Shown here piece by piece: positions 1-40,000 of a DNA stretch of 40,000 nt; positions within the stretch are counted from its first letter, which is position 1, and every line of letters begins with the position of its first letter. This DNA is from Clostridia bacterium (GTDB lineage Bacteria; Bacillota; Clostridia; Christensenellales; UBA1242), in contig JAZOTD010000036.1 of assembly GCA_045657465.1 (NCBI GenBank), forward strand, positions 11,372 through 51,371. Reading direction: 5' to 3'. Below the pieces are notes generated by a model. The model was not told the origin of the DNA, searched no databases, and saw nothing but the letters and a program-made list of their open reading frames with translations. The position numbers and the translations under genes were made by a program.

Positions 1-480
1 CTCATATTTTTTGTTAAACACAACTAACAAAAATCGTCCAAAATCGAGTGGAAAAATTGGCAAAAAATTAAACAACAAAATCGACCAATTTGCAACCAAA
101 ATATCACTTAAAAAAATATAAGATTCTGGCTTAAACCAAAACATCAAATAACAAAAAATCACAACTAAAAAATTGAATATTGGACCCGCCAAAACAATCT
201 TTATTTCATCATCTAAAACAAAATCATCATCACCTTCGAGTGACGCTCCAAAAAAAGTTAAATGGATTTTCTTTGGCAAATAACCAAGTTTTTTAGAAAC
301 AACAAAATGACTCATCTCATGCAAAACAACAAAAATCACATGATAAAAATATAGCTTCATTTCATCAAGTAAAAATGCTAAACACAAAAGTAACAAAAAA
401 GAAAAATCAATTTTAAAAACTTTAAAAAAATCTGCAATTTTCTGCAATTTTTTGTCGTTTTTATTGAAATATTGCATCAT
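1..480 (-). CDS. M50 site-2 zinc metalloprotease, SpoIVFB-like (5' part only; gene runs off the left edge)
   Basis: Not in the ORF track because there is no stop inside the window. My minus-strand translation from the ATG at 480-478 reads MMQYFNKNDKKLQKIADFF...VVLHEMSHFVVSKKLGY..FFGASLEGDD..LAGPIFNF..NFLPIFPLDFGRFLL. It has the HExxH zinc motif inside a TM segment and the second M50 motif NxxPxxPLDGG (here PLDFG). It starts 21 nt downstream of the minE-like stop. Confidence 0.75.
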   Translation of the reverse strand, partial: MMQYFNKNDKKLQKIADFFKVFKIDFSFLLLLCLAFLLDEMKLYFYHVIFVVLHEMSHFVVSKKLGYLPKKIHLTFFGASLEGDDDFVLDDEIKIVLAGPIFNFLVVIFCYLMFWFKPESYIFLSDILVANWSILLFNFLPIFPLDFGRFLLVVFNKKYE

Positions 481-501
481 TACTTAAATTTTATGCATTA
501 T

Positions 502-801
502 TTATTTGATTTTATCACTTTTAAAAACAACATTTTCAGCAACACAATCAACCATAAAAACAATATTTAAACCCCACAACATCTTCACATTCAACTTCAA
601 ATTTTCAGGAACAATCTTTGTGTATTTTGAAAACACCTCAAACAAATCACTTTTCAAATTTCTTAACTTATCAAGCGTAAGCTCACTTGAACTTAATGCT
701 ATCTCTTGTGAAATTTGATTAATCAAACTTTTATCATTATTCATATTTTTTAGCCACCCTTTTTCTAAAATATCCAATAATCCCACAGTATCTTTTTTCA
801 T
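502..801 (-). CDS. minE: MinE-like topological specificity factor (99 aa; alternative start at 744 gives 80 aa)
   Basis: Lies directly downstream of minD. The N-terminus GLLDILEKGWLK resembles the MinE amphipathic membrane-targeting segment. The middle and C-terminal part LRNLKSDLFEVFSKYTKIVPENLKLNVKM resembles the conserved MinE core (L..IL.VI.KYV.I..E.V.V). The ATG at 801 has no SD. The ATG at 744 is preceded by AAGGGTGG at a 9-nt spacing. Confidence 0.5.
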   Translation of the reverse strand: MKKDTVGLLDILEKGWLKNMNNDKSLINQISQEIALSSSELTLDKLRNLKSDLFEVFSKYTKIVPENLKLNVKMLWGLNIVFMVDCVAENVVFKSDKIK

Positions 802-1513
802 AGTTGATTAAATATGGATTGTTAGTTATAAAAACATTACAAAACAATTTCATCATTTTCTTTTGTTTTTTAGTTATACTTTTAAAACTAAAACAATTAA
901 ATTTATAAAACTTTTCAAACACAAACAAAACATCAGTTTCAAACAAATTTTGAACATCAGAATCACTCACCCTTTCACCACTCAACTGCCCAACAATAAA
1001 AGCCTTGTTTATGACTATTTTTATATTTGTTATATTTTTGAAGTATCTAATTTTTTGAATAAATTTATATGAGTTCAAAACATCAATTTTCTCATCACCC
1101 ATAACAATTATTGTTTCATTTGAATATTTTAAAAATAAATTCAAATTTTCAAAATCATTGTTATTCACATCAATAAAAATAAAGTCAAAATTTTTTGAAA
1201 TATTATTTATAAATTCACAAAACACACTTTCGTGTCGTTTATAATCAAAATTAGTCTTGTTAGTTTTTAAATAAAGCAGATTATGTTTTGCATAATTTAA
1301 AACATCATACTCTCTAGCGTCTCCAGTTATATATTCTTTAAAATCAATTTCCTTTTTTACATCAAATCTCATCGCCAGGTCATTAATAGAAAAATAGCCA
1401 TCAATTAATAAAATTTTTTTATTTTGATTTCGCATTTGTTCTGCAAGTGTCAAAATAATAGATGTCTTACCAACACCACCACGACTTCCAACAAAACTAA
1501 TTATTCTGCACAT
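737..1513 (-). CDS. minD: MinD-like septum-site ATPase (ParA/MinD family)
   Basis: Deviant Walker A near the N-terminus, read as SFVGSRGGVGKTS. The overall length (258 aa) and architecture fit MinD, with Walker A' and B-like regions (FDFIFIDV). The C-terminal amphipathic basic helix GIIGYFRKRVAKK resembles the MinD membrane-targeting sequence. A minE-like gene follows. Confidence 0.7.
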   Translation of the reverse strand: MCRIISFVGSRGGVGKTSIILTLAEQMRNQNKKILLIDGYFSINDLAMRFDVKKEIDFKEYITGDAREYDVLNYAKHNLLYLKTNKTNFDYKRHESVFCEFINNISKNFDFIFIDVNNNDFENLNLFLKYSNETIIVMGDEKIDVLNSYKFIQKIRYFKNITNIKIVINKAFIVGQLSGERVSDSDVQNLFETDVLFVFEKFYKFNCFSFKSITKKQKKMMKLFCNVFITNNPYLINYEKRYCGIIGYFRKRVAKKYE

Positions 1514-1657
1514 ACTTAAATATTAATACTAAAACACTAATTTTTATATGCTAGATATGCTGATTAATGTAGTTTTTTAACCCAAAATAAACATTTTTCG
1601 GTTTTATGTTTGTATAATACAGAAAAAATATTATATAATTAGTTTAGGAGATTAATT

Positions 1658-2665
1658 ATGTCAACTTTTTATATTGGAATAAAAATGGGTTCAACAACAA
1701 CCTACATCTACAAAGCTGGAAACGGAATTGTTTTAAAAGAACCTTCTCTCATTGCCATGCCAACTAACATGAAAGTTAAAGATGTTAAAGCAATTGGCGA
1801 AGATGCAAAAAAACTCATTGGAAGACTTCCTAGCAATATCACAATATTCTCACCAATTTCTGGCGGAACAATTCAATATGAAGAACTAGCTGTTTTAATG
1901 CTCAAAGGATTCTTAAGAAAAATTTTTCCAAACAAAACTCTTGGCCAAAACATAAAAGCTATTGTCACCACCCCAGTTAGTTTGTCGCCACAAGAGAAAA
2001 AAGTTTTTGAAACCACTTGTTTTAAAGCTGGCATTGCTGACGTGTTTTTAATTCCTGATGTTTTATCATACGCCGTTGGAAATGGAATCGATATTCAAAA
2101 TGAAAATGCAAACTTAATTGTAAACATTGGCGGCGAAACAACAAATATTGCCGTTGTTTCAAATTATTCAATCATCAATGGTTTCACCCTTTCATTTGGA
2201 GGTTCAATCATTAGCGTTGCCATTGCAAAATATATCGAAGAAACTTACAATTTCTACATAAGCACTGAACAGGCAGAACAATTAAAAGTTGAAATCTGCT
2301 CTCTATTTGAAACATATTCTGTATCTTACGATATCACAGGGCTCAACAAAAAAACTCAAGCAAAAGAACAATTAACAATCAATGCAACCGAACTTTACCC
2401 TATTGTAAAACACTATTATTCGCTCATTGCTGAAGCAATCAATTCAGTGATTCAGTCAAGCGACCCAGAAGTTATTTCAGACATTTCCAAAAATGGAATC
2501 TATTTTTATGGTGGCGGTTCTTCAATAATTGGTCTTGAAAAATTCATGGCCGAACAAACCACATTTAAAATCAACCCACCAGACACAAGCAGGTCAAACA
2601 TTCTCGGAACCGGTGTTTTAATCAAATATCCACAACTCTTAAAAAAGATTTTAAAGAACACTTAA
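1658..2665 (+). CDS. mreB: MreB/Mbl-like actin-fold protein
   Basis: 335 aa and collinear with MreB: GIVLKEPSLIA, AIGEDAKKLIGRLPSNITIFSPISGGTI, IVNIGGETTNIAV, GIYFYGGGSSIIGLEKF. SD AGGAG lies 7 nt upstream of the ATG. Confidence 0.75.
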   Translation: MSTFYIGIKMGSTTTYIYKAGNGIVLKEPSLIAMPTNMKVKDVKAIGEDAKKLIGRLPSNITIFSPISGGTIQYEELAVLMLKGFLRKIFPNKTLGQNIKAIVTTPVSLSPQEKKVFETTCFKAGIADVFLIPDVLSYAVGNGIDIQNENANLIVNIGGETTNIAVVSNYSIINGFTLSFGGSIISVAIAKYIEETYNFYISTEQAEQLKVEICSLFETYSVSYDITGLNKKTQAKEQLTINATELYPIVKHYYSLIAEAINSVIQSSDPEVISDISKNGIYFYGGGSSIIGLEKFMAEQTTFKINPPDTSRSNILGTGVLIKYPQLLKKILKNT

Positions 2666-2724
2666 TTATAATTAGTTTTTAATCAAATAGTTATGAGTCA
2701 ATATCCATTTAAAAATTTTGGGTA

Positions 2725-2753
2725 TTGACTTTTTTGTTAAATTTTGGTATAAT
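2725..2753 (+). promoter_or_regulatory. Sigma-A-type promoter with extended -10
   Basis: TTGACT (2725-2730), a 17-nt spacer, then TGgTATAAT (TG at 2745-2746, TATAAT at 2748-2753). It sits about 80 nt upstream of the 2834 CDS. Confidence 0.55.
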
Positions 2754-2833
2754 AACAGCGCAATTAAGTCAAGTCCGCATAAACTATGAATTTTGCGGTA
2801 ATTTACTTTAATTCAAAGGGAGTATAAAACAAT

Positions 2834-3577
2834 ATGGAATCTAAAAAAAAGAAAAAGATTATCCTTATTGTTTCATTAGTATCAATTTTTTTAATTGTCG
2901 CTGTTTTAGGAACGTTTTTTACTATAAAAGCAATTAATAATAAAGACAACGACAGCAGCACCCCAGCAACGAATGTGAATAGTTCACTTGGGGTTGATGA
3001 GAGACTATTTGAAGCACATAAGGCTATTATGAACGAAGAAGTTTCTGCTGATTTCAACGGAAACTACAAATTTAAAACTGTTAGTTCAATTATCTTTAAT
3101 AAAGATTTAAACAAAGAACAAATTGAGAAAATCTGTGCATTGCAAGGAACCAACGACCCTAACGGTCTTCAAGGCAAAATTCTTGAAACAAAAAAAGCCG
3201 AAGCAACCCAAAACAATGAAGTTATTGTTTTAAAAGCAAAAGACGGCTACGGTTCTTACACAAGAAGTTACAATTCAAAAGATGTTATTGAATACGGAAG
3301 ATATTTTGGAAACAATGATCTTTCAGAAATAAGCATCTATGATTATGCAACAAAAGACTACTTCTCTTTATATGACATGTCACTTACAAGCATAAAAGAA
3401 GCCGACATCACTTCTTTAAACTCAAGTGCAAACACACATAAAGACAAGCTCTATTTATATAAAAAGGTTTACAGCAAAGAAAATCCAAATCTTATTTTAT
3501 TTACAATCACTTATGTATATGAGTTGATACCTGCTGAACCACCTATTTCAGATTCAGAATTAGATTTTGTTATTTAA
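2834..3577 (+). CDS. Membrane-anchored or secreted protein of unknown function
   Basis: N-terminal Lys-rich segment followed by a hydrophobic helix (KKKKIILIVSLVSIFLIVAVLGTFF), then a polar ectodomain. No motif recognised. Confidence 0.6.
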   Translation: MESKKKKKIILIVSLVSIFLIVAVLGTFFTIKAINNKDNDSSTPATNVNSSLGVDERLFEAHKAIMNEEVSADFNGNYKFKTVSSIIFNKDLNKEQIEKICALQGTNDPNGLQGKILETKKAEATQNNEVIVLKAKDGYGSYTRSYNSKDVIEYGRYFGNNDLSEISIYDYATKDYFSLYDMSLTSIKEADITSLNSSANTHKDKLYLYKKVYSKENPNLILFTITYVYELIPAEPPISDSELDFVI

Positions 3578-3599
3578 TTAAAGATAAAGGAGAATATTT

Positions 3600-4616
3600 A
3601 TGAAGAAGCTTATCAAAAATATTTCAAAAGCATTATGTTTATTATTTGTGTTTTCATTTTCAATAATTTCAATTGTTGGATGTGGAAACAAAGACAATTC
3701 AAACGATAAAAAAGCAAACAACACCGCGTCAACAACAATCGGTGGAGATATCAACAACTCAGCTGACAATGTAAACCAAGATGATATAACCGCTGAAGAA
3801 GTTGCTCTTAATGGCATTTACAAATATGCCCGCCCTGTTATCTATGCTGATACATATTGGACTGTTTCAAATGAAGAGATTTTCGATTATTTCGATACAA
3901 CAGACATCAATGGTGTCTACAATGCTCTTTTAAAATTGAACTTTTTAGATATTGTAAACTCAAATATCTATGAACTTGACGGCGACACAATTGAAACAAT
4001 GGTTTATTTCAACGAAGAAAAATTCATCTATATTGAATTTACTGGAACTTATTACAAGACCGGTGAAGAATATAACATCAATGAACTCACAAGCAAAATT
4101 GAAATAATTGATGAAGAAAATTTTATTGTTCACGCTCCATTTTCTTACGTAAATGATTCAAATGAAGTTGTTGAAACACCTATCATCGTAAAAATTCCAT
4201 ACGTAAAAGTTGCAGATTCAGAAAACACTTTAGTTGGAAATATTTATACCTATCAAACAGGTTCTGCAAATATTATTATTTCAAATCAATCAACAATTAC
4301 AAAAGAAGAAGCTTTCTTAAAGCTTGCAGAGCTTTTTGAAATCAACACAGATGCAGACATTTCTGCAGAAGTTGAAGACATGTTCGCAAACTTTGATATT
4401 CAAATCAATGAAGTTCTTTCAAATGTTACTTTCCTTTGCAAATATGATGACACATTTAGATTTTCAAGCATTTCAAACGCAACATCAACAATCGATGGAA
4501 TGACAATTTCACTCACAAGCAGAAGCATCAATGTTGCAACTGGCATTGAAACATTAAACCTTGAAATCATGCTTGATGAAAACACAACACTCACATTTTC
4601 TTATCAAGCAGCTTAA
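3600..4616 (+). CDS. Putative lipoprotein of unknown function
   Basis: Signal peptide with a lipobox-like sequence SIVGC followed by GNKDNS. SD AAGGAG lies 7 nt upstream. The mature part starts with an NG.YKY motif similar to the upstream gene product. Confidence 0.65.
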   Translation: MKKLIKNISKALCLLFVFSFSIISIVGCGNKDNSNDKKANNTASTTIGGDINNSADNVNQDDITAEEVALNGIYKYARPVIYADTYWTVSNEEIFDYFDTTDINGVYNALLKLNFLDIVNSNIYELDGDTIETMVYFNEEKFIYIEFTGTYYKTGEEYNINELTSKIEIIDEENFIVHAPFSYVNDSNEVVETPIIVKIPYVKVADSENTLVGNIYTYQTGSANIIISNQSTITKEEAFLKLAELFEINTDADISAEVEDMFANFDIQINEVLSNVTFLCKYDDTFRFSSISNATSTIDGMTISLTSRSINVATGIETLNLEIMLDENTTLTFSYQAA

Positions 4617-4636
4617 TTAAATAACTATTTTCAATA

Positions 4637-4671
4637 AAAAGACATACAACAATTCGCTGTATGTCTTTTTC
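4637..4671 (+). terminator. Rho-independent terminator
   Basis: Stem AGACATAC (4640-4647) pairs with GTATGTCT (4659-4666), followed by TTTTT. Confidence 0.6.
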
Positions 4672-4745
4672 TATTTCATTTAGCACTTAAATTTTTCAAA
4701 ACTTACCTTTTTGACTTATCAGTTAATCACAATATTTAAACATAC

Positions 4746-4779
4746 AAAAAAAGAACTGCAATTTGCAGTTCTTTTTATT
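4746..4779 (-). terminator. Rho-independent terminator of the ppx-like gene (hairpin flanked by A- and T-runs)
   Basis: Stem AGAACTGCA (4752-4760) pairs with TGCAGTTCT (4764-4772). On the minus strand a T7 run follows. It abuts the stop at 4780. Confidence 0.6.
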
Positions 4780-6300
4780 TTATAAAATTTCAAGTTTCTT
4801 ATGGAATGTCTTTTCGAAATCTCTGCCAACATCCATACCCCTTTGAATTTCAAATGTTGCATCAGCAACAGTAACAGTTTTCATAATAACTGAATCACCC
4901 AAGATGTCACAGTTAATATCAACAATAACACTGTTTTTGGTTCTATCAAAACATTCAGCCAATCTCAAGATGACACCAAGTTTCTTTGTTGCATCAATGT
5001 CTTCAACTGTCAAAATACCATTATATTTTGCCCAGTCAGCCATTTTTATGTCACCACCTGAATGAAGCGATGCCACAAAACTTGCCAAAATCAATTCTCT
5101 GTGAGTCAACCCATAAATTTCACTGTTAAGAACAACTTCAAATGAGTGACTAGCGTGTTTGTTATAGCTAATTCTCTTACCTACATCGTGCATATAAGAT
5201 GCAACTCTGAGCACCTTTACATATCCACGTGGAAGTTTGTGAAGAACTCTAAGTTGTTTAAAGAGCAGCATTGACAAGTTGTAAACTTGTTCATTGTGTT
5301 TTGTTGAATTTGCTTCATATTCAGAAGTTTGAGCCATAACTGAGAAACCAACAATGTCTGAATTTGGTTTTTCAATAGTAGTTGGTGTAACTGAATTGAA
5401 AAGCAAACCTTCAACCAGTGATCTAGTTGTGATTGTGATTGTTTCTCTTTCAAATTCTTCTGAAATAGCTTTGATGATTTGCACTGCATATGCAAAGATA
5501 TCCGCTCTTGATTCATGCAAACCTTTAAGTCTCTTGTTTTCATTCAATTCAAGCGCTTTGAGTTGTTTTAAAATGTGATCGATATTTGCACTCTTCAAAA
5601 CATAACCATCATCTTTGTCAAGTGGATATTTTGTGTAAATTCTGTCCATACTTGAAAGATCTTCAAAATAAACACCATTGCCCACAAACACATATTCTTG
5701 GTCAATTGTTTTAAGCCAATCAAAGTCTGAAAGTTGTGATTTAACATACTTAACAACTTTTTCAAAGGCTTCCTCTTTTCCAAGTTTTGAAACAGGATAC
5801 ATGTCAACTAAAGTTTTTGGACCAACCGGAATAAACGCCTGGTTCAAAATATTTCTTCTGTTATAATGAATCAAGTGAATGTTATCAGTTCCAACATTTA
5901 CAATTAAACCTTTTGGAATATCATAACTATTCATTACACCAGTATAGATTGCAGCATTTTGTTCTTCAGGTGAAAGCACCGAAAATCTAAAGCCACAAGT
6001 CACAAACACTTCATCAAAGAAGCTGTAAATATTCATTGGTTTTGAATCTTTAATAAAACTTGCAATTGCGATGGTTTTTGTAACTTCAAACATATCACAA
6101 ATTTTTCTAAAATTCTTTAATGTGCTAATGATAGATGAGATTTGATTTTTCTTTAAGAAATGATCATCGTCCATTTCAAGACCAAACTTGATTGGCTCAA
6201 CCTCAACATCACAAATTGAAAAATAATTATCTTGAACAACATTCGCAATAACCAATTTTGCGGAATAAGTTTCAACAAGAACAACAGCAATTTTATCCAC
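4780..6300 (-). CDS. Ppx/GppA-family phosphatase with C-terminal HD domain
   Basis: 506 aa. The N-terminal half has a Ppx/GppA (ASKHA) layout. The C-terminal part has an HD signature (ASYMHDVGKRISYNKHASHS...SLHSGG). Confidence 0.75.
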   Translation of the reverse strand: MDKIAVVLVETYSAKLVIANVVQDNYFSICDVEVEPIKFGLEMDDDHFLKKNQISSIISTLKNFRKICDMFEVTKTIAIASFIKDSKPMNIYSFFDEVFVTCGFRFSVLSPEEQNAAIYTGVMNSYDIPKGLIVNVGTDNIHLIHYNRRNILNQAFIPVGPKTLVDMYPVSKLGKEEAFEKVVKYVKSQLSDFDWLKTIDQEYVFVGNGVYFEDLSSMDRIYTKYPLDKDDGYVLKSANIDHILKQLKALELNENKRLKGLHESRADIFAYAVQIIKAISEEFERETITITTRSLVEGLLFNSVTPTTIEKPNSDIVGFSVMAQTSEYEANSTKHNEQVYNLSMLLFKQLRVLHKLPRGYVKVLRVASYMHDVGKRISYNKHASHSFEVVLNSEIYGLTHRELILASFVASLHSGGDIKMADWAKYNGILTVEDIDATKKLGVILRLAECFDRTKNSVIVDINCDILGDSVIMKTVTVADATFEIQRGMDVGRDFEKTFHKKLEIL

Positions 6301-6433
6301 TATTATCTACTCTCCTAACTTATTTTACATACTACGATTATACCATAAAACAACTCGCTTGTATATGAATATAAAGATTATTTCTAATTATCGTTGGGGT
6401 ATATCAAAAAGTTATAGCACCCATACAAAATTT

Positions 6434-6467
6434 AAAATAGGTTGACATCAAATCAACCTATTTTTTT
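6434..6467 (-). terminator. Terminator of the rnf-like operon
   Basis: Stem TAGGTTGA (6438-6445) pairs with TCAACCTA (6453-6460). It is flanked by A- and T-runs and lies immediately after the rnfB stop (6466-6468). Confidence 0.6.
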
Positions 6468-7248
6468 ATAGTCTTGAAATTACGTGAGTTGGACAAGCCG
6501 CAACACACTTTCCACACTTAATACATTTTTCTGCATCAATCTTTGGCATGCCACCAACCATAGTAATTGCACCTGATGGACAAGCCACAACACACGCTTC
6601 ACAATGTGTGCAAGCAACTTCGCAATTTCTTGTTACAACTGAATCATTTGATGAATTGCTGCAAACAACTTCAACAAATTTCTTTGCAGGAATCATTGAA
6701 ATTAGCTCATTTGGACAAGCCCCAACACATTCTCCACAACCAACGCATCTTTCTTTGTCAACAACTGCACAGCCCTTTTTAGATATGCTTATTGCCCCAT
6801 AAACACAGGCTTTAGCACAATCTCCACAACCAAGACATGCAAATTGACAATGTTTATCACCAGAATGTTCCAAGTTTTTGCTGGCACAGGTTTGATCACC
6901 AACATAATGATATTTAGTTCCGCAATCACAACCACCTTTACATCTAACAAATGCAACACTGTTAAATCTAACCTTGCGTTCTTTCTTTAGAACTTGTCTA
7001 GCTCTCAAATAGTTTTTTCCAACGAAATATGGACACATGCTCATAATTGTTTTGCCTTTTGTTAAATCATCAGCAAACTTTGCACAATTAGGTCTTCCAC
7101 ATTTTCCACAATCTAAATTAGGCAACAATTCACGAACAACTTCTGCCGTTTTGTCTAATTTTTTGTTCTTATTCGTAACAACAACCATAATCACTATTGC
7201 AAGCAACAAGAAAACAATTGAGCCTGAATAAACAATAATTTTTAACAT
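6466..7248 (-). CDS. rnfB: RnfB-like polyferredoxin subunit
   Basis: N-terminal TM helix, then the RnfB-type Fe-S domain LPNLDCGKCGRPNCAKFADDL...CP, then several CxxCxxCxxxCP 4Fe-4S motifs (CVGCGECVGACP, CTHCEACVVACP, CIKCGKCVAACP). SD AAGGAG lies 5 nt upstream. Confidence 0.85.
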   Translation of the reverse strand: MLKIIVYSGSIVFLLLAIVIMVVVTNKNKKLDKTAEVVRELLPNLDCGKCGRPNCAKFADDLTKGKTIMSMCPYFVGKNYLRARQVLKKERKVRFNSVAFVRCKGGCDCGTKYHYVGDQTCASKNLEHSGDKHCQFACLGCGDCAKACVYGAISISKKGCAVVDKERCVGCGECVGACPNELISMIPAKKFVEVVCSNSSNDSVVTRNCEVACTHCEACVVACPSGAITMVGGMPKIDAEKCIKCGKCVAACPTHVISRL

Positions 7249-7257
7249 AGCAACTCC

Positions 7258-7833
7258 TTAAAACATTAATCCTGCGTAATGTAATAAAATTGAAAATATA
7301 GCAAGCAAAAACAATCTAGATGGAACATTTCTAAACGCTGAGTTTATATATGATCTGTTCACTGATTCAGTAAAGAATCCAACAAGCACACTCACAACCA
7401 AAACAGAAACAACAATGGCAATAATTGACATTGCAAATTCTGCAATTGGCATGCTCATATCGATTGTAAAAATCACTGAAAACGTAAATGACGCATCCAT
7501 AACATATGAAAATGAACTTTCATATAAATAATGTTTGAATGTTGAGATTTTTGACCAAATATGATTAACCAAAAGATTATATGTGCCAACAAACACAACC
7601 GCAACGCTCGCACTTATATATTCTAAATTAAATGGTTTGTAAACATATGTGTTCAACACATATGTTGCAAAACAACATAGAATGATTCCCACAACTAAAA
7701 AGACTGATTCCAAAAGCCTAAATGACTTATACATTTTTTCTCTTTGGAACAAAACAGCACCGGTTCCGTTAGAAACAACAATATTGCTTTTCAAACCATA
7801 TAAAACCAAATACGATAATAAAATTTGCAACAT
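7258..7833 (-). CDS. rnfA: RnfA-like integral membrane subunit (Rnf-Nqr family), divergent
   Basis: 191 aa with about 6 TM segments. Its position between the rnfE-like gene and rnfB matches canonical gene order. The C-terminal NVPSRLFLLAIFSILLHYAGLMF resembles the RnfA/NqrE C-terminus. Its start overlaps the rnfE stop as TAATG. Confidence 0.55.
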   Translation of the reverse strand: MLQILLSYLVLYGLKSNIVVSNGTGAVLFQREKMYKSFRLLESVFLVVGIILCCFATYVLNTYVYKPFNLEYISASVAVVFVGTYNLLVNHIWSKISTFKHYLYESSFSYVMDASFTFSVIFTIDMSMPIAEFAMSIIAIVVSVLVVSVLVGFFTESVNRSYINSAFRNVPSRLFLLAIFSILLHYAGLMF

Positions 7834-8774
7834 TATTCATTATCCTCCTTTGGTTTTTTATTGAATACTTTTTCTACCTTTGCACCTTTAGCATTCTTTT
7901 TCTTCTTACCTTTCTTTGTCGCAGGTTCTTCAGGTTCAACTTCTTTAACTTCTTCTGCAGGTTTTTCGCTAGCAGTCATTTCTTCTGGCGGCTTGTCAGT
8001 GATTTCATTCATATCAACCACTTCGTTAGCACTTTCCTTTTCGTTGATTTCTTCAACTTTTTCACCATCAATCTTATTTGTTTCAATTTGATTTGCAAGA
8101 AGTCTTTGACGTCTTAAATTGTCATATTGGAAAACTTTTTCATTTCTAATCTTTTTCAATATCTTTTGATATTCAATTTGTTTTTTCGTAACTTTATTGG
8201 CAATAGCCTTATGAATAACCTCAGCAAGGAATGCAATAATACCCATCCATAACAAGTTAAACACTTGAGTTCTGCAGAATGCATGACCAGTAAATCCAAA
8301 CAATTGTCTTTCAAAAACTGTTCCATAAGCTAAAAATTCTTTAAACACACTATACACAAAGCCCATTAACGCAAACACAAACATAGCTCTCAAAACTTTA
8401 TACAAATAGTTTTTAGCAACCGCTTTTGTGTTGATATAAATGATATCAATACTCAAGATTGTTGTAGCAATAACTGACAAAAATCCTTCTTCGTGAACAT
8501 GCACATGAAGTCCAAAAAGTTCATATTTTTCAATAACAAAATCTAAAAGCGTCACAATAAACACTGACAATATTGCAGTCACAAACACTTTAACCGAACG
8601 ACTAAAGAATTTGTTAAACACCAAGCACACCAGTGCAGATATTAAATAACAAATACATGTAGCAATAATGAAATATATCGCATAGTTTGAATGAGCCATA
8701 ACAAACATTAGTGGACATAACGCCAAAATTGCGATATGCACAAAGCTCATTTCAATATTAGTTTTTAAATGCAT
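7833..8774 (-). CDS. rnfE: RnfE-like integral membrane subunit with a long charged C-terminal tail
   Basis: The N-terminus AILALCPLMFV matches the RnfE/NqrD G(L/I)CP motif, and about 6 TM segments follow. I place the start at the ATG at 8774 (track M4), because SD GGAGGTG (8781-8787) lies 6 nt upstream. Track residues 196-316 form a K/E-rich low-complexity tail. Confidence 0.6.
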   Translation of the reverse strand: MHLKTNIEMSFVHIAILALCPLMFVMAHSNYAIYFIIATCICYLISALVCLVFNKFFSRSVKVFVTAILSVFIVTLLDFVIEKYELFGLHVHVHEEGFLSVIATTILSIDIIYINTKAVAKNYLYKVLRAMFVFALMGFVYSVFKEFLAYGTVFERQLFGFTGHAFCRTQVFNLLWMGIIAFLAEVIHKAIANKVTKKQIEYQKILKKIRNEKVFQYDNLRRQRLLANQIETNKIDGEKVEEINEKESANEVVDMNEITDKPPEEMTASEKPAEEVKEVEPEEPATKKGKKKKNAKGAKVEKVFNKKPKEDNE

Positions 8775-9687
8775 TTCTAACACCTCCTAACGCCAAAGGC
8801 TTAAGAACTAAATATTTGTCCATTATAGGAACAAGCATATTCATAAACAAAGCAACTGCAAAGATTGAATTTTCTCCAAGCTTTCCAGTGCTCCAAACAA
8901 GTGCAGAAAGCACACCAAATAAAAGTGAATATAAAATCTTGCCAATAAACGTGTTTGGTGATGTGTTAGGATCAGTAATCATAAACACTGACACGAAAAT
9001 AAACGAACCTGAAAACATATTCATGACAGTTTCTTCAAGTCCACCAAGCATCATCCCAGTAACAAAATAACCAATCACTGCAAGTAGTGGAAGTTTAAAA
9101 TCAACCACACCTGAATAAACCAAGAATGCATAACAAATAACCAAGATAATCACACAAGTGGTTCCAATTCCACCAACACTCTCACCCACAAGCAAGTTTG
9201 TAAGTGTGTTAGTTCCACCAAGTGCAATCGATGTCATTTGTTCGCCATTAAGTGTGATTTGATAAAACTCAGAAGCAACCATGCTTGAAATAACACCAGT
9301 CATACATCTTCCCACAAGTGCAGGATTAAACTTGTTTCTTCCAAGCCCACCGAATGCCATCTTTGCAACAAATATTGAAACAAAAGCACTAATCATAACA
9401 AAATGCCAAGGAATTCCAATAGGCATCGTAAGTGCCAGAATAAAACCTGTTACAACACAAGAAAAATTATCAACATAAAATTTCTTTTTTGCGATAAGGT
9501 TAAACAATCCTTCAAAAACCAAGCAAGAAACAACCCCAACAGCAACAATTAACAATGCTTTAATTCCAAAAAATAACGTTCCATAAATTGCAGGCAACAA
9601 CAACGCCACTGCCACATACAAAAACATCTTATTTGTATCATTACCACTACGAACAAATGGAGCGTGTGAAACTACAAACTTTTCCAT
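8758..9687 (-). CDS. rnfD: RnfD-like subunit (NqrB/RnfD family)
   Basis: Motifs read: VSHAPF (compare SSPH), FGGLGRNKFNPALVGR, MITDPNTSP, FAVALFMNMLVPIMD. SD GGAGGTG lies 7 nt upstream. The start overlaps the rnfC stop as TAATG. Confidence 0.8.
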   Translation of the reverse strand: MEKFVVSHAPFVRSGNDTNKMFLYVAVALLLPAIYGTLFFGIKALLIVAVGVVSCLVFEGLFNLIAKKKFYVDNFSCVVTGFILALTMPIGIPWHFVMISAFVSIFVAKMAFGGLGRNKFNPALVGRCMTGVISSMVASEFYQITLNGEQMTSIALGGTNTLTNLLVGESVGGIGTTCVIILVICYAFLVYSGVVDFKLPLLAVIGYFVTGMMLGGLEETVMNMFSGSFIFVSVFMITDPNTSPNTFIGKILYSLLFGVLSALVWSTGKLGENSIFAVALFMNMLVPIMDKYLVLKPLALGGVRNAFKN

Positions 9688-11000
9688 TACTTAACACCTC
9701 CATGTTTTTTATCATAAAATTTTGCTGCAGCAATTCTTTGTGTCAAATAACGTCTTGAAGGACACACATATGAACAGCAACCGCATTCGATACAAGTTTG
9801 AACATTAAGTTTTTTAATCTCGTCAACATTTTCTCTTAAATAAGCTTCATCAATAAGCTTTGGATTTAAAAATACCGGACAAACATTTATGCACTTTCCA
9901 CAAGAAATACATGGAAGTTCTTTTTCTGGAGTAAGCACATCATATTTTAAAAGCAACAATGTGTTTGTCATCAAAGAAACTGAAATGTCTTTGTTGTATT
10001 GTGCTGTGCCTGATAAAACATTTCCATCAACAACTTGACAGTCAGCTTGCGAATCTTCAACACCTGCATATTCAATCAGTTTGTCATAAGATGTGCCGAT
10101 AGGAACAATATAGTTACCCTTTCTAACAATATTGTCACCATCAACAGTAACAATCTTGCTTGTAACTGGCTTGTTAAATTCAACGGCACGACAAAAATCG
10201 AAACAAGACTCAGCTGTTTCAATGGTGATTCCCGCCTCTAAGAAAGATGTGGTTTTATTTATATTCTTTTTACAAATAAGTTTTGCAACAATGTAAGGAT
10301 TGTCAAATGGATACTTGTTTGGAATAAACTTAATTTTGAAGTCATAATTCTTTTTTGTTTCAAGAATATGCTTTTTTACTTTTGCAGCAAGCTTGTAGTT
10401 TGCTTCCGTGAAAACAAATGTGATGTATGACGCACCAGTAATATTCATAAAATACTTGGCACCATTAACAACTTCTTCAAGTCTATAGTTGACCAAAGTT
10501 TGATTGATTGAATTGTTTGGATCAGTGCTGTCCATCATAATAACTAATGTCTTATAGGTTCTTGCACCCACATAAGCATACTTTAGGTATGTTGGCATAG
10601 TTGAAATTGTGTCAACCAAACCAGCTTCACGAAGTCTGGTAATAAGTGCGGTGTCTCCAATTGAATCAATTTCTGGCAAGTCTTCAACTTCTTCTTTCGA
10701 ATCATTCATAATCAAAACATGCTTGCAAAGCTCACCATGTGAATTCATTTTTTGCAAGATGTTTAAAACCTTTCCACTGCATGGTGAAAAGATGTTCACA
10801 CCGAACTTTCCTGATGGTTTTGCAATCAATGAACCCTGCTTTACAACATCACCAACGTGAACAACAGGCTCAGCTTCTGCTATGTTTTTTAACTTTAGTG
10901 GCACGTTATAAAATTCAGCTGCTGGCATTTGAGACAAATCAACACCAACGCTCATTTTCTTCATGTATGGATATATACCCTTAAAACTAATTAATCCCAC
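9687..11000 (-). CDS. rnfC: RnfC-like subunit (divergent; retains two C-terminal 4Fe-4S motifs)
   Basis: The N-terminus FKGIYPY corresponds to RnfC FKGG(V/I)HP. A barrel-sandwich-like region follows (VHVGDVVKQGSLIA...SPCSGKV). The C-terminus has CISCGKCINVCP and CIECGCCSYVCP. The track starts at GTG 11012. I prefer GTG 11000 because GAGG lies 6 nt upstream. Confidence 0.7.
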   Translation of the reverse strand: MGLISFKGIYPYMKKMSVGVDLSQMPAAEFYNVPLKLKNIAEAEPVVHVGDVVKQGSLIAKPSGKFGVNIFSPCSGKVLNILQKMNSHGELCKHVLIMNDSKEEVEDLPEIDSIGDTALITRLREAGLVDTISTMPTYLKYAYVGARTYKTLVIMMDSTDPNNSINQTLVNYRLEEVVNGAKYFMNITGASYITFVFTEANYKLAAKVKKHILETKKNYDFKIKFIPNKYPFDNPYIVAKLICKKNINKTTSFLEAGITIETAESCFDFCRAVEFNKPVTSKIVTVDGDNIVRKGNYIVPIGTSYDKLIEYAGVEDSQADCQVVDGNVLSGTAQYNKDISVSLMTNTLLLLKYDVLTPEKELPCISCGKCINVCPVFLNPKLIDEAYLRENVDEIKKLNVQTCIECGCCSYVCPSRRYLTQRIAAAKFYDKKHGGVK

Positions 11001-11029
11001 AATAAACCTCACTTAATATATACAAAAAT

Positions 11030-11058
11030 ATTGTAACAAATTATGGGTTTATTGTAAA
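11030..11058 (-). promoter_or_regulatory. Candidate sigma-A promoter of the rnf-like operon
   Basis: Minus strand reads TTTACA (plus 11053-11058), a 17-nt spacer, then TGtTACAAT (plus 11030-11038), which is an extended -10. Confidence 0.45.
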
Positions 11059-11081
11059 ACAAATTTACCCTTTAAACCAAA

Positions 11082-11462
11082 TTATTGTTTTTTATTTTTC
11101 ATTGCAAGAATGGTTTTTATAGCATAAAAAATACCAACCAAAATAATGAAACTTGCAAACAAAATTCTAAGCAAATTTGAACTAGTTTTAAGCGCAAAAA
11201 GACTCGCAAAAAAAGCCACTATCGTGGCAGGAATTGAAATGCAAAAAAACGCCATGAAATCAATCAATTTATTTTTAATATAAATCACAAAACAAACACT
11301 CGCCAAAACAACAAAACAGATCACATTTGTTGACTGGCAAATAATCTGCTCAACTCCAAAAAACAAACTTAAAAGCGGAATCAAAAAAGTTCCACCACCC
11401 ATACCCATTCCAGCAAAAATTCCCGAAAATGTAGATATTAATAAAATTAGCAAAATCTGCAC
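11082..11462 (-). CDS. Half-size TSUP (TauE/SafE-like) membrane protein, second of a pair
   Basis: 126 aa with 4 TM segments and the motif GMGMGGGTFLIPLL. GTG start with AAGGAG 6 nt upstream. Confidence 0.7.
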   Translation of the reverse strand: MQILLILLISTFSGIFAGMGMGGGTFLIPLLSLFFGVEQIICQSTNVICFVVLASVCFVIYIKNKLIDFMAFFCISIPATIVAFFASLFALKTSSNLLRILFASFIILVGIFYAIKTILAMKNKKQ

Positions 11463-11483
11463 TATTTTCTCCTTATTTCAATG

Positions 11484-11529
11484 TTTTTATATTGTTTTTC
11501 AATGTTTTTTAATGCTTTTTGCGTTTTTT
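11484..11529 (-). other. Array of five helically phased A-tracts (T-tracts on the plus strand)
   Basis: T5-T6 runs at 11484-88, 11495-99, 11505-10, 11516-20 and 11524-29. Start spacings are 11, 10, 11 and 8 bp. The array fills the 65-nt gap between the two TSUP half genes. Confidence 0.6.
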
Positions 11530-11908
11530 AAAACACAATCATGCAAACGCCAGCCACAATTAACACCACTGAAAAGATTAAATCTATAACATTATTTTTT
11601 AATTTTTTCAATAATTTTGTTCCAACCAAGCTTCCAATTACACTCCCTATCCCACACACCAAAACAAGCTTAAAATCAACTTCATTTTTAATAAAATAAA
11701 ACACTGAACTTGACACACACATAAACAGCACACAAGCAAGTGTTGTGGCATGTGCAATCTTAGAATCTTGTTTTGAAACATAGCCAATCATGGGCACAAG
11801 CAAAAGCCCACCACCCGCTCCAAAAAAACCATTAATGAACCCAGCAACCAGTCCAACCGCCACTAGCTCCAAAATTTTTAATAATTCTTTCTTGTTTTTA
11901 TTATCCAC
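11528..11908 (-). CDS. Half-size TSUP (TauE/SafE-like) membrane protein, first of a pair
   Basis: 126 aa with 4 TM segments and the motif GFFGAGGGLLLVPMI. Confidence 0.7.
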   Translation of the reverse strand: MDNKNKKELLKILELVAVGLVAGFINGFFGAGGGLLLVPMIGYVSKQDSKIAHATTLACVLFMCVSSSVFYFIKNEVDFKLVLVCGIGSVIGSLVGTKLLKKLKNNVIDLIFSVVLIVAGVCMIVF

Positions 11909-12095
11909 ATAACTAGTATTCTTTTTTTGACCAGCAATTATAACAATATTTTATAATAGGCTTTTTAAAACCCCAAAATGCCCAATTTTTCTACATTTTT
12001 AAGACTAAAATTTTTGAGAAAAGGTTGATTTTTTTCAACAAATATAATAAAATTAATGTGGTTATTTTTAACAATAAAAATTAGGACGGTTTATA

Positions 12096-15000
12096 ATGAA
12101 GAAATTATCAAAATCATACAGCAAGAACAAAAAGTCAATACTAAGCGCATTCCTTGCATCAGTGTTGGCATTTTCATTTAACTACTCTCCAATTTCAATG
12201 ATTAGCAATCTTGTTAAGACTTCAAATGCTTACAAGTCTTCATCATTGCAATCTTATTATGGCGAAACAACTTCAACTTCTGAATCAAAAGTGAAAGCGT
12301 ATTACCCTGAAGAACTCGCAGAGTATTTTTCTCAAAGCAAAACAAATTTCAACATCGAAACTTATTACAATTCAAGATTCGATGACTTGTTCAAAGGTTA
12401 TGCAAATGACTTTTTGCTAAGCGGAAAAGTGCCTTTTGTTAATCCTGACGGTTCAGACAACCCTGATGCAATGACAAACTATTCAACTCTTGTTAGAAAC
12501 TTCTTGTCAAACAAAAAAGTTTCAACTCTTTATGAATACTTTGAAAACAACAAAACTGACATCAAGGCAGACCTAAACATTTCAGACTTTAGAACATATG
12601 TTGAATATTTCGTATCTCACGAAATCACTTGGACAATCTCTGATGCTGAAACAGGAAAAATCCCAGCAGCATTCACAACCGCCCCAACAAAAACTTATTT
12701 CTACTGTTCATTTGCAAACTTCTTAACCAACACACAAGAAAGTGTTAAATCAACAGATACAAATGGTTTTGACAACCTTCCAGAAGATTACACAGAATCA
12801 CAATTCTATCAATTCTCTCTTTCTTATAAAAGACTCAAAGATGCTGTTGATGCTGAAATCGTTAAAACAATGGCAATCTATTCATATGATGGTCAAACAC
12901 AAAGCAACACCGTTGCAGGCATCGTGGCTGAAGGTGCTCCTGTTTCAAAAGAGTTCTATTATAAAGATAATGAATACACTCCACAAAACACACCAAAAGT
13001 TTCTTATTCACAAAAAACCGTTAACAAAGTAAAAAATAGAATTGTATATTACTTTGGAACTCTTCCAACATTGCCAAGCGGATACACTAGACCAGATCAT
13101 CTTGAAGAATTAGACATAAACAAATTTTATGAAAACCCTCTTCAATATAGATTAACCCTTGACGACGGCTTAGACGACAATGAAGAATATGGTTACATTC
13201 CTGGGATCAACACATTCTATAAATATGAATCAATTCCATTTGCAACCACAAAAAATCAATATGACTTATATGTCGTTGATGACTCTGTTACAGATTTAGA
13301 AAAAACAACTTATGCATCACTTGGCATCACAGTGTTAACTTCTGACGACATCGACAACGACACACAAAACGCTGAAGACCTTCAAGACCTTGGGATTAGC
13401 AAAGCTGATTCAAAATCTTACTTCAAGGTTCCTTATGATTCAACTGCTGAACATGGTGACATCTATTTCAACCAAATCTTCAGTTTCATTGCTTCATCTG
13501 CAACTAAAAACAAAGTTTACAAAATTTTAGAAGAATTGCAAAAAATTGATGCAATACATGGTCTTTATTTAAAATATAAAAACAATGCTGATAATATCGT
13601 TTATTATGACCCTGCTTTAAATGGTGGCAAATCAAAAGAAACTTTCATTGCTGACGCAAAGAAAGAAGAAAACGGCATCTATGACCATTTGGTTATTGAA
13701 TTTGATTACAATAGTTTGTCTGCTGAAGAAAAAGAAAGCTATTGCATCATTCCAACTTCATTCTCTGGTCACAACGTTGGTAGTTACACTCTCTATTTTG
13801 AAAAGACAAAAACTTTCTATCAAGAAACTAACACAACAAACTATGATGGTTACGTAACAAAAGACACACCTGTTGACCCATATGAATATTCATCTCACCT
13901 GATTCCAACAGATTCTTACAAAATGGCTGACTATGGCAAAGAAATTTTTGCTCTAGTTGAAAATAAAGACACAACTGCCAAAGTTACAATTGACTCAACT
14001 GAATATTTTACCGTTGATCAATTTGAACTTGATAAACCTGAAAATAGAAATTTCTATATTGAAGTTCCTGAATACACCTACAACAAAATTTATGGTGCAA
14101 ACAACAGAACCTACAAACTCTATTTCAAACATGAAGCAAAAGCAACAAGACAACTCTATGTTGTTGATGACACTAAATCTGCTTCAACAAACGAGGTTTA
14201 CAAAAATTTATATTACAACGTTATCACTTCTGAAGAATTGAAGCTTAACAAACTCAATTATGTTGCCGTTGAATCAACTGATGCAAACTACAACAAAAAC
14301 TTTAAGCTTTATTATAGATATGATGAAGACACAAAATTTTCTGAACTCTTTGTTCAAAATGAATTTAGAAACACCGGCAGTGACGATAATTCAAAACACA
14401 ACGCCAACGCTGTTTACATTGTCGATGAAGATGTTAAGCCTGATGAACTTGCAAAATATAAAGTAAATTTGTTTAATGTTGTTTCAACAGAAGAATTCAA
14501 CCAAAACAAACACTTCTATGTTTTAATTCAACAAGGTGACGAAAACTATAACTCACAATACACAAAGCTTTATTACAAATATAAAACAGACACAACAAAA
14601 GCTAGTGAAAAAGTTATCTATATCTACACTTCTGGAAAGAGCGACAAATATCAAACTTTCTACAAAAACAACGCTGGTTATGTTGCTTCTGATTATGAGC
14701 TCATTCCATCAACAGACACTGAAAACTATGTTGAAGGTACAAACCTTTATTATAAAAAGAAAAGAGTTCAATCAGCAGTTAATAAGCCACAAATGACTTA
14801 TTATTATTATCAAAACTCTTCAACCGTTTCACTCAAGGCAAACAAATATTATGCTATTTCATTCTATGTTTACACAAACGGTTATTATGATGAAGCAAAG
14901 ACAATGCCTATTGAAGCATCATTCTATTTGTCAGATTCAAATGGCTACGTGTCAAACATTTCCCTTGAACACATCTCATCTCAAGGCAAATGGACAAAAT

Positions 15001-18000
15001 ATTATATGTTCGTTTCAACAGATCTCAACTCTGCTTCTGCTGTTTCACTTAAGATGTATCTTGGTGACAAAACAAGCATCTTGGGTTCTAGATATGAAGA
15101 CAACAAAGACACAATCAAAACTGTTAGTGGCGTTGTTCTCTTTGATAACATTAGAGTTACAACAATTAACTACACAGACTTCACAAAACGCAGAGTTGAT
15201 GACAAAGACATCACCGTTGAAAAATATTTAGAAGAATCTGATTCTCCTGTTGTTCTTGACGTTGTTGTTGCAAACGATGATGCAAGATTCAACACAACAA
15301 ACGTGTTTGACAACAGAGCCAACTCAACTCTTGTTATTGGAGACAATGACAATTCAACAACTTGGGACGAAGGCAAAGATTTTGATGACATGTTCAACTT
15401 TGACGATATCTATAACACAAACAAAGATTCAAACGTGTTCACAGATATTCCTGATGTAACCGAAAAAACTGATGGCTACTCACCAAAAACTACAATGTGG
15501 TCATATTATATTGGCCGTGATGTTTCTGGTCTTGGCAACAGCAGAAAACTTGAACAATATCAAGAAGCCTATATGTCAGGCAACCTTTCAGTAAGTCTCG
15601 TTGATGAAGAAACAGAAATCAGCAAAACAATCACTCCTGTTGACAAAGACGAAGATAAGAAAGAAGAAGATAAAAAAGAAGAAGACAAAACTGAAAACAA
15701 AGAAACAATTGCTTCAACATTTAATCTAGCAAACCGTGCATTGAAACTTGAAAACACAAACAGTATTATTTCTCTTGGCATCACATCAAACGCATTTAAG
15801 ATTGAACAATTTAGATATTACAAAATTACAGTTTGGGTGTTTGCTCCAGACAAAGAAGCAACTGCTTCAATCACACTTAACTCTGTGGTTGAAACCGCAT
15901 CAACTCCAACTTATGGAACTCTTTTAACAAAGACAATTTCTCTTGATGCATGCTATGCTTCATACACAACAGCTCCAACAAACGAATATGGTTGGATTCC
16001 TTGTTCATTCTATATTGAAGGAAATGCACTTCATGACCAACTTTGCTATTTGGTTCTTTCAGCTGGAAAAGACTCAACTGTTTACTTCGACAATATCTCT
16101 GTTGAAAATGTTTCATCATCTGCTTATGACACAGTAAGTTCAGATTCAGACAACACAACAAATTACTTGTCACTCACCAACTCATCATCAGTTATTTCTA
16201 ATGGTATCACAAATGGTTACTTTAACAACATCACTTTCAAAAATGATTACAAAGAACCAGACATGACAACACCTAGAACTGCAAAGAGCTGGACTGTTGA
16301 CTCAAATAGTTCAAGTGCTGTGGTTGCAGGAGTTGTTCCAACAAACAAAACCTACACTTCGCTCACTGACAACTTCTATAAAAAATATAACAAAGATGGC
16401 GACGACGTAATCATTCCATATTCAAATGGATTTGATGAAAACAATTCATACAACAACGTGTTTGCAATTTATGCCCCTTCAACAATGAACAACCCTATTG
16501 AAGGCTCAACACAAACTGGCGTAAACACAACTAATATGTATAAGCTTTATTCTTCTTCAATTAGCTTGTCTGCAAACGGCGTTTATGAAATTTCATTTGA
16601 TTTCTTCAAAGGATATAACTTCACTGGATCAATGATTGCAAACCTTTATTATGGTTCAAAAGATTCAGCAAAAATTATTTCATCATTTAAAATTGATGCA
16701 AACAACCTTGATGAATATGCTTGGGAAACCTTCAAATTCTATGTTGCTTCGTCATACTCAACCGCAAGTGTATATCTTGAAATTGGTGTAACTGGTGCAA
16801 CTGGAACATGTTTCTTTAAAGATGCTCTCAAGGTAACATCTTCAAAATTACTCACCGATTTGCGTGACGAAATTATCAATGTAAATGAAAACTTGTCAGG
16901 CACAGCTGATATGTTTAACAAACAATCTCTTCAAAACTATAGATTTGTAGACTTTGCAATGTTATCATCATCAACTCACAGCCTTGAATTCAATAAACAA
17001 AACAACACATACAACGTTTCTGAATACAAGAACGAACTCATTAACACCAACAAATACACCGTTGGAAAATCTGGAGTTGCTGTTGCAACATTCTTCGCTG
17101 AGGAAGATTCAACAGTTACATATTCAGTAACAATCAACAAAATAACATATTATATTGGTGAAGATGCAAGTTCTGACACAGGCTATTCACTCTACAAATA
17201 TTCTTGCTGCTGTGAAGATGACAAAGTAACTGAAATCGACGGCTCACCTGTTGTAGTTGAAAACACCAAAAAAGTTGTTGTTGGAAAAGATGACAAAACA
17301 ACTGATTATGCATCAACCAAAACAGAAAAGAAAAACTATCTCTACACTTTTGAAAAAGATGTTGAAATCAATAATGTAATGATTCCAGCTACTGAACTTA
17401 CAAACAACTATTCAGATAGTGTCATGATTTTAGCTAACAGCTATTCAACAGATTTCATTTCACTCACACCTGCTTACACAACAACATTAAGCAAGACATC
17501 ATTCTATGTGTTGAAAATATATGTAAAAACAAGTGACTTTGCAGATGAAGACACTGGATTGAACATCAATATTGCTTCAATCTCAACTTCTTGGAAAAAC
17601 ATCAACACAACAATTCTTGATGAAGGAAAGGCTGATGAAAATGGATTCGTTTGCTATCAAGTAGGTATTAAAACAGCTGACAGTTCAATAGCAAGTTTTG
17701 GTGTAACCCTTTCTCTTGGTTCTGAAAAATCAACATGCAAAGGCTATGCAATCATTGCAGACATCGAACTTGAAAAATATGCAACTGAAGCAGACCTTGA
17801 ACACTACATCTCAACAGTTGAAGACGATGAAATCACCGTTAAAAAATATTACTCAAATGCAAAAGATGGTTCTTCTTCAAACACTTCAAATGAAAAGAAA
17901 GAAGACGCTGAAGAAGTTTCAAGATGGGCAACCTTCTTCTATATCTTCTCTTCACTTCTTTTAGCTTTGGTTCTTGGCATGGCACTTGTTGCTGTATTTG

Positions 18001-18149
18001 TTAAAAAACACCCTGTTAAACACAGAGTAAAAGCAACAAACGACCACGAAAAAGATATTGAACTTCTTAGACCTAAGAAATCAGACATCTTTGAACCAAC
18101 AAGCAAATCTTCAAATGAAGAAGATTCTGGAAACGATGGCATTTTGTAA
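12096..18149 (+). CDS. Giant (2017 aa) secreted, C-terminally membrane-anchored surface protein with CBM-like modules
   Basis: Uninterrupted 6 kb ORF. The N-terminal signal-like segment is KKSILSAFLASVLAFSF...SNA. Tyr/Asn/Thr-rich repeats and four beta-sandwich-like modules follow. The C-terminal TM helix WATFFYIFSSLLLALVLGMALVAVFV is followed by a basic/acidic tail. No LPXTG motif. Confidence 0.85.
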   Translation: MKKLSKSYSKNKKSILSAFLASVLAFSFNYSPISMISNLVKTSNAYKSSSLQSYYGETTSTSESKVKAYYPEELAEYFSQSKTNFNIETYYNSRFDDLFKGYANDFLLSGKVPFVNPDGSDNPDAMTNYSTLVRNFLSNKKVSTLYEYFENNKTDIKADLNISDFRTYVEYFVSHEITWTISDAETGKIPAAFTTAPTKTYFYCSFANFLTNTQESVKSTDTNGFDNLPEDYTESQFYQFSLSYKRLKDAVDAEIVKTMAIYSYDGQTQSNTVAGIVAEGAPVSKEFYYKDNEYTPQNTPKVSYSQKTVNKVKNRIVYYFGTLPTLPSGYTRPDHLEELDINKFYENPLQYRLTLDDGLDDNEEYGYIPGINTFYKYESIPFATTKNQYDLYVVDDSVTDLEKTTYASLGITVLTSDDIDNDTQNAEDLQDLGISKADSKSYFKVPYDSTAEHGDIYFNQIFSFIASSATKNKVYKILEELQKIDAIHGLYLKYKNNADNIVYYDPALNGGKSKETFIADAKKEENGIYDHLVIEFDYNSLSAEEKESYCIIPTSFSGHNVGSYTLYFEKTKTFYQETNTTNYDGYVTKDTPVDPYEYSSHLIPTDSYKMADYGKEIFALVENKDTTAKVTIDSTEYFTVDQFELDKPENRNFYIEVPEYTYNKIYGANNRTYKLYFKHEAKATRQLYVVDDTKSASTNEVYKNLYYNVITSEELKLNKLNYVAVESTDANYNKNFKLYYRYDEDTKFSELFVQNEFRNTGSDDNSKHNANAVYIVDEDVKPDELAKYKVNLFNVVSTEEFNQNKHFYVLIQQGDENYNSQYTKLYYKYKTDTTKASEKVIYIYTSGKSDKYQTFYKNNAGYVASDYELIPSTDTENYVEGTNLYYKKKRVQSAVNKPQMTYYYYQNSSTVSLKANKYYAISFYVYTNGYYDEAKTMPIEASFYLSDSNGYVSNISLEHISSQGKWTKYYMFVSTDLNSASAVSLKMYLGDKTSILGSRYEDNKDTIKTVSGVVLFDNIRVTTINYTDFTKRRVDDKDITVEKYLEESDSPVVLDVVVANDDARFNTTNVFDNRANSTLVIGDNDNSTTWDEGKDFDDMFNFDDIYNTNKDSNVFTDIPDVTEKTDGYSPKTTMWSYYIGRDVSGLGNSRKLEQYQEAYMSGNLSVSLVDEETEISKTITPVDKDEDKKEEDKKEEDKTENKETIASTFNLANRALKLENTNSIISLGITSNAFKIEQFRYYKITVWVFAPDKEATASITLNSVVETASTPTYGTLLTKTISLDACYASYTTAPTNEYGWIPCSFYIEGNALHDQLCYLVLSAGKDSTVYFDNISVENVSSSAYDTVSSDSDNTTNYLSLTNSSSVISNGITNGYFNNITFKNDYKEPDMTTPRTAKSWTVDSNSSSAVVAGVVPTNKTYTSLTDNFYKKYNKDGDDVIIPYSNGFDENNSYNNVFAIYAPSTMNNPIEGSTQTGVNTTNMYKLYSSSISLSANGVYEISFDFFKGYNFTGSMIANLYYGSKDSAKIISSFKIDANNLDEYAWETFKFYVASSYSTASVYLEIGVTGATGTCFFKDALKVTSSKLLTDLRDEIINVNENLSGTADMFNKQSLQNYRFVDFAMLSSSTHSLEFNKQNNTYNVSEYKNELINTNKYTVGKSGVAVATFFAEEDSTVTYSVTINKITYYIGEDASSDTGYSLYKYSCCCEDDKVTEIDGSPVVVENTKKVVVGKDDKTTDYASTKTEKKNYLYTFEKDVEINNVMIPATELTNNYSDSVMILANSYSTDFISLTPAYTTTLSKTSFYVLKIYVKTSDFADEDTGLNINIASISTSWKNINTTILDEGKADENGFVCYQVGIKTADSSIASFGVTLSLGSEKSTCKGYAIIADIELEKYATEADLEHYISTVEDDEITVKKYYSNAKDGSSSNTSNEKKEDAEEVSRWATFFYIFSSLLLALVLGMALVAVFVKKHPVKHRVKATNDHEKDIELLRPKKSDIFEPTSKSSNEEDSGNDGIL
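13257..14762 (+). repeat. At least six degenerate tandem protein repeats (about 50-85 aa each) inside the giant CDS
   Basis: Units start near aa 388, 497, 615, 685, 770 and 838. Each ends in (Y/N)(K/T)LY(Y/F)(K/R/E). The best pair is aa 687-745 against aa 773-833: LYVVDD..Y..L.YNVITSEEL..NK..YV....D.NYN...KLYYRY versus VYIVDE..Y..L.FNVVSTEEF..NK..YV....D.NYN...KLYYKY. Confidence 0.7.
14808..15167 (+). other. CBM4_9-like beta-sandwich module 1 (aa 905-1024)
   Basis: Pattern read: SLKANKYYAISFYVYT ... ASFYLSD ... WTKYYMFVST..ASAVSLKMYLG ... VLFDNIRV. Confidence 0.5.
15642..15704 (+). repeat. Low-complexity D/E/K linker (DKDEDKKEEDKKEEDKTENKE)
   Basis: Read directly; purine-rich GAA/GAT/AAA codon run. 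Confidence 0.8.
15759..16112 (+). other. CBM4_9-like module 2 (aa 1222-1339)
   Basis: Pattern read: FKIEQFRYYKITVWVFA ... ASITLNS ... WIPCSFYIEG ... CYLVLSAGKDSTVYFDNISV. Confidence 0.5.
16188..16838 (+). other. CBM4_9-like module 3 (aa 1365-1581)
   Basis: Begins SNGITNGYFNN...AKSWTV, comparable to the NGgFE...W module start. Continues ISLSANGVYEISFDFF ... WETFKFYVAS..ASVYLEIGV.GATGTCFFKDALKV. Confidence 0.5.
17430..17774 (+). other. CBM4_9-like module 4 (aa 1779-1893)
   Basis: Pattern read: TTTLSKTSFYVLKIYVKT ... GLNINIAS ... FVCYQVGIKT..IASFGVTLSLG...GYAIIADIEL. Confidence 0.45.
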
Positions 18150-18163
18150 TAACTACAAAAAAC

Positions 18164-18192
18164 AAAAAGAGAGACACTTGTCTCTCTTTTTT
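18164..18192 (+). terminator. Terminator of the giant gene
   Basis: AGAGAGACA (18168-18176) pairs with TGTCTCTCT (18179-18187), followed by a T-run. Confidence 0.6.
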
Positions 18193-18203
18193 ATTCTCAA
18201 AAA

Positions 18204-18232
18204 AAGACGAGATTATTTCTCGTCTTTTGCTT
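18204..18232 (-). terminator. Terminator of the 18213-19391 gene, overlapping its last codons and stop
   Basis: AAGACGAGA (18204-18212) pairs with TCTCGTCTT (18218-18226). On the minus strand a T7 run follows. Confidence 0.55.
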
Positions 18233-19391
18233 TTTTAGTTTTATTTTTTTCTGGTTTTGCATCTTCTGTTAATTTTTTGATATAACATGTTTTCTTTCTA
18301 ATAAGTTCTCTTTCAAACATTTCAAGAGAGCTGATAGCTCCTGTGTTTGTCTCTAACTGAACACCAGTTACACCAGTTTTAACGTTTGGCATTTGACACA
18401 CTCTATCAAAAAGCTTTTTGATGATAAATGCAGTAACTCCCAACTTTTGATATTCTTTTCTTACTGAAATGATTCCAAGTTCAATTTCTTCAGGTTTTCT
18501 AAGTGCTTTGAGCCAATGAATAAACCCAAATGGAAGTGCTCTTCCTTTAGATTTTCTCATTGCTTCTGCAAGTGATGGCCATGTTAAACCAAAACCAATA
18601 AGTTTGTCTTTTTTATCAAAAACCAAGCAAAGATATTTCTTTTTCAAAATAAGCTTAAACATTGATATAACTTGTTTTCTAAGTTCATCATTCATAGGCA
18701 TTGTGCCATAAAGTTCAGCAAATGACTCGTCCATCAAATCAAAGAAGTCGTCACCATGTTTTTTGATAAGCCCATTAAGAGTTTTGAACTCTTCCTCATG
18801 AAAACCATAGCGATTTTCAACAATATTTGCTATTCTGTCAACACGTGCATCCATCTTTTGTGGAAAATTAAATCTCCATTCAACCCATTTTGCATCTGGT
18901 GTGTAGCCACAGTTTTCAATATAAGTTTGATAATATGGATAGTTGTAGCTTGTGATATATGAACCACGGTGTTCAAAACCATAAACCATCAAACCTTCTC
19001 TTTCTAAATCATCATAACCAAGTGGACCATGAATATATTCCATACCATGTTCTCTTGCCCAGTCTTCAGCTGTTTGAAGCAATGCTTTTGCAACTTCTTC
19101 ATTTTCAATCACATCAAATCTTGAAAATCTAGCATACTTTGCATTATTTTTCTCATTGAATGGGTGCATTATAATACATGCAATTCTTCCAACAACTTTT
19201 CCATTCTCATCTTCTGCTAAGAAAAATGCTTGTTCACACTCTTTGTAGTGTGCATTTTTCTTGGTAACCATTTTATATTCATCCATTTCCATTGGTGGAA
19301 TATAATTTTTGCAATCTTTATAGAGATTGGTTGGAAATCTCACGAATCTTTTTAAATCTTTTCTTTTTGTAATTTTTCTAATAGTAAACAT
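18213..19391 (-). CDS. Putative GNAT-superfamily (tandem acyltransferase fold) protein, function unknown
   Basis: 392 aa with SD AGGAGA 5 nt upstream. The segments GKVVGRIACI...ARFSRFDV...AKALLQTAEDWAREHGMEYIHGPLG and ISVRKEYQKLGVTAFIIKKL look like GNAT beta4-alpha3 regions. This is a by-eye call only. Confidence 0.4.
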   Translation of the reverse strand: MFTIRKITKRKDLKRFVRFPTNLYKDCKNYIPPMEMDEYKMVTKKNAHYKECEQAFFLAEDENGKVVGRIACIIMHPFNEKNNAKYARFSRFDVIENEEVAKALLQTAEDWAREHGMEYIHGPLGYDDLEREGLMVYGFEHRGSYITSYNYPYYQTYIENCGYTPDAKWVEWRFNFPQKMDARVDRIANIVENRYGFHEEEFKTLNGLIKKHGDDFFDLMDESFAELYGTMPMNDELRKQVISMFKLILKKKYLCLVFDKKDKLIGFGLTWPSLAEAMRKSKGRALPFGFIHWLKALRKPEEIELGIISVRKEYQKLGVTAFIIKKLFDRVCQMPNVKTGVTGVQLETNTGAISSLEMFERELIRKKTCYIKKLTEDAKPEKNKTKKAKDEK

Positions 19392-19540
19392 AACTTTCTC
19401 CTGCCTACATTATACTCCATTGCAAATTAATATACAATAAAACTAAAAAAGTTTGCAAATATTTTTGTATAGGTCAAAGTCAGTCAATATTTTTAAATAT
19501 CATTTTCATATTGCCAATTTGTTATTCATAAAATTTAATT

Positions 19541-21082
19541 ATGAATAGAATTTTTAAAGCAATGTTTTGCGTTACATTTTTTTCTGTTTGCACACGAGCT
19601 ATGGGGTTTTTGTTGAAAATTTATCTATCACGAGAGCTTGGAAGCACCCTTCTCGGCAGTTATCAAGTTGCCATGAGCATATTTGGTGTGTTGATGACAC
19701 TTGTTTCAAGTGGAATCCCTGTGGTTTTATCTCGCAATGTTTCTTATTTTTCAGGACAAAAAGATAAAAAAGCTATTGGTTCTCTGGTTTCGTCAGGGTT
19801 GATTTTAACAGGAATCATATGCTTTGTCGTTTCGTTAATTATTTTATTTTGCCCTAATCTCATGAATGCAATTTTTACATCAAACGCATCAACTGAAATG
19901 CTTCTTATATTACTCCCTGCACTAATCTCTAGCGCAATTTATGAAGTGATACGCGGTGCACTTTGGGGAGAAAAAGAATTTTTTGAAATCAGTTTTTCTG
20001 AATTTTTAGAACAAGTTGTTCGAATTGTTATTTTGGTTGTTTTCTTTAAAACAACGTTTTTAAATATGTCTCTAACAAACAAAACAGCTCTATCACTTTC
20101 GCTCGCCTGCATTCTCTCAACTTTGCACGTTTTAATTATATATTTCAAAAAAGGTGGAAAACTCTATAGTCCAAGAGCACAATTTAGATCTCTACTAAAA
20201 ACAAGCACTCCTATCACCGCAGTTAAAACAGCATCTTCAATTGTTTCATCAATCATAGCAATAATCATTCCGTTACGATTAATGAAATTTGGATATTCTT
20301 CAAACGAAGCTCTTTCAGAATTTGGAATCATCATGGGCATGACATTTCCTTTAATTATGATTCCATCCACGCTAATCGGTTCTCTTGCGGTAACCCTCAT
20401 TCCTTCAATAAGCGAACAATCAAACGATATTGACAGCGGAAACCTAAAAGACACATCAGCTCTCAAATCAAAAATAAACTTCGCACTGAAAATCACTATT
20501 CTCTTTTCAACGATCTTACTTTCAACATTCGTTGCATTAGGCATTCCGCTATGTGAATTTATTTATAAAAACTCAACCGCCGGAACCTATCTTTGTTTTT
20601 CTGCACTTGCAATGCTTCCACTAGGCATATCTCAAATCACATCATCTATTTTAAATGCTGTCGGTCTTGAAATGAAATCTCTCAAAAACTATGCCATTTC
20701 TGCGGGGCTTCTCATAATAAGCATCTACTTCTTGCCAGCGTATATCGGCACATATTCCTTAATTGTTGGATACTTGTTAATGTCTATTACAGCATCTATA
20801 TTAAATCTTCGTATGCTTTCAAAACGAAACCTAGTGAGCCTAAACTTTTCAAAAACAATTTTCTCAATGCTTGCAATAGCCATGTTGTCAACACTTCTCA
20901 CATCTTCAGTCTATCACTTATTTGACAGCTTCAGTTTGATTGTTTCACTCATACTTGGTGTTTTAACCAGTCTGTCTTCAACCGCAGTTTTAATTTATGT
21001 CTTTAACATTGCCAACGTAAAGGTTCTTATATTTAGAAACTTTAAGAAAAAATCTAAAGTATGTTCTCTACAGAAATCTTAA
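19541..21082 (+). CDS. MOP-superfamily flippase, SpoVB/MurJ-like polysaccharide biosynthesis protein
   Basis: 513 aa with about 14 TM segments. The N-terminus FSVCTRAMGFLLKIYLSRELGSTLLGSYQVAMSIF is typical of the SpoVB/MurJ family. Confidence 0.7.
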   Translation: MNRIFKAMFCVTFFSVCTRAMGFLLKIYLSRELGSTLLGSYQVAMSIFGVLMTLVSSGIPVVLSRNVSYFSGQKDKKAIGSLVSSGLILTGIICFVVSLIILFCPNLMNAIFTSNASTEMLLILLPALISSAIYEVIRGALWGEKEFFEISFSEFLEQVVRIVILVVFFKTTFLNMSLTNKTALSLSLACILSTLHVLIIYFKKGGKLYSPRAQFRSLLKTSTPITAVKTASSIVSSIIAIIIPLRLMKFGYSSNEALSEFGIIMGMTFPLIMIPSTLIGSLAVTLIPSISEQSNDIDSGNLKDTSALKSKINFALKITILFSTILLSTFVALGIPLCEFIYKNSTAGTYLCFSALAMLPLGISQITSSILNAVGLEMKSLKNYAISAGLLIISIYFLPAYIGTYSLIVGYLLMSITASILNLRMLSKRNLVSLNFSKTIFSMLAIAMLSTLLTSSVYHLFDSFSLIVSLILGVLTSLSSTAVLIYVFNIANVKVLIFRNFKKKSKVCSLQKS

Positions 21083-21449
21083 AATCGTCTAAATAATGTG
21101 CAACATAATCAATTGCTGAAGCACACTCCGCATATGCTTCAGTATAATCATTCTGTTCAACATAAACCGCAATGCGCGCAAAAGTAATTTCAACATCTTT
21201 GACACCGCTGTGCCAAATTAAACACTTAAGCACTTTTAACTTATCAGTCCATTCTTCATGCAATGCATAACTTTTTTCTATTAATTCTTCAGTGTCAATC
21301 TTGTCTTTATTTTCTGCGAGTTCAATTTGCAACGACTCAAGTGAATTAATAAGCCACTTTAATGAACTTTGAGTGTATCTTGTTTCAAAAATTCCACCAA
21401 CCACCAATACAACAGCTATGCATAATATAACAACCCAACGTCTCACCAA
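21054..21449 (-). CDS. DUF4363-like small membrane-anchored protein
   Basis: N-terminal TM segment plus a helical domain. Sits immediately downstream of a DUF421 gene, the usual pairing. The start (TTG 21449 or GTG 21446) overlaps the upstream TGA. AAGGAG lies upstream. Confidence 0.55.
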   Translation of the reverse strand: MVRRWVVILCIAVVLVVGGIFETRYTQSSLKWLINSLESLQIELAENKDKIDTEELIEKSYALHEEWTDKLKVLKCLIWHSGVKDVEITFARIAVYVEQNDYTEAYAECASAIDYVAHYLDDFKISVENIL

Positions 21450-22165
21450 TTTCCATCTCCTTTATAATCAGTTTGAAACGAAAGACACACAGTGGCCCCT
21501 TTGTCTTGAATAAACACCTCACCATTAGAGTCTAATGTTAAAATCAAAACTTCTTTTTCATTTTTTATCTGTGAACGCTCAACGCAGTCATAAACAAACT
21601 GGTTGTCAACACCAGCAATCAACATATTCTCTTTCATTAACTTTCCGTCCATAACCAAATTGATTGGTAAAGAGTTTTGACTGACTTTGACTTTTAAGTC
21701 ATCTCGTGTAGCTTGCTCCGCTTCTGCTTTTTTAATTACACTTAAATTTCCGTTCGTTTCAATAATTGCATACAAGACTTCAGATAGATTAAACACACTG
21801 CAACCCCTAACAAGCTCCATTAAATCATCAAGTGTCATGTTTAATGCTTTTAGTTGATTATAATCAATACCCTTTGGGCTCATAACAATCACGGGCTTGC
21901 CAGTGAGCAAATATCTAAGCCCCATAAACTTTCTAGACAAAAAACATATTAAAAAATGAACAATCAACAGCGTCAAGATTGGCACAACACCATGCAACAA
22001 CGGAACAGACAATTCCGCCATTGGAATACACGCTAAATCAGCAATTATAAGTGTAACCACAAATTCGAATGGTTGCATTTCACCAATTTGCCTTTTACCC
22101 ATCAGTCTAATAACAGCAAAACAGCAAACATAAATAATAACAGATCTTAAAAGCATTATAACCAT
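21443..22165 (-). CDS. DUF421 (YetF/YdfS-like) membrane protein
   Basis: N-terminus IIYVCCFAVIRLMGKRQIGEMQPFEFVVTLIIADLA is the family hallmark. 240 aa. Confidence 0.75.
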   Translation of the reverse strand: MVIMLLRSVIIYVCCFAVIRLMGKRQIGEMQPFEFVVTLIIADLACIPMAELSVPLLHGVVPILTLLIVHFLICFLSRKFMGLRYLLTGKPVIVMSPKGIDYNQLKALNMTLDDLMELVRGCSVFNLSEVLYAIIETNGNLSVIKKAEAEQATRDDLKVKVSQNSLPINLVMDGKLMKENMLIAGVDNQFVYDCVERSQIKNEKEVLILTLDSNGEVFIQDKGATVCLSFQTDYKGDGNW

Positions 22166-22189
22166 ATATTAATTATGATTTTTTTGCAA

Positions 22190-22222
22190 AAAAAAATACA
22201 TACCACATGGTATGTATTTTTT
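22190..22222 (-). terminator. Rho-independent terminator
   Basis: ATACATACC (22196-22204) pairs with GGTATGTAT (22209-22217), flanked by A- and T-runs. Confidence 0.6.
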
Positions 22223-22227
22223 ATAAC

Positions 22228-23235
22228 CTAAATATTTTTTACAACTTTGTAATGTATGCTAATATCAGCATTTGTGTCGCCTTTTTGATAGAAAATTCTC
22301 ATTGTATCTGCACCAGTAAGATCTTTTGTGTAAAGTGAATTGCTAGCTACCATTTCATCACACACATGAACAAATACTTCTGTTAAAAAGTCATCATTGA
22401 ATGTAAGTTTAAGCAAAATCACTTGCTCACTTGTTTCGATATTTTCATTTTGTTTGAAGATAACAACATTTCCGTCTTTACGTGATGCATTAACATATTT
22501 AAGTTCAACTTGACTGCTTTGTATTCTTCTATAAAAATCAGACTTCATTTCATAATGTGTGAATGTGCTGATTGTTTTGCTTTTTTCAAGACCAGTTGAT
22601 TCATCAATTTCGATTTTTGTTTGTTTGTAAGCCACACTGCCGTTTTTGTTATAATCAGCTTTGATTGCAAGTGTGTTTGACTTGCTTCCAAGTCTAACTG
22701 TTAATGTGTCACCAACAATCTTGTAATTATAAGATTTGTCATAACTTCCGTCGTGCATCAAATAGCTTCCGCCATCATCTTTGTAATAATAATCACATTC
22801 GCCATTTGATCTTATATAAACCATTTGATTTGAAGACTTGCTATCAAATGTTGAAACTATAGGGGTTCCACCAACAACAATCTTTTCTGTTTCACTAACA
22901 TAATACATTCCAGCTTCGATAACATCATAATCAACTTCAATCACTTGTGATTTATAAGTGATTTTCATTGTTCCATGAGTTTTTAATGATGTTGAAAAGT
23001 TAGAAATTTTAACATTTTTGTTATCTAAATCAATCATTTTGATGTTGCCATTTTTATAAGTAACCTTAATTTTAGCATCTTCAAAATCAATATCTTGACC
23101 TGCAACATACAATGTTTGCATAGTTCCTTCAATCTTTGCACTTGCAATGCTCTTTGAATTAAATATTAAAAAACCAAGACCCACAATACCCGCAATTAAA
23201 ACGACCGACAAAATAATCATTATAATCTTTTTCAT
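22228..23235 (-). CDS. Membrane-anchored extracellular protein with an N-terminal Ig-like (Big-type) domain pattern
   Basis: Signal anchor MKKIIMIILSVVLIAGIVGLGFLIF. Then LYVAGQDIDFEDAKIKVTYKNG...VKISNF...GTMKITYKSQVIEVDYDV, the typical bacterial Ig-like repeat pattern. SD AAGGAG lies 6 nt upstream. Confidence 0.55.
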   Translation of the reverse strand: MKKIIMIILSVVLIAGIVGLGFLIFNSKSIASAKIEGTMQTLYVAGQDIDFEDAKIKVTYKNGNIKMIDLDNKNVKISNFSTSLKTHGTMKITYKSQVIEVDYDVIEAGMYYVSETEKIVVGGTPIVSTFDSKSSNQMVYIRSNGECDYYYKDDGGSYLMHDGSYDKSYNYKIVGDTLTVRLGSKSNTLAIKADYNKNGSVAYKQTKIEIDESTGLEKSKTISTFTHYEMKSDFYRRIQSSQVELKYVNASRKDGNVVIFKQNENIETSEQVILLKLTFNDDFLTEVFVHVCDEMVASNSLYTKDLTGADTMRIFYQKGDTNADISIHYKVVKNI

Positions 23236-23304
23236 ATGTGTCTCCTTTGTTTAATTAGTTATATTATAAGAACATTATAACATAGATAATTCAATATTTC
23301 AAGA

Positions 23305-26106
23305 CTAATTTAAAACATTTTTGAGTGCTTGACCAGTGTAAGACTGTGAAACTCTTGCAACTTGCTCTGGAGTTCCTTGAGCAACAATAGTTCCACCTCG
23401 GTCACCACCTTCAGGCCCAATATCAATTATATGGTCTGCAACCTTGATAAAATCAAGATTGTGTTCAATTACAACCACACTGTTGCCTGTTGAAACAAGT
23501 CTTTGAAGAATTGCTATCAACTTTTCAACGTCATAAGTGTGTAAACCAGTTGTTGGCTCATCTAAAATATATAATGTTTTGCCAGTTGCTCTCTTCGAAA
23601 GTTCTGTTGCAAGCTTAACTCTCTGTGCTTCACCACCTGAAAGCGTTGTTGCTGACTGGCCAAGAGTGATATATCCCAAACCAACATCATAAAGCGTTTG
23701 CAATTTATTTTTAATAGATGGCAAGTTATAGAAGAATTGCAAGGCATCTTCAACTGTCATGTTAAGCACGTCATTAATAGTCTTGCCCTTATATTTGATT
23801 TCAAGCGTGTTTTTGTTATAGCGTTTACCTTTACATTCATCACAAGTAACATAAACATCTGGCAAGAAATGCATTTCAATCTTAAGCACCCCATCACCAC
23901 CACAGGCTTCACATCTTCCACCTTTTACATTGAAACTAAATCTTCCAGCAGTGTAACCTTTTGCTTTAGATTCAGGCACAGACGCAAAAAGCTCACGTAT
24001 TGCAGAAAACACACCTGTGTATGTAACTGGATTGCTTCGTGGAGTTCTTCCTATTGGACTTTGATCAATAACAACAACCTTATCAATATGTTCAATGCCT
24101 TTAATGTCTTTATAAATACCTTCTGGCAAATTAGAACCATTTATTCTGTTTGCAACTGCAGGATAAAGCACTTCATTAATCAAACTTGACTTTCCACTAC
24201 CTGAAACACCAGTAACAGCAACCAAATTTCCAAGTGGGATTTTCACATTGATATTTTTCAAATTATTCTGCTTAGCCCCGATAATTTCAAGTATTCTGTC
24301 AGACATAGCTCTACGATTTTCAGGTACTTTTATGCCACGTCTTCCCGATAAATATGCACCAGTTATAGAATTTTCAACCTGTGCAATTTCTGCTGGTGTT
24401 CCTGCTGCTATGATTCGACCACCATGCACCCCTGCCATTGGTCCAACATCTACAATATAGTCAGCTGACCTAATTGTGTCTTCATCATGCTCAACAACCA
24501 AAACACTATTACCTAAATCTCTCAAATGTTTCAAAGTTCCAATAAGCTTGTTTGTGTCTCTTGGGTGCAAACCAATACTTGGTTCATCTAATATATACAA
24601 AACACCCATAAGCCCACTTCCAATTTGAGTTGCAAGTCTAATTCTTTGAGCTTCACCACCAGACAATGTGTACGCAGTTCTTGAAAGAGTGAGATATTCA
24701 AGCCCAACATTAAGCAAAAATTGAAGTCTGGCTTTAATTTCCTTAAAAATCCCTGCTGAAATTGCCCTTTCTTTTTCCGTCAAATTCAACTCTTCAATCC
24801 ACTTAAGCATTGATGTTACATTCATCTCAGTCACGTCAATAATAGATTTTCCTGCGATTTTAACTGACAAAGCCTGTTTATTTAAACGCTTTCCATAGCA
24901 ACTTTGGCAAGGTTTTGTAACCATATATTTTTCAATTTCATTTTTCACAAAATCACTTTGTGCATTTTCATGTCGGCGATATAAGTTTGGAATAATTCCT
25001 TCATATCTGCCAGCAAAAACATTACCGTTTGCAGTCACCATCTTCAATTTTTCGCCATTAGTTCCATAAAATAGTTCATGCAAAGCTTCTTTTGGATAAT
25101 CTTTAAGCGGAGTTGTCATATTGATGTTATATTTATCAATCACCCCTCTAAAAAACATATTTCCAAAACCATAATCACCCCAGCCAAACACTGAAACAGC
25201 CCCTTCTAAAAGCGACAAATTCCAATCTTTGACAAGCAATGACTCTTCAATAATCATCTTTGAACCAATACCCAAACATTCTGGGCATGCACCTATTGGA
25301 GTGTTAAAACTAAAGAGTCTTGAAGAAATCTCATTAAATGAAAACCCACAATTTGGACAACTGTGCTTTGTTGAGTATAAAAACTCACTTCCGTTTGTGT
25401 CCACAATAACCACACCATCGGCAAGTTTAACTGCGGTTTCAATGCTTTCTGCTAGTCTTGTTTCAATGCCATCTTTGCGAATAAGTCGATCAATAACCAC
25501 TGAAATATCATGTTTTTTCTTTTTATCAAGCACAATTTCATCATCAATGCTATAAATTGTGCCATCAACCTTGAGCCTGATATAACCTTTCTTTCTAAAT
25601 TCTTCAAAAAGCTCTCTATATTCTCCTGTTTTTCTGCGAATAACAGGCGCAATAACCATAATCTTTGAACCATCTTCACAAGCCATAACTTTGTTAACAA
25701 TGTTATCAATTGATGAAGAATTGATTGGAATGTTGCAATTTACACAATATGGAACACCAATATTTGCAAACAAAAGCCTTAAATAATCATAAATTTCAGT
25801 AACAGTGCCCACTGTTGACCTTGGGTTTGATGATGTTGTCTTTTGATCAATTGCAATTGCTGGAGAAAGCCCGTCAATCTCATCAACATCAGGTTTTTTC
25901 ATTTGCCCCATAAATTGCCTAGCATAAGAAGACAAAGATTCCATATATCTTCTTTGTCCTTCAGCAAAAATCGTATCAAATGCCAAACTAGACTTTCCGC
26001 TACCTGAAAGTCCTGTGAGCACAACCAATTTGTTTCGTGGAATGTCAAGATTGATGTTTTTTAGGTTGTTTTCTCTTGCACCAACAATTCTAATAAAATT
26101 ATCCAT
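23305..26106 (-). CDS. uvrA: Excinuclease ABC subunit A
   Basis: 933 aa. [35 protein letters not shown], two ABC modules (LSGGEAQR twice), and zinc-finger Cys pairs. Confidence 0.97.
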
Positions 26107-26171
26107 ACATCTCCTTAAATGCCTATATTTTCAGCATTTATGCAGTATTATGTCAAACATAACACCTCTAT

Positions 26172-28217
26172 TTATCTAGATTTATGAGACTTTCTTGTTC
26201 GTTCATAAACCTTGTCTCTAACCTTTTCGATTTTCTTTGTTCTATTCACAGTTTTTCCTTCTGCTTTGGCTTTTAGCTCTTCGATTTTGTCACGAAGTTC
26301 TATTGCTTTTTCAAAGTCCAATGACTTAACAGCCACATTCATAAGTGCTGTGAGTGATTCAATTTGTCTAATGAGTTCCTCTGGCTTCATTGACGCCACA
26401 TCACTCTCTTTGTTAGTGATTTTTAGCGTATTTACAATGTCTTTTATGATTGTTTTTGGCACAATTCCATGCTCTTTGTTATACGCCTTTTGAATCTCTC
26501 TTCTTCTATTTGTTTCATCAATCGCCTTTTTTAAGCTATCCGTCATCACATCGGCATACATAACAACCCTGCCTTCTGCATTTCTTGCAGCTCTTCCTAT
26601 TGTTTGTATGAGTGCACCAGTGCTTCTTAAAAAACCTTCTTTATCCGCATCTAGTATGGCAACCAAATTAACTTCAGGAAGGTCTAAACCTTCTCTTAAG
26701 AGATTAATTCCCACCAAAACATCACTTTCGCCACTTCGAAGCTCATTTATGACGGCAATTCGATCCATTGCCTTAATTTCAGAATGCAAATATGTGGTTT
26801 TTATGCCGACTTCGCTTAAATACTTCGACAACTGCTCTGCCATTTTCTTTGTAAGCGTAGTTACCAAACATCTTCCGCCACTCTCAATTGTTTTATTCAG
26901 CTCTCCAATAAGGTCATCCACTTGATTCTTAACCGGCTTAACCACAACTTCTGGGTCTAACAGCCCTGTCGGTCTAATAATTTGTTCAACAACATTGTCT
27001 TGATGTTCCATTTCATAAACACCAGGAGTTGCTGAAACACAAATAATTTGATGATATTTCTTGTCAAACTCATCAAATGTGAGTGGTCTATTGTCATAAG
27101 CCGACTTAATTCTAAAACCATATTCAACAAGTGCGTCTTTTCTCGACCTATCTCCATTATACATTGCCCTAATCTGTGGCAATGTCATATGGCTTTCATC
27201 AACCAAGAGCAAAAAGTCATCTGGAAAATAATCCATAAGTGTGTATGGTGTTTCTCCAGGCTGTCTGCCATCAAAATATCTTGAATAGTTCTCAATTCCG
27301 CTACAATAACCTATTTCACGGAGCATTTCAATGTCATAAGATGTGCGCTGTTTCAATCTTTCAGCTTCCAATATCTTGCCTTGAGCCTGCATATCAGCCA
27401 CTTCTTTTTCCATATCTGCTTGGATTTGCGCAAGACACTCTTCCATCTTCTTTGACCCAACGGCATAGTGTGTTGCTGGATATATCGCAATATGGTCAAG
27501 TGTTGACACAACCCTTCCTGAAACGCTTTCTATTTCACAAATACGATCAATTTCATCACCAAAAAACTCAATTCTAATCGAATATTCACTGCTGTTTGAT
27601 GGAAAAACTTCAAGTGTGTCACCACGCACTCTAAACGTTCCACGAACAAAATCGATATCATTTCTTTTATATTGGTTTTCAACTAGTCTTAAAATAATAT
27701 CATCTCGTGAAATTTCCATACCTGGTCTAAGCGAAACCGCCTGTTTGTGATACTCACTAGGCTCTCCCAAACCATAAATACACGAAACCGATGCAACAAT
27801 AATAACATCTCTTCTTTCAAATAATGCACAAGTCGCAGAGTGCCTGAGCTTGTCTATTTCATCATTGATTTGAAGTTCTTTTTCAATGTATGTGTCAGAT
27901 GAAGCAATATAGGCTTCTGGCTGATAATAATCATAATAAGACACAAAATAACCAACCGAGTTGTTTGGAAAGAACTCTCTAAACTCATTGCAGAGCTGTG
28001 CAGCCAATGTTTTGTTGTGCGCAATGACAAGTGTTGGTCTTTGAACTTTTTCAATAATATTGGCCATAGTAAAAGTCTTACCGCTTCCGGTAACACCGAG
28101 TAACACCTGCGTTCTAAGTCCATCATTCAATCCTTCAACCAAACTTTCAATCGCTTGTGGTTGGTCGCCTGTAGGCTTGAATTTTGACGCAATTTCAAAT
28201 CTTTTTTCTTCTGCCAT
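26172..28217 (-). CDS. uvrB: Excinuclease ABC subunit B
   Basis: 681 aa. [23 protein letters not shown], helicase motifs, and a C-terminal UVR coiled-coil domain ([15 protein letters not shown]). Confidence 0.97.
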
Positions 28218-28254
28218 ACACTTTCATTATAACCAATTTAAATTTATTTACAAT

Positions 28255-28704
28255 TTAACGTTTAAATTTGTTAAAGTAATATTCAATTCCTGCCTTTTGA
28301 TAAGGAAAAGGAATCAAATCAATAACATCTTTGCTATCAACATAAACCCTTGTGTGCCAGTCTTCAAGTGGTGTTTGTTTTGTTTCTTCTTTAAGTTTGA
28401 CAACAAATATATGTGCATATCTTTCACATCCGGTCTTTCCATCTCTCCAATTCCAAAAACAATGCACCCTAACAAGCTCTTCAGCAGATTCTATTTCATA
28501 ACCTGCTTCTTCTAAAAACTCGCGTCTAATGGCTTCTTCTGGAGTTTCACCTTCTTCAATTCCACCACCAGGCATCGAATGGTTTCTGTCTTTGTGAGTA
28601 TAGACAAGCATAAACTGCCCGTCTTTTTCAACCAATCCAAAACATACTTTTCTAAAGTCATAGGTTCTATCTTCTAATTTTTCACCAACTTCAAGAATCT
28701 CCAT
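28255..28704 (-). CDS. NUDIX hydrolase
   Basis: Nudix box GGGIEEGETPEEAIRREFLEEAGYE. SD AAGGAG lies 5 nt upstream. Confidence 0.85.
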   Translation of the reverse strand: MEILEVGEKLEDRTYDFRKVCFGLVEKDGQFMLVYTHKDRNHSMPGGGIEEGETPEEAIRREFLEEAGYEIESAEELVRVHCFWNWRDGKTGCERYAHIFVVKLKEETKQTPLEDWHTRVYVDSKDVIDLIPFPYQKAGIEYYFNKFKR

Positions 28705-28713
28705 ATTAGCTCC

Positions 28714-29349
28714 TTATCCATTTTGATTTTTGCTAAAACAAGGCTTTCCTAAAAGCAATGTTCGAAGCTTGTCAATGCCAAGGTCTTCTTTTTTGAAATT
28801 AAACCCATATCCATTAAGTTCATCAATTAGCATTGCTCTTTGCACTTCAACATCTTCAACCCCATAATAATCAGGATTGTCATAATAAAGCACCAAACCA
28901 ACATTGTCAATATCTTGAATTTGAATCATGCTTTTCATATCGTCAATTTTGTATTGATAATCTCTTTTAAATGTGTCAAAAATCAAATACCAACCTGCGC
29001 CTTCAATTTCCGCTTGAATCTGCTTAAACTCGTCCATATCACATTCAAAACGGTCTTCACCAGCACGGTCATAAGCATTAAAGTTTTCAAAACGCATAGA
29101 AACATCATATTTTCCATTCCATTTTTTGCCACCAACACCATTGCCTATTCTAAAACGCACACATGCATTTTTGATTTGATTTTCCGTCATCTTCTCAAGT
29201 TCAGCAAATTTCTTGTTGGTCCAATAAAGATCATGCGTTTCGCAATTAAACACATTAACCGCACCCACATCATCTAAAATTTTTTCATATATTTCAGGCT
29301 CTCCTTCTAAAAGCATTCCTACTTCAACAATGGTTTTTTCTTCCATAAC
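28714..29349 (-). CDS. Cytoplasmic protein of unknown function (weak CYTH-like pattern)
   Basis: I use the ATG at 29349 (MEEKTIVEV...), which has AAGGAG 7 nt upstream. The track's longer start (29397) lies inside the predicted promoter. Confidence 0.6.
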   Translation of the reverse strand, partial: VMEEKTIVEVGMLLEGEPEIYEKILDDVGAVNVFNCETHDLYWTNKKFAELEKMTENQIKNACVRFRIGNGVGGKKWNGKYDVSMRFENFNAYDRAGEDRFECDMDEFKQIQAEIEGAGWYLIFDTFKRDYQYKIDDMKSMIQIQDIDNVGLVLYYDNPDYYGVEDVEVQRAMLIDELNGYGFNFKKEDLGIDKLRTLLLGKPCFSKNQNG

Positions 29350-29368
29350 AAATCTCCTTAACACTTGT

Positions 29369-29397
29369 ATTATAAAAAAATTGCGAAAACAACGCAA
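29369..29397 (-). promoter_or_regulatory. Sigma-A-type promoter of the hyp-nudix-uvrB-uvrA gene string, with an embedded palindrome
   Basis: Minus strand reads TTGCGT (plus 29392-29397), a 17-nt spacer, then TATAAT (plus 29369-29374). The inverted repeat TTGCG-N7-CGCAA (29381-29397) overlaps the -35 and the spacer. Confidence 0.55.
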
Positions 29398-29400
29398 ACA

Positions 29401-29427
29401 AAAAGCCTAGATAATATCTAGACTTTT
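29401..29427 (-). terminator. Hairpin flanked by A4/T4 (terminator-like)
   Basis: AAAAGCCTAGAT-AAT-ATCTAGACTTTT, with one C/A mismatch. Confidence 0.4.
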
Positions 29428-29461
29428 GTATTATTATCCGTTGTATTATTTATCGGCTTAT

Positions 29462-29590
29462 ATTTTAGGTCAAAATTTGAGTGCAGTGCAAGAAATAGAA
29501 AAACTCCCAGGCAGGATTTTACTCACGTAAATGAGTGTCTGGGAGTTTTGATAATTTCAAAGCAATGTGCTTAATATTTTGACCTAAAAT
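29462..29590. repeat. 129-nt imperfect palindrome (long nested hairpin) abutting the ABC permease stop
   Basis: Outer arms ATTTTAGGTCAAAAT (29462-29476) and ATTTTGACCTAAAAT (29576-29590) form a perfect 15-bp pairing. Inner arms AAAACTCCCAG (29500-29510) and CTGGGAGTTTT (29539-29549) form a perfect 11-bp pairing. The sequence between them is partly complementary. The central mini-hairpin is ACTCA/TGAGT (29521-29536). Confidence 0.7.
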
Positions 29591-31287
29591 TATTCACGGC
29601 GAAGTGCATCAATCGGTTGCATTCTAGATGCTTTGATTGCTGGGAACATACCAAAGATAAGACCAATCGCAGTGCAGAATCCTAAACTCATTCCAATAAC
29701 CCAGAATGGCATTGGGATCGCAAATCCAATAAAGTGTCCAATTATTGCACAACCAATCGCAGAAATTCCAAGACCAATTGCACCACCAATAAGTGAAAGC
29801 ATCAATGCTTCAACCAAGAACTGTGTCAAAATAGACGAACGTTTTGCACCAATCGCCTTTCTAACACCAATTTCACGAGTTCTTTCAGTAACTGCAACCA
29901 GCATGATATTCATAATGCCAATACCACCAATTACAAGCGAAACAACTGAAATAACGGTGAGCATAATTGTAAGTGTATTCATTACATTATCAACAATTGA
30001 CGCAACTGCGCTCATAGAGATAATCATAAAGTCTTGACCATACATTAAAAGTTTTTGAGACATAAACGCAGCTGTAACATCATTTATTCTATCTTCCATC
30101 ACATCTTCTGTTTTAAATCTCATATATGCATAAGATACAGGTGTTTCTTCAAGTGTCTTTTCTGTTTCACCAAGAGGAGCCAAGTTTGTTTCATCTAAAA
30201 GCATATATGCTGTGCCTTTAACAGAACTCATAATGAGATCAAAAATTGAAAAACTATCACTAGATCCAGATGTCATACTTGACATCATCATATTAGCTTT
30301 TTCTTTTAAAACACCACATATTGAATATGTTTTAACGTTGTCTTTTTCATAGATTTCTTTAATCTCTAATGGATTTGTCATATTTAAAGCCGCTTTATAT
30401 GGAGGCTCAATCAATTGAGTTTGTCCTGTGGAATTATCCACATATTCAACACCTTCAACAAGTCTTGTTTTTGCAAACTCATTGCTAAATGTGAAATAAT
30501 CAATTGAAACAATCAAATCATTTCCATCAACTTTTTTATCATTGACTGTAAAACCAATGTTTTTCATATATGTTTCAACAGCTAGAACAATATTATCGTC
30601 AACTGCCGTCATAAAATGAAACGTCAAGTCAACATAATATGTAACACCCAATGTAACATATCGATCCATTGCTTCTTCATTAGAAACATCTTTACCCAAA
30701 TATGTATCAATAAAATCTCTATCAACCAGCAACTCATCTACCGTTTCAGGAAATCTACCTTCATATTCAATATCATAAACACTGTCAAAATTCTTTGTCA
30801 CTGCCATAACTGATGACTTGCTTGGTGCTGGCTTTTCAAGATTTGCCTTCATACTGTTATAAATGGTTTTTTCAGACTCTGTCATTTTGTCATAAGTTTC
30901 TTTTGAAACAACAACCTTGTTAAAGGTCAAAAAATCTTGAATTAACTCACCATCTGCAATATCTGTCAAATCACTTGCAACAACCGCATTTTTTGAATAA
31001 ATCAACGAATAATCATAATAATCATCATTCTTTTTATTTCCTTGATTATTTTTCAAAACATAATCAGTTGCACTGTAAGTCATATTTTCAGAAGTGCTCA
31101 TCATGATTGCAAGTGTGCTTTGGGTTCTAATTTGTGAAACAACAGCTGTTTGCACACCAGATGCAACACTGGTTAAAAGCGCAACCGTCATCACACCAAT
31201 AATAATTCCAAGCATTGTAAGAAAACTTCTAAGTTTATTTGACCAAAGTGACTTTGAAGCCATTTTTATTGCTTGCCAAAGATGCAT
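29590..31287 (-). CDS. MacB/FtsX-type ABC transporter permease with an enlarged extracytoplasmic domain
   Basis: N-terminus LWSNKLRSFLTMLGIIIGV (MacB-type TM1), an extracytoplasmic region of about 380 aa, and a C-terminal FtsX three-TM bundle with TERTREIGVRKAIGA. Confidence 0.85.
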   Translation of the reverse strand: MHLWQAIKMASKSLWSNKLRSFLTMLGIIIGVMTVALLTSVASGVQTAVVSQIRTQSTLAIMMSTSENMTYSATDYVLKNNQGNKKNDDYYDYSLIYSKNAVVASDLTDIADGELIQDFLTFNKVVVSKETYDKMTESEKTIYNSMKANLEKPAPSKSSVMAVTKNFDSVYDIEYEGRFPETVDELLVDRDFIDTYLGKDVSNEEAMDRYVTLGVTYYVDLTFHFMTAVDDNIVLAVETYMKNIGFTVNDKKVDGNDLIVSIDYFTFSNEFAKTRLVEGVEYVDNSTGQTQLIEPPYKAALNMTNPLEIKEIYEKDNVKTYSICGVLKEKANMMMSSMTSGSSDSFSIFDLIMSSVKGTAYMLLDETNLAPLGETEKTLEETPVSYAYMRFKTEDVMEDRINDVTAAFMSQKLLMYGQDFMIISMSAVASIVDNVMNTLTIMLTVISVVSLVIGGIGIMNIMLVAVTERTREIGVRKAIGAKRSSILTQFLVEALMLSLIGGAIGLGISAIGCAIIGHFIGFAIPMPFWVIGMSLGFCTAIGLIFGMFPAIKASRMQPIDALRRE

Positions 31288-31288
31288 A

Positions 31289-32041
31289 TTAGTTTTCCTC
31301 CTTTGCTTTTTTTGTTCTGGTTTTTGGGAGCTTTTTTAAATCAACATCGGCATAAGTGTCAATGGCATCATTAACCACATCACTATCAATCTTTCCATCT
31401 TTAATATGCACTACACGTCTTGAAAGTTTTGCAATCTCGTCATTATGTGTAATAATCACAACTGTTGTGCCCTTCTTGTTTAAATCTTTCAAGATTTTCA
31501 TAATTTCATCACCAGTTTTGGTGTCAAGATTTCCTGTTGGTTCATCTGCTAAAATACACATTGGATTTGTTGCAAGAGCTCTAGCAATAGCAACTCTTTG
31601 TTGCTGACCACCCGAAAGTTCACTTGGTTTATGTTTCATTCTTTCTTTCATGCCAACAATTTCAAGTGCCTTTGTTACCCTTTGATGCCTTTCAGTTTTC
31701 TTTATTCCTTGATAAATAAGTGGAAGTTCAACATTTTCATAGGCGTTCATGTTATGCAACAGATTGAATCCCTGAAAAATAAACCCCATTTTTTTGTTAC
31801 GCAAAAAAGCAAGTTGATTTTCTGAATATTTTGAAACTTCAACCCCATCAATTAAATACTTTCCTTCTGTGGCAATATCAAGACAACCCACAATATTCAT
31901 CATTGTAGACTTTCCAGACCCTGATGGTCCAATAATTGTCACAAACTCCCCATCTTCAATTTTAAGCGAAACATCATCAAGCGCCTTAACGATATTATCA
32001 CCCATTTTGTAATATTTTTTTATATGCTTTAATTCAATCAA
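31289..32041 (-). CDS. ABC transporter ATP-binding protein (MacB/LolD-like)
   Basis: GPSGSGKST, LSGGQQQRVAIARAL and ILADEPTGNLD. TTG start with AAGGAG 8 nt upstream. Confidence 0.9.
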   Translation of the reverse strand: MIELKHIKKYYKMGDNIVKALDDVSLKIEDGEFVTIIGPSGSGKSTMMNIVGCLDIATEGKYLIDGVEVSKYSENQLAFLRNKKMGFIFQGFNLLHNMNAYENVELPLIYQGIKKTERHQRVTKALEIVGMKERMKHKPSELSGGQQQRVAIARALATNPMCILADEPTGNLDTKTGDEIMKILKDLNKKGTTVVIITHNDEIAKLSRRVVHIKDGKIDSDVVNDAIDTYADVDLKKLPKTRTKKAKEEN

Positions 32042-32164
32042 AGTCTTAACTCCTTAAATTTATGACACCATTATACGCAAATTCTAAAAAATCTAAAAAT
32101 GATTTTATTACATTTCCTTAAAATATTTTTATATAAAATATAATAATGCAAAATCACAGTTTCT

Positions 32165-32246
32165 TGTTACAGAAAAAAAGACACTGTAACATTTTTAACT
32201 CGTGATAATTTCAATATTTACATTAAAACGTATATTTGTTGTAACA
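32165..32246. promoter_or_regulatory. Candidate TetR operator(s) in the divergent ABC/tetR intergenic region
   Basis: TGTTACAG (32165-32172), an 11-nt spacer, then CTGTAACA (32184-32191), a perfect inverted repeat. A third half-site TGTAACA sits at 32240-32246. Confidence 0.4.
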
Positions 32247-32323
32247 CCATAAATTTATTTGCATAAACTCAAAAAATTATATGGATTAAAGTCATACTCG
32301 TTCAAAAATAGGAGCATGATATT

Positions 32324-32863
32324 ATGGAAGAAAAAGAAAACCTAACCAAAGGCTATATATATGACGCATTCAAATATTTGTTAAGACAAAAGAAATATGA
32401 CGACATTTCAGTATGTGACATCACTGAAAAAGCGGGTGTTTCAAGAATGTCTTTTTATCGCAATTTCAAATCAAAAGAAGACCTGCTTTATCAGGGCATT
32501 GATGTTATTTTCAGCAATTTAAGAAAAAAGTTTGTTGCTTGCGAAAATAAAAACATCTACACAGTAACAAAACTCATTTTTGAAACCTTCAAAGGATACA
32601 AAACCGAGCTCTTTTCATTATCAAACAGCAAAGTCACTCAAGCAATCTTAGACACTGTTCCTGAAAAACTAAAAGAAAATACTGATGATGATTACATGAA
32701 CAAAACTTCAAAATATATCCCTATCTTCTACTATGGAGCCATCACCACAGTTCTCTTTGATTGGCTAAAAAACGGAACTGAAGAACCACCAGAAGAAATG
32801 GCAAAAATGATTTCAGGACTCATAAACTTCGACATTCATGACGAATCACTTGTGGCCGAATAA
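32324..32863 (+). CDS. TetR/AcrR-family transcriptional regulator
   Basis: N-terminal HTH: ISVCDITEKAGVSRMSFYRNFKSKEDLL. 179 aa, divergent from the ABC pair. Confidence 0.85.
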   Translation: MEEKENLTKGYIYDAFKYLLRQKKYDDISVCDITEKAGVSRMSFYRNFKSKEDLLYQGIDVIFSNLRKKFVACENKNIYTVTKLIFETFKGYKTELFSLSNSKVTQAILDTVPEKLKENTDDDYMNKTSKYIPIFYYGAITTVLFDWLKNGTEEPPEEMAKMISGLINFDIHDESLVAE

Positions 32864-32914
32864 CACATCAAAAATCACAACAATCCCACTTATATTTTTC
32901 TTAATTATTAATGG

Positions 32915-32943
32915 TTGACAAATCTTTTTTGCGTGGTTATAAT
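32915..32943 (+). promoter_or_regulatory. Consensus sigma-A promoter of the glyQS leader
   Basis: TTGACA (32915-32920), a 17-nt spacer, then TATAAT (32938-32943). Confidence 0.75.
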
Positions 32944-32949
32944 ATACCC

Positions 32950-33198
32950 ATAAATTGCGTTGAAAAAGAAGAGTAAACTTGAAGGTTGCTTATAGAGAGT
33001 TCCGCTTGGTGGAAAGGAACAGCAAACGCAAATCGAAGGCACTTTGGAGCAATCATTAAAAAAGAGTGAGTGTCACATGACACTAATAAGGGTGGAACCA
33101 CGGGTCTAATCTCTCGCCCCTTAGCAAAACTGAATAAATCACATATGTTTTATTCCCTTTTGCTATCGCGTGCGAAAAAGATTAGGCCTTTTGTTTTG
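32950..33198 (+). promoter_or_regulatory. Glycine-specific T-box riboswitch leader (short glyQS type, no Stem II)
   Basis: Stem I starts TTGCGTTGAAAAAGAAGAGTA (32955-). AGAGAG box at 32994-32999. Distal GGTGGAAAGG. Specifier GAA-GGC-A with GGC at 33038-33040. Stem III is GTGTCAcaTGACAC. T-box core AATAAGGGTGGAACCACGG lies at 33085-33103, with UGGA in the bulge. Long terminator helix CTAATCT/TCGC (33106-33117) pairs with GCGA/AGATTAG (33172-33185), followed by CTTTTGTTTT. Confidence 0.85.
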
Positions 33199-33232
33199 GC
33201 TAAAAAACAAAATAAATTTAGGAGAAACAAAT

Positions 33233-34606
33233 ATGAAAAACTTAACAATGGACAAACTTGTAAGTCATTGCAAAAACACAGGTATTGTCTATCCAGGTTC
33301 TGACATTTATGACGGACTTGCAAACACTTGGGATTATGGTCCTGTTGGTGTCGAACTCAAAAACAACATCAAAAAAGTTTGGTGGAAACGTTTCGTTCAA
33401 GAAGCTGACAACAGTTATGGCGTTGACGCAGCAATATTGATGAACCCTAGAGTTTGGGAGGCTTCTGGACACGTTGCATCATTCACCGACCCAAAAATGG
33501 ATTGCAAACGTTGCAAAACAAGAATGAGAGCCGACAATCTTATCGAAGCTCACTCAAAAGGCTCAGTAAATGCTGACGCTATGACAAATGAAGAAATGGA
33601 AGCATATATTCAAGAACATCAAGTTAAATGCCCTACTTGCGGAAACTTTGATTGGACACCAATCCGCCAATTCCACCTTATGTTCCAAACATCAAGAGAC
33701 CTTACTGGCGGAAAAGATGATGTTATCTATCTTCGTCCAGAAACTGCTCAAGGTGAATTCGTAAACTTCATGAACGTTCAAAGAACAACCCGTGCAAAAG
33801 TTCCTTTCGGAATTGGACAAATCGGAAAAGCATTTAGAAACGAAATCACTCCAGGAAACTTTACTTTTAGAACAATCGAGTTTGAACAAATGGAACACCA
33901 ATTGTTCTGCAAAAACGAAGAAGCCGGTTTTGATTTCTATGCAAAATACAAAAAAGATGCATATGATTTCCTTATCGACCTTGGATTCAACAAAGACGAC
34001 TTAAACTACAAAGACCACGAAAAGCTTGCATTCTATGCAAAAGCAGCTTGTGACATCATCTTCAAATATCCATTCGGTTGGAATGAACTTAATGGTATTC
34101 ACTACAGAACCGACTATGATTTGGGCAGACATCAAGAATATTCAGGCAAAAACATGCTCTATATCGACCCAGTAACTAATGAAAAATATGTTCCACATGT
34201 TGTAGAATATTCAATTGGTGCTGACAGACTCACCCTTGCAGTTCTTTGTGAATTCTATGATGAAGAAGAACTTGAAGGTGGCGACACAAGAGTTGTATAT
34301 CGTTTCCACCCTGCTATCGCTCCATATAAAGTTGCAGTGCTTCCACTTCAAAAGAACATGAGTGAAAAAGCAAGAGAAATCTACAAAAAACTTGCAAAAC
34401 ACTTTATGTGCACATATGACGAAGCTGGCTCTATCGGAAAGAGATATCGTCGCCAAGACCAAATCGGCACTCCATTCTGTGTAACAATCGACTTTGACAC
34501 ACTCGAAGACGGAACAGTTACCATTCGTGAAAGAGACACAATGCAACAACGCAGAATTTCTGTTGATGAACTCATCTCTTATGTAAACGAAAAAATCGTT
34601 TTCTAA
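33233..34606 (+). CDS. glyQS: Glycine--tRNA ligase (alpha2 GlyQS type)
   Basis: MKNLTMDKLVSHCKNTGIVYPGSDIYDGLANTWDYGPVGVELKNN... and class II motifs. The start at 33233 has AGGAG 8 nt upstream. The track's 33170 start lies inside the T-box terminator. Confidence 0.95.
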   Translation: MKNLTMDKLVSHCKNTGIVYPGSDIYDGLANTWDYGPVGVELKNNIKKVWWKRFVQEADNSYGVDAAILMNPRVWEASGHVASFTDPKMDCKRCKTRMRADNLIEAHSKGSVNADAMTNEEMEAYIQEHQVKCPTCGNFDWTPIRQFHLMFQTSRDLTGGKDDVIYLRPETAQGEFVNFMNVQRTTRAKVPFGIGQIGKAFRNEITPGNFTFRTIEFEQMEHQLFCKNEEAGFDFYAKYKKDAYDFLIDLGFNKDDLNYKDHEKLAFYAKAACDIIFKYPFGWNELNGIHYRTDYDLGRHQEYSGKNMLYIDPVTNEKYVPHVVEYSIGADRLTLAVLCEFYDEEELEGGDTRVVYRFHPAIAPYKVAVLPLQKNMSEKAREIYKKLAKHFMCTYDEAGSIGKRYRRQDQIGTPFCVTIDFDTLEDGTVTIRERDTMQQRRISVDELISYVNEKIVF

Positions 34607-34610
34607 ATAA

Positions 34611-34640
34611 AAAGCACCCTTCTTGTTAAGGGTGTTTTTC
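34611..34640 (+). terminator. glyQS terminator
   Basis: CACCCTT (34615-34621) pairs with AAGGGTG (34628-34634), followed by T5. Confidence 0.7.
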
Positions 34641-34669
34641 TTTCATTATCTGTGTAAATGCTGAAAATA

Positions 34670-34703
34670 AAAGGTGTTATGCCAAACATAACACCTTATT
34701 TTT
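34670..34703. terminator. Bidirectional-looking hairpin terminator
   Basis: AAGGTGTTATG (34671-34681), loop CCAAA, then CATAACACCTT (34687-34697). T-runs follow on both strands. Confidence 0.6.
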
Positions 34704-35548
34704 TATTTAATTAAATTTGCATATCTGCCTGCGCAATCTTCATAAAGCTTTTTAAATTCATTTGTCTTTGCATCGTCTTCACCTATCGCATTATAGACAA
34801 CATATCCCGCATAGCTAAGCTTCATAAGTGAAAACTCTAGCAGTATTTCACTAACCTTTCCTTTAACGTTTGAACTTGCAAGCATTGCTTCAATTTGGTC
34901 AATTCTCAATTCTAAAAGTTCAGCAACATCTTTATCTGCATCGTTAAGTTCAAATGTTTCAAGCAACGCCTTATAGTCTTCTTTTGTAGTCTTTTTGTCA
35001 TTTTTTAACAAATCAACATATGTTGCAAACGCATATTCTGTAATTTTTCCATTTTTTAGCGATTTCAACACTTCAACCTGAATTGCACTTTCTTTATCTG
35101 TTAAACCATACAAACATTTGATTTTCCTGTTCACCAAATATGCATTAACATCTCCAACATAAGCATACATTGACTTGTTTTTTGCGTTATAAACGCTTGA
35201 AACATCAAGCTTTGTGCAAAATTCGTCATATTCATCATCACTCATTAATTCAGTGATATATTCAAGCTCTTTTTCTTTATTTGAATATTCTTGTTCAAAG
35301 AGAATCAAATTATATAAATCACTTAACTCTCCGCTCTTTTTATACTGCATTTCATAACAAGCTTCTTCTGCCCTAATAATTCCAAAAAAGTTAAATATTT
35401 TGGCGTCAAAATTTGGGGCTAAAAAGAACAATGTAGAAATTAGATAAAAGAATACAAAAACAACGGCTAGCATGATTTTTGTGAATGTTTTAAACGAATT
35501 TAACCATGTTTTTTTATCAATATAAACTTCTTTTGTAACCGAAGCCAT
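34703..35548 (-). CDS. Membrane-anchored protein of unknown function
   Basis: One TM segment (IMLAVVFVFFYLISTLFFLA) followed by a helical acidic domain. The start overlaps the rpiB-like stop by 1 nt (TAATG-type coupling). Confidence 0.55.
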   Translation of the reverse strand: MASVTKEVYIDKKTWLNSFKTFTKIMLAVVFVFFYLISTLFFLAPNFDAKIFNFFGIIRAEEACYEMQYKKSGELSDLYNLILFEQEYSNKEKELEYITELMSDDEYDEFCTKLDVSSVYNAKNKSMYAYVGDVNAYLVNRKIKCLYGLTDKESAIQVEVLKSLKNGKITEYAFATYVDLLKNDKKTTKEDYKALLETFELNDADKDVAELLELRIDQIEAMLASSNVKGKVSEILLEFSLMKLSYAGYVVYNAIGEDDAKTNEFKKLYEDCAGRYANLIK

Positions 35549-36030
35549 TAAACCCTTCCCGCCTTTTCTATTTTTGCAATTTGAGCAATTCTTCTTGAGT
35601 GTCTTTCTTCGCCCATAAATTGCGTAGAAATAAACACATTCAAAATTCTAATCATTTTGCGCTTGCAAAGCTTAACTTCATAATTTTCATCAGCTTTTCC
35701 TGCTGCAAACACAATTGCATTGGCATCTTCATCGCGTCTTGCAAAATATGCAGAGCCTTCTTCACTAGGAAGCACCGCTCTAATCCCCGCAAACTTATTT
35801 GCAACAATATTCATGCCGACTCCAGTTCCGCAAAGCAAAATCATTCCGTCTGCCTTTTCTTTCAAAAACATATCATATGCCTTGCTTGCTAAAACTGGAT
35901 AATCATTAGCTTCGCCAGCATCTTCAACCACTGAAAAATCAAGATTTTGCTCGGTTAAATAAGCCTTGATTTTATCAACATATTTTCCGTCAACTCTATG
36001 GTCATATACCACAATGAATTTTTTGAACAT
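35548..36030 (-). CDS. rpiB: RpiB/LacA/LacB-family sugar-phosphate isomerase
   Basis: ILLCGTGVGMNIVANKFAGIRAVL (catalytic Cys motif) and a C-terminal EERHSRR (compare GGRHxxR). The N-terminal motif is atypical: VYDHRVDG instead of GSDHAG. Confidence 0.75.
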   Translation of the reverse strand: MFKKFIVVYDHRVDGKYVDKIKAYLTEQNLDFSVVEDAGEANDYPVLASKAYDMFLKEKADGMILLCGTGVGMNIVANKFAGIRAVLPSEEGSAYFARRDEDANAIVFAAGKADENYEVKLCKRKMIRILNVFISTQFMGEERHSRRIAQIAKIEKAGRV

Positions 36031-36050
36031 AATATTCTCCTAACACAATT

Positions 36051-36079
36051 AGTTTATAATTTTTATATTATGTTGTCAA
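36051..36079 (-). promoter_or_regulatory. Candidate promoter of the rpiB-like operon
   Basis: Minus strand reads TTGACA (plus 36074-36079), a 17-nt spacer, then TAAACT (plus 36051-36056). Confidence 0.4.
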
Positions 36080-36081
36080 AC

Positions 36082-36112
36082 AAAACAAAAAGAAGTATCT
36101 CTACTTCTTTTT
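36082..36112 (-). terminator. Terminator overlapping the stop of the 50-aa ORF
   Basis: AAGAAGTA (36090-36097) pairs with TACTTCTT (36102-36109). The minus strand is followed by TTTTTTGTTTTG. Confidence 0.55.
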
Positions 36113-36253
36113 ATCTTGGAATCGACTTATTTGTTGTTTCAATGACTTAATTTCACGTTTTAGAGCGTCCATATCACGTTCTTGCAACGCAATCAAATTG
36201 TCTTTTTCTTTAACAATCTCCCCAAACTCTCCAAACTCATCAAAACCACTCAT
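36101..36253 (-). CDS. Small (50 aa) coiled-coil protein; below the ORF-track length cut-off
   Basis: My translation: MSGFDEFGEFGEIVKEKDNLIALQERDMDALKREIKSLKQQISRFQDKKK. SD AGGAG lies 6 nt upstream of the ATG at 36253. It has its own terminator and lies between the sepF terminator and the rpiB promoter. Confidence 0.45.
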   Translation of the reverse strand: MSGFDEFGEFGEIVKEKDNLIALQERDMDALKREIKSLKQQISRFQDKKK

Positions 36254-36300
36254 AAATGACTCCTACTGTTATTATGAGCCGTTTAATTCATTTTATGCAT

Positions 36301-36329
36301 AAAAAAACACCCTTTTTAGGGTGTTTTGA
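36301..36329 (-). terminator. sepF terminator
   Basis: CACCC (36308-36312) pairs with GGGTG (36319-36323). On the minus strand a T7 run follows. It abuts the sepF stop. Confidence 0.65.
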
Positions 36330-36917
36330 TTAGTTATCCATTCCTTGATTTTGTTCAGGGGTTCTAATATTAAATCCTTCAGGAGTCAAGAGGAATATAT
36401 TGCTGTCAACATGTCTAATATTTCCATTAAGTGCATAAATCGCACCACTTGTGCAGTCTAAAAGGCGTTGAGAATCATATTCATTCATATTTTGAAGATT
36501 CAAAACAACTGATTCGCCTTCTTTTAAATAATTGATAACAATTTGCACATCATCAAATTTTGTTGGGTACAAAAATTCAACATTTTTAGTTCCATATCCG
36601 CCAACATTTGAATTTAGACCATAATTATTCACAGGCGCAGTGTATGACCTGTTATATTGAGAAGGATTTTCAGCATAAGAAGTTGTTGTGCTTTGTGGTT
36701 TTGGTTGCACATCTTTTTCTTGTCTCAAAGAATATTTTTTTGCAGCTCGGTCAGCTTTTTCTTGAGCTTTTCTTGCTTTATATTCTTCTTTTTGTCTTCT
36801 TTTTTCATCTTGAGCACGCTGTCTTTCTTCTCGAATCTTCTCTTTTTCTATTGAATCGTCGTAGACTTCTTCATTTTCAAAGCCCACTCCTTTCATAAGC
36901 CAATTCATAAATCCCAT
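36330..36917 (-). CDS. sepF: Cell division protein SepF
   Basis: N-terminal amphipathic MGFMNWLMKGVGF, a long K/E/R/Q-rich linker, and a C-terminal SepF core: YPTKFDDVQIVINYLKEGESVVLNL...RLLDCTSGAIYALNGNI..V..NIFLLTP. Confidence 0.85.
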   Translation of the reverse strand: MGFMNWLMKGVGFENEEVYDDSIEKEKIREERQRAQDEKRRQKEEYKARKAQEKADRAAKKYSLRQEKDVQPKPQSTTTSYAENPSQYNRSYTAPVNNYGLNSNVGGYGTKNVEFLYPTKFDDVQIVINYLKEGESVVLNLQNMNEYDSQRLLDCTSGAIYALNGNIRHVDSNIFLLTPEGFNIRTPEQNQGMDN

Positions 36918-36993
36918 AAATTGCCACCCCTATCTAGCCTAATAATAACACATTTTACACAAATTTCAAATTATTTTTTCATAATTTTATGAT

Positions 36994-37749
36994 TTACTGC
37001 AAATTATTGAACATATCAACTTTCAGTCGTGCAAAATTAAATTTTAATTCACAAATTAACGACTCTTTCTTTCCACTTTGAAAAAACTTATTAAAAAACT
37101 CATCAAAATAATTAACAAGCATATTTGCATAGGTCGTCAAATCTTCAAAAATCTTCTCATTTTTCGGGTTTTCAAACAAATCGATTAAGTCTTGAAATTC
37201 AAGTTTTGTTTTCAATAACTTCGAAGAAAAATCTCCATCACCAATCTCACCTTTCAAATATTCAATCTGCACATGCTCAAAATCATTAATAAATTTATAA
37301 TATTTCTCAAAAAATCTCGAATAACTTAAATTTTGAGCAATATGTGATGCAGTTTTTTTATTAATAGCTTTTGCTTCAAGCTTAACAACCCCCGCAGTTG
37401 AAAAAGACTGCTTTAAATTTTCTTTAATTTCAATTGCATCAGCTTCATTCAAATAAACATTTGCCACTAAAAAATACTCTTCTTTAAAAAACAAAACACT
37501 CCCAGCTCCGCCAAGCTTTTTTATTAATTCTTTTTTGTCTTCATCAATTTTTCTTCTATTTTTTTCAACATAAACCACATAAAACACTTGCCGTTCATAA
37601 CACTTTTCAACCTTCTTAAAACTTACCAAACATGCAAAAACTACCGCTAAAAAAATAAAAAATAAAATCACTGCAATCACTGAAATTATCGGCTTTCGCA
37701 AGGGTTTGTCATGTGGCAGGTATGACACATAATCTTGAAAATTACTCAT
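36994..37749 (-). CDS. Membrane-anchored protein with a SPOR-like segment (tentative)
   Basis: TM segment ISVIAVILFFIFLAVVFACLV, then FYVVYVEKNRRKIDEDKKELIKKLGGAGSVLFFKEEYFLVANVYLNEADAIEIKENLK, which follows the SPOR beta-alpha-beta-beta pattern. Confidence 0.4.
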   Translation of the reverse strand: MSNFQDYVSYLPHDKPLRKPIISVIAVILFFIFLAVVFACLVSFKKVEKCYERQVFYVVYVEKNRRKIDEDKKELIKKLGGAGSVLFFKEEYFLVANVYLNEADAIEIKENLKQSFSTAGVVKLEAKAINKKTASHIAQNLSYSRFFEKYYKFINDFEHVQIEYLKGEIGDGDFSSKLLKTKLEFQDLIDLFENPKNEKIFEDLTTYANMLVNYFDEFFNKFFQSGKKESLICELKFNFARLKVDMFNNLQ

Positions 37750-37877
37750 ATATCATTTTATGATTAAAGCATACACTTAATCACAAGTTTTTGTCATAAA
37801 AACGTGATTGCATGCTTAACGTTATAACTTGCCAAAAACGACATATAATTAAGTGTAAATAATTTTAGGAGAACTTT

Positions 37878-38174
37878 ATGAACTTAAAACCATTATTTGA
37901 CAGAGTCGTGCTAAAAGATTTAGAAAAATCATCGCAAACCAAGTCAGGAATATTTATTCCCACAGGCGTTGGCGATGAACCTAAATATGCCAAAGTCGTT
38001 GCTATTGGCGATGGAGACTGCTTTGACGGAAACAAATCTAAAATGGCAGTGTCTGTCGGCGATCATGTTTTATATAACAAATATGGTGCAACACCTTTCA
38101 AAATTGACGACCAAGAATTTCAAATCTTGCGTCAAAGTGACATATTAGGAGTTTTCGAAGGAGACAATAACTAA
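37878..38174 (+). CDS. groES: Co-chaperonin GroES
   Basis: MNLKPLFDRVVLK...KSGIFIP......AKVVAIGDG. 98 aa. SD AGGAG. Confidence 0.95.
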   Translation: MNLKPLFDRVVLKDLEKSSQTKSGIFIPTGVGDEPKYAKVVAIGDGDCFDGNKSKMAVSVGDHVLYNKYGATPFKIDDQEFQILRQSDILGVFEGDNN

Positions 38175-39763
38175 TGGCAAAACAAATCCAAACTGGCGAC
38201 ATTGCAAGAAATCTACTTAAAAATGGCATAAAAGCCGTTGCTGATGCCGTGAAAATCACACTTGGACCTAAAGGAAAAAATGTGGTTTTAGACAGAAAAT
38301 ACACAACTCCCCTAATCACTAATGACGGAGTTTCAATCGCTAAAGAAATTGAACTATTAAACCCTTTTGAAAATATGGGTGCAAACCTCATTAAAGAAGC
38401 ATCGATAAAAACTAATGATGACGCAGGCGATGGCACAACCACCGCATGCGTTTTAGCAGAATCAATGGTTAATGAAGGTCTTAAAAATATTTCTAGTGGC
38501 GCCAACCCTATTATTTTACGCAAAGGCATTGAAAAAGCCATAAAAGTGGCTACAGATCATTTAAAACAAATCTCAAAACCAGTTTCAAGTGACAAAGAAA
38601 TTTCACAAGTTGCAAGCATATCTGCTGGCAGTGATGAAATTGGCGAACTCATTTCAAACGCCTTTGCAAAAATAGGAAAAGACGGCGTCATAACAATTGA
38701 AGAATCAAAATCTTCACAAACCAACCTAAAAATAACCCAAGGTCTTGAATTTGACCGAGGTTACATCTCGCCTTATATGGCAAATCCAAACCAAAATATT
38801 GTGTGTTTAGAACACCCTTATATCTTGGTCACTGACAAAAAACTTACAAATATAAATGAAATCCTCCCAATTTTAGAGCAAATTATGCAAACTTCCAGAC
38901 CTTTATTAATCATTGCTGACGATGTTGATGGCGAAGTGCTTTCAACACTCGTTTTAAACAATGTTAGGGGCAGTTTCATTTCTGTTGCAGTCAAATGTCC
39001 TTCATTTGGAGACAAACAAAAAGCATACTTGCAAGACATTGCCCTGCTCACATCAGCATCGCTTGTTTCAAAAGAACTTTCAACTGACTTCAAATCATTA
39101 ACATTAGATGATTTAGGCGAAGCATCGCTTGTCAAAGTTTCAAAAGACAAAACAACCATCATAAACGGCAAAGCAAACACAGTCATGGTTGAAGAAAAAA
39201 TCAATCATATCAAATCGCTGCTTAATGAAAACCTTGATGACTATGAAAAAATTAATTTTGAAGACCAACTCGCCAGACTTTCTGGTGGCGTGGCAGTCAT
39301 TGAAGTTGGAGCCGCAAGTGAAATCGAAATGCGTGAGAAAAAACTCCGCATCGAAGACGCCCTTTCAGCAACAAAATCTGCATGCAAAGAAGGCATCATA
39401 ATCGGTGGTGGTTGCGCTTTAGTATCATGCATTCCTTCAGTAAAATCTTTTATCAGCACACTTTCAGGAGACGAAAAAACAGGTGCAGAAATCGTTTTGC
39501 ACGCGCTTGAATCTCCAATTAGACAAATTGCAAAAAATGCAGGCGTCGACGACGGCGTAGTATTAAACAATGTTATGCAGTCAATCAAATCAAATATTGG
39601 TTACAACGCACTTACTGACACATATGAAAATATGTTTGATGGCGGAATAATTGACCCAACAAAAGTCACCCGCTGTGCTCTTGAAAACGCTGGAAGCGTT
39701 TCTGCATCAATACTCACAACTGAAGTTTTGGTCGCAGACATAGAACCACAAAAAGCTCAATAA
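38174..39763 (+). CDS. groEL: Chaperonin GroEL
   Basis: AVKITLGPKGKNVVL, AGDGTTTACVLA, and a 529-aa sequence collinear with GroEL. The start overlaps the groES stop as TAATG. No C-terminal GGM repeat. Confidence 0.97.
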   Translation: MAKQIQTGDIARNLLKNGIKAVADAVKITLGPKGKNVVLDRKYTTPLITNDGVSIAKEIELLNPFENMGANLIKEASIKTNDDAGDGTTTACVLAESMVNEGLKNISSGANPIILRKGIEKAIKVATDHLKQISKPVSSDKEISQVASISAGSDEIGELISNAFAKIGKDGVITIEESKSSQTNLKITQGLEFDRGYISPYMANPNQNIVCLEHPYILVTDKKLTNINEILPILEQIMQTSRPLLIIADDVDGEVLSTLVLNNVRGSFISVAVKCPSFGDKQKAYLQDIALLTSASLVSKELSTDFKSLTLDDLGEASLVKVSKDKTTIINGKANTVMVEEKINHIKSLLNENLDDYEKINFEDQLARLSGGVAVIEVGAASEIEMREKKLRIEDALSATKSACKEGIIIGGGCALVSCIPSVKSFISTLSGDEKTGAEIVLHALESPIRQIAKNAGVDDGVVLNNVMQSIKSNIGYNALTDTYENMFDGGIIDPTKVTRCALENAGSVSASILTTEVLVADIEPQKAQ

Positions 39764-39772
39764 TTTTCTCCT

Positions 39773-39803
39773 AAAAAAACACCCCACTCAAGGGGTGTTT
39801 TTA
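39773..39803. terminator. Bidirectional terminator after groEL
   Basis: ACACCCC (39779-39785) pairs with GGGGTGT (39792-39798). It is flanked by A7 and T5 and overlaps the stop of the convergent minus-strand ORF. Confidence 0.7.
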
Positions 39804-40000
39804 TTTGTTATTATCTTTAACAATGTTTTGAATTGACAAAAATCTTTTTTCAAATGTTGGTTTCTTGTTAACCTGGTCAATTGTTCTGTTAATCACAACA
39901 GTTCGTGGTTTCATAACCGGCGTTCTAATAAAACCAGACTCCAATAGCTCAACTTTTGATTGTTTTTGAGCGTCTTCAATCTCTTTCATCTTTGAGTCTT
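39801..40000 (-). CDS. 3' end of an unidentified CDS (probably continues beyond the right edge)
   Basis: The frame stays open upstream of the track's ATG (39989) to the window edge (..DSK-MKEIEDAQ..). No motif recognised. Confidence 0.3.
   Translation of the reverse strand, partial: DSKMKEIEDAQKQSKVELLESGFIRTPVMKPRTVVINRTIDQVNKKPTFEKRFLSIQNIVKDNNK

Follow-up and report, generated by a model that had tools for sequence, protein, structure and literature searches.

The operon described here raises the question of what an Rnf-type complex could do without RnfG. In canonical Rnf the electrons follow a U-shaped path, from ferredoxin through RnfB, the [2Fe-2S] cluster, FMN-G, FMN-D, riboflavin and RnfC to NAD+. 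The genes lie in a stretch of 40,000 nt from Clostridia bacterium (GCA_045657465.1 JAZOTD010000036.1:11372-51371), referred to as the window, with the following features.

6466-11000, minus strand: rnf-like operon of five genes, C'D'E'A'B' (ORF list and minus-strand sequence)
9687-11000, minus strand: rnfC', 437 aa from GTG 11000
8758-9687, minus strand: rnfD', 309 aa
7833-8774, minus strand: rnfE', 313 aa, a 6-TM RnfE-like core with a C-terminal extension
7836-8207, minus strand: C-terminal tail of rnfE', residues 190-313; canonical RnfE has no such tail, and Pfam gives no match
7258-7833, minus strand: rnfA', 191 aa, homologous to RnfA but highly diverged
6466-7248, minus strand: rnfB', 260 aa, with an N-terminal TM helix, FeS (B8/FdI) domain and polyferredoxin region
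11030-11058, minus strand: candidate sigma-70-type promoter, TTTACA, 17-nt spacer and TACAAT, with an upstream TG; 10 of 12 matches
6434-6464, no strand assigned: intrinsic-terminator-like hairpin, with a 13-bp stem and, after it, a T-rich tail (AAATTTTGTA), directly 3' of the rnfB' stop codon
11082-11908, minus strand: two half-size TauE/TSUP genes of 126 aa each (Pfam TauE), directly upstream of rnfC'

The five minus-strand genes are collinear and translationally coupled, as the initial annotation had described, and its junctions were all recovered: TAATG overlaps at 9687 and 7833, a 17-nt overlap of D and E (8758-8774) and a 9-nt gap between A and B (7249-7257). The same holds for its strong Shine-Dalgarno sites, GGAGGTG before D and E, AAGGAGG before A and AAGGAG before B; the site upstream of rnfC' is GTGAGG. 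The ORF of rnfC' is listed as 9687-11012, but translation more probably starts at GTG 11000, which yields a protein of 437 aa, the length seen in relatives. Similarly, ATG 8774 gives rnfE' the 313 aa found in its relatives. The single terminator proposed after B was found at 6464-6434 as the 13-bp hairpin and T-rich tail, and the hairpin is readable on either strand. The Ppx/GppA gene downstream has a promoter-like site of its own at 6365-6337. The promoter proposed at 11030-11058 fared less well. The match itself is present, within the 69 nt that separate rnfC' from the TauE gene upstream, but its frequency gives no support above chance: the operon region contains 24 promoter-like matches against 24.9 expected from shuffled sequence, and the candidate is therefore plausible by position only. 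The TauE pair precedes rnfC' in 10/10 of the related loci which cover that region, at a gap of 64 to 477 nt. The pair is thus a conserved neighbour, and at most a candidate member of the unit.

Profile HMMs gave Pfam matches for C, D, E and B. The domain thresholds are passed by C, D and B, and only barely by E (Rnf-Nqr, 25.2 bits, cutoff 23.8). In rnfC' these are RnfC_N, Complex1_51K and Fer4, and in rnfB' FeS and several Fer4 families; rnfD' scores 226 bits with NQR2_RnfD_RnfE. The best solved structure for rnfC' is 7zc6_C (3e-51), while rnfD' matches 7zc6_D at 1e-38 and rnfB' matches 7zc6_B at 5e-42. The NCBIfam/TIGRFAM models, however, are not passed by every subunit. Their scores are 246.0 for rnfC' (TIGR01945, cutoff 245.95, ie at threshold), 157 for rnfD' (cutoff 207), 19 for rnfE' (cutoff 213) and 63.9 for rnfB' (TIGR01944, cutoff 68.7). 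The family profile of rnfE' matches RnfE 7zc6_E at 1.7e-11 and NqrD at 5.7e-9. RnfE of Clostridium and RnfE of E. coli share 50% identity, but the window protein shares only 24% with each of them.

The homology of rnfA' was reached through a bridging profile, as neither Pfam nor NCBIfam matched it. Its family profile retrieved only 29 proteins among 1.84 billion representatives, the two weakest of which (P0203 and P0205, E about 2.5e-4) belong to Pfam Rnf-Nqr. A profile that included these two matched RnfA 9eri_A over its full length at 5.6e-22, and 7ZC6 at 1.7e-20. The top Foldseek matches of an AlphaFold model (pLDDT 69) were RnfA chains; direct hhalign against E. coli RsxA was not significant.

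Ten related loci, whose only label is "Clostridia bacterium", show the same G-less order with the same neighbours, and a more distant human-gut sister clade is likewise G-less. All five frames are intact in 11 genomes, at identities of 44-97%. The dN/dS ratios of all five genes, 0.03-0.15, indicate strong purifying selection. Against the closest relative they are 0.03-0.09, close to the values for MreB and Ppx, in keeping with the earlier view that the operon is maintained rather than decaying. Against locus L017 the ratios were 0.031 (C), 0.089 (D), 0.046 (E), 0.050 (A) and 0.026 (B), compared with 0.020 for MreB and 0.028 for Ppx; the most tightly constrained subunits are the two cytoplasmic iron-sulfur proteins, RnfB' and RnfC'. 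The family matches, the synteny in 10 related loci and the dN/dS values together make the operon more than a chance arrangement. At the level of sequence, these comparisons establish it as a lineage-specific five-subunit descendant of clostridial-type Rnf, maintained by selection in uncultured gut-associated Clostridia.

The absence of rnfG between D and E was confirmed. The 17-nt overlap leaves no room for it, and the survey of relatives found D and E overlapping in every one examined. Searches with tblastn, using two RnfG proteins and one FMN_bind protein, gave no match in the 251 kb made up by the window and 12 related loci, although the positive control worked, and neither RnfG nor ApbE was found there. 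Among the window genes there was no FMN_bind or ApbE Pfam match. A gene for RnfG (TM helix and FMN_bind domain with a flavinylated Thr) was thus not found alongside the other subunits within these 251 kb. That RnfG is obligatory in canonical Rnf, as the initial annotation had stated, agrees with published mutagenesis in A. woodii: RnfG T185A/Y113A and AE1-cysteine mutants lost all activity, and loss of AE1, B8, FMN-G or riboflavin ligands abolishes Fd:NAD+ activity (PMC11889175).

The cofactor motifs had been described as eroded. They are, but selectively. RnfC' combines the RnfC_N barrel with a NuoF-like domain that has been remodelled, and carries two [4Fe-4S] motifs. The motifs G[ML]GGAxFPT, NAAECEPY[IL]T, KYPxGxxKQL and GGPxMG are common to RnfC of C. 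tetanomorphum, the L014 MAG (biogas) and E. coli. We take these four loops, partly from what is generally known of NuoF, to serve FMN and NADH. The NuoF-like fold also leads to this assignment (PMC9588780). All four are replaced in 9/9 family members, and the replacements are themselves family-invariant: GMGGAxFPT has become D[TNS]-[IL]SxMP, NAAECEPY has become MDSTDPN (residues 156-162), KYPQGAEKQL has become KYPFDNPYI (residues 229-237) and GGPMMG is gone. The FMN and NAD(H) site of RnfC is therefore missing. The C-terminal ferredoxin domain retains both [4Fe-4S] motifs, CISCGKCINVCP (residues 364-375) and CIECGCCSYVCP (residues 403-414), each a family-invariant CxxCxxCxxxCP. RnfB' likewise has its TM anchor, mobile single-cluster domain and polyferredoxin chain; 24 of the 26 aligned C. 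tetanomorphum cysteine columns are family-invariant, and there are 27 invariant cysteines in total.

In RnfD' the equivalents of C. tetanomorphum N124 (N121), R130 (R127) and D248 (the Asp of TDPNTSP) are retained. N124 and D248 are riboflavin and Na+ residues; A. woodii binds riboflavin through the corresponding N123 and D249, and at these two positions the family has an invariant Asn, in NKFNPA, and an invariant Asp, in TDPNTSP. The flavinylation motif D-x-x-[ST]-G-A-[ST], whose Thr carries the covalent FMN, is absent; the loop now reads LNGEQMTS (residues 146-153), although its alignment is ambiguous, three alignments giving three placements. Across the family the loop is [LIM]N[GE][ED]xxxS. 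Its positions -3, -2 and -1 depart from the motif, and an invariant Ser follows, at the canonical spacing, the N that stands in place of D. ApbE accepts Ser, and single substitutions tested at the motif Asp, Gly and Ala only lowered flavinylation, so a residual flavin on RnfD', though unlikely, is conceivable. Elsewhere GETS (E185) is replaced by an invariant GTTC, and N90 by T.

The canonical intramembrane [2Fe-2S] cluster is ligated by C25 and C113 of RnfA and C26 and C109 of RnfE (PMC9588780). Of these only the C26 equivalent is kept, in 9/9 close-family members and the sister clade, within LAxCP in the close family (residue 20 in the window protein). The C109 equivalent is missing, and rnfA' has no conserved cysteine, its two columns holding V/L/I and A/S; these three columns are non-ligand in all close-family members. 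The tail of rnfE' carries a conserved helix motif, IRNEKVFQYDNLRRQRLL (residues 209-226), followed by K/E-rich low-complexity sequence. The motif is near-invariant in the 9 close-family members and missing in sister clade L020. Basic residues after the last TM helix, together with the known topology of RnfE, suggest that the tail is cytoplasmic.

With RnfG, the RnfC FMN/NADH pocket, the RnfD motif and three of the four [2Fe-2S] cysteines lost, the canonical path from ferredoxin to NAD+ cannot be run. Judged from its genes, the complex almost certainly does not perform the canonical Rnf job that its database name implies. The [4Fe-4S] sites of RnfB and RnfC were spared, as were the riboflavin ligands of RnfD, and the predicted role is that of an iron-sulfur module borne by a membrane core that has been remodelled. 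The cautious proposal of an Rnf-derived complex is thereby upheld as far as sequence evidence reaches. No published description of a G-less Rnf-derived operon was found in the literature.

Our preferred reading, held tentatively, is an Rnf descendant that would handle electrons on the cytoplasmic face, from RnfB' to RnfC', with D', E' and A' as scaffold. Single-electron handling on that face is expected because the RnfB' chain, the RnfC' clusters and the Asn and Asp of RnfD' are kept. Electrons would enter from ferredoxin into RnfB', which keeps the whole [4Fe-4S] chain and the mobile B8 domain. They would leave through the two clusters of RnfC', perhaps by way of riboflavin in RnfD', whose putative binding Asn and Asp would adjoin the RnfC cluster. 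The acceptor might be a partner in a new Asp-rich pocket in place of the FMN/NAD+ site of RnfC'. The D'/E'/A' core would be a membrane scaffold, possibly cation-binding, with no transmembrane electron loop. In canonical Rnf more than 30 Å separate the nearest clusters of RnfB and RnfC (PMC11889175), so a cytoplasmic link between the two would require a new docking mode.

A rather unlikely alternative, if one to be taken seriously, is a cation transporter or sensor gated by redox state, without net electron flow. Reduced RnfB' B8 would dock on the A'/E' dimer, and docking would switch the conformations of D', E' and A' and so move or gate Na+, H+ or another cation. In canonical Rnf, B8 reduction stabilises docking on RnfA/E, and the redox state sets Na+ affinity (PMC11889175). 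The family keeps the B8 cysteines, the RnfD N124 and D248 equivalents and, in RnfE', a basic residue where canonical RnfE has R67 and an acidic one close to E115; the RnfA position adjoining the lost cysteine holds an invariant Asp, and the membrane subunits are under purifying selection. Such a device leaves the strict conservation of the six-cluster RnfB chain and of both RnfC clusters unexplained, however, and N90 and E185 of RnfD, proposed Na+-path residues, are replaced.

It is very improbable that the operon encodes an ordinary ferredoxin:NAD+ pump with rnfG and apbE elsewhere in the genome. The name 'RnfABCDGE type electron transport complex subunit D', which the NCBI pipeline gives to the RnfD homologue, would favour it. 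The 251 kb searched, however, contained no RnfG, FMN_bind or ApbE. Even given RnfG, the RnfC loops, three of the four [2Fe-2S] cysteines and the RnfD motif would be missing in every family member, and mutations at those centres abolish activity in A. woodii (PMC11889175). We give next to no credence to a decaying operon, ie Rnf remnants in a shrinking genome. The eroded motifs, the very diverged RnfA and RnfE homologues and contigs that hint at small genomes (the longest is 1.17 Mb) could suggest decay. It is contradicted by the selection data, since all five genes have low dN/dS; the frames are intact, the replacement motifs are themselves invariant, and the Shine-Dalgarno sites and translational coupling are preserved.

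Among known systems, all five proteins match clostridial-type RnfCDGEAB (C. tetanomorphum 7ZC6, A. woodii 9ERI) best in sequence. The gene order is identical apart from G, and both have the RnfB chain of clusters, the pair of [4Fe-4S] clusters in RnfC and the riboflavin ligands of RnfD. The operon differs in having no RnfG, in the replaced FMN/NADH loops of RnfC, in the replaced flavinylation motif, E185 and N90 of RnfD, in the single AE1 cysteine left of four, in an RnfE tail of roughly 110-125 aa, and in an RnfA homologue below Pfam detection.

Na+-NQR has a homologous membrane core, and within the superfamily its NqrA sets a precedent, being an RnfC homologue that has lost its cofactors but is still a subunit of a working complex (PMC9588780, PMC12174285). 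NqrA has lost FMN and Fe-S clusters, whereas RnfC' has lost the flavin/NADH site only. Na+-NQR keeps NqrC (the RnfG equivalent, with covalent FMN), covalent FMN on NqrB, the four-cysteine [2Fe-2S] and NqrF, the NADH dehydrogenase subunit with FAD and [2Fe-2S]. None of these is present here; the operon has an RnfB-type polyferredoxin instead, and NCBIfam Nqr models score far under their cutoffs. PrdC, an electron-transfer protein of proline reductase clusters, belongs to the RnfC family and works outside canonical Rnf. It matches rnfC' weakly (TIGR04481, 91.5 bits, far below the cutoff of 490), and is a stand-alone protein, whereas rnfC' sits in a membrane operon with D, E, A and B. E. coli RsxABCDGE, which reduces SoxR, retains six subunits and all canonical motifs in the alignment, unlike the operon described here. 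It is an Rnf homologue that does not serve energy conservation (PMC12174285), and thus the Rnf scaffold can serve other redox roles.

The five collinear minus-strand genes described in the initial annotation were found again both in the ORF list and in the minus-strand sequence, at the following positions:

9687-11012, minus strand: C, the RnfC homologue (RnfC'), as listed; a GTG start at 11000 is likelier and gives a protein of 437 aa, matching relatives
8758-9687, minus strand: D, the RnfD homologue (RnfD')
7833-8774, minus strand: E, the RnfE homologue (RnfE'), ATG start, 313 aa, matching relatives
7258-7833, minus strand: A-like protein (RnfA')
6466-7248, minus strand: B, the RnfB homologue (RnfB')

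The junctions are exactly those claimed: C/D and E/A overlap as TAATG (at 9687 and 7833, respectively), D and E share 17 nt (8758-8774), and 9 nt (7249-7257) separate A from B. Strong Shine-Dalgarno sequences are also present, with GGAGGTG 5' of both D and E, AAGGAGG 5' of A and AAGGAG 5' of B. A candidate terminator, consisting of a 13-bp hairpin and a T-rich tail at 6464-6434, lies directly 3' of the stop codon of B. The proposed promoter fared less well. The sequence TTTACA-17-TACAAT is present at 11058-11030 with an upstream TG, but promoter-like matches in the AT-rich operon region are no more frequent than in shuffled sequence (24 found, compared to 24.9 in shuffles), and the candidate is therefore plausible through its position only.

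Profile HMMs gave matches for C, D and B, and a marginal one for E. C contains RnfC_N, Complex1_51K and 4Fe-4S domains, scores at the cutoff of TIGR01945 (246.0 vs 245.95), and has chain C of the C. tetanomorphum Rnf structure (7zc6_C, 3e-51) as its best structure match. D matches NQR2_RnfD_RnfE with 226 bits and 7zc6_D at 1e-38, and B has an FeS domain and several Fer4 domains and matches 7zc6_B at 5e-42. E barely passed the threshold of Pfam Rnf-Nqr (25.2 vs 23.8). A profile of ten members, made from the nine E proteins of the close family and that of the sister-clade locus L020, matched RnfE (7zc6_E, 1.7e-11, and 9eri_E from A. woodii, 7.6e-10) and NqrD (5.7e-9). The RnfE proteins of Clostridium and E. 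coli are 50% identical, compared to 24% for the window protein against either.

The A-like protein has no match in Pfam or NCBIfam. Its family profile found nothing in the PDB and only 29 proteins among 1.84 billion representatives, and hhalign comparisons of the family with E. coli RsxA and with the RnfE' family were both non-significant. The two weakest of the 29 matches (P0203 and P0205, E about 2.5e-4) are Pfam Rnf-Nqr members, and a bridging profile which includes them matches RnfA over its full length (9eri_A, 5.6e-22; 7zc6_A, 1.7e-20) as well as NqrE (1.6e-7). The top Foldseek matches of an AlphaFold model (pLDDT 69) are RnfA chains, with a probability of about 1.0 and a TM-score of about 0.5. 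The window protein is 19% identical to RsxA and, since the direct comparison is not significant, its assignment as an RnfA homologue comes from convergent indirect evidence: the intermediates, the fold, the position, the size and a collinear alignment.

Reviews describe RnfG/NqrC as an obligatory switch linking the [2Fe-2S] centre and the RnfD flavins (PMC12174285). The overlap of D with E bears out the claim that there is no room for rnfG between them. No window ORF of at least 110 aa has a Pfam match to FMN_bind or ApbE, and no window ORF of at least 100 aa contains the strict flavinylation motif. RsxG and ApbE of E. coli, a clostridial-type RnfG and a second FMN_bind protein also served as tblastn queries against the window and 12 related loci (251 kb in total); the best E value was 0.89, and as a positive control these queries detect one another across phyla. 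A fusion of RnfG to another subunit was considered and rejected: the only extra sequence is the C-terminal tail of RnfE', which has neither an FMN_bind Pfam match nor tblastn similarity to RnfG. The giant putative surface protein encoded at 12096-18149 was similarly rejected as a substitute flavoprotein, its one loose TGAT (residue 1566) being kept, among seven orthologues, only in the one that is 93% identical. In the papers searched by full text, a G-less rnf operon is nowhere mentioned.

The RnfE' tail is 110-125 aa long and is not found in canonical RnfE. Residues 209-226 (8097-8150, minus strand) form a nearly invariant motif, RNEKxFQYDxLRRxxLL, which matches no family; the sequence beyond it is of low complexity and rich in K and E. 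To judge by the basic residues that follow the last transmembrane helix and by the known topology of RnfE, the tail is probably cytoplasmic.

The cofactor ligands are those seen in the Rnf structures of C. tetanomorphum and A. woodii (PMC9588780; PMC11889175). The erosion of cofactor motifs noted in the initial annotation was upheld in the site audit for RnfC, RnfD, RnfE and RnfA, and the cluster sites of RnfB and RnfC are kept. Four RnfC motifs common to C. tetanomorphum, a biogas MAG and E. coli are all replaced in nine of nine family members, and the replacements are themselves invariant in the family.

RnfC motifs and their replacements in the family
G[ML]GGAxFPT, replaced by D[TNS]-[IL]SxMP
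NAAECEPY[IL]T, replaced by MDSTDPN
KYPxGxxKQL, replaced by KYP[FL]D[ND]PYI
GGPxMG, replaced by [DEN]G[NS]xxxG

Both CxxCxxCxxxCP cluster motifs of RnfC are retained. In RnfD the flavinylation loop, LDG[VI][ST]xAT(153)PL, is shortened to [LIM]N[GE][ED]xxxS and lacks the ApbE motif D-x-x-[ST]-G-A-[ST] (PMC12052999); it has an invariant Ser at the canonical six-residue spacing, and its placement differs among three alignments. GETS (E185) has become an invariant GTTC and N90 a threonine, and near-invariant cysteines have been gained in GRC and in GTTC. The equivalents of N124, R130 and D248 are invariant; the riboflavin-binding residues of A. woodii RnfD, N123 and D249, are essential (PMC11889175). 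In RnfE, all nine members of the close family retain the equivalent of C26 (in LAxCP), which is also kept in L020; the equivalent of C109 is lost in the close family, and RnfA' has neither canonical cysteine. In RnfB, 24 of the 26 aligned C. tetanomorphum cysteine columns show no variation, and the total of invariant cysteines in the family is 27.

The G-less order C-D-E-A-B, for which a survey of relatives had been suggested, is shared by ten related loci (L001, L002, L004-L007, L009, L011, L012 and L017). These also have in common a giant ORF (about 1,750-2,070 aa), two half-size TauE genes, Ppx/GppA and MreB. A genome scan found three loci, and a metagenome scan with two sequences found one. 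Gene order was read from these loci and not from the distant relatives P0189, P0194 and P0200, whose contigs are too short to cover the place of G. The RnfD homologue (307-310 aa) falls into at least 120 clusters at 90% identity, and the RnfA-like protein into 57 clusters with 45-97% identity; the sources of operon-bearing records include human gut and goat cecum. One contig of 1.17 Mb, which encodes P0053, suggests that the genomes are small. The operon is also carried by ENA ERZ28614486 (scaffold_2), GCA_965350145.1, GCA_965320595.1, GCA_965334265.1 and the MAG JAZNYK01 (contig JAZNYK010000007.1). Against the closest relative, L017, dN/dS (Nei-Gojobori) was 0.031 for C, 0.089 for D, 0.046 for E, 0.050 for A and 0.026 for B, compared to 0.020 for MreB and 0.028 for Ppx; more distant pairs gave 0.03-0.15. 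Strong purifying selection has kept the G-less Rnf-derived complex in a broad group of gut Clostridia. With these low values the operon is maintained and not in decay, and the alternative of a decaying operon, for all its eroded motifs, is poorly supported.

Several observations concern the neighbouring genes. The Ppx/GppA-family phosphatase (4780-6300, minus strand) is encoded a short way 3' of the rnf terminator, with a separate promoter-like site at 6365-6337. It is far more conserved than the rnf genes, with 91-99% amino acid identity across relatives, compared to 47-98% for RnfA'-RnfD'. Directly upstream of rnfC' in every related locus are two adjacent 126-aa genes (11082-11462 and 11528-11908, minus strand), whose matches to the TauE/TSUP profile are confined to its C-terminal half; the pair looks like a split transporter. 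Divergent from this block is the 2,017-aa ORF at 12096-18149 (plus strand), with an N-terminal signal-like segment, a C-terminal transmembrane anchor and no Pfam match. It keeps its position in all related loci and is probably a lineage-specific surface protein. It evolves fast, its identity being 33-49%, compared to 56-59% for RnfC', RnfD' and RnfB' against those of L009, among the most distant relatives. No Pfam match was obtained for five ORFs of 227-338 aa (2834-3577 and 3600-4616, plus strand; 28714-29397, 34703-35548 and 36994-37749, minus strand), the first two of which keep their position beside mreB in relatives. A T-box leader at 32951-33124 (plus strand; Rfam RF00230, 104.9 bits) lies 5' of 33170-34606, which encodes a class II aminoacyl-tRNA synthetase of 478 aa (domains tRNA-synt_2b and HGTP_anticodon); regulation of this type is ordinary in Firmicutes.

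Two further loci depart from the standard gene set. L020, on a human gut metagenome contig (1-3947), has the order C-D-E-A-B with no G, and D runs straight into E. Both cysteines are still present in its RnfE, as is the second one in its RnfA, and its RnfD retains a 'VASPL' loop. The RnfE of L020 is short, at 227 aa, and does not have the conserved motif of the tail. L020 looks like an intermediate of erosion, in which G has been lost and the remaining sites are partly eroded. In L014 (biogas MAG GCA_012799205.1, 325-4834; also L015), RnfC, RnfD, an FMN_bind protein (RnfG), RnfE and a cysteine-less RnfA ('LGIYP') are followed by a second FMN_bind protein of 146 aa. No RnfB gene was found after this cluster, the next downstream genes being unrelated. 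Evidently, the six-gene set of the textbooks understates how modular the Rnf scaffold is.

In the canonical path, electrons pass from ferredoxin to RnfB, the [2Fe-2S] centre, the FMN of RnfG, the FMN of RnfD, riboflavin, RnfC and finally NAD+. The site audit shows that this path would be broken at four points in the window complex; in A. woodii, mutation of a single one of these centres is enough to abolish activity (PMC11889175). A canonical pump with rnfG elsewhere in the genome is poorly supported. RnfB' and RnfC', the two cytoplasmic iron-sulfur subunits, are the most tightly constrained, and the riboflavin ligands adjoining the RnfC cluster are kept, so the complex probably still handles single electrons on its cytoplasmic face. 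Electrons might enter from ferredoxin at RnfB' and pass through RnfC' to a partner in the new Asp-rich pocket, with the D'/E'/A' core acting as a scaffold and possibly as a cation site. Distance is the chief difficulty for such a relay: over 30 Å separates the clusters of RnfB from those of RnfC in canonical Rnf (PMC11889175). Its main rival is a redox-gated cation transporter or sensor, driven by docking of the mobile RnfB cluster domain, B8. A bolder reading, to which we give less than an even chance, is that of an Rnf/Nqr membrane scaffold repurposed without transmembrane electron transfer, either as a ferredoxin-redox-gated cation transporter or sensor, or as an iron-sulfur relay, poor in flavin, whose new partner would sit in the remodelled pocket of RnfC. 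If true, either form would be the first natural Rnf-family complex working without RnfG/NqrC, the intramembrane [2Fe-2S] and NAD(H).

At least the RnfD homologue of these operons is labelled by NCBI as 'RnfABCDGE type electron transport complex subunit D'. Metabolic reconstructions following such labels would credit gut MAGs with ferredoxin:NAD+ coupling and ion-motive energy conservation which they probably lack. The operon may also be regarded as a natural dissection of Rnf, in which RnfB, the RnfC clusters, the RnfD riboflavin site and the A/E fold are valuable without the electron loop, and it bears on where and how ions move in Rnf and Nqr.

The closest known system is the clostridial RnfCDGEAB. 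A 2025 review describes the membrane-core cofactors of Rnf/Nqr as strictly conserved (PMC12174285). By the family's defining features the window complex, as judged from its sequence, is Rnf-derived and not an Rnf ferredoxin:NAD+ oxidoreductase. The RnfC homologue of NQR, NqrA, is a precedent in having lost its cofactors but, unlike the window complex, NQR keeps NqrC, covalent FMN and the four-cysteine cluster.

Follow-up and report, generated by a model that had tools for sequence, protein, structure and literature searches.

In current models of the Rnf and Nqr complexes, the redox state of the iron-sulfur cluster held by subunits A and E drives the ion-pumping stroke. The four cysteines that the A/E pair supplies to this cluster are invariant or strictly conserved in Rnf and Nqr (PMC9588780; PMC11889175); mutating them in A. 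woodii abolishes activity, and RnfG-T185A and riboflavin-ligand mutants are inactive as well (PMC11889175). Because the clusters of RnfB and RnfC are more than 30 Å apart in canonical Rnf, electrons have no direct shortcut between these two subunits (PMC11889175). Both the A/E cysteines and RnfG are regarded as strictly conserved and mechanistically indispensable throughout Rnf and Nqr.

Departures from the canonical set of subunits are known. Na+-NQR (NqrABCDEF) has gained NqrF and keeps all four NqrD/NqrE cysteines, NqrC and both covalent FMNs; its NqrA, the homologue of RnfC, is devoid of cofactors (PMC9588780) but still part of the complex (PMC9588780; PMC11889175), and the riboflavin in NqrB/RnfD passes electrons to a membrane acceptor (PMC12174285). 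In the two-subunit Nqr/Rnf-like complexes, an RnfD-like domain fused to a NAD-binding domain is paired with a flavinylated RnfG-like subunit, and A, E, B and C have been dropped (PMC11334425). These complexes resemble the operon described here in that they derive from Rnf/Nqr by reduction and have an RnfD-like subunit without a flavinylation site, but the reduction has gone the opposite way: here, G is dropped and C-D-E-A-B are kept. We considered them as a precedent for a partial Rnf and rejected them, the reduction being of a different kind. Searching the literature for an Rnf that is partial or without RnfG turned up no account of such a complex.

Results

An rnfG-less operon maintained by selection

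The original prediction placed an RnfE-like and an RnfA-like open reading frame side by side on the minus strand of the window (the whole stretch of 40,000 nucleotides that was analysed), and both lie at the coordinates that it gave (Table 1). They belong to a minus-strand operon with the order rnfC'-rnfD'-rnfE'-rnfA'-rnfB', in which the gene pairs C/D, D/E and E/A adjoin or overlap: the start of rnfA' overlaps the stop of rnfE' by 1 nt, and since the stop of rnfD' overlaps the start of rnfE', there is no room for rnfG between them. The scanned ORFs of the window, including a neighbour of 2017 aa, contain neither an FMN_bind nor an ApbE domain, and a search of the window's ORFs of 80 aa or longer found no flavinylation motif.

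The rnfG-less layout recurs in at least 11 loci (L001-L007, L014, L017, L019 and L020), with no rnfG within 6-10 kb on either side. Seven of these (L001-L007) are species genomes with the same gene order, and two deep relatives (L014 and L017) have an identical RnfG-less gene order at an RnfA identity of only 19-24%. Among low-GC Clostridia of the gut, one clade has the rnfC'-D'-E'-A'-B' arrangement as a fixed feature.

As estimated from dN/dS, purifying selection acts on all five genes of the operon and is strong on the rnfE'/rnfA' pair (0.04-0.17, vs. 0.07-0.21 for rnfB', rnfC' and rnfD'). Taken singly, rnfE' has values of 0.04-0.17 and rnfA' of 0.05-0.11. RnfA' and RnfE' are the fastest-evolving products of the operon (38-65% identity, vs. 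61-75% for RnfB' and RnfC'); their reading frames are intact and of constant length (in 57 and 24 clusters defined at 90% identity), and new invariant residues and a conserved extension of RnfE' have arisen within the clade. Because the layout recurs in distant relatives and dN/dS is low, the operon appears to be functional and remodelled, not decaying.

Table 1. Features of the rnfC'-D'-E'-A'-B' operon and its flanks (positions within the window).
Feature	Position	Strand	Basis or remark
Terminator-like hairpin directly 3' of the rnfB' stop	6434..6464	-	
RnfB' (260 aa), membrane-anchored polyferredoxin	6466..7248	-	Pfam FeS domain and several Fer4 domains
RnfA' (191 aa), strongly diverged RnfA/NqrE homologue, no ligand Cys	7258..7833	-	
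RnfA' Asp113-Ala114-Ser115 in place of the T-N-C segment (second ligand, Cys113)	7489..7497	-	Alignment
RnfA' Cys53-Cys54 pair	7672..7677	-	C53 is Cys in 21/31 homologues, C54 in 1/31
RnfA' Val27 at the first-ligand position (Cys25/26 of RnfA/RsxA)	7753..7755	-	Aligned with RsxA of E. coli and with 9eri_A
RnfE', diverged RnfE/NqrD homologue with conserved cytoplasmic C-terminal extension	7833..8774	-	313 aa from ATG 8774
RnfE' Thr107 at the second-ligand position	8463..8465	-	Aligned to Cys109 of C. tetanomorphum RnfE (7zc6_E)
RnfE' Cys23 (LAxCP motif), sole canonical [2Fe-2S] ligand kept of four	8715..8717	-	Aligned to Cys26 of 7zc6_E
RnfD' (309 aa), best-conserved membrane subunit	8758..9687	-	Pfam NQR2_RnfD_RnfE 226 bits; 7zc6_D 1e-38
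RnfD' N-G-E-Q-M-T-S at the flavinylation-motif site	9229..9249	-	Aligned counterparts DGISQAT (E. coli) and DGVTTAT (C. tetanomorphum)
RnfC' (441 aa from GTG 11012)	9687..11012	-	TIGR01945 246.0 (cut-off 245.95); 7zc6_C 4.2e-51
RnfC' YPFDNP for YP(Q/S)G(A/S/G)(E/A)	10296..10313	-	Alignment; YPFDNP in 85/120 homologues
RnfC' DSTDPN for ECEPY(I/L)T	10515..10532	-	Alignment; DSTDPN in 94/120 homologues
RnfC' DTISTMPT for Gly-rich loop G(M/L)GGA(T/A/G)FPT	10590..10613	-	Alignment
Promoter-like site TTTACA-17-TACAAT with TG, 5' of rnfC'	11030..11058	-	Consensus match only; regional counts not above shuffles
Two half-size TauE/SafE-family membrane genes	11082..11908 (11528-11908 and 11082-11462)	-	Pfam TauE

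RnfE' and RnfA' are diverged homologues of RnfE and RnfA

RnfE' scores 25.2 bits against the Pfam Rnf-Nqr model PF02508 (cut-off 23.8), over positions 4-168 of the 174 in the profile, and 19.3 against the NCBIfam rnfE model, far under its cut-off of 213.4. The profile of the RnfE' clade matches 7zc6_E (1.4e-8) and 7xk3_D (2.5e-4). Its AF2 model has a pLDDT of 71 (80-90 in the transmembrane region), and the top 11 Foldseek matches in the PDB are all NqrD or RnfE chains (probability 1.0, TMt 0.56-0.67, rmsd 3.5-5.3 Å). The true start of RnfE' is likely ATG 8774, which has a GGAGG 8 nt upstream, and every RnfE' homologue begins with MH(I/L)K; our residue numbers follow the GTG 8783 start of the ORF list (316 aa).

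The relationship of RnfA' to RnfA is much harder to recover. Neither RnfA' nor any of its 31 homologues has a match in Pfam, and RnfA' has none in NCBIfam; against the PDB, phmmer with RnfA' returned nothing, nor did the profile A1. When RnfA' was compared with E. coli RsxA as a single sequence, hhalign gave a probability of 0.8%, and the single comparison with RsxE was likewise weak. The AF2 monomer is poor (pLDDT 67.6), and its best Foldseek matches are RnfA chains at an E-value of about 1-2 and a TM of 0.35. After the RnfA' profile had been widened with Cys-less relatives from the same type of operon, the resulting profile, A4, matched only RnfA chains, and these over their full length (9eri_A, 3e-7; 7zc6_A, 3.4e-5; 8ahx_A, 1.9e-3). 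A transitive link to the family is given by distant RnfA' relatives (P0093-P0108) found when 1.84 billion representatives were searched exhaustively: the bridge protein P0107 is matched by the A1 profile at 1.2e-4 (1.84e9 proteins) and itself scores 56 bits against Pfam Rnf-Nqr. In RnfA', N17, G25 and K33 fall opposite residues that are conserved in RsxA.

Alignment to the family profiles and structures, which the original prediction had named as its check, thus supports both ORFs as members of the Rnf-Nqr family and contradicts non-membership. Judged from these matches, they are real, very diverged homologues of RnfE and RnfA, with RnfA' homologous to RnfA yet outside the curated family model.

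One of four cluster cysteines is left

The claim from which this analysis started, that the A'/E' pair keeps one of the four [2Fe-2S] cysteines, is upheld by the structure alignments: RnfE' C23 is in place, and T107, V27 and A114/S115 stand at the other positions, so that across the homologues residues that are not ligands (Thr, Val/Leu and Ala/Val/Ser) take the place of three of the four cysteines. All of the strings quoted in its support are present, namely ALCPLM (around C23) and IATTILSI in RnfE', and SNGTGAVLF and VMDASF in RnfA'. C23 is a cysteine in all 22 RnfE' homologues and is kept in L017, whereas L014, a deep relative, has lost it (ALASVSL). At the second RnfE' position, where VVNCIIL of 7zc6_E aligns over VIATTIL, the homologues have Thr (17), Ala (2), Ser (2) or Val (1), and none of the 22 has Cys. 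The column of RnfA' V27 holds Leu in 23 sequences, Val in 4, Ala in 2, and Thr and Met in one each (n = 31). The second RnfA' site is A114 or S115, given a one-residue ambiguity of register; the segment contains no Cys, and both columns are free of Cys (n = 31). Every aligned homologue, 31 of RnfA' and 22 of RnfE', shows the substitutions, which are therefore not an accident of sequencing.

C53 and C54 are, as had been reported, the sole cysteines of RnfA'. By the counts in Table 1, this pair is specific to the window and not a conserved site. The question raised with it, whether this pair or the remaining RnfE' cysteines (C43, C45, C53 and C170) could form an alternative site, finds no conserved set of four cysteines at the A/E pair: C43 and C170 are poorly conserved, and C45 (19/22) and C53 (21/22), both on a single helix with a spacing of 8 residues, are conserved in the sub-clade only and missing in both L014 and L017. 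Close to the former cluster site, RnfE' and RnfA' each have a conserved Asp113, that of RnfA' being invariant in the sub-clade (31/31) but not in the deep relatives.

The remaining carriers

RnfD' retains its riboflavin ligands in all members of the clade, as FNPAL (equivalent to N123 of A. woodii) and ITDP (equivalent to D249). Its flavinylation motif, which ApbE recognises and which is defined as D-x-x-[S/T]-G-A-[S/T] (PMC12052999), is unrecognisable, and only the final Ser is conserved in the clade.

RnfC' likely starts at GTG 11000, giving 437 aa. As reference we took the three motifs that five cofactor-bearing RnfC proteins have in common within the NuoF-like domain, where FMN is held, and each of them is replaced in RnfC' (Table 1): among 120 homologues, none has G-x-G-G-[AG]-x-F-P and none has Y-P-x-G-[AGS]-E, and all 120 have two CxxCxxCxxxCP motifs for [4Fe-4S] clusters. 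By the analogy with NuoF (PMC9588780), by what is generally known of NuoF/Nqo1, and by their conservation in cofactor-bearing RnfC, the lost motifs would correspond to the FMN/NAD(H) site. Among the homologues of RnfC', one is annotated by JGI as 'RnfC', and NCBI uses '4Fe-4S dicluster domain-containing protein'.

RnfB' contains 28 cysteines, and 25 columns are invariant for Cys across 11 members of the clade, deep ones included. The expectation that the transmembrane electron relay has probably been lost is supported by this survey, in that the next carriers also appear to be missing or degenerate. First among them is RnfG with its covalent FMN, which would receive the electron next and for which the operon has no gene. 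The absence of RnfG and the changes in RnfC' had been overlooked in the original prediction, which was also made without knowledge of the strong purifying selection on A'/E'.

Discussion

Compared with canonical Rnf (RnfABCDGE; C. tetanomorphum 7ZC6, A. woodii 9ERI, A. vinelandii 8AHX), the operon has homologous C, D, E, A and B in the clostridial order, and shares with it the polyferredoxin cysteines of RnfB, the two C-terminal [4Fe-4S] motifs of RnfC and the riboflavin ligands of RnfD. Unlike canonical Rnf, it has no RnfG gene, only one of the four A/E [2Fe-2S] ligands, no recognisable flavinylation motif in RnfD', and new conserved motifs in place of three motifs of the RnfC FMN domain; and its RnfE' carries a conserved cytoplasmic extension of about 110 aa. 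It resembles Na+-NQR in that RnfE' matches NqrD by fold, and differs from it in that there is no NqrF-like gene, the RnfB' polyferredoxin is the last gene, RnfC' keeps its ferredoxin domain, and the part lost is the intramembrane centre. A further system, an RnfC-D-G-E-A operon with an FMN_bind lipoprotein (L009-L011), has an RnfA (P0107) that likewise is without ligand Cys (Tyr and Ser instead), but this operon has retained RnfG, both cysteines of RnfE and the canonical motifs of RnfC and RnfD, and has the small FMN_bind lipoprotein in the place of RnfB.

On balance we favor the explanation that RnfA' and RnfE' are subunits of a remodelled five-gene derivative of Rnf, which would be assembled and functional but would not carry out canonical ferredoxin:NAD+ ion pumping. 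Because most of the parts for moving electrons across the membrane are missing, its job is probably other than the known one. What would have been lost is the U-shaped path from ferredoxin to NAD+, along with the Na+/H+ pumping stroke that the cluster's redox state drives. RnfA' and RnfE' would then most likely be a redox-inert membrane module, serving as a scaffold and as a docking platform for the anchor and the FdI domain of RnfB', and they may still be an ion-conducting or alternating-access unit. The remaining wire would run from ferredoxin to the RnfB' clusters and from the RnfC' clusters to the riboflavin of RnfD', and its donor/acceptor pair would not be ferredoxin and NAD+. Such a change may be compared to the loss of cofactors from NqrA as NQR evolved from Rnf, a parallel route of cofactor loss. 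Counting against a redox-inert A'/E' pair is the invariance of the FdI cluster cysteines in RnfB'; to our knowledge, the only job of the FdI cluster is reduction of the A/E cluster.

More tentatively, the operon could represent a third, undescribed branch of the Rnf/Nqr superfamily: five subunits without RnfG, lacking an intramembrane [2Fe-2S] cluster and an NAD(H) site and probably also covalent flavins, and with at least eight cytoplasmic [4Fe-4S] clusters. It might act in transport that is coupled to or gated by ferredoxin, or as an electron sink, possibly linked to the adjacent transporter halves of TauE/SafE type, and its RnfA/E alternating-access module would work without a redox centre.

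One specific version of the favored explanation, and hence not a true alternative to it, is a shortcut without pumping, in which electrons would pass, on the side of the cytoplasm, from the RnfB' clusters to the RnfC' clusters and the RnfD' riboflavin, and from there to a membrane or soluble acceptor, quinone-like or other, with A'/E' being purely structural. All that is retained is the set of Fe-S sites on the cytoplasmic side together with the ligands for riboflavin, and the transfer from riboflavin to a membrane acceptor in NQR offers a precedent (PMC12174285). We nonetheless regard this route as unlikely: the nearest RnfB and RnfC clusters of the canonical complex are separated by the gap noted above, and nothing in this operon suggests that it has been closed.

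We think it rather improbable that an altered relay persists, with a metal centre bound in A/E by RnfE' C23 and C45 or C53, RnfA' C53 and both Asp113 residues, and with RnfG and ApbE encoded elsewhere in the genome, so that electrons would still cross the membrane. Since C23, C45, C53 and both Asp113 are conserved in the sub-clade (22/22, 19/22 and 21/22 for the RnfE' cysteines; 21/31 and 31/31 for RnfA' C53 and D113), a non-canonical metal site is possible there; the invariant FdI cysteines of RnfB' would fit a relay of this kind, as would the Ser conserved at the flavinylation position of RnfD', because ApbE accepts Ser as a target (PMC12052999). However, the candidate ligands are not conserved in L014 or L017, two deep relatives with the RnfG-less operon: in L014 even C23 is missing, and positions 45 and 53 of L017 hold no Cys. 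Being 8 residues apart on one helix (a rise of about 12 Å by standard helix geometry), C45 and C53 cannot both ligate one [2Fe-2S] cluster. No rnfG lies within 6-10 kb of any of the at least 11 loci, and the canonical end point would be gone in any case because RnfC' is without the motifs of the NuoF-like FMN domain.

That the A/E genes or the entire operon are decaying relics without function is extremely improbable: fast evolution of RnfA' and RnfE' and scores at or under the family thresholds might suggest it, but it is contradicted by the low dN/dS and the deep synteny, with gene order kept at 19-24% identity, and runs against the intact, length-constant frames, the new invariant residues and the conserved RnfE' extension. 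Equally hard to credit is that the two ORFs encode six-helix membrane proteins of no relation to the family, placed by chance inside an rnf operon: although RnfA' has no Pfam or NCBIfam match, a blank A1 search of the PDB and a negligible hhalign probability with RsxA, this reading is contradicted by the full-length matches of the A4 profile to RnfA chains alone, the P0107 bridge, and the fold and profile matches of RnfE' to RnfE/NqrD, and the alignment of N17, G25 and K33 with RsxA also speaks against it.

The favored explanation, of a remodelled derivative, makes the operon a natural experiment, in which strong purifying selection acts on RnfA and RnfE in the absence of the cluster, of RnfG and of the conserved FMN-domain motifs of RnfC, and which separates a structural or ion-related role of these subunits from their redox role. 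It also has a practical consequence for reconstructions of metabolism in gut Clostridia, where scoring such an operon as 'Rnf present' would wrongly imply energy conservation driven by ferredoxin:NAD+.

The genes next to the operon deserve mention. The TauE/SafE-family genes are its upstream neighbours in L001, L002, L004, L005, L007, L014, L017 and L019, which makes a functional tie a candidate possibility. A promoter-like site sits between the second of them (TauE2) and rnfC', which leaves co-transcription of the TauE genes with the operon as no more than a possibility. The sequence P0115 is a read-through ORF of TauE2 and RnfC'.

Results

Five genes on the minus strand make up the operon (primes denote its proteins and their clade homologues), with a single shared base at both the C/D and the E/A junctions, an overlap between D and E, and B beginning 10 nt after A. 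The clostridial Rnf gene order is rnfCDGEAB, and rnfG is missing from its place between rnfD' and rnfE'. A promoter-like site lies upstream of rnfC', between it and the second TauE/SafE gene (TauE2), and a terminator-like hairpin directly follows rnfB'. On sequence grounds RnfE' most likely starts at the ATG of position 8774, which GGAGG precedes by 8 nt, and the homologues all open with MH(I/L)K; residue numbers here follow the GTG start. RnfC' homologues are mostly 437 aa, matching the second GTG at 11000.

Features of the rnfG-less operon, its surroundings and related loci (L009, L014 and L017 are loci of relatives, numbered by locus)
Feature	Locus	Position	Strand	Remark
Terminator-like hairpin	window	4748-4776		perfect, 12-13 bp
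Ppx/GppA-family gene	window	4780-6300	minus	downstream of rnfB'
Promoter-like site of Ppx/GppA gene	window	6365-6337		
Terminator-like hairpin	window	6434-6464		perfect, 12-13 bp
rnfB'	window	6466-7248	minus	recognised by Pfam and NCBIfam
RnfA-like ORF	window	7258-7833	minus	no Pfam or NCBIfam match
RnfE-like ORF	window	7833-8783	minus	Pfam marginal, 25.2 bits (cut-off 23.8)
RnfE' C-terminal extension	window	7833-8200	minus	residues ~196-316
RnfE' called start	window	8772-8783	minus	probably too long
rnfD'	window	8758-9687	minus	recognised by Pfam and NCBIfam
rnfC'	window	9687-11012	minus	recognised by Pfam and NCBIfam
RnfC' called start	window	10998-11012	minus	probably too long
TauE/SafE-family pair	window	11082-11908	minus	two half-size genes
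2017-aa protein	window	12096-18149	plus	divergent from TauE/rnf cluster
Rnf variant	L009	325-4834		RnfC-D-G-E-A
TauE/SafE-family pair	L014	2987-3767		
RnfE'	L014	6328-6999		
TauE/SafE-family pair	L017	2250-2998		
RnfE'	L017	5346-5996		

The original prediction took both membrane ORFs for Rnf-Nqr family members, and this assignment holds. RnfE' passes the Pfam threshold, its family profile matches the C. tetanomorphum chain (7zc6_E, 1.4e-8), and its AF2 model (pLDDT 71 overall, 80-90 across the membrane part) finds NqrD/RnfE chains as all of its best 11 PDB matches, at probability 1.0. RnfA' gave no direct match to known families or PDB entries in direct searches, in Pfam searches with its homologues, or with its sub-clade profile against PDB, and its monomer AF2 model was of poor quality. 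When 1.84 billion representatives were searched exhaustively with the profile, only 28 proteins came up, so the family is narrow. The 28 include distant full-length relatives (P0093, P0095, P0098, P0101 and P0106; 19-25% identity), all Cys-less and with no significant Pfam match. Because a profile broadened with these five matches RnfA chains end to end (A. woodii 9eri_A, 3e-7; C. tetanomorphum 7zc6_A, 3.4e-5; A. vinelandii 8ahx_A, 1.9e-3), and because the bridging protein P0107 matches both the sub-clade profile and Pfam Rnf-Nqr (56 bits), RnfA' is a genuine, highly diverged RnfA.

The four cysteines that hold the intramembrane [2Fe-2S] cluster, two each from RnfE and RnfA, have been termed invariant (PMC9588780), and mutating them in A. 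woodii abolished activity and autotrophic growth (PMC11889175). The motif strings previously read from both proteins are all present, and the cysteine inventory (C53 and C54 only in RnfA'; C23, C43, C45, C53 and C170 in RnfE') is exact. In alignments to the RnfA proteins of A. woodii and C. tetanomorphum and to E. coli RsxA, RnfA' has Val27 at the first ligand position; the second is Ala114 or Ser115 (the register is ambiguous by one residue), in a segment without any Cys. Pairwise and profile alignments pair RnfE' C23 and Thr107 with Cys26 and Cys109 of C. tetanomorphum RnfE. The alignments thus place C23 alone on a ligand site, and the claim that one cysteine of the four is kept stands.

RnfE' has also gained, at its C-terminus, a conserved cytoplasmic extension (YQKxxKKIRNEKVFQYDNLRRxxLL...IETNKIDGEKVEEI...) that canonical RnfE lacks and that is shorter in the deep relatives L014 and L017. 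AF2 predicts that TM6 is prolonged as a single long helix (173-236), beyond which lie an acidic, disordered stretch and a poly-Lys tail.

In canonical Rnf, electrons leave RnfB for the A/E cluster and reach NAD+ through, in order, the FMN of RnfG, the FMN and then the riboflavin of RnfD, the clusters of RnfC and the FMN of RnfC (PMC12174285; PMC11889175). Judged from sequence, the loss extends beyond the A/E pair to other carriers along this path. No rnfG occurs in the operon of the window, of seven species-level genomes, or of L014, L017, L019 and L020, and the 40-kb window contains no FMN_bind domain, ApbE domain or D-x-x-[ST]-[GAS]-A-[ST] motif. At the position of the RnfD flavinylation motif, D-x-x-[S/T]-G-A-[S/T] (PMC12052999), RnfD' reads N-G-E-Q-M-T-S, of which only the last Ser is conserved clade-wide; RnfD' retains both riboflavin ligands, the NPAL Asn and the TDP Asp, which correspond to A. 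woodii N123 and D249.

RnfC' as a whole is a good match to solved RnfC (4.2e-51). Its glycine-rich loop G(M/L)GGAxFPT has become DT-ISTMPT, ECEPYxT has become DSTDPNN and YPxGxE has become YPFDNP, all within the NuoF-like subdomains that hold FMN in RnfC (PMC9588780). Among the closest 120 RnfC' homologue clusters, the canonical loop and YPxGxE never occur (0/120 each) and two CxxCxxCxxxCP motifs always do (120/120). The replacements are themselves conserved (DSTDPN in 94/120, YPFDNP in 85/120), which argues for a new constrained surface and against decay. L014 and L017 RnfC have intermediate forms of the altered motifs. RnfB' has 25 invariant Cys columns over 11 members, deep ones included. 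C. tetanomorphum RnfB is described with six clusters, for which, by count, the RnfB' cysteines suffice.

Discussion

The original prediction inferred that the transmembrane electron relay is probably lost; our results support this and extend it to RnfG, RnfD' and RnfC'. We lean towards a complex that has lost the relay and been repurposed. Such a complex would assemble, and canonical U-shaped transfer from ferredoxin to NAD+ would be impossible, as would a pumping stroke driven by cluster redox state. RnfA'/E' would most plausibly be a redox-inert membrane module anchoring RnfB' and holding the complex together, and might still provide an ion path. R67 of A. woodii RnfE and E115 form an ion pair at the cytoplasmic Na+ entry (PMC11889175); RnfE' K65, which is invariant, aligns with R67, and the nearly invariant D113 adjoins the position of E115, a possible lead for an ion path.

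A special case of relay loss, in which electrons take a cytoplasmic shortcut, seems unlikely: the nearest RnfB and RnfC clusters lie >30 A apart in canonical Rnf (PMC11889175), so that a simple shortcut would need structural change.

Still less probable is an alternative metal site at A'/E' with RnfG encoded in trans. The CC pair and the remaining RnfE' cysteines had been proposed as candidates. C23 is Cys in 22/22 RnfE' homologues, C53 in 21/22 and C45 in 19/22, with C43 (7/22) and C170 (6/22) far more variable; in RnfA', C53 is Cys in 21/31 homologues and C54 in 1/31. C45 and C53 of RnfE' are both on TM2, 8 residues apart, a rise of ~12 A by standard helix geometry, and therefore one [2Fe-2S] cannot be bound by both. 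None of these candidates is conserved in L014 and L017, which share the operon: L014 RnfE' has lost the first-site Cys (ALASVSL) and kept the second (IVPCLLMG), in L017 the first remains (ALCPL) and Met replaces the second, and neither has the TM2 cysteines. Column conservation and these deep relatives speak against a substitute site, and one limited to the sub-clade is unlikely. That the single remnants differ by lineage is consistent with the mosaic expected from relaxed ligand constraint, or drift, after cluster loss. P0107, an RnfA of a different Rnf variant (L009-L011), has Tyr and Ser where both ligand cysteines would be; RnfA Cys loss therefore occurred in more than one operon context.

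That these are pseudogenes is highly improbable given low dN/dS, constant lengths and a gene order kept in deep relatives; by all sequence criteria the operon is functional. Against a 97%-identical relative, dN/dS is 0.046 for RnfA' and 0.040 for RnfE'; against a ~80%-identical one, where dS is near saturation, it is 0.11 and 0.17 (B', C' and D', 0.07-0.21). Grouped at 90% identity, RnfA' homologues fall into 57 clusters, almost all 187-194 aa long, and RnfE' homologues into 24. The order TauE-TauE-RnfC'-D'-E'-A'-B'-Ppx is unchanged in relatives with 19-24% RnfA' identity. Carriers are MAGs designated 'Clostridia bacterium', recovered from gut samples of animals and humans. Equally remote, given the profile matches of both and the fold match of RnfE', is that the two ORFs are not homologous to Rnf-Nqr.

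The window complex descends from Rnf and differs from canonical ferredoxin:NAD+ Rnf in having neither RnfG nor the four-Cys set, and in lacking the motif of RnfD and the site of RnfC. With RnfB retained and NqrF absent, it is not an NQR either; it resembles NQR in one point, the flavin site gone at the RnfC/NqrA position, although RnfC' still has a ferredoxin domain. The reverse reduction, with only D and G left, is seen in two-subunit 'Nqr/Rnf-like' systems (PMC11334425). In the L009-L011 variant, RnfA is Cys-less and, after it, a 146-aa FMN_bind lipoprotein (motif ITGAT) takes the place of RnfB; its RnfE keeps both Cys, and its RnfC, RnfD and RnfG have canonical motifs. These loci come from fermenter and other metagenomes. 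Literature text searches turned up no account of such a partial or RnfG-less Rnf, and in NCBI the RnfC' homologues carry just the name '4Fe-4S dicluster domain-containing protein'.

Most relatives whose retrieved DNA extends far enough, including the ones with ~20% RnfA identity, have the TauE pair directly upstream of rnfC'. On 3 contigs of a single lineage, the gene caller joined TauE2, the intergenic region and RnfC' into a 591-aa read-through ORF (P0115). Since the window has a promoter-like site separating TauE2 from rnfC', joint function of TauE and Rnf is no more than a possibility. The 2017-aa protein matches no Pfam domain and has a signal-like segment at its N-terminus and a TM anchor at its C-terminus; very large opposite-strand ORFs lie at the equivalent position (by position only) in L019 (1997 aa) and, cut short, in L014 (1159 aa) and L017 (713 aa). 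The Ppx/GppA gene, with its own promoter-like site, is 81-95% identical over the relatives compared, far above the rnf genes, and adjoins the operon even in L017. The two hairpins, with A and T runs on their flanks, are terminator-like read from either strand and lie where the Ppx gene and the rnf operon end.

Follow-up and report, generated by a model that had tools for sequence, protein, structure and literature searches.

Among the described systems closest to the 2017-aa protein considered here, which is encoded in a window of 40,000 nucleotides (the whole stretch of DNA that was analysed), the CenC-type carbohydrate-binding modules (CBM_4_9, PF02018; CBM4, CBM9, CBM16 and CBM22) share with it the beta-jelly roll (Foldseek probability 1.0, target-normalised TM-score 0.45-0.60) and the strand pattern N-G-x-F...W; Y-Y-x-I-S-F-x-V; G-x-W-x-x-Y; x-F-D-N-I. 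The modules of the window give recurrent CBM_4_9 matches, all below the gathering score, but they differ in occurring without a glycoside hydrolase, in a non-enzymatic membrane-anchored protein. The best single-domain structural and profile matches, not significant in sequence, are the accessory jelly-roll domains of GH101 endo-alpha-N-acetylgalactosaminidases (EngBF, SpGH101) and the hyaluronan-binding CBM70 of the pneumococcal hyaluronate lyase (in this group, 4d0q with a target-normalised TM-score of 0.66 and a profile E of 0.01, and 5a55 with a profile E of 0.047). Like the 2017-aa protein, these are surface proteins of Firmicutes or Actinobacteria from the gut or mucosa; they are, however, LPXTG-anchored enzymes, whereas ours has no catalytic domain.

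Firmicutes surface proteins anchored by a C-terminal hydrophobic tail form a class exemplified by Listeria ActA. The shared features are a signal peptide, one C-terminal transmembrane (TM) helix, a short basic stop-transfer and the lack of a sortase motif, although the sequences are unrelated, the anchor is generic in that class and near-invariant here, and the window family adds a tail of 35-120 aa with a conserved C-terminal peptide. RsgI-type anti-sigma-I sensors of Clostridium thermocellum are also single-pass proteins with a CBM-like module outside the cell. RsgI3 gives a weak profile match (E 0.083), and the relative P0028 joins a cassette of repeats plus module 1 to a cytoplasmic HTH; RsgI is nevertheless N-in, the opposite topology, and the 2017-aa protein has neither an anti-sigma nor any other cytoplasmic domain. 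A sigI-like gene is absent from the neighbourhood of the large gene. Finally, the C-terminal extension of Cry1 protoxins (domains V and VII) alternates CBM-like beta-rolls with helical segments and yields the best Foldseek E-values, yet the global TM-score is about 0.1, and the 2017-aa protein lacks the three-domain toxin core and is anchored, not a crystal protein.

Gene, locus and orthologues

The coding sequence (12096..18149, + strand, ATG start) is supported by full-length homologues and their genomic loci. All coordinates of the initial annotation were confirmed, and the architecture given there is essentially correct. The frame is the longest of the window, as had been stated, far beyond chance expectation at 33% GC, and conserved columns are distributed along the entire protein in 27 full-length homologues. 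A consensus scan places a sigma-70-type promoter at 12025..12053 (+ strand; -35 TTGATT, spacer of 17 nt, -10 TAAAAT), and the block GGTTGATTTTT...TAAAAT is kept 5' of the gene in 12 aligned giant-form loci and is also present 5' of short-form orthologues. The ATG is preceded at a distance of 6 nt by a non-canonical Shine-Dalgarno-like element, AGGACGG (12083..12089, + strand), which occurs once in the window, where other genes have GGAGG-type sites; it is kept in 12/12 aligned upstream regions and reads TGGGACGGT in most species. The terminator ascribed to the gene is present at 18164..18191, between convergent genes, as a GC-rich palindrome that can form a hairpin, with A- and T-runs on its two sides.

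At least 21 species of uncultured gut or rumen Clostridia carry full-length orthologues (31-92% identity) at this chromosomal locus, with identical gene order in the 21 giant-form loci. Lengths range from 1941 to 2074 aa among the first 27 homologues, and longer forms, up to 2290 aa, are found at some loci. Two half-size TauE/TSUP genes (11082..11908, - strand; 126 aa each, about 4 TM segments, Pfam TauE) are divergent from the large gene, as had been noted, and this split pair and the large gene lie beside rnf. Wherever giant-form loci (n=21) include the upstream flank, the pair adjoins the large gene in divergent orientation, as it does in 5/5 short-form loci, and it is missing beside both subfamily-B genes examined; we regard this conserved neighbour as a candidate partner only. 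A neighbouring MOP flippase resembles SpoVB/MurJ, and the surroundings of the large gene contain neither a CAZyme nor a sugar transporter nor a cluster for glycan synthesis.

Sister lineages have orthologues of 1,000-1,400 aa that correspond in full to the part of the protein from aa ~890 to the C-terminus. The alignment of such short forms (P0057, P0062, P0064 and P0065) covers aa 890-1945; they carry the same TM helix and tail, and sit at the Rnf-TauE locus, as the giant form does. The giant form consists of a core, taken to be ancestral, and a lineage-specific distal N-terminal extension of about 850 aa. The core (aa ~890-1940) is predicted to hold four jelly rolls, an acidic linker and two other domains; in the extension, 4-6 degenerate Tyr-rich repeats follow an N-terminal domain that lacks a PDB match. 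Compared with its closest non-trivial homologues the protein is 53% identical in the N-half and 65% in the C-half, making the N-half the faster-evolving, and across loci the protein shows 31-47% identity against 76-91% for UvrA, UvrB and Ppx; such divergence relative to neighbours is typical of exposed proteins. The 2017-aa product is a real cell-surface protein of uncultured Christensenellales-like gut Clostridia, and represents a previously unannotated family.

Signal peptide, membrane anchor and cytoplasmic tail

Hydropathy reveals only two hydrophobic segments in the protein, at aa ~15-33 and ~1941-1975. The first belongs to a signal peptide (aa 1-45; 12096..12230, + strand) with a K-rich n-region and the hydrophobic core ILSAFLASVLAFSF, so that the signal-like N-terminus recognised earlier is upheld. 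Signal peptidase I likely cleaves at SNA|YKSS: small residues at -3 and -1 (small-x-A|Y), followed by YK or YE, are conserved among giant and short-form homologues. Lipoboxes are present in many members of a sister subfamily, and because they are common there the 2017-aa protein may be retained at its N-terminus.

The second segment is the TM helix (aa 1942-1970, on to 1975; 17919..18005, + strand; hydropathy and predicted helix), in which WATFFYIFSSLLL...ALVA is near-invariant and is followed by basic KKHP(I/V)K. The helix proposed in the initial annotation at aa 1944-1969, WATFFYIFSSLLLALVLGMALVAVFV, and its 48-aa charged tail are both found, with acidic residues N-terminal to the helix and KKHPIK after it. 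This is the most conserved segment of the protein (WATFFYIFSSLLL...ALVA..KKHP, column conservation 0.79), and in its outer half conservation is contiguous on all faces; the helix contains helix-destabilising S-S and G residues. The TM/tail motif is common to 66 proteins of 1006-2232 aa, and 100 of 113 superfamily representatives have a C-terminal TM anchor. The cytoplasmic tail itself (aa 1971-2017; 18006..18146, + strand) is disordered (pLDDT <50) and variable in length and sequence, measuring 35-120 aa across the family, but it terminates in a conserved peptide, here NDGIL (aa 2013-2017; nt 18132-18146, + strand), of the form acidic-G-[FI]-[VIL]-COOH according to alignments and C-terminal tripeptide counts. 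No recognisable signalling domain was found in the tail. Conservation of the helix and of the C-terminal peptide indicates that the protein docks to a conserved partner, in the membrane or in the cytoplasm; the earlier idea that the tail might couple to something inside the cell is substantially strengthened by this conservation, and its partner is putative only.

A motif check found no LPXTG-like sequence in the 2017-aa protein, and Pfam no match to SLH, choline-binding, CWB2 or LysM domains, in line with the earlier reading. Together, the signal peptide and the single C-terminal helix favour the type I transmembrane anchoring already proposed, and we consider the protein to be probably Sec-exported, with cleavage of its signal presumed, and anchored in the membrane of the cell envelope in the N-out, C-in orientation.

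Domain organisation of the ectodomain

Two AF2 models, built on shallow alignments (28 sequences), reached pLDDT values of 74 and 81. The N-terminal mixed alpha/beta domain (aa 46-340; 12231..13115, + strand; pLDDT mostly 80-90) is matched by nothing in Pfam or among PDB sequences, and Foldseek finds nothing for it at E<=1e-3, all matches of the N-half model being module-1-sized. The Tyr-rich repeats that had been delimited at aa 388-889 are real, though degenerate, and lie in a region (aa 341-890; 13116..14765, + strand) of alpha/beta repeats of about 64 aa. The clearest pair is aa 683-746 and 769-833 (BLASTP 1e-8; HMM 8e-24 and 4e-23), a third copy is detected at aa 387-432 (2e-6) alongside weaker ones, and hhalign self-matches over aa ~311-910 range from 1e-10 to 1e-15. 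Fourteen other proteins of the window contain 1.5-6.6% Tyr, against 11.3% in the repeat region and 8.4% in the whole protein. A homologue of this region lies on the extracellular side of P0028, a single-pass XRE-HTH membrane protein; that side consists of the repeat-plus-module-1 cassette, and this reuse marks the cassette as an extracytoplasmic ligand-binding module.

The four CBM-like modules described initially are recovered in the core by the models, by Foldseek and by weak CBM_4_9 matches. Module 1 (aa 904-1024; 14805..15167, + strand) is a predicted CenC/CBM4_9-like beta-jelly roll according to DSSP of both models, Foldseek (matches to CBM4-2, CBM16, CBM6, CBM22 and phage CenC-like domains) and Pfam (CBM_4_9, E 0.0022, 18.8 bits where the cut-off is 25.9 bits). 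Module 2 (aa 1214-1339; 15735..16112), module 3, which has an N-terminal extension (aa 1355-1582; 16158..16841), and the membrane-proximal module 4 (aa 1775-1895; 17418..17780), all on the + strand, are likewise assigned from the model and Foldseek. Module 2 is in the top group of ectodomain parts for conservation (0.71; module 4, 0.70), module 3 bears the motif NGYFN...P..W...V.GV, and modules 3 and 4 align with module 1 in hhalign (E 6e-6 and 5e-4, respectively). The segments left unassigned between modules are both folded in the model: U1 (aa 1042-1175; 15219..15620, + strand) is mixed alpha/beta with invariant W1135, Y1138 and R1141 and is conserved in short-form orthologues too, while U2 (aa 1615-1763; 16938..17384, + strand; pLDDT 85-92) is all-beta. 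The CCC triplet remarked upon in U2 is indeed at aa 1704-1706, but it is not conserved in homologues. The acidic linker, earlier placed at aa 1183-1203 (DKDEDKKEEDKKEEDKTENKE), occupies aa 1177-1204 (15624..15707, + strand), is modelled at low confidence (pLDDT <50) and has the lowest column conservation of the segments (0.40).

The protein has no above-threshold match in Pfam or NCBIfam, its modules all score below the Pfam gathering threshold, and a PDB sequence search gave no significant match. Foldseek probabilities of 1.0 were obtained with a CBM22 tandem, CBM16, CBM70, CBM4-2 and GH101 accessory domains, as well as with SGBP-B, MAM and Cry1 protoxin beta-rolls. Among 68 modules from 17 species, 14 match CBM_4_9 and other families recur in at most two, and CBM70 and GH101 are the best PDB matches to a profile of the pooled modules. 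The four modules are thus CenC/CBM4-9-22-like beta-jelly rolls by predicted fold and sequence pattern, below formal family membership, and the protein falls in no characterised adhesin family.

A candidate surface tether and its alternatives

The initial annotation proposed a glycan-binding adhesin or sensor. Carbohydrate binding is suggested by the predicted fold and sub-threshold CBM_4_9 similarity, but the fold does not imply it, because jelly rolls also serve in protein-protein recognition (MAM, Cry toxins, phage fibres), and a single-copy gene kept at one locus in every member of the lineage, of near-constant length and lacking CAZyme or sugar-transport neighbours, sits uneasily with the label of adhesin. 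We give an even chance to a membrane-anchored, probably wall-spanning surface tether that would bind glycans and dock to a putative conserved partner. The same single-copy occurrence at a fixed locus in 21/21 species, with sister-lineage short forms at that locus, would also suit a structural envelope component, putatively abundant and constitutive, that organises the surface layer or wall and uses its jelly rolls as building blocks or spacers, not as ligand-binding adhesin modules. The narrow length range without adhesin-typical variation in repeat number, the conserved promoter of housekeeping type, the absence of CAZyme context and the prevalence of the C-terminal anchor in the superfamily agree with it. 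We nonetheless hold this reading to be rather doubtful: S-layer proteins of Firmicutes are normally anchored by SLH or CWB2, neither of which is found here, the weak CBM_4_9 signal and the cassette in the HTH-TM protein point to ligand binding, and longer forms occur at some loci.

Less probable still is an outside-in sensor or receptor, in which the helix would relay ligand binding by the ectodomain to a partner that the C-terminal peptide recruits in the cytoplasm, or whose tail would be freed by intramembrane proteolysis. The exceptional conservation of the helix and its destabilising residues, the short conserved peptide ending a variable disordered linker, the related cassette serving as ectodomain of an XRE-HTH protein and Foldseek matches to eukaryotic type I jelly-roll receptors (MAM phosphatases, malectin-like ANXUR kinases) all speak for signalling; against this, a signalling domain is not recognisable in the tail, no conserved kinase, sigma/anti-sigma or regulator gene adjoins, and an ectodomain of 1,900 aa far exceeds known bacterial sensors in size. 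The reading as a toxin, Cry-protoxin-like or otherwise, or as a secreted effector is effectively refuted, even though full-length Cry1Aa, Cry1Ca, Cry1Ac and Cry8Ba give the best Foldseek E-values of the C-half (2e-11 to 9e-10) and iota-toxin Ib a weak match. The Cry matches have TM-scores of about 0.1, their rmsd exceeds 26 A across more than 800 columns, and they reflect serial CBM-like beta-rolls, as in the protoxin domains named above; Pfam finds no endotoxin N, M or C or pore-forming domain, and the protein is anchored in the membrane and encoded on the chromosome in a housekeeping context.

As a glycan-binding tether, the protein would span the wall, with its variable N-terminal head displayed on the cell surface. 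The TM helix and the C-terminal peptide, with the disordered linker between them, would dock to the partner for positioning or outside-in coupling. The jelly-roll modules would bind carbohydrate polymers, and since they are membrane-proximal, their ligand could equally be the wall glycans of the bacterium itself or glycans from the diet or the host.

The large gene and its locus

The gene of the 2017-residue surface protein (here called the giant) is genuine, an uninterrupted reading frame of 2017 codons with an ATG start at 12096-18149 (+), by far the longest in the window. Its tyrosine content is 8.4%, rising to 11.3% in the repeat region, compared with 1.5-6.6% in 14 other proteins of the window, and apart from aa ~15-33 and aa ~1941-1975 hydropathy reveals no hydrophobic segment. 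When checked on the translation, the initial annotation proved exact in placing the CCC triplet at aa 1704-1706, the acidic linker (DKDEDKKEEDKKEEDKTENKE) at aa 1183-1203 and the hydrophobic helix (WATFFYIFSSLLLALVLGMALVAVFV) at aa 1944-1969, with the 48-residue charged tail behind it. The CCC triplet is not conserved in the alignment of homologues.

A conserved sigma-70-type promoter (GGTTGATTTTT, a 17-nt spacer and TAAAAT, 12025-12053) precedes the gene and is also found upstream of its short-form orthologues. The Shine-Dalgarno-like element AGGACGG (12083-12089; TGGGACGGT in most species), 6-9 nt before the start codon, is non-canonical, corresponding to GGAGGU with an inserted C. It is kept in 12 of 12 aligned giant-form loci while the remainder of the 5' untranslated region varies; short-form orthologues have canonical sites, and GGAGG is present at other genes of the window. 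The element may be a translational control element. Downstream, the gene has its own terminator, as had been proposed, in the form of a GC-rich hairpin with a T-run at 18164-18191. Two hairpins in fact stand back to back (18164-18191 and 18202-18228) within the 63-nt gap between the convergent giant and GNAT genes, and are probably terminators, one per direction.

The gene is also divergent, as first described, from a TSUP pair at 11082-11908, which consists of two adjacent half-size TauE/TSUP genes of 126 aa each on the - strand (11082-11462 and 11528-11908). In both, the Pfam match is confined to the C-terminal half of the model, so the pair is a split transporter, presumably acting as a heterodimer. 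It lies between rnfC and the large gene at all examined giant- and short-form loci where the flank is present. The convergent neighbour (18213-19391, - strand) encodes a GNAT-family protein that, at 392 aa, is roughly double the usual length and has weak acetyltransferase matches in each half. Wherever a giant-form locus includes that flank, the protein is present with 71-79% identity; short-form loci lack it at this position.

Two other features of the window deserve mention. The rnf cluster (7258-8783, - strand) is unusual: the 316-aa ORF after rnfD has an Rnf-Nqr (RnfE-like) match confined to its first 170 residues, no FMN_bind (RnfG) match was reported in the cluster, and this ORF could represent either a fusion of E and G or a divergent G. 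In the rnfA position stands a 191-aa ORF without any Pfam match at E ≤ 0.001. Further along, a T-box leader (32951-33124, 104.9 bits) lies upstream of a gene for a class II aminoacyl-tRNA synthetase of 478 aa with an HGTP_anticodon domain (33170-34606).

Domain architecture and the jelly-roll modules

AlphaFold2 models were built from a 28-sequence family alignment, with pLDDT values of 80.6 for aa 1-1030 and 74.2 for aa 890-2017, and segment borders were set by secondary structure and model confidence. A signal region (aa 1-45) is followed by a mixed alpha/beta N-domain (aa 46-340), the repeat region (aa 341-890), the jelly roll M1 (aa 904-1024), an alpha/beta domain U1 (aa 1042-1175) and a disordered acidic linker (aa 1177-1204). 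Beyond the linker come the jelly rolls M2 (aa 1214-1339) and M3 (aa 1355-1582, with an N-terminal extension), an all-beta domain U2 (aa 1615-1763), the jelly roll M4 (aa 1775-1895), the TM helix (aa 1942-1970) and a disordered tail (aa 1971-2017).

The N-terminus does carry an export signal, with a K-rich n-region and, in both the giant and the short forms, a conserved small-x-Ala site followed by Tyr (SNA/YKSS, TSA/YK, TFA/EYE and AKA/YE are examples, the slash marking the predicted cut). The pattern fits cleavage by signal peptidase I. The Tyr-rich repeats of the initial annotation are likewise real, though degenerate. Self-BLAST of the whole protein detects none, and segmental BLAST and profile methods were required to see them: two clear copies of ~64 aa (aa 683-746 and 769-833), a third at aa 387-432, and weaker ones besides. 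For the N-terminal 850 aa, neither Pfam nor PDB sequences yield a match, and Foldseek finds none against PDB and BFVD at E ≤ 1e-3.

That the protein contains four CBM-like modules holds for their fold and sequence pattern, though not for formal family membership. M1-M4 adopt the beta-jelly-roll (galactose-binding-domain-like) fold of CBM_4_9 in the AlphaFold2 models, with Foldseek matches at a probability of 1.0 to CBM4-2, CBM16, CBM22, CBM6 and CBM70. The C-terminal half of the protein matches a CBM22 tandem, CBM16, CBM70, GH101 accessory domains and SGBP-B in the PDB with a probability of ~1.0, and equally MAM domains, malectin-like ectodomains, reelin repeats and Cry1 protoxin beta-roll domains; target-normalised TM-scores for single domains reach 0.54-0.66. 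The matches listed for the N-terminal half are confined to CBM4-2, CBM16, CBM6, CBM22, CBM61, Stig cyclases and phage CenC-like fibre domains, mostly over 130-170 columns, a span that corresponds to M1 alone. By profile-profile comparison, M1 is related to M3 (6e-6), M4 (5e-4) and M2 (7e-3).

The full protein has no match to Pfam CBM_4_9 (PF02018) at E ≤ 1 and does not reach its gathering score of 25.9 bits; M1 alone gives a sub-threshold match (E 0.0022, 18.8 bits). Among 68 modules from 17 species, 14 match CBM_4_9 at E ≤ 1 (best 1.7e-4), and no other family recurs in more than two. A pooled-module profile matches the CBM70 hyaluronan-binding module (E 0.01) and GH101 (E 0.047) best in the PDB, with alginate lyase and RsgI3 next.

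The Cry1 matches raise the question of a toxin, a reading that we reject as having a practically negligible probability. Their E-values are good, but the TM-score is only ~0.1 with an rmsd above 26 Å, so that the similarity reflects serial beta-rolls, not toxin kinship; there is no toxin core, and no Pfam endotoxin N, M or C domain was found in the giant.

A conserved core with a variable extension

Neither the whole protein (nothing at E ≤ 1) nor its N-terminal part or core (nothing significant) finds a relative in Pfam, NCBIfam or PDB sequences, and a literature search returned nothing relevant to the family. The concern that the giant might belong to an already characterised adhesin family is not borne out, as Pfam and NCBIfam hold no annotated family for it. 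A search of 5.8 billion proteins yielded 27 full-length homologues (1941-2074 aa, 38-92% identical), none of which has a Pfam domain and whose sole name is "hypothetical protein [Clostridia bacterium]". Invariant columns are distributed along the entire alignment.

The distribution and synteny of homologues, which the initial annotation had listed for checking, point to a fairly narrow lineage. A scan using one genome per species found 21 giant loci, all in MAGs from uncultured Clostridia of the gut or rumen (hosts: human, ruminant, deer and mouse), and the gene order is the same at every one as far as each contig reaches. To the left of the giant it reads MreB, two unknown genes, Ppx, RnfB/A/E-G/D/C, TauE and TauE; to the right, GNAT, a SpoVB-like flippase, DUF4363, DUF421, Big_3, UvrA and UvrB. 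Because this order is fixed, and neighbouring proteins are 65-91% identical between species as against 31-47% for the giant itself, the gene is vertically inherited and fast-evolving in a fairly narrow lineage, and single-copy as far as the scan shows. This pattern is as expected for an exposed envelope protein.

An exhaustive search of 1.84 billion representatives with an HMM profile of aa 46-1040 returned 166 proteins. About 24 are full-length giants (1771-2232 aa); the remainder, mostly 1,000-1,700 aa, match M1 only, usually in several stretches. Four short forms of 1054-1181 aa (P0057, P0062, P0064 and P0065) consist of a signal peptide, the series M1-U1-M2-M3-U2-M4, the same TM helix and a C-terminus ending in DGFV. 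They share the giant's locus: the gene is divergent from a flank of Ppx, Rnf, TauE and TauE, and a SpoVB-like flippase is often found downstream. A metagenome scan for giant-family loci added one short locus, and a search seeded with P0057 returned 4 proteins. Since the short forms hold the same core, TM helix and tail at the same locus, the giant consists of this ancestral core with an 850-aa N-terminal, membrane-distal extension. Evolution is faster in the extension than in the core: the closest non-trivial homologues are 53% identical in the N-terminal half and 65% in the C-terminal half.

The wider superfamily comprises at least 113 representatives of 50%-identity clusters of at least 900 aa. 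Members with a name are from "Christensenellales bacterium" and "Candidatus Stercoripulliclostridium" and are annotated, without exception, as hypothetical; none of the members scanned has a Pfam match above threshold. A C-terminal TM helix is present in 100 of the 113, and the anchor is therefore a family hallmark and not an oddity of this gene; 21 also have an N-terminal lipobox.

An alignment-based word-index search with the giant, which missed the family itself, probably through saturation of its candidates, returned a single protein, P0028 (1018 aa, L024:1639-4695), a single-pass membrane protein known from one 5-kb contig. An XRE-type HTH at its N-terminus and one TM helix precede an extracellular part, in which Cadherin-like and Flg_new segments are followed by a region homologous to aa 340-1040 of the giant, that is, the repeats and M1 (BLASTP 7e-29, 33% identity; profile E 7e-63). 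As it recurs behind an XRE-type HTH, the repeat-plus-M1 unit is a portable extracytoplasmic module that can couple to a cytoplasmic HTH, and this portability favours a ligand-binding role. P0028 itself could be a membrane-bound regulator or a RodZ-like protein.

The membrane anchor and possible roles

The absence of an LPXTG signal noted in the initial annotation holds: [LN]Px[TSA][GNSA] does not occur anywhere in the giant, and Pfam gives no Gram_pos_anchor match. Pfam and NCBIfam also find no SLH, CWB2, choline-binding, LysM or GW wall-binding repeats at E ≤ 1. The proposed C-terminal TM anchor agrees with a signal peptide, a single C-terminal TM helix and the basic stretch KKHPVKHRVK after it, the pattern of a hydrophobic-tail anchor, and the giant is very probably a type I anchored surface protein with CBM-like jelly rolls.

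The TM helix is the most conserved part of the protein (column conservation 0.79, against 0.70-0.71 for M2 and M4, ~0.5-0.6 for most other domains and 0.44 for the tail). Its motif, W-A-T-F-F-[YL]-[IV]-F-S-S-[LI]-L-L...A-L-V-A...[KR][KR]-[HL]-P, is common to 66 proteins of 1006-2232 aa. A variable, K-, E-, S- and T-rich tail of 35-120 residues follows the helix in these proteins and in most of them ends with an acidic residue and G-[FI]-[VIL] at the carboxyl terminus, as in DDGFV, DEGFV and GGII; the window's protein ends in NDGIL. It has every feature by which we define the family: the M1-U1-M2-M3-U2-M4 core, the FF-x-[IV]-FSS motif in the TM helix, the G-[FI]-[VIL] C-terminus and the TauE/rnf locus. 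In its outer half the helix is contiguously conserved, which suggests a specific contact or recognition within the membrane, and a short conserved peptide at the end of a variable, disordered linker has the organisation of a docking motif.

PEP-CTERM, PGF-CTERM and GlyGly-CTERM signals are similar in that the giant has a contiguous motif (WATFFYIFSS), a TM helix and a basic cluster, but in those systems motif, helix and basic cluster form the extreme C-terminus and recur in several proteins of one genome, whereas here the cassette is not terminal. We reject an exosortase-, archaeosortase- or rhombosortase-type signal in its standard form, given a tail of 35-120 residues with a second conserved motif beyond the helix.

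A sister subfamily (P0058-P0061, P0067, P0072, P0079 and others; 1,200-1,700 aa) is often lipoprotein-anchored and has many CBM-like modules, without the TM or the G-[FI]-[VIL] motif. Many of its tails end in a different conserved motif of acidic and aromatic residues (DEFKD, YDDLSD, FDEFND), and the many members with both a lipobox and a C-terminal TM helix would be membrane-tethered at both ends. The two loci examined have no adjacent TauE pair and are still near Rnf or a MOP flippase. The gene of one member, P0061 (1646 aa, L028:8001-14301), stands immediately upstream of rnfC, on the same strand and separated from it by 22 nt, which suggests co-transcription with the rnf operon in that lineage.

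The TauE/TSUP pair is divergently adjacent at every examined cassette-bearing locus with the upstream flank present, a correlation with the cassette that is suggestive, and confounded by phylogeny. It makes the split pair a candidate partner if the TM helix and the tail peptide together serve as a cassette dedicated to docking or sorting, coupling a wall-spanning CBM-like ectodomain to a conserved membrane or cytoplasmic machine specific to Christensenellales-like Clostridia; we regard this proposal as quite improbable. More generally, the giant would be a Sec substrate with cleavage after A45, anchored in the membrane with its N-terminus outside and its C-terminus inside. The conserved core would be membrane-proximal, within or spanning the wall, and the most likely ligands of its jelly rolls are glycans, whether wall polymers of the cell itself or external. 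The faster-evolving Tyr-rich extension would be displayed at the surface, and the TM helix and tail peptide would dock to a putative conserved partner. The full statement, including glycan binding and tethering, has in our judgement about an even chance of being correct.

A structural or S-layer-like component would agree with the single-copy, core-gene behaviour of the giant, its near-constant length and the lack of a CAZyme context at the locus; the giant has no known S-layer anchor, however, and we consider this role somewhat unlikely. The conservation of the TM helix and tail, together with the cytoplasmic HTH of P0028, would also suit a sensor or receptor, which is nevertheless unlikely, since the tail lacks a signalling domain and the locus a conserved regulator. 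The SpoVB-like, DUF421/YetF and DUF4363 neighbours bring sporulation to mind, a role left unsupported by the conserved sigma-70-like promoter and by a synteny that spans unrelated housekeeping genes. Coupling to a glycan flippase is weakened by the SpoVB/MurJ-like character of the adjacent MOP protein.

Bacterial surface proteins that combine several domains, CBM-like modules among them, with a hydrophobic-tail anchor are an already known kind, and the giant introduces no new principle; its invariant TM helix, its C-terminal peptide of G and two hydrophobic residues, its N-terminal domain and its repeat unit are without described counterpart. It defines a superfamily of large envelope proteins that is unannotated and has no Pfam model. 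The members, from uncultured Christensenellales-related Clostridia of gut and rumen, unite CBM-like modules with a membrane anchor and a tail peptide that are unusually conserved. The tail peptide offers a defined motif for partner fishing, and if the docking-cassette reading is true, it would reveal a previously unknown envelope-to-cytoplasm coupling system. The giant could explain the attachment of these health-associated gut bacteria to particles, to partners or to their own wall.
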